Positions 1 through 64,000 of a stretch of DNA of 64,000 nucleotides are shown piece after piece. The notes under the pieces are model-generated. The model saw only the letters and a list, made by a program, of their open reading frames with translations, made no database searches and was not told where the DNA came from. Origin of the DNA: an uncultured virus (IMG/VR IMGVR_UViG_3300020727_000006) (taxonomy: Duplodnaviria > Heunggongvirae > Uroviricota > Caudoviricetes); IMG/VR virus record IMGVR_UViG_3300020727_000006; one strand, given 5' to 3'. Numbering within the stretch: the first letter of the stretch is position 1; each line of letters begins with the position of its first letter. The position numbers and the translations under genes are program-made.

Positions 1-3000
1 CCTCAATCATATCATATGGCGCAGTGCCATTGATTTTTACAACATTTTCACCGTCTTCATTTTCCAAGAAACCATCAACTGGACCAGACCCAAGTGGTGC
101 AACAGGCTTACGACGCTCTTGAGCAGTGCGTAATTCTTTTACAAGTTGTTCTTTGTCAATAGTGCCAGCAGTATATTTGGCAAACAATTGCATAGTGTTA
201 TCTTTTTCACTAATGCCGCCGCTTACAAACTTATACAATTTCTTTTGATATTCTTGGCGAGCATCTTCGGTATTAGCGGCTGCTCCCATAACACGAACAT
301 AGCGCAACATAGTCTTGCGAATTTCTTCGTATTGCTCAAAGTAATTACCGCCAGCACTACGGAACTCAATATAGTTTGGCTTGATGTTTACGCTAACATA
401 ACGGTCGCCACGAGGAACCAACAGTTTATTGATTTCTTTTTTGGCAATATCTTCCAATCCACCACGCATCTTATCAAGGATAGCAGGGATATTCTTTCTG
501 CCACTTCTGCCACGCACTTCACGCTTGGCTTGATCAAAACTACTCTTAGTCCATCGTGAACCAGCACGACCAAATGCTTTTAACACATACTCATCGCCAA
601 GCAACATGATTACTTTAAGATGGTCAATGTTTTCCATTGTTTGTAGTGGAATAGATACGCCAATATGGAAACCTGTTGTGCGGTTGGTATAATAATCATT
701 ACTCTTTGCCCAACTGAATACATTCTCTAACGCAGCCAACGCATCTTCTAGGTTCATTGGGGGTGATACAAGTTCAATACCACCATCTCCATCATTGTTT
801 GGACTATCAAGCGAACTATCTGGTTCAAATATCCAAGTTGTTTCATCACGGCTTGCTCCGTGATAACCGCCGCTTGCTCGTACCTTATAGCCAGTTGTGC
901 GTCTAAAATCATCAACGACATCGCCAATGTCTGTTGTTGGTTCTTCTCTACTGCTGCTAAATGTATAATGCGGCCAAGTTAGCGATTCACGAGTATTGCG
1001 ATTTACCCAACGCATCCAATCATACATATCACCAATGTTATTGCGATAAAGGAATTGACGCCAAATACCTTCTTCGTTTTCGCTCATCCAATTTTCACGA
1101 ACGCTGTCTTTGGCATCATCAAGTTCACGCTCACTTGCTTCGCCCATAGGCGTATCGCCTAATTCTTCTTGAATTGCATCTTTCCAATCGTCTGTATTTT
1201 CATAATTATCGTCATAATATTCAGATTGATAATCACTAAATGCTTCATAGAAAGATTCTAGCGCACTTTCAACATCACGGCGGGTATTGTGATCGCCAGC
1301 AAAAAAATCCATAACATCACGCTGACGATCACGATATGAAGCCGTGCCAGGAAAATCCTCATTGGCATCCATATCCTCTTCTTCTTCCTCTTCGCCTTCT
1401 TCGCCACCAAGACCAGGAATATACATTTCGGTTTCAAAGCCAACTTTCATACTCTTGGCAAATGGTGTATCGGCAAACTTTTCAAGAGATGTAGGACTCA
1501 TGTTGATTTCGTTTAGGATACTTTCTTCAAGGCTTTCTTCTCTGTTTGGAACTTCTCTTATATCCCAAGGTGCTGCTAAATTATGTTCATCAGCATAACT
1601 TACAGCATAGCGACGAGCACCAGTTAAACTTGCAGCGTTAAAGGTATGAACAACATGACCTTGATTATCTATAATATTATATGTTGTGCCATTTGTAGCA
1701 GTAATGTTAGAAGATGTGGCGGTTGCATTTGCTGAAATAGCATTGCCCGCAATATCATAACCACGATCTATTTCTAACTGTGAATATTGGCGAGGTGGTT
1801 CTGCTGCTGTTGGCTGTGAGGTTGGTATACCACGAATTAGTTGACCATTTAAGTCCCAGGTACTGTTATTTCCCGGCGATCTAATAGCAATATTAGCCAC
1901 ATCAATATGGTTCTGTTCTGCCCATCTTCTTGCGTTTTGTGATGCGCCATAAAAACCTGCTGCCTGAAATGATACTATTTCTCGACCATTACTTCTACTT
2001 ACGATACTATAAAGGGAATCACTTGATGCTGTTGCTGCTTGTGGCAATTGTAGTGCCTGTGTACCAGCACCAGGTATTGGTGTATTTGTGTCATCACTTG
2101 CAAGGGTTAGAAACCAATCAATATCACGATAACCGTATTCACGGGTCATACGAACAGCAATATCTCGTGCTTGCTCATCATTTGGCGCACGAAACTGTGT
2201 AACCGCCATTTGATTATTTGCTAAGCGAATCATATACATTGGTTGCATAGATAATACAGGTCGTTCACCGCCAATTGATAATGGTTGGCGTGTTAGAATA
2301 TCACCTGCTTGACCATCACGGGTATCTTTTAACGCAACTAAGTCAAATGAACGACCACTTGCTCGCACTATGCGTGCGGCAATATCATATACATCACTGT
2401 AAGTAATTCTTGGAGATACTACAAATTCTTGAATTACGCCACCAGTTATACGACTAATAATCTGGAATGTAATACCACCAATGCCATCGTAATCTACATG
2501 CGGTTCATCATCAGCCGCTTGTTTAGCATACGGATCACTTGACTGTGCTTTTGCTTTCTTAGCAAAATCACGCTTGCTTTGTGCATTTTTGATATAACTT
2601 ACAAGTGCTGTGCGAGGCATATTTCCAGTAGCAAACTGTGTAAAATACTTGATAGTATCGGTTTCGTCTTTTTTATCAGCAGTAAGTAGTTTTGCAAACT
2701 TCTTTTGATATTCTTTGCGTTCCATTTCTGGATGCAGCGCAATGTTCATAGCATATACGACACGAAGCAGCGTATTCACTACTTCATCGGTATCCATATC
2801 AATCCAATTGCCGCCTGGTGAACGAAACTCTACACGATTATCTTTTGTATTGATAGAGGTAAACTTGTCAGTATAACCATTGTGAATAAGTTTGGATGCT
2901 ACGGTATTCAAGTTCTTACGCATAGCATCAACGGCTTGGTCTGCCTTGCTTGGATTTTGTTTAATGAATGATGCAATCTGGTCAAAAGCACTGCGAGCAT

Positions 3001-4033
3001 AAGAATTACCAAGACGACCAAACTTTTCTAAAATATACTTGTCGCCTAAAAATAACGCAAGTTTAACATAGTCAAGTTTATCTAACTGATAACCTGGTAT
3101 AGAGATATTCATATGCAGACCAGTTTTATCATTGGTATAAGCATTGCCATCTTTTGCCCAAGCCTTGACCTTATTGATTTGGTCAATCATTGTTGGAATA
3201 TCAAGTGGTGGTGATACAAACTCTAAACCTTCGCCGCCTTTGCCACGAGTAGGTGATAGACTGCTATCTGGTTCAATAACATACGCATCATTTGGCTTTG
3301 TAATACCGTGATAAGAGCCGCTCTTAATAGTCTTCATGCCAACAGCACGACGGAAATCACCTACATCAACCGTAGAACGAGTTCTGCGATCATATTCATC
3401 AGGTTCTGTCCAGTGTGGCCAAGATAAAGAAAGAGCACCATCACTTGCCAAGTCATTCATGTAATTACCACCATAGGTATCTTCTAAAAATTTTTCCAGA
3501 TAATCGTCTATGTTATCATCATCTTCAATATTATCTACCCAAGTTTGGAAATATCTCTTTCTAAACTCTTCATATGGATCAATTTTTTCTATTTCACTGA
3601 ACAGTTCTTCTTGATTTTTATAATCACGACCATAGTTTTTGTCAATAAAATCTTGGATACGGTCACCAGCATAGGTATCCCATAGCGGACCATCAAGATA
3701 ATCGTGCCATGCTTGCTTCATAATATCGATTGCACGATTTACTTCACGACGGCTGTTATGATCGCCATAAAAGAATTGCATAACATCTTGTGCTAATGCG
3801 TTCCAACTCGCAGTAGATATACGCTCGTCCATATCATAATCTGGTTCGGATTCAAAGTCTTCATATGGATCATAATCATCGTCCTCTTCTTCTTCAAGAT
3901 TAGTGACGATAAGTTCAAATTCAAGACCTGCTTTTGCATTTGGAATCTTTGCCACTGCCGCACGAAGGGCTGCTGGCGACATGTTTACTTCGTTTAGGAT
4001 TTCTTCAAGGATCAGGTCTTTATCGTTTTTCAT
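1..4033 (-). CDS. Giant multidomain protein (at least 1344 aa, 3' end outside window) with two tandem putative amidoligase (COOH-NH2 ligase) domains
   Basis: ATG at 4033 gives MKNDKDLILEEILNEVNMSP...AGLEFE. Domain 1 has IEPDSSL, GLEFVSPP, TGLHMNIS, VEFRSPGG. Domain 2 is in the same frame (ATG at 1501: ILNEINMSP...VGFETE, FEPDSSL, IELVSPPM, TGFHIGVS, IEFRSAGG). The frame is still open at base 2, which explains its absence from the ORF track. Confidence 0.9.
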   Translation of the reverse strand, partial: MKNDKDLILEEILNEVNMSPAALRAAVAKIPNAKAGLEFELIVTNLEEEEDDDYDPYEDFESEPDYDMDERISTASWNALAQDVMQFFYGDHNSRREVNRAIDIMKQAWHDYLDGPLWDTYAGDRIQDFIDKNYGRDYKNQEELFSEIEKIDPYEEFRKRYFQTWVDNIEDDDNIDDYLEKFLEDTYGGNYMNDLASDGALSLSWPHWTEPDEYDRRTRSTVDVGDFRRAVGMKTIKSGSYHGITKPNDAYVIEPDSSLSPTRGKGGEGLEFVSPPLDIPTMIDQINKVKAWAKDGNAYTNDKTGLHMNISIPGYQLDKLDYVKLALFLGDKYILEKFGRLGNSYARSAFDQIASFIKQNPSKADQAVDAMRKNLNTVASKLIHNGYTDKFTSINTKDNRVEFRSPGGNWIDMDTDEVVNTLLRVVYAMNIALHPEMERKEYQKKFAKLLTADKKDETDTIKYFTQFATGNMPRTALVSYIKNAQSKRDFAKKAKAQSSDPYAKQAADDEPHVDYDGIGGITFQIISRITGGVIQEFVVSPRITYSDVYDIAARIVRASGRSFDLVALKDTRDGQAGDILTRQPLSIGGERPVLSMQPMYMIRLANNQMAVTQFRAPNDEQARDIAVRMTREYGYRDIDWFLTLASDDTNTPIPGAGTQALQLPQAATASSDSLYSIVSRSNGREIVSFQAAGFYGASQNARRWAEQNHIDVANIAIRSPGNNSTWDLNGQLIRGIPTSQPTAAEPPRQYSQLEIDRGYDIAGNAISANATATSSNITATNGTTYNIIDNQGHVVHTFNAASLTGARRYAVSYADEHNLAAPWDIREVPNREESLEESILNEINMSPTSLEKFADTPFAKSMKVGFETEMYIPGLGGEEGEEEEEEDMDANEDFPGTASYRDRQRDVMDFFAGDHNTRRDVESALESFYEAFSDYQSEYYDDNYENTDDWKDAIQEELGDTPMGEASERELDDAKDSVRENWMSENEEGIWRQFLYRNNIGDMYDWMRWVNRNTRESLTWPHYTFSSSREEPTTDIGDVVDDFRRTTGYKVRASGGYHGASRDETTWIFEPDSSLDSPNNDGDGGIELVSPPMNLEDALAALENVFSWAKSNDYYTNRTTGFHIGVSIPLQTMENIDHLKVIMLLGDEYVLKAFGRAGSRWTKSSFDQAKREVRGRSGRKNIPAILDKMRGGLEDIAKKEINKLLVPRGDRYVSVNIKPNYIEFRSAGGNYFEQYEEIRKTMLRYVRVMGAAANTEDARQEYQKKLYKFVSGGISEKDNTMQLFAKYTAGTIDKEQLVKELRTAQERRKPVAPLGSGPVDGFLENEDGENVVKINGTAPYDMIE

Positions 4034-4048
4034 TTATATATTTACCTG

Positions 4049-7000
4049 TTATTGTATCCATCCACCAGAAGCTGGCTTGTTTAAAAGTTGTGGTGGTAGA
4101 CTATGATCATCTGGTTCAATAAAAAAATCTTTAAGTTGATATCTTTCAGTTTTTACCCATGCTATTGCCCATTCAAGTGCTTTACTTGGTGATGTAAACT
4201 TTAACCCTTGTGGACCAAAATTGCTGCCATATGGTGGGTCACCTAGCCATATTCTATATACTTTATTCTTTGCATCTGCTGCTGCTTGTGCTTTATCTAC
4301 TTGACGCTTCTGCAAGCGCATTTTTAACACATTTTGGTCAATCAACCCGCTGGCATACATTGTAAAGTTAGTAAGTTGGTCATCGCCTTGTGGAATATGT
4401 TTAGCAATCATTGCATAAAGTTTTTTAGCATATTCTTCACGGTATGCTTGTGGGTCAGCCGCAATTGCCATTACTTGAACATACCGCAGCACAGTATTCT
4501 TGATGTCGTCTATATGTTCCATGAAGTTGCCGCCAGCACTGCGGAACTCAATGTAATTTCTTTTTATATTAACACTTACATAACGATCATTGTCCATTGA
4601 ACGATTTATAATTTCTTTTGCAACTTTTTCTAAGTTGATGCGCAGTTTTCTTGCATAGTCTTGTGATGTTGTTGCGCCGCCTCGTTTTTTAAATAACTTT
4701 TGTATTTGTGTAAACATGCTTTTAGTATATGCATTACTGCTGCGGTCAAATAGATTTAACACATACTGATCGCCAAGCAATATAATAACTTTTAGTGGGT
4801 CAACTTTTTCTTGTAAATCTTCTGGCAAACTAACTCCGACATGGAAACCAGTCGATGCATTACCATAATACCCATTTTGAGCAGCCCACATAAAAAATTT
4901 ATCTAGTGCTGCCATGCCTTGTTGCAGCGGCATTGGCGGTGAAACAAGTTCGATGCCGTTGTCATCGCCACTAATAGAACTATCTGGTTCAAGAATCCAA
5001 CTAATAGCATCGCGTTTTGCGCCATGGTATCCGCTACTAATTTTTGTTTTAAATCCGCTATATTCATTCCAATTCTTTGCAAGTTGCGCTATCGTTATCA
5101 CGCCACTAGGTTGCATATTTGGTTTTAAATAAGGGAACCATGCTCCGCCACCGCCGTATTCTGCATATTTTAAAACCCAATCGGATATGTTTTTAACATT
5201 TTCTGACTTTAGAAATTTTTTCCATTGCTTTTCATAATCTTCTGTGGAAAGTTCATTTATTGTTTTTGTAAAAAATATTGCTCGCGCCCGTGCACCCAAT
5301 CCATATGGATTGTTTGGTTCATCGGCAATTCTATCTCTTATCTCTCGCTGGCCTGACCAACCACTTCTGCGCCCGCCAAGATCGTCGTAGATTTTTTTAG
5401 CAATTACTTTTAAATTTTCTGGTTTCAGCATTTCATCAATCATGCTAGGATTTTTCTCAACTATATAATCAATGAATGACTGTTTCAAGGTCAATAAGTC
5501 ATCATTTATTGCTGACAAATCACTTTCATCAGTACCAGCATCCTTATACCAGTTTAAGACTTCATCTTGCCATGTTTTAGTAATTGGAAATCTGATATCT
5601 TTAGTCATGTCCCAATTTCTTGCATCTTGGCGAGGATCAGATTCATCGTCATCTTCATCTTCTAAACCAGGTACTAGCATTTCTGCTTCAAATCCAATAG
5701 TCATTGCTTGTGCTTGCGGAGTTGCGGCAAACTTTGCCAATGAACCAGGTGACATGTTTACTTCATCAAGCTCACCGACATAATCTACTTCGCTGCCGCC
5801 TGTATCTGGCTGAACCCAACGGTCCCAAGGAAAAACCGCTACCTGACGGTCAGGATAATCATTACCACCGCCCACCGTGCCAATAATGCTGCCAGCATGT
5901 TCACCAACAGAACTTGGACCAAGCAACTGCATAAATTTTGTTTTTTCTTGTGGCATGCTAAAATCATGACTTGAAGTTGCATTTCCTCTATTGCCATCAT
6001 AAACATCTACGGCAATATGTGGTCTTGATAGTGCAGATGCTGCATACACTCTATATAGTTTTTTAAGACTACCTAATGTTCCTTCTAGAAAAAATGTATT
6101 GGGAAGATTTACAAAACGAACATATCCTTGGGTAAATGCTTCTTCATATCCATCAATGTCGTTATCATAAAGCCATGACAGATGTTCTTCTGAACCAACA
6201 TATTCAACTTTTCGGTTAGGCAATATCCAACCATGTGTTTCATACTGGTCAAGTGCTTCTTCAATACTTTCTTTTTTGGCAGTGGCAGCACGGATTTTAG
6301 CAATAGCACTTTGTGCGGCATTATCACTCTTGGCTGGTTGTTGTGCCTCTGCATCCCACTTCTTATGCAAGAATGTCAGCAAATCTTTAATATCTTTGGC
6401 ACCAATCTTACGCATCGCAGCGATAATCTTAGTAGCAGTTTCATATCCACTATTGCCTGGCTTGCGAGCATTAGTAATTTCATTACGCAGTCCAAGGTCA
6501 TCAGCAAACTGACCGCCGTTCCAATAGGTTAAACTATAACGCAATTTATTTGCTTCTTTAGATAGCTCACTGCGGCTTTTCTTAAAGATAAGTTCCAACC
6601 AAGGAGCAAGATATTTCTTACCATTAAAGGTGCTTATATAACCTGTTTTCTTTTGACCACGAATTAACTCTTTAGCACTACTAACAGATATTGCTCGCTT
6701 TGTATCTTGTAATTTCCACGCATTTTCATTGCTATAAAGATAAGTTGGTAATCCGCGCTTCTTTGCCACAATCATCAATTGACGAGTGGTTGGACTTGCA
6801 AATTCACCTGCTTCTTTAAGCAAGATATGAATTGCTGTGATGGCATCTGCTGGTATAGATGGCTCACGAGAGAAAATACGGTCTTCACTTTCACTGTGCT
6901 TTTGCTTATCAAATCCTGCCCAATAATCAATTGCCTTCACAGGATAACGACGATTAAACCAATTGCCATCAAGATTAAACATAACGGCAGTGCCACCAGT

Positions 7001-9013
7001 AAACTCGTGATAGCCACCTACTTTGCTACGAGTAGTAGATAGAAAATAGTTATAACTTTTCGGCGCATACTGGTCTTCTACACTGCCAGTAGAAATGCTT
7101 AACATAAACTCATTGTTTTTAAGAATGTTTAATGCTGCACCCACACTGCCTGTATAATGGAACAACACTGGTGATGCTGCTTCGTCCAGACTTTCTGTTT
7201 CTTCTAAATCTTTACGATGACTACGCTTGTAATAACTGCACCAACCATTTGCCGCAATCTTGCCACTAACAGCCGAACAACCATGCGGAGGACGCCACAT
7301 AGTGCAGTGATCACAACGCTGACCATTGTGTGGCATAGCCTGATACTTTGCAACTGCTTTGGTTGACTTTTCTGCGGCTTCTTCAACTTTTCTTTTACTA
7401 ATTTCTTCAATATCACTATCGGGAACTAATCTTGCAGGTATACTATCTTTCTTAAGTGTTTTATAAGCCCAAAATCTATGATGCCCATCTAATACTTGAT
7501 ATCCACCTTTGTATTTGCGAACTAAAATAGGTGGTATATTTTCATTCTTCTTTAAACCATCTATAATTTTCGCAACATTTGCTTGGGCTTTTGGTAATTT
7601 CATCTTTTCATCTGGTTCAAACCCAACAAGTTCTTTCGTAGGAACATTAATTATAGGTAAACTGTCAAAACCGCTATCATCTACTTCTGCTCCAAAGTAA
7701 TCGGGATCAGTATAAAGTTTTACTTTGCCTTCTTTAACAGGATAAGTTGGCAATCCACGCAAATCAAGATTTGTGCCGTGTGTAGAGCCATAATAACCAT
7801 AAGGTTCTGTGATATCATGTTCTTCAAACTGTGCTGAATCAAAACCACGATTCCATAGCTTAGCTGCCTTGCTTCCAGTTTCATATGGATTTTGAGCACG
7901 AACATTCATACCATTAGTTTTAGATTTTAGTCCTGTAAGAAACCCTTCATGATATGGATCAGCATCACTTTCTGGTTCATTGCCCCATTCACCTTCAATG
8001 CCTGGCGCTTCTGTCATAATGCCCATTGCCTTCAACATAGCACGAGCAACTACACGATCTTTTTCTTTTTCTACTTCTGGCAACTGTGCATAAGTTTGTT
8101 GGGCAAGAGCATAACGCTTCTTTTTCTTATCGGGAATGGTTGGCGTATCTAACTGCAATTTGCCCATATAATCAGCCACGGCAGTCTTATTCCAACCATC
8201 GTGAATGGCACCAGCAATTGCTTCTACATCAGTAATACCACTAACAATCATACGCTTGGCAGCAGTGGCACTTTCAATATTTGCTAACCAACCAAAGTTA
8301 GCACCTGGTGTTGATAGACCATAATGATAGGCATCATCTAATGCCTTATCGCTAATGTGTGCAAGTTGTTCTACTGATAAACTTTCGGTAATAATGCTTT
8401 CATTGACAGATTCATTTTCGAGCGGGTCTTCTGGTAGATTAAGACCTAAACGCACGGTTTGGAATAGCGTTTTACCATCAACGACGAGGTTTTGTGGAAC
8501 TTGGGTTGCTCTTTCAAAGGCATCTGGGTCACCGTCTTTTGCTGCTTGTCTGGCATTTGTTGCATTTAGAATTCTTGGTGATTCCATAAAACTAAATGGT
8601 TCAAACTTATAAAAACCTTGTTCCATTTGCTTGCCATTATAATCTTCTAATAACTTGCGTAGTTGTGGCATATCATCTTCACCAGCAACAAAAGTTGCAC
8701 TACGAAATCCCTTTTCATAAAGATAAACTGCTGCTTGCATAATGGTTCTTATATTTGGATCAACTACAAGATGGTTTTTTGTTTCTGGATATAATGCATG
8801 TAACCATTTTACTTTTTGGTCGTAGGTAAGTGGATTTTTTTTACTATCGTGTGTTTTTGTCACAAATATTGCCCAAGCACCTGCTTTTGCTGTTGCCTTG
8901 ACAGTGTTAATAACTCCCATATGACCTCTGTGGGGCGGCTGCATGCGTCCCCAACAAAAACTAATGTGTGGATTAGGGGCTTCTGTAAATACAGTTCTGT
9001 GGCTCAAAGTCAT
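4049..9013 (-). CDS. 1654-aa multidomain (poly)protein: cytidylyltransferase-like, RyR-like, RMF-like, ParB/Srx, HiPIP, ART-like, unknown and amidoligase modules
   Basis: GRMQPPHRGH (HxGH); YAQLPEVEKEKDR; YHEGF..NPY..WNRGF; PPILV..VLDGHHR; CDHC..C..GWC; FHYT..STTRS..ESEDR; IGFEAE..EPDSS..ELVSPP..TGFHVGVS..IEFRSAGG. Confidence 0.85.
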   Translation of the reverse strand: MTLSHRTVFTEAPNPHISFCWGRMQPPHRGHMGVINTVKATAKAGAWAIFVTKTHDSKKNPLTYDQKVKWLHALYPETKNHLVVDPNIRTIMQAAVYLYEKGFRSATFVAGEDDMPQLRKLLEDYNGKQMEQGFYKFEPFSFMESPRILNATNARQAAKDGDPDAFERATQVPQNLVVDGKTLFQTVRLGLNLPEDPLENESVNESIITESLSVEQLAHISDKALDDAYHYGLSTPGANFGWLANIESATAAKRMIVSGITDVEAIAGAIHDGWNKTAVADYMGKLQLDTPTIPDKKKKRYALAQQTYAQLPEVEKEKDRVVARAMLKAMGIMTEAPGIEGEWGNEPESDADPYHEGFLTGLKSKTNGMNVRAQNPYETGSKAAKLWNRGFDSAQFEEHDITEPYGYYGSTHGTNLDLRGLPTYPVKEGKVKLYTDPDYFGAEVDDSGFDSLPIINVPTKELVGFEPDEKMKLPKAQANVAKIIDGLKKNENIPPILVRKYKGGYQVLDGHHRFWAYKTLKKDSIPARLVPDSDIEEISKRKVEEAAEKSTKAVAKYQAMPHNGQRCDHCTMWRPPHGCSAVSGKIAANGWCSYYKRSHRKDLEETESLDEAASPVLFHYTGSVGAALNILKNNEFMLSISTGSVEDQYAPKSYNYFLSTTRSKVGGYHEFTGGTAVMFNLDGNWFNRRYPVKAIDYWAGFDKQKHSESEDRIFSREPSIPADAITAIHILLKEAGEFASPTTRQLMIVAKKRGLPTYLYSNENAWKLQDTKRAISVSSAKELIRGQKKTGYISTFNGKKYLAPWLELIFKKSRSELSKEANKLRYSLTYWNGGQFADDLGLRNEITNARKPGNSGYETATKIIAAMRKIGAKDIKDLLTFLHKKWDAEAQQPAKSDNAAQSAIAKIRAATAKKESIEEALDQYETHGWILPNRKVEYVGSEEHLSWLYDNDIDGYEEAFTQGYVRFVNLPNTFFLEGTLGSLKKLYRVYAASALSRPHIAVDVYDGNRGNATSSHDFSMPQEKTKFMQLLGPSSVGEHAGSIIGTVGGGNDYPDRQVAVFPWDRWVQPDTGGSEVDYVGELDEVNMSPGSLAKFAATPQAQAMTIGFEAEMLVPGLEDEDDDESDPRQDARNWDMTKDIRFPITKTWQDEVLNWYKDAGTDESDLSAINDDLLTLKQSFIDYIVEKNPSMIDEMLKPENLKVIAKKIYDDLGGRRSGWSGQREIRDRIADEPNNPYGLGARARAIFFTKTINELSTEDYEKQWKKFLKSENVKNISDWVLKYAEYGGGGAWFPYLKPNMQPSGVITIAQLAKNWNEYSGFKTKISSGYHGAKRDAISWILEPDSSISGDDNGIELVSPPMPLQQGMAALDKFFMWAAQNGYYGNASTGFHVGVSLPEDLQEKVDPLKVIILLGDQYVLNLFDRSSNAYTKSMFTQIQKLFKKRGGATTSQDYARKLRINLEKVAKEIINRSMDNDRYVSVNIKRNYIEFRSAGGNFMEHIDDIKNTVLRYVQVMAIAADPQAYREEYAKKLYAMIAKHIPQGDDQLTNFTMYASGLIDQNVLKMRLQKRQVDKAQAAADAKNKVYRIWLGDPPYGSNFGPQGLKFTSPSKALEWAIAWVKTERYQLKDFFIEPDDHSLPPQLLNKPASGGWIQ

Positions 9014-9043
9014 TATGTTATCCAGATAAATTATTTATCTGAA

Positions 9044-9694
9044 TTATACTTGACGATTTCTTTGTCGCAATGTCTCTGCAATTCTTGCTTTTAATTCCGC
9101 TGCTTTTTCTGGCCCATGTATTTCTTCAAATGTTTTTCCTTTTAATGCTTTACTAATATTTGCACGGTATTCATCTGATCTTGGTGGTTTTGATTTTCCT
9201 ATGTTTGCAGCACGAAGTTTTTCACGAGTTTCTTCTGAACGAGGTTTTCCTATTTTAGCAAGTCTTGCTGCTTCTGTATGTTCTTTTGGTCTTTTAATTC
9301 CATACATTGAGTTATTTTTTCCAGAAGTTAATATTGATAATTCTATTTTAATATATTCATAAACTCTGCCATGCGGTTTATATCTTCCAATATGTTTATC
9401 ATTTTTTCCTAAAAGATTAATAACTGCAAAACTCATTTTTTGTTTAAATTTTCCAAAAGTAATCTTTGTTAATAAACGATGGCAAATCCAATGCTCTCTT
9501 GCCGTCAATAAAACTTTATTCCATGATTCTTTTTTGTATTCTGGAAACCAACATTTTGGCAGTATATGATGTGCTTCATAATACACACCATTATTTTTCT
9601 TGCGATTTTGTAATTGTGCTGCTACAATAATAGCATAATACCAATGGGTATATTTGTTATCCAGAAACTGGTTCTGGTGGCTATAAATATTCAT
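9044..9694 (-). CDS. HNH homing endonuclease with NUMOD3-like repeats
   Basis: EAHHILPKC...NKVLLTAREHWICHRLL; C-terminal KPRSEETREKL / RSDEYRANIS repeats. Confidence 0.85.
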   Translation of the reverse strand: MNIYSHQNQFLDNKYTHWYYAIIVAAQLQNRKKNNGVYYEAHHILPKCWFPEYKKESWNKVLLTAREHWICHRLLTKITFGKFKQKMSFAVINLLGKNDKHIGRYKPHGRVYEYIKIELSILTSGKNNSMYGIKRPKEHTEAARLAKIGKPRSEETREKLRAANIGKSKPPRSDEYRANISKALKGKTFEEIHGPEKAAELKARIAETLRQRNRQV

Positions 9695-9760
9695 GCTGTT
9701 GCTCCAATAAGCGATAGAGTAGGCAGGATTGCAGTCCGTGGTCTACACTATTATTTATCA
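9692..9760 (-). promoter_or_regulatory. Late promoter (ATAAATA) plus structured two-hairpin leader of the HNH gene
   Basis: TGATAAATAATAGT-GTAGAC-CAC-GGA-CTGCAA-TCC-T-GCCTAC-TCTAT-C-GCT-TATTGG-AGC-AACAGC-ATG; second copy at 43450. Confidence 0.7.
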
Positions 9761-9762
9761 TT

Positions 9763-10890
9763 TTAATTGGGCGTCCAGCGGTGTCTTGGAACTAATTTTA
9801 TATTTGGTTGACCAAATTGAACATAGCCCTCACCACCAGGAACTCCACGGGTTGATTGCTGTATGTCTGAAGATTCTTTATCAATTTGGTCAATAATTTG
9901 ATTCTTGACTGTGCGAAGATTCTCTAGTGTAGCAAAGGTTGCAATAAAACCTTTTTGGTTTTGCTTAATCCAGTCGCTAATCTTTGCTTGCATTGGTCCG
10001 CTTTGTTTGCTGCTACTGTTTAACCAGTTTACAAACTCACTGGCAAGATCGCTTGTTCTTCCAACTCTTGCCATTTGATTATTAAAGTTATAAAGAACGC
10101 CTTTAAACCCTGCCATTTTCATAGCAGCAAGGCGGTCATCGTCCAAGAAGTTATCAATTACATTTTTGTTTGCAGCAATATACTTTTGTAAGTCTTGTAA
10201 CTTTTTTGTATCTACTTTTATAGGCTGTTGTGCATATCGTGGACCTAACACAATCAATCCTTGTGTTTGATTAAATTTAGTGAAGTCATCTATTGGTTGC
10301 TGTTGATCATCGCCCATGCCAAACTGTGGAAAATAAGCATGTCCAACAACTGCTGCAGTTGCTTTTGAAATGCGCTGCCCAAGTTCAGTTGTTGCTGGTA
10401 CGCTATATGTTACATTGTTTGGTGTAAAGGTATATGAATCATTTTCCATTTGTGGGCGGCGCATAAACAACAAATCACCATATACATAACCACGAAAATC
10501 TTTAGGAGTGGCTGCTTCAAATAGCGCCCATAGACTAGCATACTCGTTTGCAAAACGCATACGCTCATCTTCTTTGTCTGGCGTTACATTGCCAGTGCTC
10601 ATAATAAATTTTACAAGTTCTTGTGGACTGCGGCTTTTTCCGCTGCCGTTTGGTTTTAACCAACCGTTGTGTCCAACCATGATAAAACTGCCATCTGGTT
10701 CGCGGCCCCAATATACTTGAGGTTTTCCATCCCATTTCCAACGAATTTGAGTTGGGCTACGAGCAAGATCACTAAGGCGACTAGCTGCAGTCTCTGCTCC
10801 AGCACTGCCACTGATGAGCACAAGGTCTTCTACATGCTGAAATGCACGACCAACTTTTGGGGCTTCGTTAATAATTTGGTTTATAAACAT
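9763..10890 (-). CDS. Ligase-superfamily nucleotidyltransferase-like protein (KWDG type)
   Basis: Motif I-like KWDGKP, GDL, and C-terminal EGYV...KLV; starts MFINQIINE. Confidence 0.6.
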   Translation of the reverse strand: MFINQIINEAPKVGRAFQHVEDLVLISGSAGAETAASRLSDLARSPTQIRWKWDGKPQVYWGREPDGSFIMVGHNGWLKPNGSGKSRSPQELVKFIMSTGNVTPDKEDERMRFANEYASLWALFEAATPKDFRGYVYGDLLFMRRPQMENDSYTFTPNNVTYSVPATTELGQRISKATAAVVGHAYFPQFGMGDDQQQPIDDFTKFNQTQGLIVLGPRYAQQPIKVDTKKLQDLQKYIAANKNVIDNFLDDDRLAAMKMAGFKGVLYNFNNQMARVGRTSDLASEFVNWLNSSSKQSGPMQAKISDWIKQNQKGFIATFATLENLRTVKNQIIDQIDKESSDIQQSTRGVPGGEGYVQFGQPNIKLVPRHRWTPN

Positions 10891-10900
10891 TATGCAATAT

Positions 10901-11377
10901 TTATAGGTTTTCTAAGAACCACATATATGTGGGAACTGAAAACTTCAACCGCCATTCGCCGTTGAAACCAAAGTTTTGATACTTTTCAGGCTCTGGTGTA
11001 TCTGAAAAAACAGGAGAACCATTGCTAGTTCCTGTCTGGCGATAAAATTCACCAGATGAATAGTATAGATAATCTAATTCAATTTCATCAATCTCAACTT
11101 GTTTTAAGTTTAACAGTTGGTCTTTTAAAATTTTTCCGCTATCATCTACTTGCGTGTTTATGTCTGTTTTACCAAGAAGGCGAATTTTTAAATAATGTTC
11201 GCCTTCTTCTAAATCTTCGCTAAAACTAATGATCTTTTGCTGACCATCTTCTTCTTTTTCAGTAACTTGTCCATATTCTATAAAATCATCATCAATCAAT
11301 ATCTCATAGTTTGGCGCATCTTTCCACCAAACAGAATCCATTGTTAATTTAAATTCTACAGTTTCAATATCGGACAT
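10901..11377 (-). CDS. Hypothetical acidic protein
   Basis: 158-aa ORF tightly packed in operon. Confidence 0.7.
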   Translation of the reverse strand: MSDIETVEFKLTMDSVWWKDAPNYEILIDDDFIEYGQVTEKEEDGQQKIISFSEDLEEGEHYLKIRLLGKTDINTQVDDSGKILKDQLLNLKQVEIDEIELDYLYYSSGEFYRQTGTSNGSPVFSDTPEPEKYQNFGFNGEWRLKFSVPTYMWFLENL

Positions 11378-11378
11378 G

Positions 11379-12269
11379 TTACTTTCCTTTAGAAGAAATC
11401 TTTAATTTGCTTTTGTCACCAGTATTTAATTTAAGTTTAATTGGCGTTGGTGCGCCTTGTGGTGGAGCAGCCTGTGGCTGACTCTGTGGGTCAAGATGAT
11501 GCGGTCCACCATTTGAAACTTGGTTTGTCAACACCTTCTTAAGTTCTTCAACATTGCCTTCGTACTTGTGATATCCAGTATGATCCAGTTTAATGCCAGT
11601 GTCAGCAAAAATCTTGCCACCAGCAAGCCGCCATAGATAACAGAATGTCCAATCTTCGCTTAGATAATTGTCATCCTTATCAATCATGGTATCAAACAAA
11701 CCATACATAAGTGGTTCGTATTGTGGACCAATACCAATATTATCGCGATACTTTAATTCTGGATGCAATGAGATTAGGTTCTCAATAACATGACGCTTAA
11801 CCATCATGAAACCAGTTCCAAGTGTACTAACTTCAACAAGGTCACCCATAGTAACTGGATTTGGAACAGTGTTAATAACATAACGAATTGGAATACGCTT
11901 CATTGGATATACGCCACCGACGACATCCTGATTGGCGAGTAGTAGACGAATGATTGCTTCTGGGTCAAACCCTAAGTCAACATCAATAAACATAAGGTGT
12001 GTTGCTGCTTGATTATACAAGAACTTAGCAACAAGATTGTTACGACCACGGGTAATAAGTGATTCGTTAACCATGGTATCAATTGAATAATTAAGACCAA
12101 GTTTTCCAGCAATGATACCAAACTTGATCATTGCGATAAAAGTAGCTTCGTTACATAATCCGCCGTACATTGGCAGACAGAAATGAATATGTTGTTGGCG
12201 GAGAAATTCTAGTGCTTCTGGCGGTAAGCCATGGTCGTTCTGTGGTGGTACAGTATTTTCTTCAGTCAT
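11379..12269 (-). CDS. GT-A fold glycosyltransferase-like protein
   Basis: SLITRGRN, HLMFIDVD (DxD), GTGFMM, LSEDWTFC, LDHTG. Confidence 0.75.
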   Translation of the reverse strand: MTEENTVPPQNDHGLPPEALEFLRQQHIHFCLPMYGGLCNEATFIAMIKFGIIAGKLGLNYSIDTMVNESLITRGRNNLVAKFLYNQAATHLMFIDVDLGFDPEAIIRLLLANQDVVGGVYPMKRIPIRYVINTVPNPVTMGDLVEVSTLGTGFMMVKRHVIENLISLHPELKYRDNIGIGPQYEPLMYGLFDTMIDKDDNYLSEDWTFCYLWRLAGGKIFADTGIKLDHTGYHKYEGNVEELKKVLTNQVSNGGPHHLDPQSQPQAAPPQGAPTPIKLKLNTGDKSKLKISSKGK

Positions 12270-12302
12270 TCGTTGATAATCTTTCCTAAGTTTTATTGAG
12301 TA

Positions 12303-12674
12303 TTATGTATTATATAGCACTCTGCCGATGTTACCCGCAGAAAAGTTTGTTACATGGGCGCGACACCAGACAAAGTTGCCAGTAAAATTGAAATAATAAG
12401 TTCCTGAAACAGAAGTAGTTCCATCACCAATGCTGGTGTTGGGAACATCAAACCAATCGCTTTCTTGTGGATTGGTTACGAGAGTAGCTTGAAATTTTAA
12501 TATGCCGTTAAAAGCTATGACATTGTAGGTTACTGTATGTAAACCATCAGTATAACCATAATAGCCATTGCCTTTAAGCTTGTTACTGCTCCAAGTAGTA
12601 CTAACGCCATCATATGGCGGATAAACTTGTCCAAATTGAATTGCACTTAATACTACTTGCGGTAAACTAGCCAT
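12303..12674 (-). CDS. Hypothetical, probably structural beta-rich protein
   Basis: 123-aa G/T/Y-rich ORF. Confidence 0.6.
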   Translation of the reverse strand: MASLPQVVLSAIQFGQVYPPYDGVSTTWSSNKLKGNGYYGYTDGLHTVTYNVIAFNGILKFQATLVTNPQESDWFDVPNTSIGDGTTSVSGTYYFNFTGNFVWCRAHVTNFSAGNIGRVLYNT

Positions 12675-12840
12675 TCTTTTCCACTTCTACTAAACATTTA
12701 TCGCCAGCAAGTTCTTGAATAACTGCAACCAACTGGTCTACTGTATCCTTATCTAGTTTAGTTGCAACATCATTAGCTTGCGCATCTGGAACTAGTTGTG
12801 ATACTTTAATTGTAATTGATTCTTCGTATAATTTAGCCAT
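12667..12840 (-). CDS. Small hypothetical protein (57 aa, below track cutoff)
   Basis: MAKLYEESITIKVSQLVP...EVEKNG; GGAG SD and ATAAATA upstream; fills the gap exactly. Confidence 0.7.
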   Translation of the reverse strand: MAKLYEESITIKVSQLVPDAQANDVATKLDKDTVDQLVAVIQELAGDKCLVEVEKNG

Positions 12841-13183
12841 TGATATTCTCCAATGTATTTATTCTAGGTTTACGGCCACGCTTTTTACCTGCGCCACGAA
12901 CCACGCCATTTGCTTTAATATCATATGCAAGTCCAAGGCGTGTGGGTTCCATGCCATCAATTTCTTCAATCTTGTCAATTGGAACACTAAATTTGCGACC
13001 AGTGCGATGTGAAGAAATAAACTTCATGGTGCCTTCATCGCTGACAATTCTATCTACATTAAGGAATAGCAGCTTTTCCGTTGGCATACCACCAAATGCA
13101 GAAACTGGACATCTTGCTAAGATACGAGTCTTGCTATTCACGATACCACGATTGATAAGGGCTGTTGCTAATTCTAAATTCAT
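12833..13183 (-). CDS. Hypothetical protein with C-terminal AT-hook-like motif
   Basis: KKRGRKPR near C-terminus. Confidence 0.65.
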   Translation of the reverse strand: MNLELATALINRGIVNSKTRILARCPVSAFGGMPTEKLLFLNVDRIVSDEGTMKFISSHRTGRKFSVPIDKIEEIDGMEPTRLGLAYDIKANGVVRGAGKKRGRKPRINTLENING

Positions 13184-13187
13184 TGTG

Positions 13188-13889
13188 TTACACCTTTACT
13201 CTCTTTACTAATTTGTAAACTTTTTTAATTCCATTTTGAAATAACATATACAACAGTGGAATATTGTCTGCACTTCTGCAGAATACACGAACACTGCCAT
13301 AATAATAATGATTATCAAGTCCTATCATAGCACGAGAACACCAACGGTTTAGTTCAAATGACAGGAACAAATCATCTTTGTTGTTATTAACAAACTCATA
13401 CAATTCAAGCAAGTTTTGTCTTTGTGTTTGTTTGCTACTACCTTGCCCACCACCTACCCAACCCCAATAAGTTTCAAAGTCAACTTGATAAGGAACTGTT
13501 GGATCATATTTTTTCTCACTTACCAGTTTAACATCTACTGCGATATTGTCAAGGTTTTTTATCGCTGTAATATACTGATCATTACTTGTGGTAAATCTTT
13601 TGACTGCGGCAAGAAGTGATGGATCATCAAGAATAGCATCAAGTGCTGTCGTGCTATTGGTAAAGAAACGCAAGTATGATTCTTTACGAAGCCGACAGTC
13701 TGGGTCAAGATTTTTTAAGGTTTTTCGCATATTTTCACGAATATCCCAATCTCTTGGAATTGTTAATTCTACACGAAAGTGATACTTGCCATACCACAGT
13801 TTGTTTTCGGTATCAATGCGCCACTTAAACAAATGGTCTCTGAACTGATCACGGTATTCAATCAGCGTTAATTCTGCTATCTCTGTCAT
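13188..13889 (-). CDS. Hypothetical protein
   Basis: 233-aa ORF overlapping the clpA end. Confidence 0.65.
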   Translation of the reverse strand: MTEIAELTLIEYRDQFRDHLFKWRIDTENKLWYGKYHFRVELTIPRDWDIRENMRKTLKNLDPDCRLRKESYLRFFTNSTTALDAILDDPSLLAAVKRFTTSNDQYITAIKNLDNIAVDVKLVSEKKYDPTVPYQVDFETYWGWVGGGQGSSKQTQRQNLLELYEFVNNNKDDLFLSFELNRWCSRAMIGLDNHYYYGSVRVFCRSADNIPLLYMLFQNGIKKVYKLVKRVKV

Positions 13890-16095
13890 CTTGTGCTACC
13901 AATTCTAACTTGTCAACATTTAGGTCTACCTTAATACTAGCATGATTTTTTGTCTTGTCAAACAAAATCATCTTAGCTAACGGAACTTTAATGTGTTCAT
14001 GAATTGTGCGACTCATGGGGCGAGCACCTAAACTTGGTGTATAACCAGTCTTACATAGCCAATCAAGCGCAGAATTAGTTAATGATACAGATGTATTCTT
14101 TAATGCAAGTTGTTCATTGAGTTCACGAATGAATTTCTCTGCAACCTTGCGAATAGTAGCCCCATCAAGTTTATTGAATGTAACAATCGCATCAACACGA
14201 TTGCGGAACTCTGGACGGAAGAACTCTTTAACAGCAGCATCAACTGTATCGCTGCGATCTTGATTACCAAAACCAATAGCAAGGCGTTCACTGTCTGCAG
14301 CACCAAGATTGCTTGTCATAATAAGAATAGATTGACGACAATCTGCTTTCTTGCCATTGCTACCCGTAATAAACCCTTCGTCCATTACTTGTAGTAGAAC
14401 TTGAGTTACATCTGGGTGCGCCTTTTCAATCTCATCAAAGAGAATGATACAATGTGGGTTCTTTGCTACTTCACTGATGAGCAAGCCACCAGCTAGGTTA
14501 CTATCTTCATAACCAACATAGCCAGGAGGTGCACCTATAAGGCGTGAAATAGCATGTTTTTCTTGATATTCACTCATATCAAAGCGCAGCAGTTTCATGC
14601 TTAAACGATCTGCCAATTGCTTAGCAAGTTCTGTCTTACCTGTGCCAGTTGGACCAAGGAATAAAAACGATCCAACAGGTTTATTATCACTTTTTAAACC
14701 AGCTTGCGATACCCACACACGATCAAGAACCTTATCGACTGCAGTATCTTGGTTAAACACAATAGATTTAATTTCTGTACCAATATTAGGCATAATCTTT
14801 TGTGTATTTTCTGCGCCAAGTTGTGCTTCTGGAATACCAGTGATACGAGAAAGTTCACGACGAATTTGATTTACATCAATAGTACGAGAACCACGAGACT
14901 GTGTACGACGAAGCGCAGCAGCACTATCAATAAGATCAATTGCTTTATCTGGTAATCGCTTGTCTGCTTGATAACGATGACTTAAGTTTACTGCTTCATT
15001 GATAGCATTTTCTGTAATCTTTACATTATGAAATGTTTCATATATTTCTTTAAGACCAAGCAGGATTTGCTTACTAACTTCAACGCTTGGTTCATCAACA
15101 GTAACACGATTGAAACGACGCATAAGAGCACGATCTTTTTCAAAGTGCTGCGTATATTCTTCCCAAGTTGTTGATGCAATAACTTTAAAGTCACCACGAG
15201 CAAGTGCTGGCTTCAACATGTTGCTTAAATCAACTGCACTGTTGCTGCCACCACCTGCGCCACGCATCTGGTGTGCTTCGTCAATAAACAGAATAACATT
15301 TCCTAATTCTGTTGCAGCAGAAATGATTTCTTGAAGTCGCTCTTCGAAATCACCACGATATTTGGTACCTGCGAGCAAGCTGCCAATATTGAGGCTGTAA
15401 ACTTCATAGTTCTTAATAAACTTTGGTACATTGCCATTGATAATATTCAGTGCAAGACCTTCTGCAATTGCAGTTTTACCTACACCTGCATCGCCTACAA
15501 GCAACGCATTGCATTTATTCTTACGAGCAAGAATTTGTGTTAATTCAGCAAGTTCTGTTTCACGCCCAATTACAGGATCAATCTTGCCATTTGCTGCTTG
15601 AGTATTAAGGTTTGTACAATACTCTTCCATTGTTTTGGTAGCAAATCCACCCGCCGATGTTTTCTTTGGCTTAGATTTATTATAAATTTCAACAACTTTT
15701 TCTGGTTCTACACCATACTTGTTTAAGAAATATACAGCGTGACTGTGAATTTCTTTAGAAATACTAAGGTATAGATCAGTAACATGAATAGTTTGACGAC
15801 CAAGTAAAATAACTTGTGTGAAAGCACGATTGAACACTCGCTCAAGGCTTTGTGTTCTTTTTGGTTCATCTATGGATTTTACTGGAACATTATCAAAGAT
15901 ATGCTCTTCGATTTCTGCGGTTAGTTGCTCTACATCAACTCCTAACCCTTGCAGAATTCCAAAGAATCCTTTTTCATGGAGCATACTAAGCAATAGATGC
16001 TCGATGGTGAAATATTCGTGACTGTTATCCGTTGCAAACTGCTTTGCAAACTTAACAATTTTTTCTAGGTCGCCGTTGCTACTAAATTGGGTCAT
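13858..16095 (-). CDS. clpA: ATP-dependent Clp protease ATP-binding subunit ClpA
   Basis: Clp-N (EHLLL); two AAA+ modules (GDAGVGKT/FIDEAH and GPTGTGKT/FDEIEK); GYVG pore loop; IGF ClpP-docking loop; no ClpB M-domain. Confidence 0.92.
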   Translation of the reverse strand: MTQFSSNGDLEKIVKFAKQFATDNSHEYFTIEHLLLSMLHEKGFFGILQGLGVDVEQLTAEIEEHIFDNVPVKSIDEPKRTQSLERVFNRAFTQVILLGRQTIHVTDLYLSISKEIHSHAVYFLNKYGVEPEKVVEIYNKSKPKKTSAGGFATKTMEEYCTNLNTQAANGKIDPVIGRETELAELTQILARKNKCNALLVGDAGVGKTAIAEGLALNIINGNVPKFIKNYEVYSLNIGSLLAGTKYRGDFEERLQEIISAATELGNVILFIDEAHQMRGAGGGSNSAVDLSNMLKPALARGDFKVIASTTWEEYTQHFEKDRALMRRFNRVTVDEPSVEVSKQILLGLKEIYETFHNVKITENAINEAVNLSHRYQADKRLPDKAIDLIDSAAALRRTQSRGSRTIDVNQIRRELSRITGIPEAQLGAENTQKIMPNIGTEIKSIVFNQDTAVDKVLDRVWVSQAGLKSDNKPVGSFLFLGPTGTGKTELAKQLADRLSMKLLRFDMSEYQEKHAISRLIGAPPGYVGYEDSNLAGGLLISEVAKNPHCIILFDEIEKAHPDVTQVLLQVMDEGFITGSNGKKADCRQSILIMTSNLGAADSERLAIGFGNQDRSDTVDAAVKEFFRPEFRNRVDAIVTFNKLDGATIRKVAEKFIRELNEQLALKNTSVSLTNSALDWLCKTGYTPSLGARPMSRTIHEHIKVPLAKMILFDKTKNHASIKVDLNVDKLELVAQDDRDSRINAD

Positions 16096-16101
16096 ATTAT
16101 T

Positions 16102-16129
16102 AATATAACAGATTTCTATTGTTTGTCAA
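16102..16129 (-). promoter_or_regulatory. Sigma70-like early promoter, representative of a family
   Basis: TTGACA-N16-TATATT; same spacing at 45279-45306(-), 57470-57497(-), 58799-58826(-) and 58841-58868(+). Confidence 0.7.
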
Positions 16130-16998
16130 GTATTTATAGGACGAATTTTTTGAATTTCTTTGATTAAATTTAACTGGTCGGTTGTTAGAGCAGTTGGTAT
16201 CATGATATTGATCTTGGCTATGTATTTGCCTCTACCAGCGTTATGGTTTCTAGGAAAACCTTCGTCTGTAATGCCAAACTGCGATTGGTGCTGCGTTCCT
16301 GGCGGAACATATAACTCTATTGTTCTGCCGCTTGGTAATTGTACAGTAAGTGTATGCCCAATAATTGCTTGGAAACAATCAATGGTTATGTCTTCAATGA
16401 TGTTTTCGCCATTTCTGAAAAACCTGTTATGTGGCTTTACTCGTATAGCTACTTCAAGGTTTCCACGAGGGATGCCAATATTTAAATCATCACCGCGATT
16501 GGCAACAGTAAAAACTGTGCCACTATCAACGCCACTAGGAATCTCAATCTGCAGTGTTTCTGTTGTATTTGAAGTTTTATATTCTAGAACTTTAACCTGC
16601 GAATTGAGTGTTTCTAAAAAATCTAGTTCAACTGTTAATCTGATATTACGATTGCGCTGTGGTTGACGAGTGTGAAACCCAAAATGTTGAAAAATTTGTT
16701 CATGTATGTTTGGAAATGGATCGCCAGCATTAAAATTAAAATTAAATTCAAATGGATTGCCGCCGCCAGAATGTTGTGCATGTGGGCTATACTGTGGTTG
16801 AGGATTGCGCAGCATATGGTCATAATGTGCACGAGCGTTTTGATCACTTAGTGTACTATATGCCTCGTTAATCTGCTGAAACTTAGCCTGATCACCGCCC
16901 ATATCTGGGTGATGTTGTTTAGCAAGGCTTCTAAAAGCAGCCTTTAATTCTTCGGGGCTAGCACTTTCCGCTACGCCAAGTGTTTGATAATGACTCAT
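16126..16998 (-). CDS. DnaJ/CbpA-like co-chaperone
   Basis: J-domain with HPD, G/F-rich linker, DnaJ C-terminal domain, no Zn fingers. Confidence 0.9.
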   Translation of the reverse strand: MSHYQTLGVAESASPEELKAAFRSLAKQHHPDMGGDQAKFQQINEAYSTLSDQNARAHYDHMLRNPQPQYSPHAQHSGGGNPFEFNFNFNAGDPFPNIHEQIFQHFGFHTRQPQRNRNIRLTVELDFLETLNSQVKVLEYKTSNTTETLQIEIPSGVDSGTVFTVANRGDDLNIGIPRGNLEVAIRVKPHNRFFRNGENIIEDITIDCFQAIIGHTLTVQLPSGRTIELYVPPGTQHQSQFGITDEGFPRNHNAGRGKYIAKINIMIPTALTTDQLNLIKEIQKIRPINT

Positions 16999-17036
16999 AT
17001 GGTAATTATGCCACGATAACAGATATCTGTCAAGAA

Positions 17037-17654
17037 TTAAGTGGTGCTAATTGAACCAACATTTGGTTTTGTGCCAGCCGCTGCCGCTGCTGCACCCGCT
17101 GATGTTTTCTCTTGCGTTCTGCCATAAGCAGTAATACCAAGAATAGCACCAAATGCAAGATGAATTAATCCACCATTAGCCAATGTTAAACTTTGCCATT
17201 GAGTATAAGTTACCGTGGTGGCACCAAGACCTTTTAAGAAAATTGGCATCATCATGCTTAATATGGGCGCAATGATAAAGTCAAACGCACAGATAAGCAT
17301 ATAAAGCCAACCCATTGCTGGACGCCAATATGATTTCATCCAATGTTCACTGGTTTTAGTTTCTTTCTTTGATTCTTCTTTGGCTATTTGTGCTCGTTCA
17401 TAAGAAATTTCATCTTCTTTTTGATCTTCATGACGATCTTCAATCGCCATCTTATGATATTCTTTTTTCTCTTCTAGCGCAAAACGCATTTCTTCAAGAC
17501 GAAGTTTACGAAGTTCAATGTTATTCTGATCTGATTCTGATAATACAGGCGCAGGCGGAGCAGCAGTTTTTAACTGCGCATCTTCTGGACGCTCATCATC
17601 TGCCATACGACGAGGGCCGATTGGTTCATCATCTTCTTCAATTACTACTGCCAC
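17037..17654 (-). CDS. Holin-like membrane protein (GTA 3TM-holin-like) with long charged N-terminus; start uncertain
   Basis: WRPAMGWLY followed by hydrophobic helices and LGITAYGRTQEK; adjacent to spanins; probable GTG at 17654. Confidence 0.65.
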   Translation of the reverse strand: MAVVIEEDDEPIGPRRMADDERPEDAQLKTAAPPAPVLSESDQNNIELRKLRLEEMRFALEEKKEYHKMAIEDRHEDQKEDEISYERAQIAKEESKKETKTSEHWMKSYWRPAMGWLYMLICAFDFIIAPILSMMMPIFLKGLGATTVTYTQWQSLTLANGGLIHLAFGAILGITAYGRTQEKTSAGAAAAAAGTKPNVGSISTT

Positions 17655-18048
17655 TGGTACTTCCTTGAGTAGTTGAGGTTTTGGTGGTTCCATCTTTAGT
17701 GGCTTGGGAATCGTAATATTGTTTATATGCACTAATTTGTGCTTGATATTGTCTAATGACTTTAACAAGGTTGGCTTGGTTGACTGCCAAGTCTTCGTAA
17801 TCTCTTGGATTAATGGCGAAAAGGCTTTCGCTATGTGCTTTTCCAAATGCCGTGTCAATGTGATCTTCACTTCCTGGTTTTGCTGCTTTATTTACCACAT
17901 GCCATTCAATGTCATTTAAATGAATGTTATCCACGCTAGGCAACACAAGTGTTGGTCTTTCAACTGTAACAACTGCTGTTGTTGGTTGTGCTGTCTGACA
18001 AGCAGCAAGTAATAAACATAGGGGAAGTGCCTTAACAACCTTTAACAT
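17638..18048 (-). CDS. o-spanin-like lipoprotein
   Basis: Lipobox LLAAC; overlaps the i-spanin end. Confidence 0.75.
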   Translation of the reverse strand: MLKVVKALPLCLLLAACQTAQPTTAVVTVERPTLVLPSVDNIHLNDIEWHVVNKAAKPGSEDHIDTAFGKAHSESLFAINPRDYEDLAVNQANLVKVIRQYQAQISAYKQYYDSQATKDGTTKTSTTQGSTSGSSN

Positions 18049-18433
18049 TGGATATACCTTTATTGACTGTATCTTCTATACAACGGAATGATTTTGCAGT
18101 CGCGTCATTCATACGCTTTTTAACTTCGGCTGGCTTAGTTGCAGCAAATGCGCCAAGATCACGATTATTCTTTGTAAATTTTGCCTGAATATCATCTGCT
18201 TCATTGCGAGCAGATTGGTAATCATCAAATGTTTTTTGTGATATGGCTTGCTGTTCTTTTAAATCTGCTTGTGTTTTTTCAAGTGTTGCTGTTGTTGTCT
18301 TAAGAGCAAAGTCTTTTGTTGCAACTTCTTGATTTAACCTCGCGAGTTCATCTTGGGTATATTTAAAATACCCAACCCCTGCGCCAATTAAACCAATGAT
18401 AACAAATATCTTCCAAAGACTGAATCCAAACAT
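18032..18433 (-). CDS. i-spanin-like protein
   Basis: N-terminal TM helix, coiled coil, C-terminal Cys residues. Confidence 0.75.
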   Translation of the reverse strand: MFGFSLWKIFVIIGLIGAGVGYFKYTQDELARLNQEVATKDFALKTTTATLEKTQADLKEQQAISQKTFDDYQSARNEADDIQAKFTKNNRDLGAFAATKPAEVKKRMNDATAKSFRCIEDTVNKGISNVKGC

Positions 18434-18954
18434 TAGATAATTCCACTTAGTTTTTTGATAGTTTCTATTTCATTATTTAGTTTCTTGGTCTCTTCAGTTA
18501 TTCTCTCGAATTGTGTAACATCCTGTTCATATTTTTCAGGAGTCATTGGAACAACTTTAGTAAAATTTTCTTCATTCATTTGCATATAATCACTACTTTT
18601 ATACCAACGAAACTTCCACTTGTCTGGTTTAATTCCAGTCAAATGATCAAGGTCAGTTAGCATTTCACTGATATATTTGTAAAGATTTGGTCTGCGTTGC
18701 GCTTCAACAAACACTAAGCGATTCATGTCGGAGATTTCGCCAGTACTTACATCTGCGTCTAATACCCAATCATAGCCGTTTTCTAAGAAACTAACTAAAT
18801 CAGTTGCTGGCATAATATCACGAATTTTAAAACTCAATGTAACAACATCCTGTGGTTGTCCCATCTTGCTGTTATACTCATCAATATGAATTGTATCGCT
18901 GACCAAGTAGTTAAGGTCGCCCATTTGTAAACCTTCAGAAAGTTGGCGCTGCAC
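18433..18954 (-). CDS. Hypothetical protein
   Basis: Likely GTG start after AAGGAG, giving MQRQLSEGL... Confidence 0.6.
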   Translation of the reverse strand: MQRQLSEGLQMGDLNYLVSDTIHIDEYNSKMGQPQDVVTLSFKIRDIMPATDLVSFLENGYDWVLDADVSTGEISDMNRLVFVEAQRRPNLYKYISEMLTDLDHLTGIKPDKWKFRWYKSSDYMQMNEENFTKVVPMTPEKYEQDVTQFERITEETKKLNNEIETIKKLSGII

Positions 18955-19531
18955 TTTGCTGTACTCCTTGTTCTGCTGGCGGTTGGCCTTGTTGACCGCC
19001 TTGTTCTGGTGGTTGACCACTCGATTGTTCTGCTCCATTTGTAGTGGTGCTTTGGTCTGTTAATCCTTTTTCCATACTGCTTTGTAGATCGGCTAAATCA
19101 ACTTCTTCGCCAGCAATATCTACTGAACCTTGCTTAATATCGCTCATAAGTTTTTTTGGTAACATCATTTCAACATACCAAACTGGAAAATCAACTAGTT
19201 TTCCTTTGTGACTGCCTGGGCGTATATCAGCGGGACTTCTAATTTGCACTGGCATTTGTACTGTGTCTTTTTTGTATGCTACTTTTGCGCCAAATGGTAT
19301 TATTCTTTTTGCAGCAGCAGGGTCGGGCATACGATCACGAGGCCACATAAATTTACACTTAACCCAATAACGGCTAATAACTGGACCTTCAACTAACTCT
19401 CCTAAACGCCAGTTTGGGAAAGCATAGAAATCCATGTTATCTAATACTCTTTCAAAATCACATAGCATGCTAAGACTAGCATCGCTCATGTAAATTTTCT
19501 TAACGCTTTCAATATTTGCTTTAATGCTCAT
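18935..19531 (-). CDS. Hypothetical protein with Q-rich tail
   Basis: Start MSIKANIE downstream of ATAAATA and AAGG. Confidence 0.7.
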   Translation of the reverse strand: MSIKANIESVKKIYMSDASLSMLCDFERVLDNMDFYAFPNWRLGELVEGPVISRYWVKCKFMWPRDRMPDPAAAKRIIPFGAKVAYKKDTVQMPVQIRSPADIRPGSHKGKLVDFPVWYVEMMLPKKLMSDIKQGSVDIAGEEVDLADLQSSMEKGLTDQSTTTNGAEQSSGQPPEQGGQQGQPPAEQGVQQSAAPTF

Positions 19532-19642
19532 AGCAACACCTTTGAGATATTTATGATTGTAGACATGCATTATAGATATCGTTTTAATTACTTAAACGAG
19601 TCATTAAATACTTTTGAGTTACAACCAACTCAGGGAATAAAC

Positions 19643-20416
19643 ATGCAGCATAAGCGTAAACAGAAGTATAATCAGCCAATGGATAGTTTTAACAACAGAA
19701 ACGGAAACTCACACAAACGAAATTATAATAATGTTATCGAACCAGACCAATTTCAACCTAGTAAAAAACGAAATGTAGACATAATCCCAAGAAATATACA
19801 TCAAGAAGAATATCTTGATCTTTTATTAGACCCATCAGTAAGTATCATCATCGCAAGCGGACCAGCGGGAACTGGTAAAACCTTACTAGCAATGCAAGCC
19901 GCAATTAAAGCCTTTAAAAACCGTGAAATTGAACGCATTATTCTTACTCGTCCAGCAGTAGGAGTAGAAGGCGAGAAACATGGTTTTCTGCCAGGCGATT
20001 TAAATCAGAAAATGGAACCTTGGACCAAACCACTATTTGATGTTTTACACGAGTACTATAGCACTCGTGAAACACAACAAATGGTTGACACTGGTGTCAT
20101 TGAAATATGCCCACTGGCATTTATGCGCGGTCGTACCTTCAAGAACTCTATGATTATTGCGGATGAAATGCAAAATGCCACACCGAACCAAATGAAGATG
20201 TTGCTTACTCGTATTGGCGAAGGCAGCAGAATCGTGGTAACTGGTGATGTTCGTCAAACTGACAGAACAGAAGGTGAAAATGGATTGTTAGACTTTAATC
20301 GTCTAGTAGATCGCTTTGCTGATAGTGAGCATGTTGGTACTGTAGAATTTACAGGCAATGACATTGAGCGCCATCCTGCAGTAGAAGAAATTCTACGAAT
20401 ATACGGTGATATCTAA
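19643..20416 (+). CDS. phoH: PhoH-like ATPase
   Basis: GPAGTGKT, GFLPG, FMRGRTF, DEMQN, TRIG, GDxxQ. Confidence 0.93.
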   Translation: MQHKRKQKYNQPMDSFNNRNGNSHKRNYNNVIEPDQFQPSKKRNVDIIPRNIHQEEYLDLLLDPSVSIIIASGPAGTGKTLLAMQAAIKAFKNREIERIILTRPAVGVEGEKHGFLPGDLNQKMEPWTKPLFDVLHEYYSTRETQQMVDTGVIEICPLAFMRGRTFKNSMIIADEMQNATPNQMKMLLTRIGEGSRIVVTGDVRQTDRTEGENGLLDFNRLVDRFADSEHVGTVEFTGNDIERHPAVEEILRIYGDI

Positions 20417-20739
20417 GGTTTTTTGCTCAGTAATTTGAGCAATTGCCATGTGTTATAGGCATCGGCAACGGCTGGGTTTTCGTGTTCCTGTTCACGAACC
20501 CAGCTAGTTCCGTCTAACACTTTTGGATTAGACATGTATACCATCCATGCCTCAAGAAGATACTGTTCATACCAGTTATCTTGACCATTATTGCTTATGG
20601 TTAATCCCCAAAAAGCATTACCATCTAAGATAGCAATTACTTCTGCAATAGGGCGAAGTATTTTCTTTTCTTTCTCAGTAAACTTTTTCTTTCTTCTTCT
20701 CTTGTAGGTACTATGAATTAAACCTAAGATAGTATTCAT
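20413..20739 (-). CDS. Hypothetical protein
   Basis: ORF coupled to the upstream gene. Confidence 0.55.
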   Translation of the reverse strand: MNTILGLIHSTYKRRRKKKFTEKEKKILRPIAEVIAILDGNAFWGLTISNNGQDNWYEQYLLEAWMVYMSNPKVLDGTSWVREQEHENPAVADAYNTWQLLKLLSKKP

Positions 20740-21044
20740 TGTCCAGCAATCTGTTTTTTAAGCCAACCGTTTATATATTCTTTGTAATGCGTTAGATAAT
20801 ATTCAAATAACTCACCAAAAGGTTTATCATCACTATATCTATTCTTGATTACCTTTTGGTTTGCAACATCTAGAATAACACCTGCTTCACTGTAGTCACG
20901 GGATTTTAAATTCTTAGCGCATTTAATCGCTTCATTTTGCTGCCACGCCGATTCATCTTTTCCTATGCCAATTTTACTGCTATGAGCGGGATTTTTTAAT
21001 GTTCTGCTATACGATGCTATAATAAAAAATTTATTCTTTACCAT
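20736..21044 (-). CDS. Hypothetical protein
   Basis: ORF directly after the clamp loader. Confidence 0.65.
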   Translation of the reverse strand: MVKNKFFIIASYSRTLKNPAHSSKIGIGKDESAWQQNEAIKCAKNLKSRDYSEAGVILDVANQKVIKNRYSDDKPFGELFEYYLTHYKEYINGWLKKQIAGQ

Positions 21045-21045
21045 C

Positions 21046-21975
21046 TTAATTTCCTAAATCTGATAGTTCACACAAGGTTGCTGATAAATTGATCTCAGTA
21101 TCTGCTACCATAGAATGGTTTACCAATCCATTGCGAATAATAATAATTGCTTTGTCTTGTATTTCTGGTACATCACTCCACAATTCAAGATTGTCATACA
21201 TCCAACGAAATACTTCTTCTACTTCATCTGACCTAACTTGTGAGCAAATTAATTTACGCGCTTCACGCACCTTGCCATTCTTAAACAAACTAACTGCTGC
21301 TAGTTTATAATCATCTGTTGATGTGTTGTCTATATTAATTGAACGAAGCGTTCCTTTATCATTGGATGATTGTAGAACATTGATACACTTGCGAAGATCA
21401 GGATAACTGGCAGTGACATAGTTGTCAAGGGTGTCCAAATCAAAATCAACATTTTCGCTTACAAGAATAGTTGCAACACGAGCAGTAAACTCAGTTTTGT
21501 CTAGCTTTTCTATATGAAATCCTTGGCAACGACTATGCAGTGCTGGAATGATCTTGTTAGGATAGTTGCAAGTTAAGATAAACCTAGCCGTGCTGCTATA
21601 TGTTTCCATAAGTCCACGAAGAATTGCTTGTGCTCCAGGCGAAAGATAATCGGCTTCGTCTAAGAGAACAACTTTGAACTCTCCAAACGGCATAGTAGAA
21701 ACAAATCCTTCAACTTTATCGCGGATAAAGTCTACACCATTGTCTCTGGACGCATTGATTTGCAAGATATCATATTCATCTACTTGAAGTTCACTTATGA
21801 TAACCTTGGCAAGTGTTGTTTTGCCAGTTCCAGGTCCGCCGCTAAACAGCAAATGTGGAATAGCTTTATCTGCTAGCCAACCATTTACTTGCTGTTCTTG
21901 TGCGGCATCTCGCCATACATAATCACTAACCGCCGAAGGACGATATTTTTCAACCCACAAATAATCTGTTTTCAT
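21046..21975 (-). CDS. Clamp loader subunit (RFC small / T4 gp44-like)
   Basis: WVEKYRP, GPGTGKT, NAS, DEAD, SRC. Confidence 0.93.
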   Translation of the reverse strand: MKTDYLWVEKYRPSAVSDYVWRDAAQEQQVNGWLADKAIPHLLFSGGPGTGKTTLAKVIISELQVDEYDILQINASRDNGVDFIRDKVEGFVSTMPFGEFKVVLLDEADYLSPGAQAILRGLMETYSSTARFILTCNYPNKIIPALHSRCQGFHIEKLDKTEFTARVATILVSENVDFDLDTLDNYVTASYPDLRKCINVLQSSNDKGTLRSINIDNTSTDDYKLAAVSLFKNGKVREARKLICSQVRSDEVEEVFRWMYDNLELWSDVPEIQDKAIIIIRNGLVNHSMVADTEINLSATLCELSDLGN

Positions 21976-22003
21976 TCTTTTATTCTAACACAAAGTTAAA
22001 GAA

Positions 22004-22378
22004 TTAGCTAATTGTATTTGCCATTGTCATGTCATGTGGTTTATCTGGGCTTGCCATAATAACATCTTTAGGATCGACAAGTCGAACTGTCACAGTAATA
22101 CCATCATCGCCAGTCATGTCCAGCCCACGAGTCCAACGACCATGTGATACAAGTATCCATTCTCCTACTTGTACATCTTCTTGTGTAGGACCAACTGCTT
22201 GAACTCTACACCAACGAGGTCTAATACCATGACTTTTCATGTCATCATTGGCTAAGATGATTCCACTAGCCGTAACACGCTCTTGGAAATCCATATCGGT
22301 TACTAAGATATTGTTCTTAGTTGGTTTAATCTTGCGATAATCCGTATTATAACGGATCAGTGAACCACGCTCGCTCAT
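22004..22378 (-). CDS. GroES-like co-chaperonin
   Basis: TASGIIL mobile loop; VQAVGP..VQVGE. Confidence 0.8.
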   Translation of the reverse strand: MSERGSLIRYNTDYRKIKPTKNNILVTDMDFQERVTASGIILANDDMKSHGIRPRWCRVQAVGPTQEDVQVGEWILVSHGRWTRGLDMTGDDGITVTVRLVDPKDVIMASPDKPHDMTMANTIS

Positions 22379-22797
22379 ATTCTGCTTCTCTGCCTCTTAA
22401 GTTTTTCTGCTAATTCTTGACTTCGTGCAAGTGCATCTGCATAACCGCCACTAGTGCTAGCTTGCGTTGCTGGCTCAATTACTTCTGGCTCTTCGCTTAG
22501 AGATTGTTCAATTTGATCAAACCCATTTGTAACTTGTTTAACAAAAACATCTGCTTCTGCTGCTCGTAGAGCCTGTTCGTCTGTCATCATTGGGCTATCT
22601 CGCAGTGGTTCTTTTCTCATTGACTGATAAAATTCATTTGAAATCTGGTCTCTTGATTTAATTACTTCACCGCCAGGACCAAGAAGATCACCTCTGGCAT
22701 TTTTGTTACTATTGCCAACTGCTATGGTTCTTTCTTGTTTAATTTTTAGTCCATTAATATCAAGATATTTTCCACTTGCTGTTCTGTAAGTACTCAT
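22375..22797 (-). CDS. Hypothetical protein
   Basis: GAGG SD and upstream TAAATA; AVGN..NARGD motif. Confidence 0.7.
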   Translation of the reverse strand: MSTYRTASGKYLDINGLKIKQERTIAVGNSNKNARGDLLGPGGEVIKSRDQISNEFYQSMRKEPLRDSPMMTDEQALRAAEADVFVKQVTNGFDQIEQSLSEEPEVIEPATQASTSGGYADALARSQELAEKLKRQRSRI

Positions 22798-22819
22798 TTT
22801 TTAACCCTCTTTCGTGTAT

Positions 22820-23335
22820 TTAACGCATAAATTCATTGAAGTTTAAATTATTTTTTAAACTATGGATACGATGTATTCCTATTAAATATAAAACAAAACT
22901 CGCTACACTACTACCACGCCCAACTCCCCATACTACATTATGTTTACGCATAGTATCAACAAGATATTTTAAGTATTGTAGTAGTGTCAATAAATCTCGT
23001 TCGGCATATTCCATTAGTTCACTACCAGCGCGTTGCAATTCATTTTGATTGCTGCACTGATCTAACACCCACTTGGCTATGTCGATATTTTTATATTCAT
23101 CAGGCATAAACCACTGCTGTTGATTATTGGCATGATATTCTGCTATTGAACCATTTAATGTTGCTAATTTTTTTAATGGTTTGTAATCAAGATATAGACT
23201 CTTGATAGCAGTATTATACTTTTCTGGATTTACAATAGCAATATCATCGATAGCAAGTTGTGGATTTACATAAAGTAAATTTGCTAACTCACTATCGTTA
23301 ATTATACTGCGACCATACTCATCAAGATTTATCAC
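22820..23335 (-). CDS. DNA polymerase III alpha (DnaE)-like fragment
   Basis: GVGRGSSVASFVLYLIGI matches the DnaE GRGS motif; only 171 aa. Confidence 0.75.
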   Translation of the reverse strand: MINLDEYGRSIINDSELANLLYVNPQLAIDDIAIVNPEKYNTAIKSLYLDYKPLKKLATLNGSIAEYHANNQQQWFMPDEYKNIDIAKWVLDQCSNQNELQRAGSELMEYAERDLLTLLQYLKYLVDTMRKHNVVWGVGRGSSVASFVLYLIGIHRIHSLKNNLNFNEFMR

Positions 23336-23978
23336 CTTTGATAACCTCTGGCTTCCATTTTTTTATTGGGATAATATTACTTTCTGTTTTTTTCTTCTTG
23401 TCTACTGTAACAGGTTTTTGCTCCCATTGCAATACTTCAGGCCATTCATTATCATCATATTCTACGATAATATCTTTCTTCTTAACAATTGGAATGTCCC
23501 AAGTAGTTGGTGTCGATCTAAACCACCACGCTGGTTTTTCCCAATTTTTAAATGTCAGGTCATTCATAATTTCATCGCTGCTAACAATATCTTCATCAAC
23601 ATTTAATGAAATGTCGTCACTCTTATCACATGAGGTAGATATATATTCAAGTGATATTCGTCCTTGTGTGATGCTTAAAATTTTATACCAAGTAACTACT
23701 CCCACGATAAGATTACTTGGCTGATATGGCAAAGTAACAATACGAGATTTAAACTTTTTATGCAGCGTTGGTAACATTGGATTACCAATATAAACAAATA
23801 TTGCATCTTGATATAAGTCTTTTATTAAACTTCGTACTCGTCCAAATGCAGTATAAGGGTCTTCTTCATTTAAAGATTCATCATTAAATCCAATACTAAT
23901 ATGATAGTCACATGGTTCAAGTAAATCTTTAAAACAATTTATAGCAGTAAAGCTAGCAGTCCATGCAGTAGCACTCAT
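23322..23978 (-). CDS. Hypothetical protein
   Basis: 218-aa coupled ORF. Confidence 0.7.
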   Translation of the reverse strand: MSATAWTASFTAINCFKDLLEPCDYHISIGFNDESLNEEDPYTAFGRVRSLIKDLYQDAIFVYIGNPMLPTLHKKFKSRIVTLPYQPSNLIVGVVTWYKILSITQGRISLEYISTSCDKSDDISLNVDEDIVSSDEIMNDLTFKNWEKPAWWFRSTPTTWDIPIVKKKDIIVEYDDNEWPEVLQWEQKPVTVDKKKKTESNIIPIKKWKPEVIKGDKS

Positions 23979-24208
23979 CCTATATCCAAACTATCTTTAA
24001 AAATTGGGTTTTCTTTAGCGGCTTGGGCTTCTTGTCTATACCGCTTATTAATTTCTTCTTGATATGTATCAACAATATTTCGCAACTGTTGAATCATAAT
24101 ACCATTGTTCATTTTGGCAAGCCAATTCATTTTTTTGTGCAATCCGTTTACTGTTTTAAGTAATTCATCTAGTGTTTTGCCACTTAAATCACTCATTAGT
24201 GGATGCAT
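23975..24208 (-). CDS. Hypothetical protein
   Basis: 77-aa coupled ORF. Confidence 0.65.
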   Translation of the reverse strand: MHPLMSDLSGKTLDELLKTVNGLHKKMNWLAKMNNGIMIQQLRNIVDTYQEEINKRYRQEAQAAKENPIFKDSLDIG

Positions 24209-24624
24209 TATAAATCGTCCTTTTTACGATTTTCACTATGCCAAGCATCAAATGATCCTCCTGGATAGCGTGATTCTAACTTCTTGATATTTTCGTCAAT
24301 TACTTCTTGTGGATCAAGTTTCAATGCTGTACAAGCATTAATCCAATACCACATAATATCACCTAACTCGCGCTTCATATGAAAAACATTTTCTGCAGTT
24401 AGCGGTTTACCTTGGAAAAACATCTTCTTTGGAATTTCACAAAACTCACCTGATTCTGCTGCTAATCCTAGTGCAGCAGTAATTAAAAGTGATGGATTAA
24501 TAAGAGTATTATCTTCTTGATAATTGCATAACTGTTCAAAACGATCCATGAAAGCATAATTTAATTTGCTTTCGGCGCTGGTTACTTCGGTAACAAATTC
24601 TTGGTATAATTTAAGGTCTGTCAT
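24208..24624 (-). CDS. mazG: MazG-like nucleotide pyrophosphohydrolase
   Basis: GLAAESGEF..KK..ELGDIMWY..NIKKL..RYP. Confidence 0.9.
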   Translation of the reverse strand: MTDLKLYQEFVTEVTSAESKLNYAFMDRFEQLCNYQEDNTLINPSLLITAALGLAAESGEFCEIPKKMFFQGKPLTAENVFHMKRELGDIMWYWINACTALKLDPQEVIDENIKKLESRYPGGSFDAWHSENRKKDDL

Positions 24625-24672
24625 TTAAATGCTCCTGAGCTAATATACCAACGGATAACTCAGGAGTCAATA

Positions 24673-25587
24673 TTAAACTTGTGTACGAATCCATTTATTA
24701 ATAGTTGGATTGCTTGGGCTACCTACATAGGTATAACCAAGATGACTGCCTGTAGTTAGTGTAGTAGTGTTTCCAAGAATAGTATTTGCACTTATCAAGA
24801 ATAGATTGCTTATATTAACATTTGAAGTGATTGCTACATACTGGCCGTCTAGCGGATAAGATGGGAATGTAACACTGATATTTGCAAGTTGTAGACCGTT
24901 GGTGCTATCAATAATTAACTTTGATGTTAATGTTGATGCATTTGGACTTGCTGCAGTGCCGTTGCTGACATTAGCATATGTGTAATCAGTATTGTTTCTA
25001 GCACGAGTTAAATCAAACATGGTATAAGTTGTGCCGCCATCATCACTTAAGAATTCAAAGTAATATGTTCCAGCGCCGCTTTGTGTGAATCCAATGCTAT
25101 TTGTGCTTATATTATATTCATGAATATACTGTAAGCTGCTGCTTGCACTTGCTGATACGCTGCTTGGCAGATATAATCTGTGAGTGCTTGCTGCAACAAT
25201 TAACTTCAATCTGACACGACCAACTTTTCCTGAAGTAGGAAAGTTAGTAAATGTAATTGATGTATTGCCATTTGTAGTAACTACCTGATAATGTCCAGTT
25301 GTATGATCTAGTGTAACATTGGTACTAATAGCATTAGTAAACTCAGTTTCGCGAAGGTCACGAATTTCAGCACTGGAAAAAAGAGTTCCAGCCATATTAT
25401 TATTAAGTGTAGTTCCCGTTAGAGCTTGTTTTACAATAACTTTGCTTTGCAAGTCAGTAAGTTCTGCTGCAGCAGTAGCAAAATTATTTAAAATATTTGT
25501 AAAGTTATCTCTGAATCCCTGACTATCATTATCAACACCCGCGACTGGGTAGGAACCATTGATATTGTTGGGGTTAATATTGCTCAT
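24673..25587 (-). CDS. Virion structural protein (baseplate/tail-associated)
   Basis: YPVAGVDNDSQGFRDNF N-terminus; T/N/S-rich; structural context. Confidence 0.65.
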   Translation of the reverse strand: MSNINPNNINGSYPVAGVDNDSQGFRDNFTNILNNFATAAAELTDLQSKVIVKQALTGTTLNNNMAGTLFSSAEIRDLRETEFTNAISTNVTLDHTTGHYQVVTTNGNTSITFTNFPTSGKVGRVRLKLIVAASTHRLYLPSSVSASASSSLQYIHEYNISTNSIGFTQSGAGTYYFEFLSDDGGTTYTMFDLTRARNNTDYTYANVSNGTAASPNASTLTSKLIIDSTNGLQLANISVTFPSYPLDGQYVAITSNVNISNLFLISANTILGNTTTLTTGSHLGYTYVGSPSNPTINKWIRTQV

Positions 25588-25637
25588 TATTCATTTCCAT
25601 ATTTTAAAGTATTTAGCTGTTACCACTATAGAGATAT

Positions 25638-28600
25638 TTATTGAAGTGCACTAACGCGAGGAAATTTCAAGTAACTATCGCTAGCAAATGGTACACTATA
25701 TTGATCTTCGTTGTTGATAAACTGTGTTGAATTATAGTCAAAGGTCATTGGAACTTTTTTCTGGAAAGAATTGGTATCAACCAACACATACGCTGGAACA
25801 GTTTGTCCATTAATATTAACTCCCGCAGAAGAATAAGATAGCGTTTTTCCTGCTCTTGCGCCAAATCTTACAAGCACATTTGAATTGCCGCCTAGAGATA
25901 TTTGCTGCTTGAAAGTTAAAGTCACAAGATTATTTCCAACGGTTACCAACCAAACACCGCCTCGTTGATTTACTAAACTAGTGCCATTGTTTACTTCATT
26001 ATATCCTGGAATAACTGTATCAAATCTATTCCATCCATTGTTTGTCAATGATGGATAAAGAGTACTATTGTAATTTTCTTGGGTAGCAAAAATAATAGTT
26101 TTATTATTCCAATCTCCAGAAACATCACCATCTAACCCGCCTAGCGCAATAACACTAGAAATATTTTGTCCATTTATGTGGTCAAACGGTATGTCTATAG
26201 CATAATCAACAGTTGCCGCAATTTGCGATCCAGTATATCCGTTATCAAAAGTAGTATATATTTTTTTAATCCAAGTATGGGTATTAACATTAAAGTTAAT
26301 ATCTTGGTTGTTATCAAGAATATATCTATCTGCAACAAATGGTATTAGCTTTATATCATGTGAAACAAGAGAATTAAGTTTATATAATACTCTTTCTCCT
26401 GTTCCTGGTTTCAAGTAGGCCAGTACAGCCGCAGTTTGAAATCCTAGTATCTTACCATTTGCTTGCGTACTTGTTTGCCACTGCGGTAGTGTATTGCTGT
26501 TACTTTGACCAACTGCTACTATAATGTCATTTGTCATTAAATCTATATCATTTGGGTATATAACCACACTGCTCATAGGATCAACTAATCTTAAATGCTT
26601 GCGGTCAAAGGTAGTATAATTAGTATCAAAATTAGTAACTAGATTTTCTATACCGCTAGTAGTAAGACGGTCTGCGGGTATTACTTTTGTCGTTGTGCCG
26701 TTGATTGTAGTATATGTTTTTGTATCTTCTCTAAGATCAACATATATAACATCATATAAATGATTTCCAGCAGAATCTGTTGCTTGAGCATAATGATAGT
26801 CGCCAAAATAAAACTTCTTGTTATAATGGCGGGTTTGCATTGCTGCAATATATGCACTTGATTGGCTAGCTGTTAATCCATAACCAGTTAAAATTTTTAT
26901 ATCACTTTGAACGCCCCACCATGGATCATTTGGACGATATATATCGTTTGGTTCAAAGAAATCAGTGTTGCCAAGAATAGTGCTTAATAGGGTTCTTTTT
27001 GCAGTACTTGGTTTGCAAACAAGATATAAATTATCGTAGGGAGCATAAGTTACAGTTTTTAACTTTAAAGTAAATGTTTGTGCACCACTGACATTTTTAC
27101 TATAATCGGCTGCTTGAATAGTAAACCTGTATGTAGTATCTATTGTAGTAATATCCGTATATTGTCCGCTATTATAGTTTGCAACATCAAAAGTAGTTGA
27201 ACCTTTATCTAAGCTAAATGTTTGGAAACTTGCTCTACCAGATATTGAACCATCATTTAATAGCTGCAATCCTTGTGGCAATCTACTGCCAACAGCTTTT
27301 CCAGTAACAGGCTCTATAAATTTGCTTATCAATGAATAATATAATTTTCTTCCACTTTTTGCAGATGCTGCAACTGCCAAGCTACTAACAGAACCTGCGT
27401 TAATATATCCAAGGTCAACTGGAGTATCCCATGTAACACTAAGGTCTAGTGCAGACAATATTGTTATTGAAAATTGTCTATATGGACTAACTGCAGTAGA
27501 ATCGAACGCATTTTGTACTTGCAGCGCAAAAGTATAGGTATGTTCGTATAGACTTCCGCTTGTAATTCCAGTAATCGGATCAGTTGATACCCACTGGTCT
27601 AAGGTTGCTATATTTTCTGGAATATATCCAGTTAACCATCCAGTGTTTGGGTCTAAAGTTAATCCATATGGGAAAGAAAACGATATTTGATCCCATGCTG
27701 ACGAATCCCACGCGCTCTGGTCAAATCCACCTGCACCAACACCAACAATGCCATAAATTATTGGAACATTGTCATAATCTACTGCATTAAATTTATATGC
27801 AAAATAATTTCCAGCAGTAAATGTTGCATAATCGCCCATATCTTTTGTTAGTAGTACAGGCGTTCTTGTATTGCTTGTATCAGCAGTGATAATAGTGCTA
27901 TCTGCGGTTAGCGCATTATTATCAGCGCGAATATCATTGTGACTGTATACAACAATGGAATAGTCTCTTGTATCAAAACTTTTTCCATCAGTAACACTTA
28001 CAGTAAATCTATAAGTGAAATTGCCACTCATTGTTGTAAATTGCCATGGATTTTCACTCCAATAGCTTTCATCCCATCCAGTAATTGCATTATTATTTTT
28101 TGAAACATTTGGAATAATAACTCCACTTATCACACCTGAAGGCGATAGCGTTAATCCAGGCGGCAGTGATCCGCCCAAGACACTGTAAGTTAATGCATCA
28201 TTATTTAAATCAATGGCACTTAGTTGTACAGATACTTCTGTTCCATCTAAAAATGTGCCTATAGGAGTATAATTACTAGTTAACAATTGTGGAACATAAT
28301 TTCCAGTAACAGTGATTATAAAATTTCTATCAGTAATCTTTCCACTAGCCGAAGTAGCACGAACTGTAAATTGACTAGTTCTGTCTTGATCAACTTCTTC
28401 TGGCACACCATCAATGCTGTAAGTATCTTTTGGATTGCCCGTGACCTTGCCGCTGTTGTCTAGCTGTAGTCCTGCTGGCATTTTGCCAGACACCATTGAA
28501 TAATTAACATCCGACCCATCTGGGTTTCCTGTGGGATCAACTGCTTGTAGACCTAATTCAAAAAATTGCAGTGCTTGAATCTTTCCAAGATTTCCTGCTG

Positions 28601-29591
28601 GCGTTACCCATTGTGGATACGCTGTATTGCTGCCTGGCGCTTGTTCTGCTGTAATTGTATCAACATATCCATAAAATGTATTGCCAATAACATATGGGTA
28701 TACTGGACGACCTAGCCCATCAATTGTACAAAAATATGCATAAGTTCCATTTGGATAATCTGGCGTTACGCAATAACGACCGTTATGCGTATCTAAATCT
28801 CCAGTACCAGTATATGTATAGTCTTGAACAAATGTTCCTAGCGGATATGCACTAACTAGCGGAACATTGATCCCGTTTCTAGTAGTATTCAATGTATAGC
28901 TAGTTTGCAGCGAACGAATAGTGGTTTGATTGTTGATAGGATTGCTATAGCCATATGGTCCATATATAGGATAACCATCTAGTGCAAATCCTAATATTTT
29001 ACTATGTCCGTCTGGATGAGTTAGTGAACCGCTATAATAAGGAATTTCATCGGCATCTGCTAAACCATGAACAGTGCTACTGAATGGCTTGCCGCCTTGA
29101 CCGCTAATCCATATTGGCGCAAAGCTATAATCGCGGTAGTTATATATGTGAGACTTGGTTGCTTTGCCACCAGCATAATCTTCATAGAAGCTATATCCTA
29201 ACAACTGTCCTTCGGCATAGCTTGCGTTATATTGCCAGTTAGCTGCATATGGGTTTTGCCCAAACGGAGCATCCGTGCCGCCATTTGCGCTGTATATTGC
29301 AACACCGTTTAACCAATATCCTATAATTCCGCTGCTTGTAGATGGCGGATTATCACTTGGTACGCTTGTTCCAGCACGATATACCCATGCTGTGTTAAAA
29401 TATTGAGCTTTTGCAATGTTTACTGCATCAATGCTGCCATACCCATGATAAGGCAAGCCAACTGCTTCTAGAGAAATTACAGTTTGGTTTAACCCATTGA
29501 TAAGAGTATTCGGAGTTATAGCCCATGTGCTACTAATATTGATAAGTCTGCCTAGCTGCACATTTGTTGCTGATGCATTAAAAGATAACAT
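25638..29591 (-). CDS. Large baseplate-type protein with YHYH-like domain and Ig-like repeats
   Basis: GFALDGYPIYGPYG and DLDTHNGR..YAYF; repeated G-x-LP-x-GL-x-L..G-x-ISG motifs. Confidence 0.7.
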   Translation of the reverse strand: MLSFNASATNVQLGRLINISSTWAITPNTLINGLNQTVISLEAVGLPYHGYGSIDAVNIAKAQYFNTAWVYRAGTSVPSDNPPSTSSGIIGYWLNGVAIYSANGGTDAPFGQNPYAANWQYNASYAEGQLLGYSFYEDYAGGKATKSHIYNYRDYSFAPIWISGQGGKPFSSTVHGLADADEIPYYSGSLTHPDGHSKILGFALDGYPIYGPYGYSNPINNQTTIRSLQTSYTLNTTRNGINVPLVSAYPLGTFVQDYTYTGTGDLDTHNGRYCVTPDYPNGTYAYFCTIDGLGRPVYPYVIGNTFYGYVDTITAEQAPGSNTAYPQWVTPAGNLGKIQALQFFELGLQAVDPTGNPDGSDVNYSMVSGKMPAGLQLDNSGKVTGNPKDTYSIDGVPEEVDQDRTSQFTVRATSASGKITDRNFIITVTGNYVPQLLTSNYTPIGTFLDGTEVSVQLSAIDLNNDALTYSVLGGSLPPGLTLSPSGVISGVIIPNVSKNNNAITGWDESYWSENPWQFTTMSGNFTYRFTVSVTDGKSFDTRDYSIVVYSHNDIRADNNALTADSTIITADTSNTRTPVLLTKDMGDYATFTAGNYFAYKFNAVDYDNVPIIYGIVGVGAGGFDQSAWDSSAWDQISFSFPYGLTLDPNTGWLTGYIPENIATLDQWVSTDPITGITSGSLYEHTYTFALQVQNAFDSTAVSPYRQFSITILSALDLSVTWDTPVDLGYINAGSVSSLAVAASAKSGRKLYYSLISKFIEPVTGKAVGSRLPQGLQLLNDGSISGRASFQTFSLDKGSTTFDVANYNSGQYTDITTIDTTYRFTIQAADYSKNVSGAQTFTLKLKTVTYAPYDNLYLVCKPSTAKRTLLSTILGNTDFFEPNDIYRPNDPWWGVQSDIKILTGYGLTASQSSAYIAAMQTRHYNKKFYFGDYHYAQATDSAGNHLYDVIYVDLREDTKTYTTINGTTTKVIPADRLTTSGIENLVTNFDTNYTTFDRKHLRLVDPMSSVVIYPNDIDLMTNDIIVAVGQSNSNTLPQWQTSTQANGKILGFQTAAVLAYLKPGTGERVLYKLNSLVSHDIKLIPFVADRYILDNNQDINFNVNTHTWIKKIYTTFDNGYTGSQIAATVDYAIDIPFDHINGQNISSVIALGGLDGDVSGDWNNKTIIFATQENYNSTLYPSLTNNGWNRFDTVIPGYNEVNNGTSLVNQRGGVWLVTVGNNLVTLTFKQQISLGGNSNVLVRFGARAGKTLSYSSAGVNINGQTVPAYVLVDTNSFQKKVPMTFDYNSTQFINNEDQYSVPFASDSYLKFPRVSALQ

Positions 29592-29623
29592 TGATTACCT
29601 GCTCCAGCATATATTTATTGGTT

Positions 29624-30823
29624 TTAAATTCTTACCCAACGAGCGCCGCCAGGAGCAGTTTGATAAAGTACCCAACTATAAGAAGTACCAACCGCCAAGG
29701 TTGTTGGAGCATTGTTAATAACTGTTCCACTACCTGCAGTTGCGGTTAGCGTAGTAACTGCGCAGTTAGGAGTTACAGTTAACATTTGTCCATTAGATAC
29801 AGCAGTGTTTGCGGGGAATGTTAGGGTTGCAGAGGCAACAGTAGCGCCATTGGTACTATCGACAATAACTGTTCGCACATTGCTATATAGTGTAATGATT
29901 GTACTAACGCTTAAATTGGCAATTTGATAACCAACAGAAGTATTACCACTTGCAGTAAACGCACCAGAGATACTTACAGAATTAGCAAGTGCCCATGTAA
30001 CTGCGCCGTTGGCACTTTGCGTAATATTCATATTAGTGCCAGTGTTGTATACGGGTTGAATTGCCCACCAGTTATTTCCACTTTTGGCAATTAAACCTAG
30101 AGTTGAATATGGCGGAATTAAAGTTGGTATATTTGCAGCAGAGTTTTCAATTGCATGGCCAGCAGCAGGATAGACATTAATTGATACAGCAGTATTATTT
30201 GTAATACTAATTTCACGACCTTGAGTAGCAGCAGGCAATAAAATACCGCCAGTGCCGCCAGTAACAAAGATGTTATCTTGGTTAACTGCAGTTGCAGTGC
30301 CTTGGTTAGTGCCAGCAGCACTTACAATGGCAGATGAAAACAAAAATGGTCCACTTGTAATAGCGATAGTATTACTAATAGTAAGGTTACCTGCAGTTAT
30401 ATTTCCAGTTGCAATAACATTACCGATGTTAACATTTCCTGTTCCAGAAACTGAACCAGCAATAGTAAGGTTACCTGCAGTTATATTTCCAGTTGCAATA
30501 ACATTACCGATGTTAACATTTCCTGTTCCAGAAACTGAACCAGCAGTAGTAGCATAAGTTGCAGTAGTTGCTATAGTCGCAGTGCTTGCAGTTCCTGTTA
30601 AGTTACCCGTGATATTACCAGTGATATTACCAGTGACATTACCAATTACTGAACCGACTACAGTAATGCTATTTGCATAAAGATCAACATTTCCATTGAT
30701 GCCACTAGCAGATGGAGTTGTGAGATTAACAAAATTCGCATTAACTTTGTTAAAAGATGTTTGTAGCGGATCACCAGTTCCATCATTAGCATATGAACCA
30801 GTATTGATAATTTGTAGTCCCAT
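29624..30823 (-). CDS. Tail fiber/baseplate protein with T4 gp9/gp10-like N-terminal motif
   Basis: IINTG..ANDGTGDPL..SFNKVNANF; GN(I/V/L)T repeats. Confidence 0.75.
   Translation of the reverse strand: MGLQIINTGSYANDGTGDPLQTSFNKVNANFVNLTTPSASGINGNVDLYANSITVVGSVIGNVTGNITGNITGNLTGTASTATIATTATYATTAGSVSGTGNVNIGNVIATGNITAGNLTIAGSVSGTGNVNIGNVIATGNITAGNLTISNTIAITSGPFLFSSAIVSAAGTNQGTATAVNQDNIFVTGGTGGILLPAATQGREISITNNTAVSINVYPAAGHAIENSAANIPTLIPPYSTLGLIAKSGNNWWAIQPVYNTGTNMNITQSANGAVTWALANSVSISGAFTASGNTSVGYQIANLSVSTIITLYSNVRTVIVDSTNGATVASATLTFPANTAVSNGQMLTVTPNCAVTTLTATAGSGTVINNAPTTLAVGTSYSWVLYQTAPGGARWVRI
30377..30544. repeat. Perfect tandem duplication, 2 x 84 bp, in frame
   Basis: 30377-30460 is identical to 30461-30544 (AGSVSGTGNVNIGNVIATGNITAGNLTI x2). 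Confidence 0.95.
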
Positions 30824-30855
30824 AAAAAAACTCCTGCCAGATATTTAGCAGGAGT
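30824..30855 (-). terminator. Terminator-like hairpin with a late promoter in the loop and the SD in the 3' arm
   Basis: ACTCCTGC-TAAATATCTG-GCAGGAGT-TTTTTT-ATG. Confidence 0.7.
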
Positions 30856-30861
30856 AATTCT

Positions 30862-31416
30862 TTACTCTACATAGTAATATGTTAGAGTGTCTGTGTTAAA
30901 TTTTATTTTTCCTTTTTTATATAGATCAAAAACAAGAAGTTCAATTTGAGCGTGGCATTTATTATGTTCTTGAACTGAACATAAAAATAAATTATCTATA
31001 CTATTATTTTTTTTATCTCCATCTATATGATGAACAACCATACCTTTTGGTATTCTTTTTTTAATGTGATTTTCCATCACGACAATATGTTCTCTAACCC
31101 ACAATCCTCTGTTATATGGATACTCTGGACCAACATATATTTCTTTATATCCTTCATTGGGGCGCTCTCCCTTTTCTTTTGCTTTTTTTAATTTTTCTTT
31201 GACTGTTAATTTTTGACTTAAAGAAAATTTTGGACAATTATTACAATAGTGGGTATCTGTTTTAACTTTTAACTTTCCATCTTTTTCTCTTGTAAACTCT
31301 TGTTCACAATTATTACATTTAAAATGTAAAAAAGTTTTTGTTCTTTTAATTTTTACTATTTTTCCCCGTCTGTTTTCATCGTGAATATTTTCTATTTTGC
31401 GTTCGTAAAGAAACAT
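30862..31416 (-). CDS. HNH homing endonuclease
   Basis: CxxC pairs; EH.VME; VHHIDGDKKNNSIDNL..H...H. Confidence 0.88.
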   Translation of the reverse strand: MFLYERKIENIHDENRRGKIVKIKRTKTFLHFKCNNCEQEFTREKDGKLKVKTDTHYCNNCPKFSLSQKLTVKEKLKKAKEKGERPNEGYKEIYVGPEYPYNRGLWVREHIVVMENHIKKRIPKGMVVHHIDGDKKNNSIDNLFLCSVQEHNKCHAQIELLVFDLYKKGKIKFNTDTLTYYYVE

Positions 31417-31471
31417 TTAAATAAATCCTTTTTAAAGTTATTTATCCAAATGCTAATATATCTATACTATT

Positions 31472-31819
31472 CTAAATGCTTATGGATTTACCACATCCAC
31501 ATGAACTTTGACTCATAGGATTGTTAACGACAAGCTGGCTACTTACAAAGTCGCTTTTATAATCAATTTCACTGCCTAGCAGATACATGAGTGCAGTGCC
31601 GTCTACTATAAGACTCTTGCCTTCGCCTACGCTAATCATCTCATCAATTTGTGGTGAGCCATTTTGTGCATAAAGTTCATCATCGGCAGGTTCCCAGAAA
31701 TATTCAAATCCTGCACAACCGCCGCCTTTGAGACCAAATACCAGATATGGTTTATCCATATCAATGAGTACACGACGAATATGAGTTCTTGCTGCTTCTG
31801 TGATAGTTACTGCTTGCAT
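31472..31819 (-). CDS. IscA/HesB-family Fe-S cluster carrier
   Basis: GGGCAGFEY...SSCGCGKS. Confidence 0.92.
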   Translation of the reverse strand: MQAVTITEAARTHIRRVLIDMDKPYLVFGLKGGGCAGFEYFWEPADDELYAQNGSPQIDEMISVGEGKSLIVDGTALMYLLGSEIDYKSDFVSSQLVVNNPMSQSSCGCGKSISI

Positions 31820-31820
31820 T

Positions 31821-32036
31821 TCACTTAAACCTATATGTAATTCTTCCACGAGTCAAATCATATGGAGTTAATTCTACATTTACTCGATCATCTTGTATAA
31901 TCTTGATTTTATTTTTACGCATATTTCCACTGGCATAGGCAAGGATAATATGATTTTCTATATCCACACGGAATACTCCGTTTGGGAGAACCTCTACTAC
32001 CTTGCCTTCCATTGTTAGTAATTCTTCTTTTGCCAT
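31821..32036 (-). CDS. infA: Translation initiation factor IF-1
   Basis: [37 protein letters not shown]. Confidence 0.95.
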
Positions 32037-32039
32037 GAA

Positions 32040-32531
32040 TTACTTATATTTCACCGACATACTATCACCTGTATCTGGATCAAACAGCGTAAAAGCATCA
32101 CTATCAGTAGGCGATGCAGGAGTTACCATTCCGCTATTCGACACAGTTATATTACCATAATATGTATCACTAACAAGTGCAGAAATTTCTTCTGCACTTA
32201 GTTGCGGTAATTGAGCAATAGAATCAGTAGTTAAACCCCAATTGTCATAGTTTCTGCCACGCTCATAAGTTTGTGCTGACCAATATGTACCTGTTTGTCT
32301 AGAAATGTTATCAAAATTAATATTATTTTTAAGTTTATCTATTTCACGACGCATATCTTGCAATTCGCGCCACATTTGTTCAAGTGGTCCAACTGGATTA
32401 ATATTCATACTATCTTCTACTACTTTGGTTAATACAACGGCTTGCTTAAATGCATCCTTAACAGTTGGATCATTTGACATTAAAACTGCGTCTAGTTCTC
32501 GCAGTTGTTCTACTAAATTAGTTCGCGCCAT
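32040..32531 (-). CDS. Hypothetical protein
   Basis: 163-aa ORF in operon. Confidence 0.65.
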   Translation of the reverse strand: MARTNLVEQLRELDAVLMSNDPTVKDAFKQAVVLTKVVEDSMNINPVGPLEQMWRELQDMRREIDKLKNNINFDNISRQTGTYWSAQTYERGRNYDNWGLTTDSIAQLPQLSAEEISALVSDTYYGNITVSNSGMVTPASPTDSDAFTLFDPDTGDSMSVKYK

Positions 32532-33090
32532 TGTCGAGTAAGTCCTTTCTACGATACAGTACAGTCATTCCAGGTTCCCAATACAAACTATCAACAATAT
32601 GCCATGGGTCATTTGTTTGAATAAAATGGTTAACACCAAAAACAATGCCAATTGGTTTGCCGCCTTCGCCTAGTTTTACATTTGGATCAGGCGTATGTGC
32701 ATTAGAGAAGGTATTGGTTATTGCAATATATCTACTAACTTTTGATTCAAATTTTTGACAAACACTGAATACAAAATTTCCTTCTGCAAAACTATCAACT
32801 AATAACATATCAGTTTCTGGAAGTTCTTCTTGATTTAATACTTGAATATTCTTAAAAATTAAATTAACTCCCATCTCGCTAGCCAGAGCGAGATAGTCAC
32901 TGATATCATGATCAATGTGGTCATATATGGTTATACTTTTTGGCTTTGCTGATATTGCTACTAAAGTGCTTACCCCACTTCCAAATCCAGCGATAGTAAT
33001 ATCGTTAACCTTGCGGCAATATTCTAAAAATCCAAACATTTGTGGATTTGTTTTGATATTCTCTGCGATGTTTTCATACAGTGCTTGCAT
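32518..33090 (-). CDS. Hypothetical, degenerate methyltransferase-like protein
   Basis: GFGSGVST..YD..DMLLVDS pattern. Confidence 0.45.
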   Translation of the reverse strand: MQALYENIAENIKTNPQMFGFLEYCRKVNDITIAGFGSGVSTLVAISAKPKSITIYDHIDHDISDYLALASEMGVNLIFKNIQVLNQEELPETDMLLVDSFAEGNFVFSVCQKFESKVSRYIAITNTFSNAHTPDPNVKLGEGGKPIGIVFGVNHFIQTNDPWHIVDSLYWEPGMTVLYRRKDLLDNGAN

Positions 33091-33361
33091 TATATTTTTC
33101 CTTGCATAAATTTAATAATACTTGATAGTGTTCCCATGCTTCCATGACCGCAGGATACTGTTCACGAATTATAGCGTCATAAAATGCATTTTCTACGATA
33201 TCGTTGACTGCATTTTTTGTAGTCCAAATTTCTTCACGATCATTGTGTGGCAGCATATTGATGCGTACACGAATTTCTTTTTCAGACTCACTATAACTTC
33301 CAAACGGACGACGAGTGACGGTTTTGCCACCGTCTGGACTTTCATAAATCCAAGAGGCCAT
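33074..33361 (-). CDS. Hypothetical protein
   Basis: IYESPDGGKTV.RR motif. Confidence 0.7.
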   Translation of the reverse strand: MASWIYESPDGGKTVTRRPFGSYSESEKEIRVRINMLPHNDREEIWTTKNAVNDIVENAFYDAIIREQYPAVMEAWEHYQVLLNLCKEKYNASTV

Positions 33362-33578
33362 TACGAATTCCTAATGTCTGTGGAGAATGATCAAGATATG
33401 GGTTACCATCTCGCCGTTCATAAAAATAAGCATCCTCATCATTAATGGTTATACTTAAGTCACTATGAAATATATCATAGTCAGTAAATTCGCCATCGCT
33501 ATGATAGACACGAAATACCCAGACTTCGCCTATTGGAAGTAGAACTCCACTTACGCCGTTTGCATTTTTTGGTTTCAT
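33342..33578 (-). CDS. Hypothetical protein
   Basis: ORF after a TTGACA-type promoter. Confidence 0.65.
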   Translation of the reverse strand: MKPKNANGVSGVLLPIGEVWVFRVYHSDGEFTDYDIFHSDLSITINDEDAYFYERRDGNPYLDHSPQTLGIRNGLLDL

Positions 33579-33616
33579 AGTACTAATATATGTATTAATT
33601 GGTTCAATGTCAATAA

Positions 33617-34042
33617 TTATTTTGAATGATTACGAAGTGCAGTAGTCAATTGACTTGGCGGTATTTGATTCATTTTATAACCATCATATACATGCTTTAG
33701 ATATTTCTGGGAAGGTTGTCTGCGTTCATCACCGTGCAATATCATAACATATGTAAGTGCTTTATATAATTTGCCTTTGTATAGCACTTCAATGACGGCA
33801 TGGTGGTAATCTTTACCGTCGCCTTCATAATAGTCTAACTGTTTTAGACCTTCATCACTCATTGCCCATAGCACACCATAGGTTTTTTCACCATCTGCCG
33901 CTACCATGTTAGTATAATGATTTAATTGTAACTGTTGATTTGGCGCAACTGCACGACCAATGCGCTTGGCATCTGGCACACGATTTTTTAATTCAGGAAT
34001 GTTTGTGTTATGCCCATAAGCAAAGTATAGAATGCGTTCCAT
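33617..34042 (-). CDS. Gamma-glutamylcyclotransferase (GGCT/AIG2-like)
   Basis: YFAYG, GVLW, LDYYEG, PSQKYL. Confidence 0.85.
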   Translation of the reverse strand: MERILYFAYGHNTNIPELKNRVPDAKRIGRAVAPNQQLQLNHYTNMVAADGEKTYGVLWAMSDEGLKQLDYYEGDGKDYHHAVIEVLYKGKLYKALTYVMILHGDERRQPSQKYLKHVYDGYKMNQIPPSQLTTALRNHSK

Positions 34043-34058
34043 CGGAAATATTTATAAT

Positions 34059-34085
34059 AAAAAAGGGGAAGTAAAAACTTCCCCT
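34059..34085 (-). terminator. Intrinsic terminator
   Basis: AGGGGAAGT/ACTTCCCCT stem with U-tract on the minus strand. Confidence 0.8.
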
Positions 34086-34113
34086 AATCAGTATTCATTC
34101 GAGTGTATAATAT

Positions 34114-34947
34114 TTAGTCGTTGCCTGGATCGCCCTTGCAAAGAGTCTTCTTTGCAGCAGCAACTGCCTTAAAGTCTACTGGCCATAGAGCAGGCTTTGC
34201 CTTCTTATCAGCGCCAGCAGGAAGAGGAATAGTCAAACCGCTTGCAGCTTCAACATCAGCCACACTAACCTGAACCTTAGTTAGGTCATTGCCCTGATTC
34301 TCAGCCTGTGGGAATAGGAACGCATAAACTTCCTTAGTCTGGGTATCAACTACAATCTTCCACATCTTGTTTGGAACTGTTACCTTGTTAGCACCGATTG
34401 TCTTATCCTTGCCAACTGTATAAATGTTGCCAGCATAGATGAGAAGTGTATGATTGCGTGAGAATGTCCATGCACCTGTTGAACCTTCAAGCAACTTCCA
34501 GATACCACGATTAAGACCTGGCAACTGGGGTGACATGTTACTCATCAAGAATGATTCATATTCAACTTGCTGATCCCATGACTGATGAGCATCATTGGCG
34601 ATATGTCCCTGATCATAGCCGCTAGCAGCATAATCGCTTGGCGCACTACGCTTGTCAGCAGGAAGAGCAGCATCAGCAACGAACGCATTAGAACGGGCTA
34701 CGCAGCCATTAACATGCTGTGGAGTGATTTCCCATGCTGCCCATAGTGGTTCCTTAGCAGCATTGTCATGCTGTACATAATAACCCTGACGGCAAAGTGG
34801 GGTAGTATCGTGTTTTTGTGTATCAGTAATCTTGCCATAAGGCATGAACGCAGCACAGACAGCATCTGGCTGATTTGGACGCTGATTCCAAGCATAAGCA
34901 AGAGTTGGAACCATAAGTGCGAGTAGAACTAGTAAAATCTTTTTCAT
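34114..34947 (-). CDS. Secreted DNA/RNA non-specific endonuclease (NucA/EndoG family)
   Basis: Signal peptide ending AYA; DQGH; SNMSPQ..LNRG.W..LE. Confidence 0.9.
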   Translation of the reverse strand: MKKILLVLLALMVPTLAYAWNQRPNQPDAVCAAFMPYGKITDTQKHDTTPLCRQGYYVQHDNAAKEPLWAAWEITPQHVNGCVARSNAFVADAALPADKRSAPSDYAASGYDQGHIANDAHQSWDQQVEYESFLMSNMSPQLPGLNRGIWKLLEGSTGAWTFSRNHTLLIYAGNIYTVGKDKTIGANKVTVPNKMWKIVVDTQTKEVYAFLFPQAENQGNDLTKVQVSVADVEAASGLTIPLPAGADKKAKPALWPVDFKAVAAAKKTLCKGDPGND

Positions 34948-34983
34948 TGAAGTTTCCTTTTTAGATAAGAATATTTAGGCAAT

Positions 34984-35015
34984 AAAAAAGCACCAGAGAA
35001 ATAAATCTCTGGTGC
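34984..35015 (-). terminator. Intrinsic terminator
   Basis: GCACCAGAGA/TCTCTGGTGC stem plus T6 on the minus strand. Confidence 0.85.
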
Positions 35016-35200
35016 CTGATTTATATTTCATTTATATTATTATTGTTTAGTTTTCTTTTACTCTACTATCATGCTAGTTATTTTACATTTATTATTTTTA
35101 ATTTATAAGCTAGTTATTATTTAAAGTTAGTTTTCAAAGTTAGTTTTTACTACTGTTTATTTTCTACGCTAGTTATAGGTGCCATTCAGAGTGACCCTAC
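34984..35200 (-). ncRNA. Candidate A-rich repeat sRNA (or origin-like element)
   Basis: No ORF in the track; 5' hairpin, six AWAACTAR motifs, 3' terminator. Confidence 0.4.
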
Positions 35201-35204
35201 ATCT

Positions 35205-35417
35205 TTATTTAGTATTTTCTTCATCTTCGAGAAAAATTATTTCTTGAAGTCTTTTGAATATAAAGGTGTATATATTTTCTACTTTACTATCTGACCATTT
35301 GATAGGTTTTGTTTCATGATGCATGGTTACTAACTCCCACCTGTCTTCGCCATACTTGTTTAATATTTGCCCATCAATGCACCAGTTTTTAATGACCAAA
35401 TACTCATACCATTGCAT
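35205..35417 (-). CDS. Small hypothetical protein (WYEY..LN.YG.D.WELV type)
   Basis: Coupled TAATG start. Confidence 0.55.
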   Translation of the reverse strand: MQWYEYLVIKNWCIDGQILNKYGEDRWELVTMHHETKPIKWSDSKVENIYTFIFKRLQEIIFLEDEENTK

Positions 35418-35653
35418 TAACACTTAATCCCAATGCCATTTAACATATCAACAGCAGTTTTTTTGCCTTTTTCAAGTTCAAATTCAATCATATCAAGCCA
35501 AATCGCGATAGCATCGCTTTCATCAAGGTGCTCAACCCACGCAAACCCTTCTTTATGTGTAAGTGGCTGAGTCCATGTATATTTTAAGGTAGGAAATTTT
35601 TTATCTTCCATTTTCAACTCCTAAGCTATTAGTAAAGTATAATACTAAAACAA

Positions 35654-36283
35654 TTAATTGTCAACGGATTTGTTTAGAATATCTGGATTGTTTTCTATGA
35701 ATGTTTTTATCGTATCAAATGAATCATGAAATTTAATTTGAAATATTTTACGAAGGCCATTATTTTCTATAGCATGTGTTTTAGTTGTGTCTAATAACCA
35801 TGCAGTGTTTGGCGTAGAATTATATGATAGCATAGTATCGCCATCTTTTACCCATGTATGCGCATTTGTGTCTTCGCATGCTACGATAAAATTTATGTTA
35901 CAGTGTCCTGCATTTTTTTCGCTGTCTTTCTTGCCGTCGATATGTGGTTTTACATAGGAATCATGTTCAAAATAAGAAAAGTTAACAAAATTTAAATTAT
36001 TTTTTAAAAAATGATCTTTGACATTTTTACTCCAAGGCAACATAGTTTCTAGAAAATGACCGCACCATGCTAACCAAGGTTTTCCATCAGTAAGATTATA
36101 ATTTGCAATAACGCTGCCGTTATTTTTTATACTATATATGTCTGCGCTATATGCAGCTTCATGTGTTACATGTTCTTCATACTTTCCTTCTTTGATCTTT
36201 GTGAAAAGATGCGCAGCTATCTTGTCAACTTTTGACCAGTCAGTATTTTTTAATAAATCGATATTTTTAATTTCGTAAAGCAT
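35654..36283 (-). CDS. 2OG-Fe(II) oxygenase/cupin-like protein
   Basis: PHID (HxD)...THAIEN...R. Confidence 0.6.
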   Translation of the reverse strand: MLYEIKNIDLLKNTDWSKVDKIAAHLFTKIKEGKYEEHVTHEAAYSADIYSIKNNGSVIANYNLTDGKPWLAWCGHFLETMLPWSKNVKDHFLKNNLNFVNFSYFEHDSYVKPHIDGKKDSEKNAGHCNINFIVACEDTNAHTWVKDGDTMLSYNSTPNTAWLLDTTKTHAIENNGLRKIFQIKFHDSFDTIKTFIENNPDILNKSVDN

Positions 36284-36769
36284 ATATTATTTAATATCTA
36301 TTTCACTATCCAATTTTCTTTGGTAATCTTCCACTACTTCACGAAGTGGATCAATCCTAACTAGTGCACGATTACCATTTGGTTTAATTTGTAAACGAAA
36401 TACATCACCATTCTTCCATCCCATTGATGCGATTGGTAATTGCTTATCTAATATAATACCGATTGGATGAATATCCCAATCGTAATCAAGTGCTAACATA
36501 GAAATTCCTTTATTAACTTTTTATTTAAGTTAACAAATTTCATTCTATTATTTTTTTACCAAGTCTCATAACTAGTTGCGTCAAGCCTTGCTATTTCTTC
36601 GCCTCTGTTGTCAAGAGCAATGGCATCAACTCTTTGACCGATGCCATTGCCGTTTGATACAATAATCTTTACACTCTTGGCGCTCATCATCAAATCGCTA
36701 TCAAGCCACTCTTTTATTTGAGCAATCTCAATCGGCAATAGATGAACGCCGCTAGATTTAGTTTTTTTC

Positions 36770-36964
36770 TTAGTCATTGCGCGGAAGCGAAGTTGCTTCC
36801 TTAACCAAATCAATAAGTTCATCAACTGATGCAACAATGATCTTTGAAGTCTTCCATTCATTATCTTCATCACGCCCACCAACTTCAATCATATATCCAT
36901 TGTCATACATATTGACACTAAAATTCTCATTAACGGTATTCAACTTGTCGCTAATCTTAGTCAT
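36770..36964 (-). CDS. Small hypothetical protein
   Basis: GGAG SD; YDNGYMIEVGG. Confidence 0.7.
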   Translation of the reverse strand: MTKISDKLNTVNENFSVNMYDNGYMIEVGGRDEDNEWKTSKIIVASVDELIDLVKEATSLPRND

Positions 36965-37020
36965 TGCCTTCTCCTATTGTTGATATATTAATAATACTAT
37001 TTTATAAAATAATTGTCAAA

Positions 37021-37389
37021 TTAAATTTGAAATTTATCAATTAAGTGCAACATATATTGAAATGATTTTGCAGAGTATCTGATCTTAAAAGTATATGTAC
37101 CAGCTATATTCATGTAACCAGATTTGTTTTTAATTCTATTACCAGAAACATCGCGGTAAACACCAAAATAATCTAGATATTTTAAACTTGTGTCATTAAC
37201 TTTTATTTGTCTTATTATTATTTCCCCACCAGTTAACTGAACATTAATTGTGGTTATTCCTAGCGGGTCATGATTGCAATAAAATGTATATATGTTATTT
37301 TTAATTTTAAACTTTTCGTATGGATTTACAGTATAAAAAGCCATATCATTGATGTTTTCAATTTCGATTGATATATTATTGATTTTCAT
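37021..37389 (-). CDS. Hypothetical protein
   Basis: Overlaps the radical SAM gene end. Confidence 0.55.
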   Translation of the reverse strand: MKINNISIEIENINDMAFYTVNPYEKFKIKNNIYTFYCNHDPLGITTINVQLTGGEIIIRQIKVNDTSLKYLDYFGVYRDVSGNRIKNKSGYMNIAGTYTFKIRYSAKSFQYMLHLIDKFQI

Positions 37390-38878
37390 AATATAATTTT
37401 TCCAAACTGTTTAATTCTTTTTGCCACTTGTCTATCGGAAATCCGCCTTGTTTTTGATATTTTAAATCTTCACACAATTGAACTAATTTTCTCCAACGAT
37501 CTAACCTAACGGGAAAAGTGTTACTTGGATTTACAGAACTAGTCCAAAATTTCTGATAATTGGGCTTACTGATATTATGTCCTAATCCATATTTTTTCAA
37601 TAACACAGGGTTATTCATAATAGGACTGTTATCAAGTAACGCAAATGTTGGAGTTAATCCATATGTTATCATGCCGTTCTTGTTTAAATGTGCATACTTT
37701 TTAAACATATCAAGTGTTAATTCAAAATCTTCATCAGTTTCACTTGGATATCCAACCATGACTAACCAAGATTGTGTAATACCTACTTTATGTAAAAGAT
37801 TTACACTCCAATCTAAATCATCATCGGTAAATTTTTTACCCATATCATATCTTATTTTTTCACTGCCGCTCTCTACACCGATACTCCACATAGTGCAACC
37901 AGCACGAGCAGCTAATTCAAAATCTTCAACTGGCATCTGATTCTTGCCACGAAAAATAGCATAGCCGCCATAATCTAATTGGCGCGGCGCGTCTCGCGCT
38001 AGTATCTCATTTATCTTGCGATAGTTGCTTACGCTGCCATTAATTAAATTATCAGTGAATCTAAATTTCTTTACACCTGTATTTCGCCAAAGTGATAAAA
38101 TTTCATTGGCAACTTTTTCTGGATTTCTGTGAATAAACTTTGGCCAAAAACTAGCAACATCACAAAAGCTGCAACTACGAACGCATCCTTTGCTAGCAGT
38201 TATAAAATAATGTGGCTCGTCATATTTTTGTTCTTGGTCTCTAAAATTAGATAATTTACTATAAATTTGTAGATCATAATCTGACCATTGAGATAGTGGA
38301 ATGTTATCTAAATCTTCTGCGGAAAGTTGATCAGCTATTATTAAACCGCTTTTGCTATTTTTAATAGCGGTTACTATTTCGTGTTCAGCATCTCCAACAA
38401 TAACTAAATCCGCTATTGCAGAATTTACAAATACATCATAATGCTTTGTTGAATTTTCGCTTGATACTGATACTTCAAGTCCTTTTCCACCTGCAATAAT
38501 TTTGCAATCAGGCAGATACCTACGAATCAAATAACTTAACACAAGTGAAAAATCTAAACTTTCACTTGTAAAAACACTTAATCCAATATATTCTGGATTA
38601 TGTTTTTGTTTAATATCTAGTAAAAATTTTCTTGTAAATTTTAAAATATCTAAGAGTGCACGACGAGGAAGTTTTTCGCTATGCAAATATCCATTGCATA
38701 ACATGTTTTTAAAACTAGGCCACCAAGCGCAATTGGCAAAGTTATCCAATAGTTTTATATTGAAATCTATGCCAACTGCGCTGATTGAATTTTTATTCAA
38801 GCATGCGCTTAATAATATTGGCGCAACTGCTGGATATGGTTCAAGGTAAGGGACGCTTAATATTACTACTCTGGTCAT
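37376..38878 (-). CDS. B12-binding radical SAM protein
   Basis: N-terminal cobalamin-binding-like domain; GCVRSCSFC; GVESGS; GYPSET. Confidence 0.88.
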   Translation of the reverse strand: MTRVVILSVPYLEPYPAVAPILLSACLNKNSISAVGIDFNIKLLDNFANCAWWPSFKNMLCNGYLHSEKLPRRALLDILKFTRKFLLDIKQKHNPEYIGLSVFTSESLDFSLVLSYLIRRYLPDCKIIAGGKGLEVSVSSENSTKHYDVFVNSAIADLVIVGDAEHEIVTAIKNSKSGLIIADQLSAEDLDNIPLSQWSDYDLQIYSKLSNFRDQEQKYDEPHYFITASKGCVRSCSFCDVASFWPKFIHRNPEKVANEILSLWRNTGVKKFRFTDNLINGSVSNYRKINEILARDAPRQLDYGGYAIFRGKNQMPVEDFELAARAGCTMWSIGVESGSEKIRYDMGKKFTDDDLDWSVNLLHKVGITQSWLVMVGYPSETDEDFELTLDMFKKYAHLNKNGMITYGLTPTFALLDNSPIMNNPVLLKKYGLGHNISKPNYQKFWTSSVNPSNTFPVRLDRWRKLVQLCEDLKYQKQGGFPIDKWQKELNSLEKLYYENQ

Positions 38879-38883
38879 AGCCC

Positions 38884-39210
38884 TTATTTAAAGACGCACC
38901 ATAGCGGTCCACCGTTTTTGTGACCATCACTAAAAGTAGTTTCGCCATAGGCTTCTTTTGTACGAACATTAAACGCCATCTTAAACCTGTTGCCAGTATC
39001 GCTTAACTCAACCACTGTTAGCCAAGGGTCTTCAAATGCACTGGCAGCACTGCGGAAACCTTTGGCATCCCACTGGATCATAGAAGTTCCGCCACTGCCT
39101 ACAACAGTAAAGTGTTCGCCGCTTTGGAAATAGCAGGTAAGCGTAGCAGGTTGGTCGGCCAATACAGGTGTAGCAAGCAGCAATGCGGCTGCTAATATAA
39201 TCTTTTTCAT
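38884..39210 (-). CDS. Secreted hypothetical protein
   Basis: Signal peptide MKKIILAAALLLATPVLA. Confidence 0.7.
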   Translation of the reverse strand: MKKIILAAALLLATPVLADQPATLTCYFQSGEHFTVVGSGGTSMIQWDAKGFRSAASAFEDPWLTVVELSDTGNRFKMAFNVRTKEAYGETTFSDGHKNGGPLWCVFK

Positions 39211-39614
39211 TTTAGTTTACTTTCTTACAAACTTGTTTACCATCTGCGCCCATGCGAGGCGTAAGTGAATAGCGATACAGATACTGACAGCCTGTTAGGT
39301 AATCGGTATAAACTTCCATATGGCTGTTTTCATGCGGACCATCGCTATCATCTCGTGGTTCATACGGCAGTGATGCCTGATAAATTGTCAGCACAAAAAT
39401 TGCGGCGCAACACAACATATAAAAAGACCACCAAGACCACCACTTAGAATACTTCTTCATCACTTCACATCCTTTTGTTTAATATTACCCCATTGGTCTT
39501 GCAGTACATAGCGTGTGCCGTGTGGGGTAGTATTAGTACCCCAGACCAGAGGGTATGTGTGTATAATAGTCCACTGGCTGCGTGTGAATAGTAAATCCCA
39601 TAGCCAACGCAACA

Positions 39615-39974
39615 TTATGCAATGCTCCAATCATAATCATCAATGGTCATCACGCTTTCATATCCATCATATTCATCAATACGATACTGCGTACCAGGTG
39701 CCAATTCACGGATAGCCAAGCGAGCAAAATCACCGTTTGCTGCTGCACCTAATTCTTCTACAACCTGTGCAAGGATAGGGTCATCACGCTCAATATCACT
39801 AGCAGAAAAGAAATGGTCATCGTCTTCAATGCCATCCTTGTAGTAATGGCTAGTCCATCTGTGATCGCCCTCAACATACAGAAGGTTAAGATTAGCAAGT
39901 TCGCCATACCGCATGGTAGCCTCATGGCTCAATCCAAATCCACCGTGACACGCATTATATACAATTTTGGTCAT
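39615..39974 (-). CDS. Hypothetical phage protein
   Basis: YNACHGGFGLS..RDDP.L..VVEELG..IDEYDG.E. Confidence 0.75.
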   Translation of the reverse strand: MTKIVYNACHGGFGLSHEATMRYGELANLNLLYVEGDHRWTSHYYKDGIEDDDHFFSASDIERDDPILAQVVEELGAAANGDFARLAIRELAPGTQYRIDEYDGYESVMTIDDYDWSIA

Positions 39975-40297
39975 ATGCCTACTGCCTCTGCTCTTTTACG
40001 ATCTATACTCATAATAACACTGCTGTTAATATCTGTCAAGTCTTTATTTGGCGGAAAGAAGATATAAGCATTAGGATCATTTACCTTTGTGCCGTTTAGC
40101 CGTATGCCACCACTTTCAATTAAGCGGTTAAACTCACTCTTACTCGTGACAAGTGCAGCATCAATGCCAACCTGTCCAAGATTGATGGCACGAGCATATT
40201 CTGCCAGTGGAACATATTGCCAATCTGTCAAGATTTCTTCCAACGATACTTTATCCATTACCAAATCCACCAAGCCAAAAACAAAAATCCTGCCCAC
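39971..40297 (-). CDS. S4-like RNA-binding domain protein (TyrRS C-terminal-like)
   Basis: LVTSKSEFNRLIESGGIRLNG. Confidence 0.65.
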   Translation of the reverse strand: MGRIFVFGLVDLVMDKVSLEEILTDWQYVPLAEYARAINLGQVGIDAALVTSKSEFNRLIESGGIRLNGTKVNDPNAYIFFPPNKDLTDINSSVIMSIDRKRAEAVGI

Positions 40298-40767
40298 TCG
40301 CCATTATGACTAACGCCAGAAGAATAAGCAGCACCAGCAATTAGCGCAACTATTACAATAGTTTTAAGTGTATCATAATTGCTGTTCATTATCCATTCCT
40401 CATTGCAGCCAACACATATTCTTCACTGGTCATATTAGCATAGGCTTGAATATGACCTAACCTAATTGCCTTTGTAATTATTCTTTCTTCTGCTTCGGTT
40501 AAGTGACCAGGATGCACTCTAATTTCAGCACGAGGCACAAGACGCAAACCATCAATAAACCTGAATTGTCTATGATTTGGACCTACACTAACAGTATCTG
40601 GTTTTTCAACAGTGATCACTTACAAATCTCGTTGATTTCGGCAACTGTGCGTGTGGTCTTGGCGTATTCCATTTTACAACTACTCTTCTGCCAACTATCA
40701 ACGGCTACACCGCCCATCATGGCCACAACTGCGATGGCGACCATAATACAATACCATTTATATTCCA

Positions 40768-41940
40768 TTATAAATTATCCTTTGAGCATTGTGGACACAG
40801 TAGTTTCTGTGTCATATCTAATTTATCTGGCTCACCAAACCTATTATGCGCTTCCCATACTGGTTCCATCTTGTGATAAGAATAGTGCCAGCCTTGTAGT
40901 TGCTTAAATCGTTCTTCGGTTACTGTTGCTGCACTATTAAATTGTGCCATTGTAAGATCATTTCTTGTTGCAGTATCGTTTTCTTGTTGTCTTTCGCATA
41001 TGTGTTCTTCCTGATGATCACACGCATCGCATTGCAGCGTAAGAACATAGGTTTTTAAAACAAAAGTTTTAAGAGGCATTTGCTTTTACCACTGCAATAG
41101 AACGCCAATCTGTATTTTCATCTAACACCACACTATTCACGGTATCGCTGTTTTTGCTCAATAGATTATGCAGAACTCTTGCTGCATCGCCACGAACGCC
41201 ATAACAATTTTTATCACAACGATATACAGAACCACTCGCACCATAGAATAGCCAATGATTGCTCTCTTCACCCACAGCAGTGATACCACTGTTCATGCGC
41301 CAAGCATCGCCATCCAGATAGCCACCACTCCAACCTGCCAAAACTTTATTATAAGTTTGACCGTTGTTAGTGATATTCACTACTACCCAATTATGCGGTG
41401 TGTAATCATAACTCATCTCATTGCAATCCAAAGTGTTTGCGGATAGTCTTATCAATTCTACGCTTGTATTGTTCGTCAGTAAATTGCTGTGGAAACAGTG
41501 ATGCACATTCCTGAATAATCAACTGCGCAAACTTTACAACATCTTCTTGTTCGGCATGTCCATTGATGAAGTAGTGCCTTGGTGTTTCATGATCTATATA
41601 GTTCAATAGTCCCGCATCAAGTGCGAGTTCTTTAATTCGCTCGTTCATCATCCCAATTCTCCCAACACTCATTCGCATCGTCCCAATGACGATCATCATA
41701 TAATTTAATACTAACATAGAACCACAGAATTGTCAAGTCAAATTGTGGACCAGCGTGGTCACGACCAAACCACCAAGTGTCAAGATTGATGCTAAAAAAT
41801 TCATCTAAACCGCTCCAAAATGAAACTTGTAATTCCAAGTTTTTATGTTTGGTAATGCGATAACTCCGTAAAAACTTATCACGAGTAACTACCCAAGACT
41901 TGGCAAATGGATTGCCTATCCGTAAATGAAATCCTATCAT
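40768..41940 (-). CDS. Run of four small coupled hypothetical ORFs
   Basis: Track ORFs ending at 40768, 41069, 41418 and 41632; the first has CxxC pairs. Confidence 0.55.
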
Positions 41941-43386
41941 TCTACCCACCTCATTGTAAATAGCACAGCATCTTCTTCATTCTTGAACACCCAACGACCA
42001 CTATAAAATGCTCTCCAATCTCCGTGTATGTTTTCCTGCATCCATGAACCCATGTTATCGGTGATAGCATTGTCAAGTGTCACCAAAGTCCATCCCTGAC
42101 TGACCAGTTCTTTGCATCGTAGATCAAGCAGTATCTCTTTTTCGATCTCTTCTTGCAATGCGTCAGCTAATGCGATCTCTATATCTTCTTGGTTCATTAT
42201 GACCATCTCATTATAAACAATATAGCATCTTCATCACTCATCTGCAATTTAATATTTTTTATAGCCGATGGACCACTTTTAGAATTTTCATATGTAATCA
42301 ATACACGATGTTTTTCTAACAAATATTTGTCAAGTTCTTGTGAAGTAGGTAAATCATTATGGTTAAAAATATCTTTCCAAAATTCTATTTTCAAATTTTG
42401 CCATATCTTTAACCAAAGAATATTTGTTCTATCTAATATCATGACCACCGCATTAAAAATAATGTTAAATCTTCGTCTTTTTCAAATTCTAACAAATCAT
42501 TTTTTATATATGCGTCAATCTTTGGTGGGCTACTATATAATCTTTTAGCACCATATTCTTTCCGCAACCAATCCCAAATACTATGACCACGAACTTGTAT
42601 ATCTGGATTAGCATAATAATGCTCAGTTATTTTATCCCAATAATTTAAAATTGGTATTCGCTGTTTCATTATGACCACCTCACGGCAAATAATGTTGCTT
42701 TTTCGTCATCAACAATTGCAATCGTGCGACAACCACTTCTTAAAAATAATCCCCATTCATCCCCATATTCTGCTTGAATAAAAACTTCGCCGTCTGCATT
42801 TCTTTTGTTCAGCCATTTACCGCCTATGCCTATATTTTTCAATAGCCATTTTTCCAACTCATCAAAATTTATGTTATGGTTGAACATTATTTTTTCTGTG
42901 TTAAACTCTATCATGACCACCGCACCAAAAATAGTGTTACATCTTCACGGTTTGTAAAGTAAAACTTATTCTTGCTATAAAACCAAGTATCACCAAAATT
43001 GTCGCAGCACCAAGCCATTGCTGCATCATGATTTCTGCTAATCTGCACCCAATTGAATACACCTTTTTTACCCTTGTATTCAAATCTAACGCCACTATCA
43101 ACAATCATCACGCCCATCGCAACAAGAATAATGCTAACTGTTCTTCGGTATCAAATCCAAATATTGGATGACCGCCAAAATTTGGAACATATTGATATTG
43201 TGAGCCACAGTTATTAAGCAAGCACCATACTTGAACTTCATCAATCATAAAACCACGCATTTCTGTCATCGTATCAGTTCTGCCGCTATGATCAGTCATC
43301 GTAGCACGAACATTGAATGGTTTATAATCAAAATCTCCTGCAAATTCATTGCTATTAACTATCTTGAATGTAAGTTTAAGTGACAT
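41937..43386 (-). repeat. Tandem array of six small paralogous CDSs sharing a C-terminal F-x-x-R-W motif
   Basis: Ends: EEDAVLFTMRWVE, DEDAILFIMRWS, DEDLTLFLMRWS, DEKATLFAVRWS, REDVTLFLVRWS, EEQLALFLLRWA. Confidence 0.85.
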
Positions 43387-43449
43387 GTTTTAATCCATTG
43401 AAATCCTACTATTAAGATAGCATAAATTTCAAGATTGTCAAGAGAAAAA

Positions 43450-43522
43450 TGATAAATAATAATGTCAGCCACGATGCTACCAACATCCGCTGACTCTATG
43501 ATTGTAAAGGAATCACAGCATG
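43450..43522 (+). promoter_or_regulatory. Late promoter plus structured two-hairpin leader of the GIY-YIG gene
   Basis: TGATAAATAATAAT-GTCAGC-CAC-GATG-CTACCAA-CATC-C-GCTGAC-TCTAT-GATT-GTAAAGG-AATC-ACAGC-ATG. Confidence 0.7.
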
Positions 43523-44107
43523 TATATTTACATCTATAAAATCACAAATAAATTAAACAATAAAGAATATATCGGTGTCCATTCAACCCTTGATTTAGAT
43601 GATGGGTATATGGGGTCTGGTAATTTAATTATAGCAGCAATTAAAAAATATGGCAAAGAAAACTTCACAAAAGAAATCCTTCAATATTTTAATTCGCCCA
43701 AAGAAGCATTTGCTGCTGAAAGAAATATTGTAAATGAATCATATATCCAATCGGAAAATACTTACAATATCAATTTAGGTGGATCAGCACCACCAAATAT
43801 GGCAGGTATTCCAAGAACAGAAGAAACAAAAAATAAGATTTCATCTACAAGAAAAGAAAGAAACATATATCCAACAGCAGGCATAGAAGCATCTCGCATA
43901 GCAAATACTGGCAAAGAACCAGCAAACAAAGGCAAAAAAGCAAATGCAAAATCAATTGAAAAGAGAACAGAAACAAGAAAACTAATCAAGTTTCTATTCT
44001 CTCAACAACGATATGATGAACTTTTGTCTTTATCATTAAAGCCCACCAGTAGAAAACGCATCCGTGAAAAAATCAACCTTCTTCAATCGTCTGCCCAATC
44101 CACTTAA
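43520..44107 (+). CDS. GIY-YIG (Seg-like) homing endonuclease
   Basis: YIYKITN..YIG, GYMGSG, E..YN; NUMOD3-like RTEETKNKIS. Confidence 0.9.
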   Translation: MYIYIYKITNKLNNKEYIGVHSTLDLDDGYMGSGNLIIAAIKKYGKENFTKEILQYFNSPKEAFAAERNIVNESYIQSENTYNINLGGSAPPNMAGIPRTEETKNKISSTRKERNIYPTAGIEASRIANTGKEPANKGKKANAKSIEKRTETRKLIKFLFSQQRYDELLSLSLKPTSRKRIREKINLLQSSAQST

Positions 44108-45254
44108 ATGAACCCCAAAGATGACGAGCCTCATCAATCTTGGTTTGTGATCCAGTGCTACGCTTGATGATATCTAACACCATAGTTCTCGTGTTTTTAC
44201 CATCAAAGCGACCAAATACAATGCCAGGTGCGAACTGGTCTTGTGCCTTGATTGTGGGCATCCATTGTATTGCGAACTGCTTGCGGTCAAGTCCGTGAGC
44301 GATTACAGTATCAAAGTAGCGGTCATATGACTGAACTACTTGATTTACACCGATCCAAAAATCGGTTTCGTAATCTTCCACCCGCTTGCGGTCGTCTGGA
44401 AGCATAAATGCCTTTACATCGTCCATTTGTTCATTTACTAACAAAGAGATAATGTTCTTCTCTAACGAGATAGCATCCTTTGTCTTGTGCTTGCGAAGGT
44501 AATCAGCCGCCTTTATTTTTAACATATGTCCATCATCAAAGCGGATGATATATCCCTCAATACCAACTGCATCATTGGTTTCATCCATAAGATGAACCAT
44601 AGACTTGGCGGTACCAGCATAGGTCTTTACAACCTCTACTTCAAACATATCACCATACTCTTGCAACCATTGCAGGCTTGCATACGCACCGTTTTCCTTG
44701 TGGCGAGCGGCGATTAAAACAAGACGGTCTTCTGGGTAATCAATAACAATCTGTTGCTTACGAGAACACCATTCAAATATAAGAGTATAACCACATGATT
44801 GATCTGCCCAACGAATGAACTGTTCATACTGTGGGCGTGTTGCTATAAACTCTTCTGCTTGCATAGAGACTTCTGTAATCCCCATTTTGGTGCCAAGTCG
44901 CAATCCACCATCGGTGAATACGCCAGTTACCATGCTGCCGTCTAACTTCTCCAAGATAACATGTGGCTGCGTGAAGTCAATCGCCCCAAACTGCGTTTCA
45001 TCACGCTCACCAATGTTAAAGAACTTGTGCAAACGACGAGCCATGATAGAACCGTCCTTGTGGAACAGCATACCACGACATTCACGACGAATTGCATCCA
45101 TCTCCGACTCAACAGGCGGAAAGGTATCAGACATGCTGACCATATAATTGACCACATAGCCCCAATCACGCTCTGCAATGATAAATTCATCACGACCTTC
45201 AATAGCAGGACGAACCTGATCAAGGTGAGTGATACGGGGAAATTCGTAGTGCAT
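44073..45254 (-). CDS. RNA ligase 1 (T4 RnlA-like)
   Basis: ECRG, KFFN, EKLDGS, FEW, EGYI, KIK. Confidence 0.88.
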   Translation of the reverse strand: MHYEFPRITHLDQVRPAIEGRDEFIIAERDWGYVVNYMVSMSDTFPPVESEMDAIRRECRGMLFHKDGSIMARRLHKFFNIGERDETQFGAIDFTQPHVILEKLDGSMVTGVFTDGGLRLGTKMGITEVSMQAEEFIATRPQYEQFIRWADQSCGYTLIFEWCSRKQQIVIDYPEDRLVLIAARHKENGAYASLQWLQEYGDMFEVEVVKTYAGTAKSMVHLMDETNDAVGIEGYIIRFDDGHMLKIKAADYLRKHKTKDAISLEKNIISLLVNEQMDDVKAFMLPDDRKRVEDYETDFWIGVNQVVQSYDRYFDTVIAHGLDRKQFAIQWMPTIKAQDQFAPGIVFGRFDGKNTRTMVLDIIKRSTGSQTKIDEARHLWGSFKWIGQTIEEG

Positions 45255-45315
45255 TGGTCCTACTCCTGTTTATAACTTAATATAACACAGATTTAGGCGT
45301 TGTCAAGTATTATTT

Positions 45316-45780
45316 TTAGTAGTCTGCCAACTCTTGGTAGGCATCATTTACCTGATTTGAGGTAATTCCAGCGTGTTTATAGCCGTTTACAATGGTGGTA
45401 ACATACGATTGCGATGGCATACGATCTCGCGCCGACCATTGACGGGTAGATGGGGTCATATAATATACCCATGCCTCATACTTTTGACCGTCCACAAATA
45501 TTGGGACAATCTTACGACCGTACATGTTTGGATAGCTTTCAATATGGTCAAGATAGCGCAGCATTTGTTCATCTGGAAGTTCCCATAGGACACCATCCAC
45601 ATGCGAGCCAGCAGTTTCTACAACATCAGCAAACTTATAAAATTCAAACTTATAATTTTGTAGTTGACCACGACCAATAAAGTGTGCATCTTGCATGATG
45701 CTAGGATCGGTCAACATACCATATGCAAAGTAATAAATTGGCTGTCCGCCAGCCTCTAGGATAATTTCGTTTATTTTCAT
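45316..45780 (-). CDS. Gamma-glutamylcyclotransferase with capsid-targeting-like leader
   Basis: MKINEIILE, then YFAYG, GVLW, LDHIESYP, PSQSY. Confidence 0.85.
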   Translation of the reverse strand: MKINEIILEAGGQPIYYFAYGMLTDPSIMQDAHFIGRGQLQNYKFEFYKFADVVETAGSHVDGVLWELPDEQMLRYLDHIESYPNMYGRKIVPIFVDGQKYEAWVYYMTPSTRQWSARDRMPSQSYVTTIVNGYKHAGITSNQVNDAYQELADY

Positions 45781-45786
45781 GTCCAT

Positions 45787-46467
45787 TTATTTATTGGCTA
45801 AGTTACTTAAATCTTTAAGTGACATAATGCTGCTATCTTGTTTGCACAATTCAATATACTCATTCTTATCACCGCTCCACTCTACGCCATTCCACCATTC
45901 AAATCCATTTAAATGTGCTTTATAGATACTGCTTTTCTCATATCCACTGCCAATATAAAGATGCTCCAATTCTAACGACCTTGCATATCGAACTTCGTGA
46001 TGCAGCATCTCTGCGCCAAATTCCCATTGAACATGCACAATATAAGCATTGAACTGGCTTTCTAATCCGCCATTATATTTTATAAACTTTGTAAATCCAC
46101 GCAGAGTATCTGGAAACGCACAGCCACGCCAATAATATTCCATCCATGCATCACGCTCACTCACAACAAACGGATCATATAGCGGTTCAAACTTTTTATC
46201 ATAAAGATATCTTTCCCATACTCTTTTATATTCTTCGCTTGGCGTATCTGCAAATTGTAAGTCATAATTATAGACTGTTTGCAGATATTTCCAGTTACTC
46301 AATACAATACGAGTGCTGCGTGATTGATACCATCCGCCATTATACCATAGCCAACCATTCTCCAATGCTTCACGCTCTTCATGCGGTTCGCATTGTAGAT
46401 TTGCATGATATAATTGCAGATTATGTTTTTCCTGACTGCCAAAGTAGTGGCTATAAGTAATCTTCAT
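45787..46467 (-). CDS. Aminoacyl-tRNA-protein transferase-like (ATE1/Bpt family)
   Basis: ALENGW; RSTRI; G..ML.HEV.YA...HLYIG......YK resembles the ATE C-terminal GNAT domain. Confidence 0.55.
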   Translation of the reverse strand: MKITYSHYFGSQEKHNLQLYHANLQCEPHEEREALENGWLWYNGGWYQSRSTRIVLSNWKYLQTVYNYDLQFADTPSEEYKRVWERYLYDKKFEPLYDPFVVSERDAWMEYYWRGCAFPDTLRGFTKFIKYNGGLESQFNAYIVHVQWEFGAEMLHHEVRYARSLELEHLYIGSGYEKSSIYKAHLNGFEWWNGVEWSGDKNEYIELCKQDSSIMSLKDLSNLANK

Positions 46468-46971
46468 ATGGTTAATTATATAGATTTAGATACTGCAAAG
46501 CAAGATTTAAGTGATTGGATTATCAACTTCCTTGATGTTCCACAAGCAACACTAAACAATATTGCGCCATGCCCATTTGCAAAAGCTGCGTTAGTTAATG
46601 GCAAGATTCGGTTTGTAATTGGCAGTGACAGTGTAGTTCAAGATATGCTGCAACTTAATGATCAGTGGGATAGTGATTATGAAGGCGTTGTATTAATCTA
46701 TCCAAGCGATATTAATGCAGAAAATTTTAGTGATAGTGTTGAATATGTAAACAACTTATTCTATCGTCACAGTGGGTTGCTTGCACTAGAAGATCATCCG
46801 CAGATTCCAGAAGCAATTGCTGGTTTGCAGTTTAACAATCACAAATATGCAATCGTTATTGTTCAACGAGCAGAGAAATTACGCAAGGCAAGCGAGATGT
46901 TAGTTAAGCGTGGATATTATAAACATTGGACACAGTTTGATTTAGATTCTGTTGTTGGATGGAGATGGTAA
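46468..46971 (+). CDS. Hypothetical protein (CPFA motif, DUF1415-like)
   Basis: PCPFAK, EDHP, VQR. Confidence 0.6.
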   Translation: MVNYIDLDTAKQDLSDWIINFLDVPQATLNNIAPCPFAKAALVNGKIRFVIGSDSVVQDMLQLNDQWDSDYEGVVLIYPSDINAENFSDSVEYVNNLFYRHSGLLALEDHPQIPEAIAGLQFNNHKYAIVIVQRAEKLRKASEMLVKRGYYKHWTQFDLDSVVGWRW

Positions 46972-48078
46972 TTGTATAGCGTTTACCAACATTGGGATAA
47001 ACTTAAAACTTGCGTAGTCGGCAAAAGCTATCCACCGCAATTTTATAGCTTTATTAAAAATCCAAAGCTGCGTAATTTATTTGAAAAAATTGCTATTGAA
47101 ACAGAAGAAGATTTAGACAACTTAGAAAAGTTATTACAGAAGTTTAATGTAAAAACTATTAGACCATTAGTTCCACATGTTGATGCTATTGAACATATTA
47201 ATAAAGGCGAGCGTATCCCTGCTCCAATCAGTATGATTCCGCGAGATCAAATGATTATGATTGGCAATACTTTTTTATTATTTCCTTATGATAGAATATA
47301 TTCAAAAGCAAGTGGCCAACGATTTTCAAAAACTCTCGCTGAACAATATCAAGTCATAGATGAAACTAAAAAATTAGATTGGTGGAGTCCTATAAAAGAT
47401 AATGTAATTAACGCAAATAATATTATAATTGAAAATGCATGGGATGAATTATTAAAAGTTCTTCCAGCAAATGGCATAACTCGCTGTGGAAAAGATTTAT
47501 ATTTTGGAATAGATAAAAACCCATTATTAAAGGTTGGGTTAAAAAAGTTACAGAAAAAATATTTTAGCAATTATAGATGCCACGAAGTACCAACACATGG
47601 TCATACTGATGGAGTTTATATGCCAGTTGTGCCTGGTTTAATTGTTAGCACTGTTCATGCAGATGAGATATCTTATGATAAAGAATTTCCTGATTGGGAA
47701 ATTGTTAATATCATTGGAGAAGGTTGGGGAAAAACAGCAATGTGGTCTCAACTTAAAATAAAAAACAATGGCGCATGGTGGATTAAAGGGCATGAAGCCG
47801 ATGATGAATTAATTAATTTTGTAGAAACTTGGCTACGAGATTGGGTTGGTTATGTCGAAGAAAGTGTATTCGATGTCAACATGTTAATGATTGACGAACA
47901 CAATGTTATTTGCAACGGATATAATAAAACAGTGTTTGATGCGTTTGAGCGATATAAAATAACTCCGCATATATTAAATTTACGACACCGTTATTTTTGG
48001 GATGGCGGTATCCATTGTTCTACACTAGATTTAGATCGTGAAGGAACTATGCAAGATTATTTTCCATCACGAAAATAA
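46972..48078 (+). CDS. Amidinotransferase-family protein
   Basis: PRD, HTDG, GGIHCST catalytic motifs. Confidence 0.85.
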   Translation: MYSVYQHWDKLKTCVVGKSYPPQFYSFIKNPKLRNLFEKIAIETEEDLDNLEKLLQKFNVKTIRPLVPHVDAIEHINKGERIPAPISMIPRDQMIMIGNTFLLFPYDRIYSKASGQRFSKTLAEQYQVIDETKKLDWWSPIKDNVINANNIIIENAWDELLKVLPANGITRCGKDLYFGIDKNPLLKVGLKKLQKKYFSNYRCHEVPTHGHTDGVYMPVVPGLIVSTVHADEISYDKEFPDWEIVNIIGEGWGKTAMWSQLKIKNNGAWWIKGHEADDELINFVETWLRDWVGYVEESVFDVNMLMIDEHNVICNGYNKTVFDAFERYKITPHILNLRHRYFWDGGIHCSTLDLDREGTMQDYFPSRK

Positions 48079-48079
48079 T

Positions 48080-48156
48080 TGGCGATCTCGGAGCGATTCG
48101 AACGCCCGACCTGTGGAGTAGAAATCCATTGCTCTATCCAACTGAGCTACGAGACC
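48080..48156 (-). tRNA. tRNA-Arg(TCT)
   Basis: GGTCTCGTAGCTCAGTTGGATAGAGC..TTTCTAC..GTTCGAATC..GCCA. Confidence 0.93.
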
Positions 48157-48539
48157 GTAATATTGAATATATCATTAATGATACTATCTGTCAATTCATT
48201 TTCAAGATAAAATTCATCAACAAGATAAGTCACACTGTTACTTAATCTGCGCGGAACTAATTCTTCTGCAATTCGAATGCTTTTATCATGCGGTATTTTT
48301 TCAATAGCGGTGTGATGTCGTTGGTCAATAACCATAACTAGTGGCTTATTAAATTTATAAATCTTACTAAGATTTGCAGCACGACTTGTTAGGTAAGCAC
48401 TGTAGCCAGGCTGAATGAACTGACGAGTATAAGGCGTGTCTGCAATTATTTCTTGTTCACTGATGACTTTGATATCACCAATGTTAGAAAATATTTTAGT
48501 TATTTTTAATGGATTTTCTGCAAGAACTAATATCTTCAT
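48147..48539 (-). CDS. Hypothetical protein between tRNAs
   Basis: 130 aa; stop lies inside the tRNA-Arg 5' end. Confidence 0.55.
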   Translation of the reverse strand: MKILVLAENPLKITKIFSNIGDIKVISEQEIIADTPYTRQFIQPGYSAYLTSRAANLSKIYKFNKPLVMVIDQRHHTAIEKIPHDKSIRIAEELVPRRLSNSVTYLVDEFYLENELTDSIINDIFNITVS

Positions 48540-48558
48540 TTCACGCCTAAAAAAATAA

Positions 48559-48648
48559 TGGCGGTGAGGGTGGGATTCGAACCCACGGAACCAGTTACGG
48601 TTCGCTCAGTTAGCAACCGAGTGCTTTCGGCCTCTCAGCCACCTCACC
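48559..48648 (-). tRNA. tRNA-Ser(GCT)
   Basis: CTCGG-TTGCTAA-CTGAG, long variable arm, CCA. Confidence 0.93.
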
Positions 48649-48660
48649 GTATATAAAAAA

Positions 48661-48734
48661 TGGTAGGCAATGACAGAATCGAACTGCCGTAGCCGCTGTG
48701 TAAAAGCGGAGTTTTACCATTAAACTAATCGCCC
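48661..48734 (-). tRNA. tRNA-Val(TAC)
   Basis: CCGCT-TTTACAC-AGCGG, GTTCGA, CCA. Confidence 0.93.
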
Positions 48735-48820
48735 ATTTCTTATATTCTTAATATACTTATATTTTGTAAATTTGTCAAGCATTATTTTAAATAAATAAAT
48801 GTAAATTGAGGGTTAAAAAA

Positions 48821-49264
48821 ATGTCAACAGACCGTTACATCTTCGTCCAATATCTGTTTTTTCCCCAAGATGAAACTTTCATCGATATGGATAGTTGGGC
48901 AGCATCTAATCTGTCAGCAGATGAATTAATTGAATATAATACCGCAAAAGAAAATCAAGACAATGTAAGCCCTAAACAAAGTTTTATAGAAAAAGGACTT
49001 CTAGTAGCAGAAAGACATACTGATAAGAATGGCGAGAAAACTACTAAAAATTATACAAATATTGATCCGCCAGAAGGTATTGTTGTTAGACGAAAACCAT
49101 TAGAAAATAATTCATCTGAAGAAACATGGGCGTCTGACGAAGATTGGCACGAGAATAAAGTTGATATAGAACCAGATAGTACTTGGCATAATTATTTTCA
49201 AAGATGGTTAACTGAAACAAACCAAAGAATGGAAATAATTGTTAGAGATACTTTTCCACTTTAA
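48821..49264 (+). CDS. Hypothetical protein
   Basis: GAGG SD and ATAAATA upstream. Confidence 0.65.
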   Translation: MSTDRYIFVQYLFFPQDETFIDMDSWAASNLSADELIEYNTAKENQDNVSPKQSFIEKGLLVAERHTDKNGEKTTKNYTNIDPPEGIVVRRKPLENNSSEETWASDEDWHENKVDIEPDSTWHNYFQRWLTETNQRMEIIVRDTFPL

Positions 49265-49920
49265 TCAAATATAGTTTTTATATTCGCATACAAAACTTCT
49301 GCCATTATTTTATGACCAAGTTCGCTTGGGTGGCCATCATCTAATACACTCTTTGGTGTAAATCCAATAAAGTCGCACATGGTCATTTTTAAAAAAAACT
49401 CAGTATTAATACTTTCTATATATTTTTGATCTAGTTCTGATAAGTTTCTTTGCAAAATTCTGTTAGTATCAAGAGCATTAAACATTAAATATTTTATTGA
49501 ATTTGATTTTAAGTATTCTTGCATTACTACAATACTGCGCAGATAATTTGTAAAGTAATATTCATCATTATAATATCGTTTCCAAAATGATTCAATGAAT
49601 GATGAGGCTTCATCTTTAAATTCTGGAACAGTGCTTATAAAATTTTTACCGTAACTGTCATAAAAATCTTGCCGATGATATCCAGTAACGCCTATTATAA
49701 CCAAACTTGATTTTTTTTCTTCTGGATATTCCATAAAATAATCTATGATGCTTGAAAACACATAAGAATTTCCACGACCAGCCTCGGATAAATTAACAAC
49801 GGGTATAGACATTTTATCGCCAAGCAATTTTGGCCATGTAGATTCTTTCCCATGTTCTAACTTATATCCACTAGTAAAACTACAGCCACTAGCTATCAAT
49901 TTGTTAAATTGTGTACTCAT
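49261..49920 (-). CDS. SGNH/GDSL-like protein
   Basis: GCSFT...DGHP. Confidence 0.7.
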   Translation of the reverse strand: MSTQFNKLIASGCSFTSGYKLEHGKESTWPKLLGDKMSIPVVNLSEAGRGNSYVFSSIIDYFMEYPEEKKSSLVIIGVTGYHRQDFYDSYGKNFISTVPEFKDEASSFIESFWKRYYNDEYYFTNYLRSIVVMQEYLKSNSIKYLMFNALDTNRILQRNLSELDQKYIESINTEFFLKMTMCDFIGFTPKSVLDDGHPSELGHKIMAEVLYANIKTIFD

Positions 49921-50648
49921 AAATTTTTTAACCAATCTGGTATTAATAATTTATCTTTTTCTGGATCAGGTATAGCATATAGATGATTGATAAATGGCAG
50001 ATTACTATCTACAATAGCTTCATAAAATGTATCAGCAATTAGCTTATGACCAGCTATATTCGGATGTCCATCATCAAGTGAATTTGGAAAACTAATACTG
50101 CTCATGCTACGATTATTAAACCATAGATAGCGTGTCATATCTATTTCCATAATCATTGATTTAACAAGTACATCACCTATTACCTCTGAACTTGGAAAAA
50201 ACGGAAAAGCATCTAACATCAAATAATTTATTTTGTATTGTAAAAAATACCCTTGCATCTTTATCACATGTCTTAGAAAGTTTTTATAACAATAAAGTTC
50301 ATCATAATGTTTTTTCCAAAACATTCCTTCTATTTCGCTTGGTCTGCGCTTGTTTGGTATAGTAGTAATCAACCCAAGGTGTTTATCAAAGAACTCAATG
50401 CGAGTAAAATTAGTAAGTCCTAACACTACGAGTGAATTATATTTGTCTTCTGGATTTAATAAAAAATGATCTATTACGCTATTGAATACATAGTCGTTGC
50501 CCATGCCTTGACGACCGTAATTAGTCAGTGGTACACTCAGTTGCCTAGATAAAACAGATGCCCAACAATTTGTTTCAGCATCTCGCAATTTGTAACCAGC
50601 AGTAAAACTATCACCACTGGTTATTAATTTTTTTATATTTTCCAACAT
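49917..50648 (-). CDS. SGNH/GDSL-like protein
   Basis: GDSFT...DGHP. Confidence 0.7.
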   Translation of the reverse strand: MLENIKKLITSGDSFTAGYKLRDAETNCWASVLSRQLSVPLTNYGRQGMGNDYVFNSVIDHFLLNPEDKYNSLVVLGLTNFTRIEFFDKHLGLITTIPNKRRPSEIEGMFWKKHYDELYCYKNFLRHVIKMQGYFLQYKINYLMLDAFPFFPSSEVIGDVLVKSMIMEIDMTRYLWFNNRSMSSISFPNSLDDGHPNIAGHKLIADTFYEAIVDSNLPFINHLYAIPDPEKDKLLIPDWLKNL

Positions 50649-51445
50649 TCGTTAACTTTCGGCACTATCAATTGCAACCAATCTTGATGTGCAAGGGGTC
50701 CTGGGTGTGTGCCACTCATTTCATAATTATTATCAATTGCCCATGGATGAAACGCACTGTCTTTATACCAGCTATTCCAATTTATAGTGTTATATAAACC
50801 AAGTGGCGAAATTTCTTTATTTTGTAATTGATCCTTGCGTTCTGTTTTAAAAATATCATTGCTTGCACTGCAGAAAAAATATTCAATACCTTTACTTTCT
50901 AAGAAAGCTTGTAGCACTATTATCTCTTTTAATGTTTGATATAGACTGTAAACATGATCGCCTGTCACACTATAGAATTTTTCAGCAGCAATTCGTACAC
51001 CTGAATTTTCTAACCAATCATGTTGGCGATTAAAGAAATTAACCTTTCCATCATCGCCATCTTTTATATTCATGAGTTTTATTTTTTCTTCTCTGCTTAC
51101 TCCGTGCCAAGGAGTAAAGTTTGTCCAGTTATTATCAAGTTCGTTTTCTAGATTTGTACTATGTTGCGTGATGCCATCTCGCAATCGTATTTCGTCGCGA
51201 TGTGTAAATGTCCACATAACTGCAACAACTATTTTCTCATGCTTAAAAGATTGTTTTACTACTTCGCTAATTATTCTGCGACATATAGCACTGTTGCTAC
51301 CGCCTGGTTTTGCTGCGCAAGCATATTCATAACCTAATTGTTTTGCTAAAAGATAGGACCAGGTCTGCTCACTATAATGATGCGGACCTGATTCTAATTC
51401 ACTTCCCCATGTAAAGGAATCACCGCCACTTATTAATAATGGCAT
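50633..51445 (-). CDS. SGNH/GDSL-like protein
   Basis: GDSFT...GTHP. Confidence 0.7.
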   Translation of the reverse strand: MPLLISGGDSFTWGSELESGPHHYSEQTWSYLLAKQLGYEYACAAKPGGSNSAICRRIISEVVKQSFKHEKIVVAVMWTFTHRDEIRLRDGITQHSTNLENELDNNWTNFTPWHGVSREEKIKLMNIKDGDDGKVNFFNRQHDWLENSGVRIAAEKFYSVTGDHVYSLYQTLKEIIVLQAFLESKGIEYFFCSASNDIFKTERKDQLQNKEISPLGLYNTINWNSWYKDSAFHPWAIDNNYEMSGTHPGPLAHQDWLQLIVPKVNECWKI

Positions 51446-52059
51446 TAAGCACCTAGAACGCTTTTTGCCTTGTTGTATAATTCAGTGCGTTCTTCAAGAC
51501 CAATGGTTCCTCCGTTAATAATCTTTGTTGTCTTAACAACATCGTCACTATCAGCGGCTTCGTTGCAGCCGTTTTCTTGGAAGAACCAAGCAGCACTACG
51601 AGCAGCACCTTCTGGTGTTGCTAGATAATCACTATCACTTGTTAGGTCTTTGTTAAGTGCTTTGCCACAATTTTCATAGTTGCTCTTGCCAGTCAATTGA
51701 ATTAAACCACGACCACGGAAACGATAGCCATCACCGCTTGCTTCATCACCATTACCCATGCGGTTAGCATAAACACGGTTAGCAATCTTTTCTGGTTGCT
51801 TTGCAAAGTCATCTGGATTTACATCACGGAAATACTTTGGAAATACTTTTGTCAATGTTTCTGCCTTGTAGTTAAGGTTTTCACTAACAGCACTGAACAT
51901 GCCACTTTCGTGTCCGCACTGTGCAAGAAACATTGCTTCACGATGCAGTGTATTGATTTCAAATTCATTCATTGCTTCGTTAAGAGCATCAACATACTTG
52001 TCAAGATTCTCTTCTTTTGCGCCATGAAAAATTTCTTTTAGTTGGTCAATTGTTGCCAT
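51445..52059 (-). CDS. Glycoside hydrolase family 19 endolysin
   Basis: FLAQCGHESG, ENLNY, FRGRGLIQLTG..NY, INGG. Confidence 0.92.
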   Translation of the reverse strand: MATIDQLKEIFHGAKEENLDKYVDALNEAMNEFEINTLHREAMFLAQCGHESGMFSAVSENLNYKAETLTKVFPKYFRDVNPDDFAKQPEKIANRVYANRMGNGDEASGDGYRFRGRGLIQLTGKSNYENCGKALNKDLTSDSDYLATPEGAARSAAWFFQENGCNEAADSDDVVKTTKIINGGTIGLEERTELYNKAKSVLGA

Positions 52060-52112
52060 GATAGGCTCCTTTTTAAAGATTGTATTAGTATTTACCATTC
52101 ATAAACTGTCAC

Positions 52113-52119
52113 ATAAATA
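52113..52119 (+). promoter_or_regulatory. T4-type late promoter ATAAATA, representative
   Basis: Motif lies 5-7 nt before ATG here and at 59247, 61830 (+) and before 4033, 10890, 34042, 45780 (-). Confidence 0.7.
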
Positions 52120-52124
52120 CTTAC

Positions 52125-53009
52125 ATGTGCGTAGTAATAGCAAAATATTTTAGTGGAACTGGTTGGGTCGGTGTGAAAAACCGTGATCGTAACTATGTAC
52201 CTGACCTTTCATTCCGTAAGATGCAGAATAAAAATACAGAAACTCTTTATTTTTGGGATGATATCACGCAATACTGTGAAGGTATGAATGATAGCGGAGT
52301 ATGTGTACTAAGTGCTTCGCTTATGGTGTTAGATGATGAAAAAGAAATCACTGTACGCACAAAAACTCCATCTAAAGATGGTGTAAAAATTAAAAAGGCA
52401 CTAAAACTTACTGATGTTAAAGCAGTAGCAATGAGTCTTATTAAACAAAAGTTGCCTGGCTGTACTCTTATTTTTAATCGCGAAGAATGTTATCTACTTG
52501 AAGGAGCGTGGGCACCTGGCGGATACGAAGACAAAGATTACAAATATAAGATTGAAAAGATAGACCACGATACAACTGTTGCTCGCACAAATCATGGCGT
52601 ATGGTTAAAGTGGGCAGGTTATCAATATGGCGCAGATGATAGCGAAAGTATGAGTGCTATTAGTAGCCGCAGTCGTTTGCTAATTGCACAGCATGTTGCT
52701 GATAGCGCCGAAACACCTGCGCAACTTATTGATTGGCTAACCAAGAAGTATGTTGATAATTGGCAACTTAATGCAATGCGTCTAAGTGATGAAAAGAAAA
52801 TGATGCGCACCACTGCACAGTTGATGTTAGTGCCAAAAGACCTAACAATGTTCGTGCGTCCTATTCAAAGCAATATCAAGTTTAACTTCTGGAAACTTAA
52901 TGGCGCAAAGGATAACAAGATGTGGGTTGAATTGCTTACAAACCGTGTGTTGCGCACTGGCGAAGATGACCCATCTATTCCAACTAATCTATCACATATT
53001 GAAGATTAA
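52125..53009 (+). CDS. Ntn-hydrolase (NRDE/TANGO2-like, N-terminal Cys)
   Basis: MC start, KNRDR, EGMN..G, RTNHG. Confidence 0.65.
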   Translation: MCVVIAKYFSGTGWVGVKNRDRNYVPDLSFRKMQNKNTETLYFWDDITQYCEGMNDSGVCVLSASLMVLDDEKEITVRTKTPSKDGVKIKKALKLTDVKAVAMSLIKQKLPGCTLIFNREECYLLEGAWAPGGYEDKDYKYKIEKIDHDTTVARTNHGVWLKWAGYQYGADDSESMSAISSRSRLLIAQHVADSAETPAQLIDWLTKKYVDNWQLNAMRLSDEKKMMRTTAQLMLVPKDLTMFVRPIQSNIKFNFWKLNGAKDNKMWVELLTNRVLRTGEDDPSIPTNLSHIED

Positions 53010-53257
53010 ACTGGAAAGTGGGCTAAACCCCAATCATAGGCTTTCCAATACACACCAAACAATACTGCATCTTCGCTGCGTTCAAATGACCACTGAGTGG
53101 TATACCCATGCGCTTCGTTAGCATAAGGCCATTTGTTTAGGGTAAACTTAATGTCATTTGACTCACACCATTTATACATCTGGTCAACCCAAAACTGCGA
53201 AGCATATGCAGCATGGGCGGCAGGTAGTGTGATATCAATTTTATAAATTTCAGTCAT
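53006..53257 (-). CDS. Small protein, likely a dispersed member of the F-x-x-x-W family
   Basis: WC...FERSEDAVLFGVYW. Confidence 0.6.
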   Translation of the reverse strand: MTEIYKIDITLPAAHAAYASQFWVDQMYKWCESNDIKFTLNKWPYANEAHGYTTQWSFERSEDAVLFGVYWKAYDWGLAHFPV

Positions 53258-53273
53258 GATTACTTTTTGTGTT

Positions 53274-53356
53274 TGGTGTCCCCTGCCAGACTCGAACTGG
53301 CACTCCGAAGAAGCAGATTTTAAGTCTGCTGCGGCTACCTATTACGCCAAGGGGAC
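53274..53356 (-). tRNA. tRNA-Leu(TAA)
   Basis: GCAGA-CTTAAAA-TCTGC, variable arm, CCA. Confidence 0.93.
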
Positions 53357-53363
53357 ATTATCT

Positions 53364-53651
53364 TTATTTTACACTAATACTATGTATAGAGTCAATTCTA
53401 AAAGAACGCCATTCGTCAATGTCAGTTACAAAAACTGCGAGCGAAGTATCGCTAACCTTGCGTTCGCGCTTCTCTTCGCCTTCTACTACAACCACAGGTG
53501 GTAGCAGTTCAGGCTTAAGAGTGCAAGGCATAGTGCGCAAATCGCCATTAACCTTAGTAAAAGTTACTTCGCATACACCTTCACGAAGCATATCACGCAG
53601 CATATCAATGCTTGGTTGAACTTGCGTATTAAATTCAATATAAGATGTCAT
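53364..53651 (-). CDS. WYL-like SH3/Sm-fold protein
   Basis: VTFTKVNGDLRTM.CT...WRSFR. Confidence 0.7.
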   Translation of the reverse strand: MTSYIEFNTQVQPSIDMLRDMLREGVCEVTFTKVNGDLRTMPCTLKPELLPPVVVVEGEEKRERKVSDTSLAVFVTDIDEWRSFRIDSIHSISVK

Positions 53652-54070
53652 TAGTCTATTACCTCTTTAGTTGACTTGGCCAATTCTTTATAGCCTGTTG
53701 CAGTAGGATGAATGCTATCGTGACTCAACCAGTTGTTATGCAACTTGATAGTGCCATCATTGAACTCTCGTGCCATATCTTCAATTGCCGCAAATGCAAG
53801 CGGAAATAGTTTTTCGTTAGGCAACACCCAGATAACATAATTTGCATCAACTCGTTCACGCAGAACCCATAGCTGCTCTCTGTCACTGACTTTAGGATTA
53901 TCGTTTGAACCAAGACTTATGATCGCAATGCTACTAGTTGGAAGTTTGGTGCTATATGCTTCAACATAGTGTTCAGTGTTGATACCGACTTTAGCAATAG
54001 TTGTGCAATCACGGCGAACATCGCCAAGTCCTTTTGCAATACTATCACCTATAATTAAACAATCTAGCAT
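53651..54070 (-). CDS. SGNH hydrolase-like protein
   Basis: GDS, GSND, DSIHP. Confidence 0.8.
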   Translation of the reverse strand: MLDCLIIGDSIAKGLGDVRRDCTTIAKVGINTEHYVEAYSTKLPTSSIAIISLGSNDNPKVSDREQLWVLRERVDANYVIWVLPNEKLFPLAFAAIEDMAREFNDGTIKLHNNWLSHDSIHPTATGYKELAKSTKEVID

Positions 54071-54088
54071 ATCATACTTCCTAAATTT

Positions 54089-54165
54089 TGGTAGGGGATG
54101 CCAGAGTCAAACTGGCTTAAGCACTGTTATGAGCAGTGAGCGTCCTTCACTTCCGCCTATCCCCC
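54089..54165 (-). tRNA. tRNA(CAT), Ile2 or Met, atypical
   Basis: CACTG-CTCATAA-CAGTG, 7-bp acceptor stem, CCA; T-loop TTTGACT. Confidence 0.8.
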
Positions 54166-54828
54166 ATAAATTAATTCTTTTATAGTATATTGTTTTTTTC
54201 TAATTTTGTCAATCTCTTTTTGTTTCAATACTATTAAATTTTTTACGACTGCCCATTTTGCTAGATCACGCTCTCGTTCATATCCTTTAACTTCAATAAA
54301 TTTGTCAAAGTCAGGCAAATAAAAATCTGGAAAATATAAATGCCAATCATTATTCCAAAAGTATGGTATAGGATTTTCAGGTTGTTCAAACTTAATATTA
54401 TTATCTAACAAAAATTTTCCTACTTCTAATTCCCAATTTCCTTTAAAAATATATCCAGAATGTTCAATATTTTTCACTCTTCCTGATATATTTTTTTTAC
54501 TATACGAATCAGGATTATTTTTTACAACTTTCTTCATTCGTTCCGATTGTGCTTTTTTATATTCTTCGGTGTTATGTAATTTTTTAATTTTAACAGATAT
54601 TTTTGTTTTTGTTTCTTCTGTTAGATCACCTTGTTTTATTCTTCCTTTTTTGCCCCATTCTTTTAATTTTTCTCGGTGTTCATCTGTAAAAAAATTAGGT
54701 TGACTTCCATTCTCATATTGTTGTTCCAACCAAGTTTTTTGCCTATCAGGATTGTTTTTACATAATCTTTGATGATTTTTTAATGAATTTAAATTTGTTT
54801 TAACTGACCCGCAAAATACGCATTCCAT
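54157..54828 (-). CDS. PD-(D/E)XK-type free-standing endonuclease with N-terminal Zn finger
   Basis: CxxC..H...C; TEETKTKIS; WE...YFPDF..IEVKG. Confidence 0.78.
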   Translation of the reverse strand: MECVFCGSVKTNLNSLKNHQRLCKNNPDRQKTWLEQQYENGSQPNFFTDEHREKLKEWGKKGRIKQGDLTEETKTKISVKIKKLHNTEEYKKAQSERMKKVVKNNPDSYSKKNISGRVKNIEHSGYIFKGNWELEVGKFLLDNNIKFEQPENPIPYFWNNDWHLYFPDFYLPDFDKFIEVKGYERERDLAKWAVVKNLIVLKQKEIDKIRKKQYTIKELIYGG

Positions 54829-54903
54829 TTTTATTATCCTATTGATAATATTATTTAGAAAAAGTTAATAAAAATATTAATTAATGAAGGGGATGATATT
54901 AAC

Positions 54904-55116
54904 TTATACTGTTTTGTTTAACCTGTCAAGAAAAAGTTTCTTTAACGCTTTCTCAAAGATTTCACTATTTCCTTCAACACGAGCCAAAAACAATTCGTAA
55001 ACCAGTGGGTCATCTTTTTCTGGTTTGAAATTTACACCACGAGCCTCTAACTCTTCAATAAGTTCATCATCATCAAAGTCATCTAGATCAACTTCTACTT
55101 CTACATAATGTGCCAT
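54904..55116 (-). CDS. Small acidic hypothetical protein
   Basis: AAGGA SD; DLDDFDDDELIEELEARG. Confidence 0.65.
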   Translation of the reverse strand: MAHYVEVEVDLDDFDDDELIEELEARGVNFKPEKDDPLVYELFLARVEGNSEIFEKALKKLFLDRLNKTV

Positions 55117-55134
55117 GATTTATCCTTTGAAATT

Positions 55135-55226
55135 TGGTAGGGACGCTAGGATTTGAACCTAGTCAAGAACACCCATCTGATGCTAAAGAGTTTATAAAAC
55201 TCTCCCGTGTACCAACACCCGCCCCC
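55135..55226 (-). tRNA. tRNA with TAT anticodon (Ile-UAU), atypical long variable arm
   Basis: Acceptor GGGGGCG/CGTCCCT-ACCA; AGAGT-TTTATAA-ACTCT; T arm CTAGG-TTCAAAT-CCTAG. Confidence 0.8.
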
Positions 55227-55366
55227 ACTATGGTTAGGCAGGTATGTAATGTAACAACTGACCTGCTATTGCGCCAAAGGCAGCAGCACTAACAAAGAAT
55301 AAGAATTTCTTAAGCATTTGTGTCTCCGTTGTTTGTATTATAACTATATATCATTTTGAAAAATTG

Positions 55367-56077
55367 TCAAGTATTATCTTTAAAATATTCTTTTAAATAT
55401 TTGAAGCATGCTTGCTTCACTTTTTCACTTGACCGTTCAAGAAATACTGTATTGGCAATAGACCATACATACCCGTTAGCATCAAACACCACATTGTCAC
55501 GATAAGGCTTGTTGCAAATCTGACATTGCGGAATAATGTTGCCAGCTTCTAGCGGCTTCTCAGGGTCCATATGACCTTTTTCTAGCACCGTAATAGTTCC
55601 GCGCTTGCGATTGTTTGGCTTGTTTTCTTCACTTCCACAACAAGCACACCGAAATTTGTAATGATGCTTAACTGCGTCCCAGTTACCTGTTGTAACTGCA
55701 ACGGCGCGATTATTTTTCCAATCTGGCGCAGTAAGGTTCATATCTAACAGCGCATAATAACTAGGCTTAAGCTTTGTGCCATCTGGCATTGCGCCATTGC
55801 GACTGCGAGCATTGTAACCATTGACATTGCTCATATGACGCAGTGACTGCGCGTCTGTTACTTTTTTGTTTAAAATATTACTAGCAAATTCTAGCGCATC
55901 CTTGCCATTAAACGCATGTCCAATATGACAATAAGCATAAAGATAGATCATACTAGTATTGGTACCAAACATAGGCGGTTTAGTTACGCCTAACTGTTTT
56001 AGGTTTGCTTCCCATTCACTATAAAATTTATCATAGATTGGTTTTGCTTCATCTAGTGTGGTTGGTAGCGCAATCAT
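55367..56077 (-). CDS. HNH endonuclease
   Basis: CACCG...EKGHMDP...NIIPQCQICN. Confidence 0.75.
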   Translation of the reverse strand: MIALPTTLDEAKPIYDKFYSEWEANLKQLGVTKPPMFGTNTSMIYLYAYCHIGHAFNGKDALEFASNILNKKVTDAQSLRHMSNVNGYNARSRNGAMPDGTKLKPSYYALLDMNLTAPDWKNNRAVAVTTGNWDAVKHHYKFRCACCGSEENKPNNRKRGTITVLEKGHMDPEKPLEAGNIIPQCQICNKPYRDNVVFDANGYVWSIANTVFLERSSEKVKQACFKYLKEYFKDNT

Positions 56078-56113
56078 ATTATTTCTCCAATAACTTTTTA
56101 TCTAAGTATTTCC

Positions 56114-57016
56114 ATGAGCGACGAGTTTAAAAACCTATATGGCAGTATGCTAGTCAAGGATGCCAAGAGCATTCAAAACGCATATATTAAAGAGTATATC
56201 ATCGAAAACAAAATTACGCAACGAATATTTTCAGATGAACTGCCTATAGATGTGCAAGATGATTTCTTAGATTTTTATCCTCGTTGGATTGCTAGTAGTA
56301 AACTCAATAACTTTAGTGGACTGTTTGCATTTCCGCATCGTTATATCAGCATAGGCACTACACAGTCAATAGATGATTTTCATTTTTGGTGCAAAAAAAC
56401 AAATCGCACCGTTAAAGTTTTTCGTGGTGAATATCCTTATAGCAGAAATATATCTGTTAAAGAAGGCGACAAATTTATAGATGATAGCGAATTAAAGTGC
56501 GGCGATGCTGTTATTATCAGCTTACCATTTAGCGCAACTGGCAACATTCATCCGCAATGGAATGAACTTATGGATACTTGTGATAGGTTGAAAATACCAG
56601 TTATGGTTGATGCTGCTTTCTTTGGTACATGCTATGACATCACTGTTGATCTAAGTCGCGATTGCATTGACACCGTTGCATTTAGTCCAACGAAAGGATT
56701 AAATTGTGGCAAATGGCGCAGCGGTATTTGCTTTACAAAACGCAGTCCGCTGCATTGTCCGTTGGGCATACAAACCGAATGGCATCATGGCGTTCATCTA
56801 AACACTGCAATATGTTATCATCTTATGCAAGCATTCTCACCAGACACAGTTCCGTTAAAATGGAAAGATGCTCAACATCGAGCTTGTGCGCATTATGGAT
56901 TAACCCCTAGCAAAACAGTGCATCTGACAATAGGCGATGAAAGATGGAAATATTTTGCTAGAGATGATCTTTATAACAGAGTTAATATCTACTCTGCAAT
57001 CAAGCTTTTTTCTTAA
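56114..57016 (+). CDS. PLP-dependent transferase-like protein (fold type I)
   Basis: P..ATG, VDAAF, FSPTKG..R.G. Confidence 0.7.
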   Translation: MSDEFKNLYGSMLVKDAKSIQNAYIKEYIIENKITQRIFSDELPIDVQDDFLDFYPRWIASSKLNNFSGLFAFPHRYISIGTTQSIDDFHFWCKKTNRTVKVFRGEYPYSRNISVKEGDKFIDDSELKCGDAVIISLPFSATGNIHPQWNELMDTCDRLKIPVMVDAAFFGTCYDITVDLSRDCIDTVAFSPTKGLNCGKWRSGICFTKRSPLHCPLGIQTEWHHGVHLNTAICYHLMQAFSPDTVPLKWKDAQHRACAHYGLTPSKTVHLTIGDERWKYFARDDLYNRVNIYSAIKLFS

Positions 57017-57440
57017 CCTGTGATTGAAGGAACATGCGGTACAGTCCAAGTTCGCGACCGAACGCTTCGATCTCCCAAGGCGTGTCCCAATAGTTCATGT
57101 TCTCTGGATAATATTTTCCAGCAAAGCGATACATGCGCTTGCGTTCGCTGAAACCAAAATTATCCTGAACATGCTGCTTGACATGCACCATCTCGTGAGC
57201 AAGGCCCAAGAGAATAGCGCGTTTTCCCATGCTAGCATCAATCGTAATGGTAAATTCTTTACCATCGTCGTTTACGCAGTCAGCATCGTTGCCGCTGTTT
57301 TCTTTGTAGTTCTTTTCAAAGTCAAGATAGACATCAACCTTGTCATGGTTCTTCATAAGATAATCGGCGTAAAATGCCATCGCTGCCTTGACAGTCTTGC
57401 GGTCAACTTTGGATGGCTTGCCAGAAATCGTGAGGTACAT
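57000..57440 (-). CDS. Zincin metallopeptidase-like protein
   Basis: LAHEMVHVKQ...PWEIEA. Confidence 0.75.
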   Translation of the reverse strand: MYLTISGKPSKVDRKTVKAAMAFYADYLMKNHDKVDVYLDFEKNYKENSGNDADCVNDDGKEFTITIDASMGKRAILLGLAHEMVHVKQHVQDNFGFSERKRMYRFAGKYYPENMNYWDTPWEIEAFGRELGLYRMFLQSQVKKKA

Positions 57441-57483
57441 GGGTAAATCTCTCCATTGCTTATATTATCAATATAACACGATT

Positions 57484-57954
57484 TTAGGGGTTGTCAAGCA
57501 TTATTATCTCGTCAAACCCCTCAGAAAGTTGTGGAATTTCAAGGGCTTCTATCATTCCCTGTAAAATATTTTGAGGAATGTCTTTGCCAACCCGTGACTT
57601 TAAACGCCGTTCCAACTCAGGCGCATCTGGCGTAGGAAAAAATACCGCTACCTTGAGCCATTCGTCGTTAAATTGTCCCAGCTTGTACTTGCGGCCTTTA
57701 GCCATAGTGTTGGTCTGATCCCATACCAAATCCTTGCCTAACTTGATAGCTGTGTTGACCTGTGCCTTGCAGAAATCCATAGCATTGCCGATCTCACGGG
57801 AGAAGACATCGCTATAGGTCTTGCCTTGCTTGGCAGCAACCGTATCAATATAAGCATCGCTAGATGCAATGATCACATCTTCAAACTTCTGGTTTGCAAC
57901 CCAAGTTGACTTGCCGCTACCTGGCACACCAATTAACATATAAACCTTGGTCAT
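57484..57954 (-). CDS. P-loop kinase (polynucleotide kinase-like)
   Basis: GVPGSGKST, SSD, DQTN, RxxxR. Confidence 0.8.
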   Translation of the reverse strand: MTKVYMLIGVPGSGKSTWVANQKFEDVIIASSDAYIDTVAAKQGKTYSDVFSREIGNAMDFCKAQVNTAIKLGKDLVWDQTNTMAKGRKYKLGQFNDEWLKVAVFFPTPDAPELERRLKSRVGKDIPQNILQGMIEALEIPQLSEGFDEIIMLDNP

Positions 57955-58178
57955 TTTACACCTATCATTTCAACTTCTGCTTCTGTTTCAATCCAGAGTT
58001 TAGCACCACATTTGCGTGGTTTGTCTGGTCTATATACCATACGAGATGGACCCTTGATATCTACTTCCATGCAGTATGTTACCACACCATTCTGTTCAAC
58101 GCGAACAACAGGCTCACTCTTATTGTGCTTAGAGTTAGCCTGTATAATGTTTCGGTTGATATGGATAATAGTAGTCAT
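57951..58178 (-). CDS. Hypothetical protein
   Basis: Start MTTIIHINR. Confidence 0.65.
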   Translation of the reverse strand: MTTIIHINRNIIQANSKHNKSEPVVRVEQNGVVTYCMEVDIKGPSRMVYRPDKPRKCGAKLWIETEAEVEMIGVK

Positions 58179-58179
58179 A

Positions 58180-58620
58180 TCAGAAATTACCTTCGGCAAC
58201 TTGTAAAACACGAACGCCTTCTGCTCTGATCGCCTGCACCACTTGCTCTCTATCGTCGAACCATAAAAACGGTGGTCCCCAATCCTTACGGATTTGTTCA
58301 AGCAATTCTACCTTGACGATGCTATCCTTCCTGTAATCTTTTTCCGCTCGCATGTATAACGCATTGAAGTCAATACCATGCTGATGCAACCATGTTTCAG
58401 TAACGCCCCGTGTTTCCTCACCACGCCCACTGCACAAGATGATACGGTCTCCACGAGCAAATAACATACCCAACAGTTCAACAATATCTACATGAACCGT
58501 ATCATTAGCCATGCCAGCGTTCCAAGCAGCCCAGTTCTTTGGCTTGCTCGCAACCCAATGCTTGCGATGTTCAGTGTTGGCAAGGGTACCATCAATGTCC
58601 ACGACTATTACCTTACTCAT
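58180..58620 (-). CDS. HAD phosphatase (PNKP 3'-phosphatase-like)
   Basis: DIDGT, SGR, K, FDDR. Confidence 0.85.
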   Translation of the reverse strand: MSKVIVVDIDGTLANTEHRKHWVASKPKNWAAWNAGMANDTVHVDIVELLGMLFARGDRIILCSGRGEETRGVTETWLHQHGIDFNALYMRAEKDYRKDSIVKVELLEQIRKDWGPPFLWFDDREQVVQAIRAEGVRVLQVAEGNF

Positions 58621-59015
58621 TTCAACCAATCCTTATGATAGTCAACGAGAGCCTTAATCATGTCTTGACTAAGTTCACCGTTGGATAGCAAACCTTCCAT
58701 ATATGAGTCATAAACAAGGTTTTTTCTGTCACAATAAAGTGACACCAAAAAGCGTAATTTATCCATGTCATACATTGTTTGTGTTCTCCTTATAACCCAA
58801 TATAGCACAAATTTAGAAGCTGTCAAGGGTTATTTTTCGCTTGACAAGACCTGAAAACATGCTATATTGGGGTATTAGCAATGGAGAAAACTATGCGTAT
58901 TACATATGATGATTTCTTTGCGCTTCTTGGTTTTTCCTTTTTTGCCTATTTTATAGGTACTGGCAAAATCTGGGATACTATTATCTACCTTGGACATCTT
59001 TAATAGGAGAATAAA

Positions 59016-59237
59016 ATGAGTAATCAACGAGCAGGTAAAACCCATGCAGCAGCATTGGTTGATAGTGACAAGATTTCTGTTACCAGTTTGATTAGGTTCT
59101 TGCGAGAAGCCAAGAGCGATCTTGAAAAAAGCGGCGACGATGATGCGGCTCTTCGTTTTGAAATTCTCGCAGACTATCTTGTAGAAGATTATCGCGGCGG
59201 CGGTTTCAAGTATCAATCAAAAATGATTGGGCTGTAA
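59016..59237 (+). CDS. Small hypothetical protein
   Basis: AGGAG SD; follows a divergent promoter. Confidence 0.65.
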   Translation: MSNQRAGKTHAAALVDSDKISVTSLIRFLREAKSDLEKSGDDDAALRFEILADYLVEDYRGGGFKYQSKMIGL

Positions 59238-59258
59238 AACAGCCCAATAAATATCCAC

Positions 59259-59948
59259 ATGCAAATAATGGTATGTGGTGATAGTTTTGGCGTAAACACA
59301 AAACATAAGTTAAGTTGGATTAACTGGTTATCAAGATTATTAAATGTATCCGTTCATACATTTTGCCAAGGCGGATGCAGCAACTATTCTACATACTGGC
59401 AGTACAAAAATAATAATCCTGAAGATTATGATATTGCTATAATTTTAATCACCAACACTCATCGCATTCCGATAGTAAAAGATAACCCACATCTTTGTTG
59501 TATGTTGGATAGCGGCGAGTTACGAAAGTCAAAATTATTGTCTATACCAAAAGATTATTCAGATGCACTTGATTATTATATAAAATATTACTTTAATGAA
59601 GAAGTTAATTTGTTTGTAAGTCAAAAATCAATACAAAATATTATTGACAGCAAACCAACAAACCAAAAACTTTTTATTTTAAATTCTGGATCAAGTAAAA
59701 ATTTAGATATTGATTGCAACAACAGTGTTTATTGTTCTGGTTCACTGATTGATGTTTTGCATGAAGAAGTAAAAAAATCTGGATTTTCAAGTGTATTGGA
59801 ATATAATAATAAACATCCAGATGAATTAGATAAAATAAATCACCTGTCATTTCATAATAATTATAATTTGGCTAACTTTTTAAAAAATGTTATATTAGAC
59901 CAAAGCGCAAATAAAAATTTATTAACACATAATTGGACATTCGATTGA
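59259..59948 (+). CDS. SGNH-like protein
   Basis: GDSF, GCSN, NHL. Confidence 0.6.
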   Translation: MQIMVCGDSFGVNTKHKLSWINWLSRLLNVSVHTFCQGGCSNYSTYWQYKNNNPEDYDIAIILITNTHRIPIVKDNPHLCCMLDSGELRKSKLLSIPKDYSDALDYYIKYYFNEEVNLFVSQKSIQNIIDSKPTNQKLFILNSGSSKNLDIDCNNSVYCSGSLIDVLHEEVKKSGFSSVLEYNNKHPDELDKINHLSFHNNYNLANFLKNVILDQSANKNLLTHNWTFD

Positions 59949-61159
59949 ATAATTACAAACCACTTCGCCGTTGCCTATGTTGCGGCAATATCAATCTTAA
60001 ACTTACATTAGACTTGGGTTCTCAGCCGCTTGCCAATAGTTTTAAGGCAACGGCTGTCGAGCCTGAAAACACTTATCCACTGGCAGTTAATTATTGTAGC
60101 GACTGTTCGCACCTACAGCTAACGCATGCCGTTGATGCAAATATCATATTCAAGAATTACCTTTATGTTAGCGGCACTAGTCTAACGATGCAAAATTATT
60201 TTGCATGGTTTGCAGATTTTGTCATGGAATATTTTCCAGATGTAAAACCTCGCAAAGTTTTAGAAATTGGCTGTAATGATGGAACACAGCTAAACTATTT
60301 TAAGAAGCATGGATTAGAAACAGTGGGCATTGATCCTGCTGAAAACATCTATCCAATCTCTTCAAAGAACCATAAGATTATCTGCGATTTCTTGACACCA
60401 GAAGCCTTACTCAAAGTAGGCAAGACACCTGATATCATTTACGCACAAAATGTATTTGCGCACCAAGACGATCCAGAAACATTTTTGAAACTATGTCGCA
60501 ATATTATGAATCCTAATACACTGTTGTTTATTCAAAACTCACAGAGTGATATGATACAGAATAATGAGTTCGATACAATCTATCACGAGCATCGTAATTT
60601 CTTTAGTGTGAAGAGTTTATACACGCTTGCTAACAGTGTTGGCTTGAACATGATTGATGTGTTTAAGGGAACCATCCATGGCGGCAGTAATATCTTTGTG
60701 TTCTCAACAGATCAACATAGTCCTGCTCGTATCTCCGCTTATCTTGATTGGGAGCGTATACAAGGACTGCATGATTATGCTACATATGAAGCATGGGCAA
60801 GTGGAGCAAGGCAGACAGTTAATGACCTTTCTATGGTCCTAGACGGGCAGCGCAAGGCACACAAACGCCTCGTGGTGGGCTATGGAGCGCCAGCAAAGGG
60901 CAACACTCTACTCAACTTTGGTAACATTGATATGGACTTTATTATTGATGATAATCCACTTAAGCAAGGCAAATTCACGCCAGGAATGAGTATACCTGTT
61001 GTTACTATTGATGAGTTGAAGCGGTATCCTGATCGTGAGATTTGCTTTGTGCCACTTGCATGGAACTTCTTTGACGAAATTGTTGGCAGAATTAAAAAAG
61101 TTCGCAACTTTAAAGGCGATGTATTCGTTAAGTACTTTCCAGAAATAGTAATCTCATAA
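59933..61159 (+). CDS. NDP-sugar C-methyltransferase-like protein
   Basis: Zn motif CxxC..PLAN..CxxC; EIGCNDG; YHEH; YGAPAKG; LAWNF. Confidence 0.88.
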   Translation: MDIRLNNYKPLRRCLCCGNINLKLTLDLGSQPLANSFKATAVEPENTYPLAVNYCSDCSHLQLTHAVDANIIFKNYLYVSGTSLTMQNYFAWFADFVMEYFPDVKPRKVLEIGCNDGTQLNYFKKHGLETVGIDPAENIYPISSKNHKIICDFLTPEALLKVGKTPDIIYAQNVFAHQDDPETFLKLCRNIMNPNTLLFIQNSQSDMIQNNEFDTIYHEHRNFFSVKSLYTLANSVGLNMIDVFKGTIHGGSNIFVFSTDQHSPARISAYLDWERIQGLHDYATYEAWASGARQTVNDLSMVLDGQRKAHKRLVVGYGAPAKGNTLLNFGNIDMDFIIDDNPLKQGKFTPGMSIPVVTIDELKRYPDREICFVPLAWNFFDEIVGRIKKVRNFKGDVFVKYFPEIVIS

Positions 61160-61183
61160 ATAAACAGCAGGAGAGATTACGCT

Positions 61184-61825
61184 ATGAACAACGATATCAG
61201 ACTTACAATGTTAGTGCTAGAAGGTTTAGAAATTAACCATAGCATGGACCCTGAAATTGCTGAATTAGTTCGTGGTTTAATGGTTGAAGGTTCACAACTA
61301 GACGAAGGTATCATTGATACCATCAAGGAAAAAGCTGCTGCTTTTGCTGATAAGGTAAAAGATAATGCAAAGAATATTCTGCCTTCGATAACTAAGAAAT
61401 TTGAAAATGTCTTAGCACAAGTTCGTGCTAAACAAGGTGACGAAGCTGCTGATGCAATTGAAACCGAAATGTCTAAAAAAGGCGGCAGCAACTGGAAATC
61501 TAACAGTACTAAAATTGCAGCAGCACTGGCTGTTGCTAGTAGTTTAGCACAAGCATCACCAGCACAAGCACAAGACATTTATATACGCATGATATCTCCA
61601 TATCAAGCACAGCAATATGATATGCAGCGCCATGCAAATTTTGATCGTCAACGCGCAATGATGTGGCAAAGACAACAACAATTTTACCAGCAGCAAGGAT
61701 ACCAACAAGGTTATCCACAAGGCTACTACCAACAGGATCAAGGCGCAAACAATGCAGCAGCACTTGCAATCGGCGTTATGATTGGTGCAGCACTTGGCGC
61801 AGCTTTAAGTCAGCCACATAACTAA
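61184..61825 (+). CDS. Hypothetical protein with internal signal-like segment and Q-rich/glycine-zipper tail
   Basis: LDE-GII; KIAAALAVASSLAQASPAQA; QQGY repeats; GVMIGAALGAA. Confidence 0.7.
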   Translation: MNNDIRLTMLVLEGLEINHSMDPEIAELVRGLMVEGSQLDEGIIDTIKEKAAAFADKVKDNAKNILPSITKKFENVLAQVRAKQGDEAADAIETEMSKKGGSNWKSNSTKIAAALAVASSLAQASPAQAQDIYIRMISPYQAQQYDMQRHANFDRQRAMMWQRQQQFYQQQGYQQGYPQGYYQQDQGANNAAALAIGVMIGAALGAALSQPHN

Positions 61826-61841
61826 ATCAATAAATATCTTT

Positions 61842-62567
61842 ATGCGCAGCAGAGAATTTATCACAGAGTCACGATTGCTCCTTGAGGGCGGAAATATGTT
61901 TAAGGATGCTGAAGATTTTGATCAACAGTATGCTACACACATTATTAAAATTGTAAACGATGCACTTGCTCCAACAAATATATCAGTAACGCCTATTGGT
62001 AGTGGCGCAACACCAACGCCAGGAAAGATAAGCGGCGATTTTGATGTTATGGCAGATGAAGGCGCAGTTCAATCGTATTTCAAAGTAAAAGATGCTAAAG
62101 AAGCTCGTCGTGCGCTGCGTGATTATCTAACACAAAAAGGTTTTGAGACTGCGCAAAGTGGCATCAATGTACATATGTTAGTTCCGCTACCAAATGGTAA
62201 AAAAGCACAGACTGATATTATGGTTACACCACACGCAGGTGAGATTAGCAAATTTCACAAACATAATATTCCACTTGGCAGTAAGTTTAAAGGAACGCAT
62301 AAAGCAATCCTAATGAGTGTGCTAGCTAAGACAAAAGGAATGATGTGGAGTCCATGGAATGGGTTGTTTAATCGTACACCAGATGGCAAGCGTGGTGACC
62401 TTATAAGCAATAATATTGATGTAGTTGCTCGCACTTTACTTGGCTCACATGCAATTGGCGGTGACCTTGGAAGTGTTGAAAGTATTCTTGCAAAACTTCC
62501 ACAACAAAAAATAGATGAATTGATGACGCTGCTTGATGCTGATCCAAATTGGAAAGCTATAACATGA
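61842..62567 (+). CDS. Pol-beta-superfamily nucleotidyltransferase-like protein
   Basis: GSG...SGDFD...QTD; leader MRSREFITE. Confidence 0.65.
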   Translation: MRSREFITESRLLLEGGNMFKDAEDFDQQYATHIIKIVNDALAPTNISVTPIGSGATPTPGKISGDFDVMADEGAVQSYFKVKDAKEARRALRDYLTQKGFETAQSGINVHMLVPLPNGKKAQTDIMVTPHAGEISKFHKHNIPLGSKFKGTHKAILMSVLAKTKGMMWSPWNGLFNRTPDGKRGDLISNNIDVVARTLLGSHAIGGDLGSVESILAKLPQQKIDELMTLLDADPNWKAIT

Positions 62568-63916
62568 GAGCATCAGAATTTCTTATTGAGGCAAAAGGCG
62601 TTTTTGGTCGCAAAGAAGGCGATCCATATATGAACGATAATGGCGCAACCGCTAGGTTCATAGGCGTTCAAATGTATCCAGATACTAAACCTAACAATGG
62701 TTATAAAGATTGGGACACTGCCACAATCGCAATTGACCGCATTGAAAAAAGTATGGGTAAACAAATTCAATGGGTAAATCGCCAGACTCCACAAACAAAA
62801 GCATTTGCTATAGCTACACTGCATGGCGATGATGGTGAACTAATTTTATGGGGCCGCTATTATAAACTAGTACCAACAAATACTGTTAGTAGTTGGAACA
62901 ACAATGAATTACCAAGCGGATGGGTGTTTAATAGCAAGACTGCAAAGAAAGCAAGAAGTGGATTAACGCCACAAGATTTAATTCGTAGTGAAATGAAATT
63001 TACTGGAACTGATAATATCATTGATGCAATTGCGGCAAACGGTGCGCCAGAAGAAATAATTAATGGATTGCGCATGGCTGCTCTTGGACAAATGCCAATC
63101 TTTAGAAACAGTGCAGACAAACTAGAAAGTATCCGCGATCATCTTGGTGAAATTATTACGCCTATTGCGTTAATGGCTGGATTGATTAGTGATTCAAATT
63201 CTAACAATGCTAAGAACGAATTGCTAAAGACAGATTGGGATAATTGTACAGTTCATTGGCCTCAAAATAAAAACAATAATTTAGTAGACAGTGAATTTAC
63301 TGCGGCGGGTGGCGGAGTTATAGGCATCAGCAACAAAGGCAACAAAGGCGCAATGGCAAGTGTTGCTAATATATTCCAAGCTATGCAAAAAGCAAGCGAT
63401 ACTTTAAGAAGAACGCACCAAAAAGCAGTTGATGTTATTGAAACAATTCAGCAAAATAATGCCAAAGAAGGTCCGATTAAACTTGCCGAAGACCTCGGTA
63501 TTATTGATGAGTATCTTGGCAGAGAAATTCGTGATAATATAAAAGACGGAACAGATGATCCAGAAGCATTAAGCGACAATGCTAAAAAACTTTTTGTAAA
63601 GTATGGCAGTGTTGGAACTAGTGCTGGTTACAAGATTGGATTAGTGTTGCTAGCAAACTGTGCTAAAGAAGTAGCAGCGAAACTTAATAAAGATAAAGAA
63701 TTTCAAGAAAGCTGCATGTCTTTCTTAAACCAAGCAAGTATCTTGCAAGTATATACAGATGCTAAAGTAATTGGAAATGATGTTCACATAACAAAGTTTA
63801 TGTCAACTTATCCGCCAAGATTTACTGGCGGCATAAAATTAGATGCTGGTAAAAATTATATGAGTACAATCGTCAAAGGTAAATTTTCATTTGACATAGG
63901 AAAAGGGCAGGATTAA
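62564..63916 (+). CDS. Hypothetical protein with capsid-targeting-like leader
   Basis: MRASEFLIE; possible PD-(D/E)xK-like LVDS..ISNK. Confidence 0.65.
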   Translation: MRASEFLIEAKGVFGRKEGDPYMNDNGATARFIGVQMYPDTKPNNGYKDWDTATIAIDRIEKSMGKQIQWVNRQTPQTKAFAIATLHGDDGELILWGRYYKLVPTNTVSSWNNNELPSGWVFNSKTAKKARSGLTPQDLIRSEMKFTGTDNIIDAIAANGAPEEIINGLRMAALGQMPIFRNSADKLESIRDHLGEIITPIALMAGLISDSNSNNAKNELLKTDWDNCTVHWPQNKNNNLVDSEFTAAGGGVIGISNKGNKGAMASVANIFQAMQKASDTLRRTHQKAVDVIETIQQNNAKEGPIKLAEDLGIIDEYLGREIRDNIKDGTDDPEALSDNAKKLFVKYGSVGTSAGYKIGLVLLANCAKEVAAKLNKDKEFQESCMSFLNQASILQVYTDAKVIGNDVHITKFMSTYPPRFTGGIKLDAGKNYMSTIVKGKFSFDIGKGQD

Positions 63917-63926
63917 CCTGCCCTTT
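63902..63926. terminator. Probable bidirectional terminator
   Basis: AAAGGGCAGG/CCTGCCCTTT between convergent genes. Confidence 0.75.
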
Positions 63927-63931
63927 ATTAA

Positions 63932-64000
63932 TTAAGCATCACGAGAAATATAGTGATGACGAATCTTCTGCGGCTTAAAATACTTTTCTACAGTGTTAAA
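63932..64000 (-). CDS. 3' end of a gene entering from the right
   Basis: FNTVEKYFKPQKIRHHYISRDA-stop. Confidence 0.45.
   Translation of the reverse strand, partial: FNTVEKYFKPQKIRHHYISRDA

What the first reader, a model, noticed from the sequence alone, without database searches (positions are those of the whole stretch)
1..9013. Candidate virion-packaged polyproteins: unrelated enzyme modules joined by prohead-protease-like sites
Seen: the 1654-aa ORF strings together about eight unrelated modules, and the boundaries fall at hydrophobic-x-E motifs. These are TVFTE/APN, SVNESIITE/S, IMTE/APG, PVKE/GK, KVEE/AA, ESLDE/AA, ESIEE/AL and ELDE/VNMSP. The neighbouring giant ORF has EILNE/VNMSP and SLEESILNE/INMSP before each amidoligase domain. 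Known: T4 gp21 cleaves head and internal proteins after (I/L)-x-E, and T4 Alt and IPs are packaged, processed and injected. Inference: these are polyproteins loaded into the head, cut into separate effectors at maturation and injected as a host-takeover or anti-defence kit, with the linker acting as a modular cassette junction.
Basis: partly seen in the sequence, partly recalled or inferred. Interest (0 to 1): 0.92.

Follow-up and report, generated by a model that had tools for sequence, protein, structure and literature searches.

The report
Protease-jointed phage capsid cargo polyproteins
Two giant genes of an uncultured T4-like giant phage encode chains of unrelated enzymes joined at short peptides that fit the cutting rule of the phage head protease, so the chains are probably packed into the capsid and cut into separate enzymes, though no cut has been measured.

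Summary

- **Shuffling at the sites:** Related phage contigs gain, lose and swap whole modules at these Glu-ending sites. 10 of 24 insertion clusters have Glu exactly on both edges, against a null of 0.0097 per event (P about 1e-14).
- **Linkers:** All 10 junction Glu of residues 1-1100 lie in or next to low-confidence AlphaFold linkers.
- **Stand-alone forms:** The same modules occur alone behind about 9-13-residue leaders that resemble the T4 capsid targeting sequence. These leaders end in [L/I/V]-x-E at the same border.
- **Protease:** 2 of 3 searched related contigs encode a T4 gp21-type prohead protease.
- **Virion evidence:** Homologs of two modules were found by mass spectrometry in virions of cultured phages.

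Modules include an NMNAT-like nucleotidyltransferase, a sulfiredoxin/ParB-like domain, a HiPIP, a DarT/Tpt1-like ADP-ribosyltransferase fold and three amidoligases.

Cutting, packaging and injection of these proteins remain unmeasured. I read this as a new variant of the T4 internal-protein system. This scan noted the same design before on eight other genomes.

The parts
8981..9013 (-). P0001 residues 1-11, N-terminal leader MTLSHRTVFTE, ending in F-T-E before APNPH
   Evidence: pLDDT is below 50 for residues 1-12. Stand-alone homologs of the next module start with MARIKDILTE|APQHVSF. One relative (L005) starts directly at M-ANNPH without the leader.
8384..8980 (-). P0001 12-210, module M1: cytidylyltransferase-like (NMN/NaMN adenylyltransferase-like) nucleotidyltransferase, ending ESIITE-210
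   Evidence: PF01467 scores 23.7 bits against a cut-off of 21. phrog_3041 scores 4.7e-32. Foldseek finds NadD, NMNAT and PPAT at E 2e-4 to 2e-3. It is 31% identical (E 2e-26) to the S-CREM2 virion cytidylyltransferase.
8009..8383 (-). P0001 211-335, module M2: all-helical domain, weak RyR-domain match, ending GIMTE-335
   Evidence: PF02026 scores 15.1 bits, below its 27.4 cut-off, so it is a lead only. The block folds confidently over 210-333. Stand-alone forms of 131-137 aa carry leaders such as MEPIRKYINVVE|SAQSVEQLA.
7730..8008 (-). P0001 336-428, module M3: unknown, predicted without confidence, ending YPVKE-428
   Evidence: pLDDT is below 50 over 334-427. There is a faint RMF match, E 0.072. 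The module is absent from L002 and replaced by a shorter variant in L006 and L018.
7379..7729 (-). P0001 429-545, module M6: sulfiredoxin/ParB_N-like domain, ending RKVEE-545
   Evidence: phrog_723 scores 4.3e-7. PF02195 scores 19 bits, below its 26.3 cut-off. Foldseek finds sulfiredoxin 6ky4 at E 1e-4. The module is cleanly absent in L008 (PIKE|AAEKS). Stand-alone forms start MAWVPAKKLAE|GKVKLYTD.
7181..7378 (-). P0001 546-611, module M8: HiPIP-like four-Cys domain, plus the tandem sites DLEE-605 and TESLDE-611
   Evidence: The PDB entry PioC 6xyv_A matches at E 4.7e-7 over 548-596. PF01355 scores 21.6 bits against a cut-off of 22. Relatives insert five different modules between the two Glu sites.
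6257..7180 (-). P0001 612-919, module M10: ADP-ribosyltransferase fold (DarT/Tpt1-like) plus a helical C-terminal half, ending KESIEE-919
   Evidence: AlphaFold gives pLDDT 91.1 and pTM 0.84. VIA-align gives Tpt1 7yw4 Z 10.7 (rmsd 2.3 over 112 residues) and DarT Z 8.6-9.6. Foldseek finds DarT at E 1.1e-3. 148 homologs were found, mostly stand-alone proteins of 285-300 aa.
5900..6256 (-).
   Evidence: The module is cleanly absent in L002 and L011, and a second copy sits elsewhere in L003. Its pLDDT is mixed.
5762..5899 (-). P0001 1039-1084, segment M12: short, unstructured in the model, ending GELDE-1084
   Evidence: pLDDT is below 50 over 1032-1095.
4052..5761 (-). P0001 1085-1654, module M13: Amidoligase_2 domain starting VNMSP, with a small C-terminal domain
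   Evidence: PF12224 scores 29.8 bits against a cut-off of 22. 105 of 119 homologs have [L/I/V/F]-x-E just before the VNMSP-type motif, and in 86 of those this lies within the first 25 residues. The Atu_ph07 homolog gp196 is in the virion proteome.
3989..4033 (-). P0002 residues 1-15, leader MKNDKDLILEEILNE before VNMSP
   Evidence: The same peptide is internal (ITEELLNE|VAMSP) where the two genes are fused in L021 and L010.
2534..3988 (-). P0002 16 to about 500, first amidoligase module
   Evidence: PF12224 scores 44.5 bits with two stretches.
1508..2533 (-). P0002 about 501-842, run of small repeated domains ending SLEESILNE-842
   Evidence: Copy number differs among relatives, but that indel does not fall on Glu sites (L003_8646 against L007_16362).
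2..1507 (-). P0002 843-1344, second amidoligase module starting INMSP; the C-terminus is cut off by the window start
   Evidence: phrog_33777 scores 1.4e-22 and phrog_2443 scores 1.4e-8. Full-length relatives are 1554-1632 aa.
9763..10890 (-). Upstream DUF6267 gene (375 aa) with leader MFINQIINE before APK; probably a further cargo gene of the same block
   Evidence: PF19782 scores 98.7 bits. The leader is seen. TATAAATA lies at 10898-10905 (-), 8 nt upstream of the start. phrog_455 joins this family to the M1 nucleotidyltransferase.

Best explanation
P0001 and P0002 are capsid-cargo polyproteins of a T4-like giant phage.

**Proposed mechanism.**
1. A short N-terminal leader, the counterpart of the T4 capsid targeting sequence, takes the chain into the scaffolding core of the prohead.
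2. When the gp21-type prohead protease is activated, it cuts after Glu at each [V/L/I/F/M]-x-E|[A/G/S...] junction.
3. This releases about nine separate pieces from P0001: an NMNAT-like nucleotidyltransferase, a helical RyR-like domain, an unknown piece, a sulfiredoxin/ParB-like domain, a HiPIP, a DarT/Tpt1-like ADP-ribosyltransferase-fold protein, two unknown pieces and an amidoligase. It releases at least three pieces from P0002.
4. The pieces stay in the head with the DNA and are delivered at infection.

The junction is a portable 'cut here' element. It lets evolution add, drop, swap, split or fuse cargo modules without disturbing neighbours.

**Shown here:** module borders, cassette shuffling at the sites, leaders on stand-alone forms, and the protease gene in relatives.
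**Inferred:** targeting, cutting, retention, injection and the role in the host.
For: 1. **Cassette shuffling.**
   - Relatives L002-L023 insert, delete or replace whole modules at the Glu sites. For example, the window has PVKE|GKV...KVEE|AAEKS where L008 has PIKE|AAEKS.
   - 183 pairwise insertion events fall into 24 clusters. 10 of the 24 have Glu at P1 on both insert edges and in the partner. The simulated null is 0.0097, giving a binomial P of about 1e-14.
2. **Junction logo.** From 38 distinct junction peptides, P3 is V15 L7 I6 A5 T3 Q2 and P1' is A18 G8. Proteases of the gp21 family cut C-terminal to Glu after a short motif (PMC5694885 and PMC9026906 passages).
3. **Stand-alone homologs.**
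   - M10: 117 of 120 listed homologs have the H-Y motif, and all 117 have Glu 3-10 residues before it. The Glu is residue 9 in 80 of them. P3 is L78 I36 V2 F1.
   - M10: 94 of 120 fit a T4-CTS-like pattern. The T4 CTS is MKTYQEFIAE (PMC8442874 passage).
   - Amidoligase: 105 of 119 carry the site, 86 of them within 25 residues of the start.
   - N-terminal modules: 50 of 120 have a leader-type site at residues 7-12, against 10.5% at internal offsets.
4. **Conservation.** The junction Glu is invariant in 77 of 77 aligned M10 sequences.
5. **AlphaFold.**
   - The M10 junction peptide is unstructured and the fold starts 5 residues after the Glu.
   - In residues 1-1100, 10 of 10 junction Glu lie in or within 1 residue of pLDDT<50 segments, which cover 32.5% of positions (P about 1e-5). 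Of the 12 other [LIVMF]-x-E motifs, 7 lie inside confident folds.
6. **Protease and head genes.** PF03420 (Peptidase_S77) was found on 2 of 3 searched related contigs that carry the polyprotein gene, at 90 and 92 bits. It sits in a T4-order head module of portal, protease, scaffold-like protein and major capsid protein.
7. **Virion mass spectrometry in cultured phages.**
   - Atu_ph07 gp196, the amidoligase homolog two genes from the portal: 14 unique peptides, 30.2% coverage.
   - S-CREM2 ORF154, 31% identical to M1 with leader MKNFSSFLTE: 3 peptides, 11.2% coverage.
8. **Gene borders move at the same sites.** The genes are split in L022, L018 and L008 and fused into a 2845-aa ORF in L021.
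Against: - No measurement exists for this phage. It is uncultured, its own assembly is not held, and the protease was found only on related contigs; 1 of 3 searched contigs had none.
- 14 of 24 insertion clusters do not have Glu exactly on both edges. Most of these are composite events or have divergent double linkers, but that is my reading of them.
- The leader of P0001 (MTLSHRTVFTE) resembles the T4 CTS only in length and in its ending.
- 36 of 120 shorter relatives of the N-terminal half start directly with a GGFHPFH nucleotidyltransferase motif and have no leader. 34 more have no clear leader.
- The VNMSP peptide after the amidoligase site is itself conserved, so that site could be part of the enzyme.
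- In P0002 the small-domain repeats vary in number without Glu borders.
- T4-type late promoter words are not enriched in the window: 4 found against 8.4 expected.
- The two virion detections are of distant stand-alone homologs. One rests on only 3 peptides.
Confidence: 0.68

Rival explanations
1. The proteins are uncut multidomain 'polyvalent' proteins. On this reading the Glu-ending linkers are relics of the leaders of once-separate capsid-targeted genes that became fused. Alternatively they are short repeats that favour recombination between cassettes. They would not be working protease sites.
For: Polyvalent proteins with 2-15 unrelated domains are a described class, and some are transferred at full length (PMC5512222 passages). 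Junction peptides are similar to each other (ESVSE, NLDE, KVNE), which would also favour recombination. No cleavage has been measured.
Against: At the junctions only the [V/L/I]-x-E|small part of the leader is kept, while the rest of the leader pattern is lost. That pattern is what selection for cutting would give, not for descent or targeting. The Glu is invariant in 77 of 77 M10 sequences. Tandem double sites occur (DLEE|TESLDE|, LANE|NLDE|). The junctions sit in unstructured linkers.
Confidence: 0.17
2. The proteins are cytoplasmic multi-enzyme proteins made during infection and are not packaged. They would work in nucleotide/NAD metabolism and peptide ligation (amidoligase plus gamma-glutamyl cyclotransferase). 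If cut at all, they would be cut by another protease.
For: - The modules are metabolic-type enzymes.
- Two GGACT genes lie in the window, and GGACT-amidoligase fusions exist.
- 36 of 120 relatives start without any leader.
- A ClpA/B-type unfoldase and a DnaJ lie 5 kb upstream.
Against: Stand-alone homologs carry T4-CTS-like leaders at rates far above the internal-offset control. Homologs of two modules were found in purified virions. The Clp-like protein has no protease domain.
Confidence: 0.1
3. The proteins are structural virion components, such as head decoration, inner body or tail-associated proteins, rather than delivered enzymes. On this reading the enzyme-like folds would be inactive scaffolds.
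For: Virion-structural PHROG families lie nearby (12303-12674 and 18433-19570). Atu_ph07 gp196 was most abundant in high-mass gel bands.
Against: Nucleotide-binding and catalytic-type motifs are conserved. M1 keeps its PPHRGH motif. In M10 the residues H, S-T-T-R and E-x-E-D-R are invariant or nearly so across 77 sequences. A module content that changes freely is unlike structural proteins.
Confidence: 0.05

Closest known systems
Phage T4 internal proteins IPI, IPII, IPIII and Alt: capsid targeting sequence plus gp21 processing
   Same: - A short N-terminal leader ends in a hydrophobic-x-Glu site.
- A gp21-family protease sits in a T4-order head gene module of related contigs.
- The cargo is diverse, and only the leader is shared (PMC3012670 passage).
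- Alt is an ADP-ribosyltransferase cut at both ends (PMC9026906 passages). M10 here has an ADP-ribosyltransferase fold flanked by sites on both sides.
   Different: - In T4 each cargo is one gene with one leader. Here up to nine or more cargo modules are strung in one ORF of 1654 aa, or at least 2845 aa in L021, with an internal site at every border.
- The cargo set is different: nucleotidyltransferase, HiPIP, sulfiredoxin-like domain and amidoligases.
- The host phages appear to be giant. CheckV rates contigs of 111-117 kb as 33-35% complete.
Polyvalent proteins of phages and conjugative elements (Iyer et al. 2017, PMC5512222)
   Same: Domains of unrelated biochemistry share one polypeptide, including ParB-like and ADP-ribosyltransferase domains. 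Delivery with the invading DNA and proteolytic processing are proposed (abstract and passages).
   Different: That paper proposes processing by peptidase domains built into the protein (zincin-like, assemblin-like, LonC). No peptidase domain was found in P0001 or P0002, and the sites here fit the separate prohead protease. The words amidoligase, cyanophage and RyR do not occur in its main text. Cassette borders defined by cleavage motifs are not described in the passages I read.
Ejection and inner-body proteins of giant phages phiKZ, 201phi2-1 and SPN3US
   Same: Many head proteins are cut C-terminal to Glu at a short motif by a gp21 homolog, and they are packaged and ejected. Redundant sites occur within propeptides (PMC5694885 and PMC9026906 passages).
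   Different: In those phages long propeptides are removed from single proteins, at A-x-E or S/A/G-x-E motifs. Here the pieces between the sites are themselves folded enzymes, and the motif has V/L/I at P3.

Membership tests
T4-type capsid-targeted, gp21-processed internal head proteins | N-terminal capsid targeting sequence of about 10 residues like MKTYQEFIAE | tested here: inconclusive
   P0001 starts MTLSHRTVFTE and P0002 starts MKNDKDLILEEILNE. Length and ending fit, but the rest fits only loosely. Stand-alone homologs fit well: 94 of 120 for M10, and MRLNEIFEEKLDE-type leaders on the amidoligases. The T4 sequence is from a PMC8442874 passage.
T4-type capsid-targeted, gp21-processed internal head proteins | Cleavage motif: hydrophobic residue at P3 and Glu at P1 | tested here: met
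   Ten junctions in P0001 have P3 = F, I, M, V, V, L, L, I, V, L and P1 = E. Both P0002 sites are L-N-E. That gp21-family proteases cut after Glu is from paper passages. The exact T4 rule L/I-x-E is recalled.
T4-type capsid-targeted, gp21-processed internal head proteins | gp21-family prohead protease encoded by the same phage | tested here: inconclusive
   PF03420 was found on 2 of 3 searched related contigs that carry the polyprotein gene. The window's own assembly is not held, and no protease was seen among 66 window ORFs scanned with Pfam.
T4-type capsid-targeted, gp21-processed internal head proteins | Protein present in the virion in processed form and ejected into the host | not testable with these tools
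   The only evidence is virion mass spectrometry of distant stand-alone homologs: Atu_ph07 gp196 and S-CREM2 ORF154.
Polyvalent proteins (Iyer et al. 2017) | Several domains of disparate biochemical activity in one polypeptide of a phage or mobile element | tested here: met
   The domains are a nucleotidyltransferase, a sulfiredoxin/ParB-like domain, a HiPIP, an ADP-ribosyltransferase fold and an amidoligase.
Polyvalent proteins (Iyer et al. 2017) | Built-in peptidase domain for processing (zincin-like MPTase, assemblin-like, LonC); a common theme, not strictly required | tested here: not met
   No peptidase family was found in the Pfam or PHROG scans of P0001 and P0002 at E up to 0.1 and 0.01 respectively.
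Amidoligase_2 (PF12224) | Match above the curated Pfam cut-off | tested here: met
   P0001 scores 29.8 bits and P0002 scores 44.5 bits, against a cut-off of 22.
ADP-ribosyltransferase superfamily, DarT/Tpt1-like branch (module M10) | ART fold | tested here: met
   The model has pLDDT 91.1. VIA-align gives Tpt1 at Z 10.7 (rmsd 2.3 over 112 residues) and DarT at Z 8.6-9.6 over 140-144 residues. All 50 rows shown are ART-fold proteins or the related CC0527. The Foldseek best E of 1.1e-3 is only marginal.
ADP-ribosyltransferase superfamily, DarT/Tpt1-like branch (module M10) | NAD-binding and catalytic residues in the right places | tested here: inconclusive
   H619, the S-T-T-R stretch at 659-662 and E708-x-E710-D-R are invariant or nearly so in 77 sequences. 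I did not map them onto the DarT or Tpt1 active sites. That these resemble ART signatures is recalled.
High-potential iron-sulfur protein (module M8) | HiPIP sequence match with four Cys ligands | tested here: inconclusive
   PF01355 scores 21.6 bits against a cut-off of 22. PDB PioC matches at E 4.7e-7 over 548-596. Four Cys are present in that stretch. The AlphaFold model there has low confidence.
ParB_N / sulfiredoxin fold (module M6) | Family match and fold | tested here: inconclusive
   PF02195 scores 19 bits, below its 26.3 cut-off. PHROG ParB-like families score 4.3e-7. Foldseek finds sulfiredoxin at E 1e-4 with 20-28% identity.
Cytidylyltransferase-like nucleotidyltransferases (module M1) | Match above the Pfam cut-off, with the H-x-G-H motif | tested here: met
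   PF01467 scores 23.7 bits against a cut-off of 21. PPHRGH lies at residues 26-31. Foldseek finds NaMN/NMN adenylyltransferases and PPAT. The substrate was not determined.

The most novel reading that the evidence does not exclude
T4-like giant phages have turned the prohead-protease site into a portable genetic 'joint'. Any protein placed between two such joints in a leader-bearing chain is loaded into the capsid, cut free and delivered in fixed stoichiometry. The cargo genes would then evolve as a plug-and-play library, with hundreds of architectures already visible in metagenomes. On this reading the chain carries an NAD/ADP-ribose-centred first-strike kit, delivered before any phage gene is expressed. 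The kit would comprise an NMNAT-like enzyme, a DarT/Tpt1-like ADP-ribosyltransferase, a sulfiredoxin-like domain, a HiPIP and amidoligases paired with a leader-bearing gamma-glutamyl cyclotransferase.
Probability: 0.3. Interest if true: 0.85.

Novelty: new variant of a known kind. Interest (0 to 1): 0.72.

Why it matters
**If the chains are cut as proposed:**
- One leader and a six-residue joint would be enough to load and release many enzymes from a phage head. This would explain how large T4-like phages diversify what they inject.
- It would give a simple sequence rule for finding injected proteins in uncultured phages, a set that is otherwise almost impossible to predict.
- It would extend the established T4 CTS packaging technology to multi-protein payloads.
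- It would point to untested early-infection activities: a DarT/Tpt1-like ADP-ribosyltransferase fold, NMNAT-like enzymes, and amidoligases that have no known substrate.

**If the chains are not cut:** the precise cassette borders still show an unusual mode of domain shuffling.

Tried and rejected
- **Close relatives:** Megablast of window 1-9100 against 50,697 phage records gave no match.
- **Own genome:** The window's own assembly is not held. The nearest record, G001, is a 33-kb fragment with no match to P0001.
- **Neighbouring protease idea:** I considered that the conserved 'ATP-dependent protease' PHROG 5 kb upstream (13858-16095) does the cutting. Pfam shows a ClpA/B-type double AAA+ unfoldase with no protease domain, so I rejected this.
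- **Exact-Glu test:** The strict test failed in 14 of 24 insertion clusters. These include composite events joined from partial alignments and junctions with divergent double linkers, where the Glu is 1-2 residues from the computed break.
- **P0002 indel:** One 109-aa indel in P0002 relatives does not fall on Glu sites.
- **Late promoters:** TATAAATA occurs 4 times against 8.4 expected by chance, so it is not enriched. Three of the four do sit just upstream of gene starts. P0001 itself has only GATAAATA.
- **RsoM2USA virion proteomics:** These cover 10 gel bands only and say nothing about its amidoligase homolog.
- **Cluster look-up:** Looking up ten homologs gave no organism names.
- **Literature, polyprotein cargo:** Three searches looked for a description of polyprotein cargo cut by a prohead protease.
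  - 'polyprotein' + 'prohead protease' + 'internal proteins' + 'bacteriophage': 0 papers.
  - 'capsid targeting sequence' + 'polyprotein': 1 paper, where the word refers to a displayed FMDV antigen.
  - 'polyprotein' / 'ejection proteins' / 'prohead protease': 8 papers held at least two of the terms (7 listed). None held 'polyprotein' together with 'ejection proteins', and none of the listed titles or abstract openings describes such cargo; I did not read all of them.
- **Weak domain matches:** RMF-like (E 0.072) and RyR-like (E 0.027) matches are kept only as leads.
- **Foldseek on M10:** On its own it gave no match at E <= 0.001. The fold call rests on the VIA-align second look.
Full report
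**What is in the window.** Window 4049-9013 (-) encodes a 1654-aa protein, P0001. Window 2-4033 (-) encodes a 1344-aa protein, P0002, whose C-terminus is cut off by the window start.

The surrounding genes identify a large T4-like phage. They include a clamp loader, a GroES-like head-morphogenesis protein, RNA ligase 1, a baseplate-wedge-like giant protein, PhoH, MazG, homing endonucleases and virion structural PHROGs. No close relative exists among 50,697 deposited phage genomes. IMG/VR holds 26 related loci at 36-98% identity.

**Modules of P0001.**

| Residues | Module | Identity and evidence |
|---|---|---|
| 1-11 | leader | ends F-T-E |
| 12-210 | M1 | cytidylyltransferase-like nucleotidyltransferase: PF01467 above cut-off; PHROG 4.7e-32; Foldseek to NaMN/NMN adenylyltransferases and PPAT |
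| 211-335 | M2 | helical domain with only a weak RyR match |
| 336-428 | M3 | unknown, modelled without confidence |
| 429-545 | M6 | sulfiredoxin/ParB_N-like |
| 546-611 | M8 | four-Cys HiPIP-like; PDB PioC E 4.7e-7 |
| 612-919 | M10 | ADP-ribosyltransferase fold, see below |
| 920-1038 | M11 | unknown |
| 1039-1084 | M12 | unknown, short |
| 1085-1654 | M13 | Amidoligase_2 |

P0002 consists of a 15-residue leader, an amidoligase, a run of small repeated domains and a second amidoligase.

For M10, an AlphaFold model built from 77 sequences has pLDDT 91.1. Its first 160 residues align to tRNA 2'-phosphotransferase Tpt1 (Z 10.7, rmsd 2.3 over 112 residues) and to DarT DNA ADP-ribosyltransferases (Z 8.6-9.6). 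Foldseek alone was marginal, with a best E of 1.1e-3. The protein-atlas leads were DarT/PARP and Arr.

**Cassette shuffling at the sites.** Translating the related loci shows the same gene with different module content.
- L008 lacks the sulfiredoxin-like module: it reads PIKE|AAEKS where the window reads PVKE|GKV...KVEE|AAEKS.
- L006 carries three extra modules, each bounded by ...E|.
- L013, L019 and L003 insert different modules after the first enzyme.
- Five different inserts occur between DLEE-605 and LDE-611.

Gene borders move too. In L022, L018 and L008 the first gene stops before the amidoligase, and the next gene starts MSDKDLILEEILNE|VNMSP. In L021 and L010 everything is one ORF of at least 2845 aa (L021).

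A junction finder that does not use the motif found 183 pairwise insertion events in 24 clusters. In 10 of the 24, the best-scoring placement has Glu immediately before the insert, as the last residue of the insert, and in the partner. Simulated deletions in the same proteins give this pattern at a rate of 0.0097, so P is about 1e-14. I took a cluster as positive if any of its pairs was, which is slightly generous.

The other 14 clusters are near misses with divergent double linkers, composite events, or, in P0002, an indel away from any Glu site.

The 38 distinct junction peptides have V/L/I at P3 in 28 cases and A in 5. They have A or G at P1' in 26.

**Stand-alone forms carry head-targeting-type leaders.** The modules are mostly separate proteins elsewhere.
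- **M10:** 148 homologs were found and 120 listed, mostly 285-300 aa. 117 of the 120 have the conserved H-Y motif, and all 117 have Glu 3-10 residues before it. That Glu is residue 9 in 80 of them. P3 is L78, I36, V2, F1.
- **M10 leaders:** Typical starts are MRAQEFLTE|AAS and MKINEILTE|GAT, and 94 of 120 fit such a pattern. The T4 capsid targeting sequence is MKTYQEFIAE, cut once by the head protease (PMC8442874 passage). The junction Glu is invariant in 77 of 77 aligned sequences.
- **Amidoligase:** 105 of 119 homologs have [L/I/V/F]-x-E before VNMSP. The site lies within 25 residues of the start in 86 of them (typically MRLNEIFEEKLDE|VNMSP) and is internal in 19.
- **N-terminal half:** 526 shorter relatives exist in very many architectures. 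Of the 120 listed, 50 have a leader-type site at residues 7-12, against 10.5% at internal offsets. These include stand-alone M1 (MARIKDILTE|APQHVSF), M2 (MRIKELNE|SLSVEE) and the sulfiredoxin-like module (MAWVPAKKLAE|GKVKLYTD).
- **Against the reading:** 36 of those 120 start directly with a different nucleotidyltransferase motif and no leader, and 34 are unclear.

**Structure.** In the M10 model the junction peptide is unstructured, and the first strand begins 5 residues after the Glu. A model of residues 1-1100 (73 sequences, mean pLDDT 68) has confident blocks at 13-199, 210-333, 428-539 and 611-892. All 10 junction Glu lie in or within one residue of segments with pLDDT below 50. Those segments cover 32.5% of positions, so P is about 1e-5, a rough figure. 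Of the 12 other [LIVMF]-x-E motifs in that range, 7 lie inside confident folds.

**The protease.** The window's own genome is not held. Five related loci were named in the search, and three of their contigs were held and searched. Two of those three encode Peptidase_S77 (T4 gp21 family) at 90 and 92 bits. In one of them the gene order is:
1. portal;
2. a small protein;
3. an acidic protein starting MRSQYEQLIE;
4. protease;
5. scaffold-like protein;
6. major capsid protein.

CheckV rates these contigs of 111-117 kb as 33-35% complete. That suggests genomes above 300 kb, which is an inference.

Proteases of this family cut C-terminal to Glu after a short motif. T4 head proteins lose 7-65-residue propeptides, Alt is cut at both ends, and redundant sites are known in phiKZ (passages of PMC9026906 and PMC5694885).

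**Experimental anchors.**
- **Atu_ph07:** In Agrobacterium phage Atu_ph07 the amidoligase homolog is CDS 196. It matches at E 7e-20, is 500 aa long and starts ...KKLTE|LKMNSS. It lies two genes from the T4-like portal, CDS 198. I checked the numbering through the gene lengths of CDS 195 and 198. The paper's supplementary virion table lists gp196 with 14 unique peptides and 30.2% coverage (PMC6102473 supplement).
- **S-CREM2:** In T4-like cyanophage S-CREM2, cytidylyltransferase ORF154 was detected in virions with 3 peptides and 11.2% coverage (PMC10665884 passages). It is 31% identical to M1 (E 2e-26) and starts MKNFSSFLTE.

**Reading.**
- **Shown:** the module borders, cassette exchange at Glu-ending joints, homologous stand-alone proteins with leaders ending at the same border, and a gp21-type protease in related phages.
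- **Inferred:** that the chains enter the prohead, are cut at the joints, stay in the head and are delivered.

At the junctions only the [V/L/I]-x-E|small part of the leader survives. This argues for selection on cutting rather than for mere relics of fusion. I put 0.68 on the cargo-polyprotein mechanism. The role of the pieces in the host is open. The folds suggest action on NAD or nucleotides and on nucleic acids, but no activity was tested.

**Comparison and novelty.** The closest known system is the T4 internal-protein/Alt system, with a diverse cargo and only the CTS conserved (PMC3012670 passage). Next come the polyvalent proteins of Iyer et al. (PMC5512222) and the processed ejection proteins of giant phages.

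What differs here:
- the cargo is concatenated, with a protease site at every border;
- the sites serve as exchange points;
- no built-in peptidase is present.

Three literature searches found no description of this design. The searched library lacks most subscription journals.

This scan has noted the same design on eight other genomes. I formed my reading before seeing those notes. One of them prompted the search for virion proteomics of the nucleotidyltransferase.

Noticed in passing
window 45316-45786 (-): A gamma-glutamyl cyclotransferase (GGACT, PF06094) starts MDMKINEIILE|AGG, a T4-CTS-like leader. A second GGACT at 33617-34042 has none. Some amidoligase homologs elsewhere are fused to GGACT. 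The amidoligase cargo may therefore work with a co-packaged cyclotransferase.
   Followed up: partly
window 61842-62567 (+) and 62549-63916 (+): Two adjacent genes of unknown family start with strong CTS-like leaders: MRSREFITE|S, and MRASEFLIE|A after an upstream Met. This may be a second cargo-gene block at the far end of the window.
   Followed up: no
window 13858-16998 (-) and 22004-22378 (-): The phage encodes its own chaperone set. It has a ClpA/B-type double AAA+ unfoldase (745 aa, no protease domain), a full DnaJ (J domain plus C-terminal domain) next to it, and a GroES-like co-chaperonin. The Clp-like gene is conserved about 5 kb upstream of the polyprotein gene in the related loci.
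   Followed up: partly
window 9044-9694 (-): A homing endonuclease (NUMOD3, phrog_655) sits between the DUF6267 gene and the polyprotein gene.
   Followed up: no
window 24208-24624 (-): The MazG-like pyrophosphatase starts MTDLKLYQEFVTE|V, whose YQEF..E core resembles the T4 CTS. This could be chance or a further packaged enzyme.
   Followed up: no
window 1508-2533 (-), P0002 residues about 501-842: There are about four small repeated domains of about 50-60 residues, each a strand-rich start followed by a helix with conserved aromatic and Ala positions. They lie between the two amidoligases, and a similar one ends P0001. Copy number varies among relatives, and no family match was found.
   Followed up: no
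window 31472-31849 (-) and 37376-38878 (-), with P0001 546-605: There is an iron-sulfur theme. An Fe-S cluster biosynthesis protein (PF01521) and a 500-aa radical SAM protein are encoded in the same window as the HiPIP-like cargo module.
   Followed up: no
L029 524-5209 (-) (related contig G003): A 1561-aa Gly/Asn/Thr-rich repetitive protein with no PHROG match lies directly beside the major capsid protein gene.
   Followed up: no
Atu_ph07 gp196 (L033 5416-6918): In the published virion gel, this 57.9-kDa amidoligase homolog was found in bands 1-4 and 13 and was most abundant in band 2. If band 1 is the top of the gel (my assumption; the gel figure was not seen), this is an odd place for its size. 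It might mean cross-linking or aggregation.
   Followed up: no
window 22820-23335 (-): A 171-aa ORF matches only a piece of the DNA polymerase III alpha NTPase domain (PF07733, phrog_11127). This suggests a split or fragmentary polymerase gene.
   Followed up: no

Follow-up and report, generated by a model that had tools for sequence, protein, structure and literature searches.

Two homing endonuclease genes of unrelated catalytic families lie on opposite strands of a 64,000-nt stretch of DNA from an uncultured tailed phage (IMG/VR record IMGVR_UViG_3300020727_000006; hereafter, the window), and both begin behind leaders of the same elaborate architecture. This raises the question of what the leader is, on which strand it acts, and how it came to head both genes.

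Anatomy and distribution of the shared element

Copy A (9762..9692, minus strand) ends at the ATG of an HNH/NUMOD3 homing-endonuclease ORF (9044..9694, minus strand), and copy B (43448..43522, plus strand) ends at the ATG of a GIY-YIG (SegE-like) ORF (43520..44107, plus strand), both ORFs being assigned with Pfam and PHROGs. Common to the two copies is the order TGATAAATAATA, stem 1, CAC, stem 2, loop, stem 2′, stem 1′, followed by TCTAT, a small hairpin with the Shine-Dalgarno (SD) sequence, ACAGC, and ATG. The likeness continues beyond the start codon to a TATTTAY motif 6 nt 3′ of ACAG; with this motif included, the cassettes extend over 9683-9758 (minus strand) and 43452-43531 (plus strand), a size of ~80 bp. 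In copy A, a late-promoter-like sense ATAAATA (9752..9758, minus strand), the complement of which forms the U-rich tail of the antisense strand, stands 5 nt before hairpin B (9719..9746, minus strand; stems 1 and 2, GTAGAC-CAC-GGA-CTGCAA-TCC-T-GCCTAC). Hairpin A follows (9696..9717, minus strand; the small stem, extended by pairing of CTAT with ACAG), with the SD GGAG at 9702-9705 and, on the plus strand, the anti-SD in its loop. An ATAAATA on the opposite strand (9683..9689, plus strand), located in codons 2-4 of the HNH ORF and directed into the leader, is a candidate antisense late promoter. The corresponding parts of copy B, all given on the plus strand, are the late-promoter-like ATAAATA (43452..43458), hairpin B (43464..43494; GTCAGC-CAC-GATG-CTACCAA-CATC-C-GCTGAC), hairpin A (43496..43518; CTAT-GATT-GTAAAGG-AATC-ACAG, with the SD AAGGA at 43507-43511), and a TATTTAC 6 nt past ACAG (43525..43531; GTAAATA on the minus strand), which may serve as an antisense promoter or contribute a strand to a long-range helix.

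An earlier note had placed two leaders of shared architecture at these positions and in this order. That description is confirmed by R1, a covariance model built from the cassette family: its only two window matches are copies A and B (84.2 and 76.1 bits), and the next-best match reaches 12.2 bits (E 3.9, filters off). The TGATAAATAATA 12-mer alone occurs at chance level in the window (2 matches vs 2.0 expected; 2 reached in 60 of 100 shuffles), and the significance of the window pair therefore derives from the whole element. R1 has no match at the other nuclease-like genes of the window (30862-31416, 55367-56077, 54157-54828, and 34114-34947).

The search for further homologs proposed in that note yielded 49 distinct copies, collected with pattern scans in which the stems were left free. 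The patterns demand CCACG and CTCTAT, such that divergent members are under-sampled; L422 and L423, for instance, were detected by the R1 model only. Rows were retained only if stem 1 was paired, 29 of the 69 distinct pattern matches being dropped as chance, and two looser collection scans returned mostly chance among the matches listed. Every downstream ORF that was read is homing-endonuclease-like, with nuclease-family matches in 16 of the 19 scanned ORFs (17 relatives plus the two window genes). In dozens of uncultured large-phage contigs, the cassette stands before nuclease ORFs that belong to two or more unrelated catalytic families, one leader type being found before HNH ORFs, several GIY-YIG types, and ORFs with an I-TevI-type DNA-binding domain.

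A scan of the whole window against Rfam 15 returned 4 tRNAs only, and the leaders have no Rfam 15 match at gathering score; permissive scans of both leader regions gave nothing below E 0.28, all far under gathering scores. Cultured phages gave no megablast match to the 2 kb around copy A; blastn of copy B returned three weak records (E 0.3), none of which covered the leader; and the R1 model had 0 matches in G006 (518 kb), G007, and the T4-like phage Acj61. No description of the cassette was found in the literature searched.

Covariation and the strand of the fold

Pairing was assessed in two alignments, A1 (21 sequences) and A2 (47 distinct rows). In A1, both sides had changed in 11 of the 15 pairs, and 90.8% of cells were paired, as compared to 32.5-53.4% when partners were slid. 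In A2, 91.9% of 700 cells were paired (30.5-45.4% with partners slid), and 180 compensatory cells were counted vs 56.9 in shuffles, the observed value being reached by none of 500. The covarying stems of the earlier note are thus upheld in the relatives, with one correction: the stem 1 of copy A (GTAGAC/GCCTAC), which had been listed as keeping its pairing, contains an A.C mismatch where relatives carry GTAGGC, and this A.C turns into G.U on the plus strand.

On the sense strand, the 15 model pairs comprise 640 Watson-Crick, 44 A.C, 3 G.U, and 13 other cells, where the A.C counts are cells rather than events and represent ~15 independent events as estimated by eye; stem 1 by itself (40 copies) has 231 Watson-Crick, 9 A.C, and 0 G.U. 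Departures on the sense strand are therefore mostly of the kind that forms wobble pairs on the opposite strand, and the ratio of 44 A.C to 3 G.U suggests that selection acts on the antisense-strand fold. Some A.C positions are conserved, which argues that they are not transient mutations. The A.C within CTAT/ACAG corresponds to G.U in 34 of 34 antisense rows, and a loop-closing U.G is present on that strand in 22 of the 34. TCTAT, ACAGC, and the loop ends, previously regarded as conserved unpaired bases, pair on the opposite strand. The same wobble signature would also result from a hairpin formed by that strand as DNA.

Predicted stability favors the same strand in all 46 copies compared, with a mean of -18.6 kcal/mol for the antisense fold vs -13.1 kcal/mol for the sense fold. 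RNAalifold run anew on the antisense strand of 34 of the 49 distinct copies recovers both hairpins, with 97.7% of 645 cells paired (27.8-48.0% slid) and compensatory changes in 12 of 19 pairs. For the sense fold, copy B has a z score of -2.2, and copy A, at +0.44, is no better than shuffles.

The 5′ part of the antisense strand consists of (CAU)UG and then hairpin A, which has an 8-9 bp stem with the invariant G.U and the anti-SD in its loop. A single A separates it from hairpin B, composed of 6 bp, a 1-nt bulge opposite a GUG internal loop, and then 4-6 bp, followed by the tail A-Y-U-W-U-U-A-U-U-U-A-U. At least 5 U in the 8 nt after the hairpin are found on the antisense strand in all 49 copies, but on the sense strand in only 14 of 49; on that comparison, a sense-strand intrinsic terminator for the upstream gene was rejected. 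The antisense tail is interrupted by A, and its proximal 5 nt are variable. At ~8 loci, a neighbor ORF starts 8-41 nt past the tail, with no space for a sigma70 promoter of its own, such that hairpin B cannot act there as a strong terminator. Two other candidates were also discarded: a pseudoknot between loop and ACAGCA, as the loops have no consistent complement (judged by eye), and anticodon-loop mimicry by the hairpin B loop, the length of which varies from 4 to 7 nt.

Taken as sequence evidence, the conserved fold more likely belongs to an antisense or outward-directed RNA from the strand opposite the nuclease gene than to a plain mRNA leader. We consider it improbable that the fold acts in the nuclease mRNA, as a variant of the T-even hairpins that sequester ribosome-binding sites (RBS), with a 5′-terminal stabilizing hairpin and a small hairpin that half buries the SD and throttles translation. 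The sense strand does form the same helices, with the 91.9% of A2 cells paired, and in nearly all copies the SD falls within the 3′ portion of the small hairpin's loop and its 3′ arm; however, the sense fold is the weaker one in 46/46 copies, and its departures are the A.C cells, some at conserved positions, rather than G.U. Its z score speaks for it in copy B but not in copy A. By the start rule of T4 late promoters, the first base of stem 1 is the predicted start of the sense transcript, given that the gap to ATAAATA is fixed at 5 nt, consistent with a 5′-terminal hairpin; yet such a late transcript would hold the whole SD hairpin, unlike that of I-TevI, leaving no early/late switch. The T-even precedent itself is documented (PMC2988022). 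Accordingly, the structured leader of nuclease mRNA described in the earlier note does not stand as stated, also in view of the phage late-promoter motif within the conserved 12-mer, although its other part, a functional covarying cassette that moves independently of the nuclease family, does. It is possible that the weaker sense fold, in half burying the SD, constitutes a second layer of control.

Promoter motifs, insertion sites, and neighboring genes

The TGATAAATAATA 12-mer contains ATAAATA, the T4-late-like promoter motif of this phage. On both strands of the window, 18 ATAAATA occur, 15 of them no more than 60 nt ahead of a listed start on the same strand. Sorted by position, 14 are found 8-60 nt before such a start (a zone covering 3.9% of strand positions), one precedes an in-frame ATG inside ORF 18935-19570, two are in leaders A and B, and one is antisense in the HNH ORF; the latter (9683..9689, plus strand) is the sole ATAAATA in the window that faces no ORF. 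For the jumbo phages CBB and GAP32, published proposals name this motif as the late promoter; for T4-like cyanophages, they name NATAAATA. In the cassette family, ATAAATA precedes stem 1 at the constant 5-nt gap, constituting a predicted late promoter directly upstream of the nuclease ORF; its spacing to CCACG is constant at 10 nt in the wider set, and it is kept in register in 20 of the 24 full-stem rows from a scan that imposed no promoter constraint.

At the other end of the cassette, TATTTA is located 6-10 nt past ACAG in 42 of the 49 copies (6 nt in 24 of them) and is absent from 7. A coding constraint (the ‘IY’ of GIY-YIG) was considered and rejected: relative to the start codon, TATTTAY occurs in all three frames (24, 14, and 2 copies), indicating a nucleotide-level element. 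Its position within the first codons suggests that it is possibly a facing late promoter, even though it often yields GTAAATA rather than ATAAATA on the antisense strand; alternatively, it could form one side of a long-range helix.

Sigma70-type motifs lie beyond the cassette. Past copy B, a sigma70-like promoter (43414..43441, minus strand; TTGACA, 16 nt, TG-extended TATCTT) is located 10 nt past the U-rich tail and faces gene 43108-43386. Likewise, 14 or more loci, among them copy B, have a TTGACW -35 box 2-33 nt past the tail, and no such box is found in the cassette core. A putative sigma70 promoter for the nuclease upstream of copy B (TTGTCA, 17 nt, AATAAT) was rejected as part of the element, since TTGTCAAG complements the -35 box of minus-strand genes, CTTGACAA, and its distance to the cassette varies; TTGTCAAG occurs 14 times in the window vs 3.3 expected, 13 of them on the plus strand.

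The copy A cassette and its ORF exactly fill the interval that separates the late promoter of gene 4049-9013 from the stop of gene 9763-10890, and the GIY-YIG ORF is antisense to both neighbors, its 3′ end overlapping that of the RNA ligase gene 44073-45254. An empty site was found in 24 of the 45 loci with a homologue of the upstream gene. At locus L270, the entire leader of copy A, except for the stem-1 G/A, precedes a GIY-YIG-like ORF where the window has the HNH ORF, and L297 carries the cassette at the site of copy A with a different ORF behind it. At L480, 38 nt separate the RNA ligase gene from a downstream homologue of window gene 43108-43386, and this interval contains neither a nuclease nor a promoter, suggesting that insertion broke an operon that now has a promoter behind the cassette. 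Judging from these arrangements, the best reading is that the leaders are copies of a portable ~80-bp cassette that would arrive together with a free-standing homing-endonuclease ORF.

The same ORF swaps behind one leader could be taken to mean that the hairpins act as DNA, in the form of extruded or single-stranded hot spots of recombination or nicking that move nuclease ORFs with no RNA function, a reading that we regard as very improbable. DNA hairpins, too, tolerate G.T better than any other mismatch, and the strand signature fits this tolerance, but homologous recombination needs neither a fold nor conserved loops and bulges, and no recombinase is associated with the cassette. Furthermore, a role in expression is indicated by the anti-SD loop and by the constant distance to the promoter motifs on either side. 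A precedent for recombination at such elements is provided by the PeSLs of T4-type phages (PMC2839356, PMC4122927).

The published accounts describe PeSLs as composite terminator/promoter cassettes that mediate shuffling, and they lend themselves to a different alternative, in which the antisense-strand structure serves the neighboring phage genes as a PeSL-like insulator brought in by insertion, any effect on the nuclease being incidental. Hairpin B and the tail would then attenuate antisense read-through, and an outward late promoter with a structured 5′ end would restore or stabilize expression of the next host gene. We judge this unlikely, albeit less so than action in the nuclease mRNA. 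Nuclease orientation is in line with it: among 46 copies, the nuclease is antisense to both neighbors in 22, co-oriented in 5, and mixed in 7, with the neighbor not known in 12. The interrupted operon and its new promoter, the SD of a neighbor directly next to the cassette at ~8 loci, and T4 nuclease genes that carry promoters for downstream host genes (PMC2988022) fit as well, as do the TTGACW boxes past the tail; the sigma70 box, however, lies outside the conserved core at a variable distance. Moreover, the cassette is kept, TATTTAY included, in co-oriented settings, where the antisense strand has no downstream host gene (copy A, L254, L270, L318, L297, and L319), and an insulator would leave the anti-SD loop of hairpin A and the invariant flanks superfluous.

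A proposed two-way cassette for antisense control

In light of the observed family, covariation, strand asymmetry, motif statistics, and insertion boundaries, we propose, with an even chance of being right, a portable two-way cassette that combines a sense late promoter, SD, and start codon with an antisense RNA repressing the nuclease. On the gene strand, the cassette would supply the T4-late-type promoter ATAAATA, the SD sequence, and the start codon. On the other strand, (R)TAAATA, read from TATTTAY in the first nuclease codons, would fire toward the leader, and this region would also be included in host transcripts that cross the nuclease gene in antisense direction. Either source would produce a structured RNA fully complementary to the nuclease mRNA leader, SD, and AUG. 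Pairing of the two RNAs, probably initiated loop to loop at the SD and anti-SD, would hold down nuclease translation; RNA-OUT acts in this way on IS10, and art200 on IS200. Hairpin B and the U-rich tail would stop or attenuate the antisense RNA, which, where a neighbor gene is directly next, may double as the leader of that gene. Because both candidate promoters are late-type, the timing logic of the T4 paradigm would not be applicable.

It is doubtful, and slightly less probable than action in the mRNA, that the family consists of small antisense RNAs acting as specificity-coded nuclease brakes. Each stem and loop variant would then define a matching RNA-mRNA pair, with silencing in trans of the nuclease of a co-infecting relative; several nucleases of one genome could be throttled independently, the RNAs would confer immunity or incompatibility among selfish genes in the manner of plasmid copy-control RNAs, and the covariation would stem partly from diversifying selection, beyond drift under structural constraint.

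The proposed two-way cassette resembles several known systems. The T-even and Aeh1 nuclease genes I-TevI, I-TevII, I-TevIII, segB, mobE, and seg43(25) have a late promoter and an RBS-sequestering hairpin (PMC2988022), and share with the cassette a T4-type late promoter directly before a free-standing or intron nuclease ORF, hairpins around the SD, and a presumed low nuclease level. In contrast, the T-even hairpins are individual and form no single sequence family, whereas one covarying family is found here before unrelated ORFs; in T4, late initiation inside the hairpin frees the RBS, whereas the start predicted here, at the base of hairpin B, leaves the SD hairpin complete in the late transcript; and the T-even hairpins are on the mRNA strand, whereas the present fold fits the opposite one, as judged from the A.C excess and the stability of every copy compared.

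A parallel in logic is the cis-antisense sRNA art200 of the insertion sequence IS200 (PMC4513863), which, like IS10 RNA-OUT, is a small structured RNA (here predicted) opposite the 5′ UTR and start of a mobile nuclease or transposase gene that blocks ribosome binding (here proposed), with mRNA structure adding a second layer of repression. The present case differs in its phage host and homing-endonuclease gene, in being predicted from sequence, and in its two T4-late-like candidate promoters, which face each other ~75 nt apart, with a terminator-like tail that overlaps the sense one. PeSLs, which are composites of an early promoter and a stem-loop terminator in T4-type phages (PMC2839356, PMC4122927), are likewise short (~100 bp) conserved regulatory cassettes that flank accessory genes and carry their own signals; they also act as exchange points, as the cassette with its ORF swaps may do. 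However, they comprise a sigma70 consensus promoter and a G/C-tract stem-loop and flank ORFans, while the cassette core has late-type motifs and two specific hairpins with conserved bulges, is associated with nucleases only, and has the sigma70 box as an optional neighbor. In cyanophage S-PM2, a T4-like phage, experiments revealed CfrI, an RNA of ~225 nt that is antisense to psbA and to a homing-endonuclease gene (Millard 2010, via the review PMC2984593), as is proposed for the cassette with respect to its nuclease gene. Compared by description only, CfrI exceeds the cassette in length and connects the nuclease with psbA, and the review does not present it as a portable element that recurs.

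Among the selfish genes of large phages, homing endonucleases are the principal ones. To our knowledge, their restraint is understood for only a few T-even cases, which rely on individual hairpins. Should the antisense RNA prove real, it would represent the first RNA family dedicated to the control of phage nucleases, link these nucleases to the antisense logic of insertion sequences, and help annotators of jumbo-phage metagenomes to mark late promoters and sites of nuclease insertion. The cassette would also offer a compact natural module, comprising two facing candidate promoters, two hairpins, and a terminator-like tail.

Copies of the cassette and the genes behind them

In copy A of the ~80-base cassette (9683–9758, minus strand), the leader runs up to the start codon (ATG) of an HNH/NUMOD3 ORF (9044–9694, minus strand), and in copy B (43452–43531, plus strand) up to that of a SegE-like GIY-YIG ORF (43520–44107, plus strand). 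The order of elements laid out in the earlier note is correct in both copies, but stem 1 of copy A holds an A·C mismatch. The conserved 12-mer upstream of stem 1 is by itself not beyond chance in the window (two matches versus 2.0 expected); unlike it, the whole element is more than chance. When viral and metagenome contigs were scanned with patterns placing no constraint on the stems, stem 1 was paired in 40 of 69 distinct matches, the other 29 being chance. A covariance model (R1), made from 21 copies, gave scores of 84.2 and 76.1 bits to the copies in the window and no more than 12.2 bits to any other match there; the window's other nuclease genes thus lack the element, as the earlier note had stated. 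Two copies (L422 and L423, record G002) were detected only by the model, so that the pattern scans under-sample the family; in both, the first C of 'CCACG' is replaced by T and the 3′ arm is changed in compensation, which assigns this C to stem 1. With later scans and model matches added, 49 distinct copies were read. The original two-copy observation is confirmed and widened.

A Pfam scan of 17 relatives' ORFs matched 14 to NUMOD3, GIY-YIG, HNH, SegE or I-TevI DNA-binding domains (E 0.01 or better; 12 exceeded the curated cut-off), and GIY-YIG or HNH motifs were recognized by eye in the other three. Every ORF behind the copies looks like a homing endonuclease, as judged for later-found copies from the first codons only.

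Of 45 loci read that carry a homologue of the gene upstream of copy A, 24 have an empty site (stop codon, ~20 nt, CAGATAAATAtTTTATCTGG, next large gene; no nuclease), three have a plain late promoter followed by a GIY-YIG-like ORF (recognized by eye), and the remainder carry other genes. In the window, the space from the stop codon (plus 2 nt) to the late promoter is filled exactly by cassette and ORF. In locus L297, the cassette occupies copy A's site with a GIY-YIG-like ORF, and in L270 the whole leader of copy A heads a GIY-YIG-like ORF. The inserted unit thus includes the cassette, and ORFs are exchanged behind it, in support of the portable cassette proposed earlier. The site following homologues of window gene 9763–10890 is an insertion hot spot (L438, L462/L463, L436/L440/L466), which in relatives is empty, holds another ORF, or has a GIY-YIG-like ORF that lies behind a plain late promoter and lacks the cassette.

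The source of the window is a large phage. Encoded proteins include a ClpA/Lon-like ATPase, PhoH, clamp loader, RNA ligase 1, polynucleotide kinase and amidoligase fusion proteins, along with 4 tRNAs, and the top protein matches (41–45% identity) come from jumbo phages, Atu_ph07 and PA5oct among them. Related contigs of 43–86 kb are rated 13–24% complete, and one complete relative measures 338 kb. Amidoligase-type domains occur in two very large minus-strand ORFs of >1344 aa (2–4033) and 1654 aa (4049–9013), the latter with further matches to cytidylyltransferase, ParB-like and, weakly, HIPIP families. Polynucleotide kinase matches PHROG families as two separate ORFs, its kinase-like half and its phosphatase-like half (57484–57954 and 58180–58629, minus strand), which flank a 116-aa ORF; the pair may be one split gene or two. 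Two gamma-glutamyl cyclotransferase-like genes (33617–34042, 45316–45786) are also present, as is a tandem run of at least six mutually overlapping small ORFs (68–105 aa; 41418–43117, minus strand) with similar 3′ ends (...gaagat..ttatt...gcgGTG/ATG), pointing to an array of paralogues that may be translationally coupled.

Covariation and the strand that folds

In A1, a plain MAFFT alignment of the 21 copies behind R1, both partners change in 11 of 15 pairs, and pairing holds in 90.8% of cells versus 32.5–53.4% with partners slid. Alignment A2 (47 distinct rows), which was fitted to the model and hence leans towards its structure, gave 91.9% versus 30.5–45.4%, with 180 compensatory cells versus 56.9 in shuffles.

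On the sense strand, that of the nuclease gene, the 15 modelled pairs comprise 640 Watson–Crick, 44 A·C, 3 G·U and 13 other cells. Stem 1 of 40 copies contributes 231 Watson–Crick, 9 A·C and no G·U cells, and the small SD hairpin 164, 20 and 1, respectively, by a script scoring A·C as equal to G·U. An A·C on one strand is a G·U on the other, and some A·C positions are conserved, indicating that they are not fresh mutations. The internal A·C of CTAT/ACAG, the extension of the SD hairpin (hairpin A), reads G·U in 34 of 34 antisense rows, and the loop-closing pair of hairpin B (stems 1 and 2) is U·G in 22 and U-A in eight of these rows.

RNAalifold, run afresh on antisense sequences from 34 of the 49 distinct copies (a set without six L023-type copies with a different 3′ half, near-duplicates and the marginal L342), predicted two hairpins. 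Compensatory changes occur in 12 of 19 pairs, stem 1 cells are 100% paired, and 97.7% of 645 cells are paired versus 27.8–48.0% when slid. In ViennaRNA, the antisense strand was the stabler in 46 of 46 copies (mean −18.6 versus −13.1 kcal/mol), and the sense fold of copy A was no better than shuffles (z +0.44). That the cassette regulates the sense mRNA, in which hairpin A would surround the SD, is therefore unlikely, and the mRNA leader of the earlier note was probably read on the wrong strand, given the A·C excess in sense and the uniformly stabler antisense fold. Its conserved unpaired bases are in part the promoter motif, the rest (TCTAT, ACAGC and the loop ends C...AA) being paired on the antisense strand; a GUG internal loop and a 1-nt A/G bulge in hairpin B stay outside this account. 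A hairpin working at the DNA level, which would leave the same strand difference, is very improbable.

Facing promoter motifs and neighbouring genes

The conserved 12-mer contains ATAAATA and is a putative promoter motif. ATAAATA occurs 18 times in the window, both strands counted. Two of these are in the leaders of copies A and B, and one is the antisense motif of copy A described below; 14 lie 8–60 nt upstream of a listed co-oriented start, a zone covering only 3.9% of strand positions, and one further precedes an in-frame ATG within ORF 18935–19570. A scan not requiring the motif yielded 24 distinct rows with fully paired stem 1, of which 20 have ATAAATA in register, one has it shifted by one base, two have CTAAATA and one is without the motif; between motif and stem 1 lie 5 nt of variable sequence. 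The T4 late-promoter motif lies at −13 to −6, a rule that would make the first G of stem 1 the sense start site. For the jumbo phages CBB and GAP32, published work has put forward ATAAATA as late promoter (PMC5259590), and for T4-like cyanophages NATAAATA (PMC2984593).

Elsewhere, the late promoter of the 1654-aa gene lies within a small conserved palindrome, CAGATAAATA(A/T)TTTATCTGG (9014–9045, minus strand; 24 related loci, L424–L452), placing the motif itself in hairpin-capable sequence. An early-type promoter consensus at minus-strand gene starts (for example 16096–16140, 45255–45310, 57441–57480, 43387–43441) reads CTTGACAA, about 14 nt, then TGnTATATT; its complement, TTGTCAAG, occurs 14 times versus 3.3 expected, 13 on the plus strand.

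The predicted antisense RNA comprises, in this order, (CAU)UG, hairpin A (CUGU plus 3–5 variable pairs, its loop carrying the anti-SD CCUU/CUCC), a single A, hairpin B and the tail A-Y-U-W-U-U-A-U-U-U-A-U, in which at least five U in 8 nt occur in 49/49 copies versus 14/49 in sense. A further element lies upstream of this RNA on the antisense strand: in sense orientation, TATTTA lies 6–10 nt after ACAG in 42 of 49 copies (exactly 6 nt in 24). Its reading as the coding 'IY' of GIY-YIG was rejected, since, counted from the start codon, it occupies all three frames (24, 14 and 2 copies) and is thus an element at the nucleotide level. In copy A, the antisense element is a full ATAAATA (9683–9689, plus strand), the only one in the window facing no ORF. 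Two late-type candidate promoters are thus predicted to face each other ~75 nt apart, each starting at the base of the distal hairpin. In a second reading, TATTTAY would be one strand of a long-range helix, its partner being the complement of the sense ATAAATA within a read-through antisense RNA; all end positions seen would pair on that strand (A-U, G·U, U·G), but covariation appears in only one lineage.

Copy B runs antisense to the genes on either side. The RNA ligase gene of relatives is directly followed by the next ORF (TAATG overlap), and in L480 a homologue of window gene 43108–43386 starts 38 nt after it with no promoter; the window gene itself has a sigma70-like promoter beginning 10 nt behind the cassette tail. 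The orientation of the nuclease was scored in 46 copies: opposite to both neighbours in 22, the same in five, mixed in seven and beside an unknown neighbour in 12, a count in which copy A is mis-scored through a spurious ORF. Behind the tail, at least 14 loci have a TTGACW box. About eight loci have a neighbour's SD there, with no room for a sigma70 promoter, so that hairpin B cannot be a tight terminator in them. With such arrangements, a role solely as insulator or leader for the neighbouring gene is a possibility of roughly one in four.

Known systems and a proposed two-way module

No Rfam match to the cassette was obtained in the window scan or in permissive scans of both leader regions, and literature searches found no description of it. 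Upstream of GIY-YIG gene Acj61p142 of the cultured T4-like Acinetobacter phage Acj61 (L418, 1120–1205) stands TATAAATA, then ...GCCAC...CTCTAT...; these short words are loosely cassette-like, but the region has no hairpins and no R1 match. In logic, IS10 RNA-OUT is among the nearest systems. So is the art200 RNA of IS200 (PMC4513863), and the nearest portable cassettes are the PeSLs, promoter(early)/stem-loop cassettes of T4-type phages (PMC2839356, PMC4122927). T-even nuclease controls share the late promoter and SD-hairpin idea but, unlike the cassette, form no sequence family and work through a start that lies within the hairpin (PMC2988022). In a T4-like phage, CfrI is an example of an RNA antisense to a nuclease gene (PMC2984593).

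The preferred reading, to which we give an even chance, is a two-way module that combines the nuclease's late promoter and translation start with an opposite-strand structured RNA restraining the nuclease. On the sense strand, the cassette would supply promoter and start; on the antisense strand, it would yield a structured RNA, either short, from the facing promoter, or made by host read-through. This RNA would end at hairpin B or be attenuated there, and in certain settings would double as the leader of the neighbouring gene. Being complementary to the nuclease leader, it would restrain translation of the homing endonuclease.
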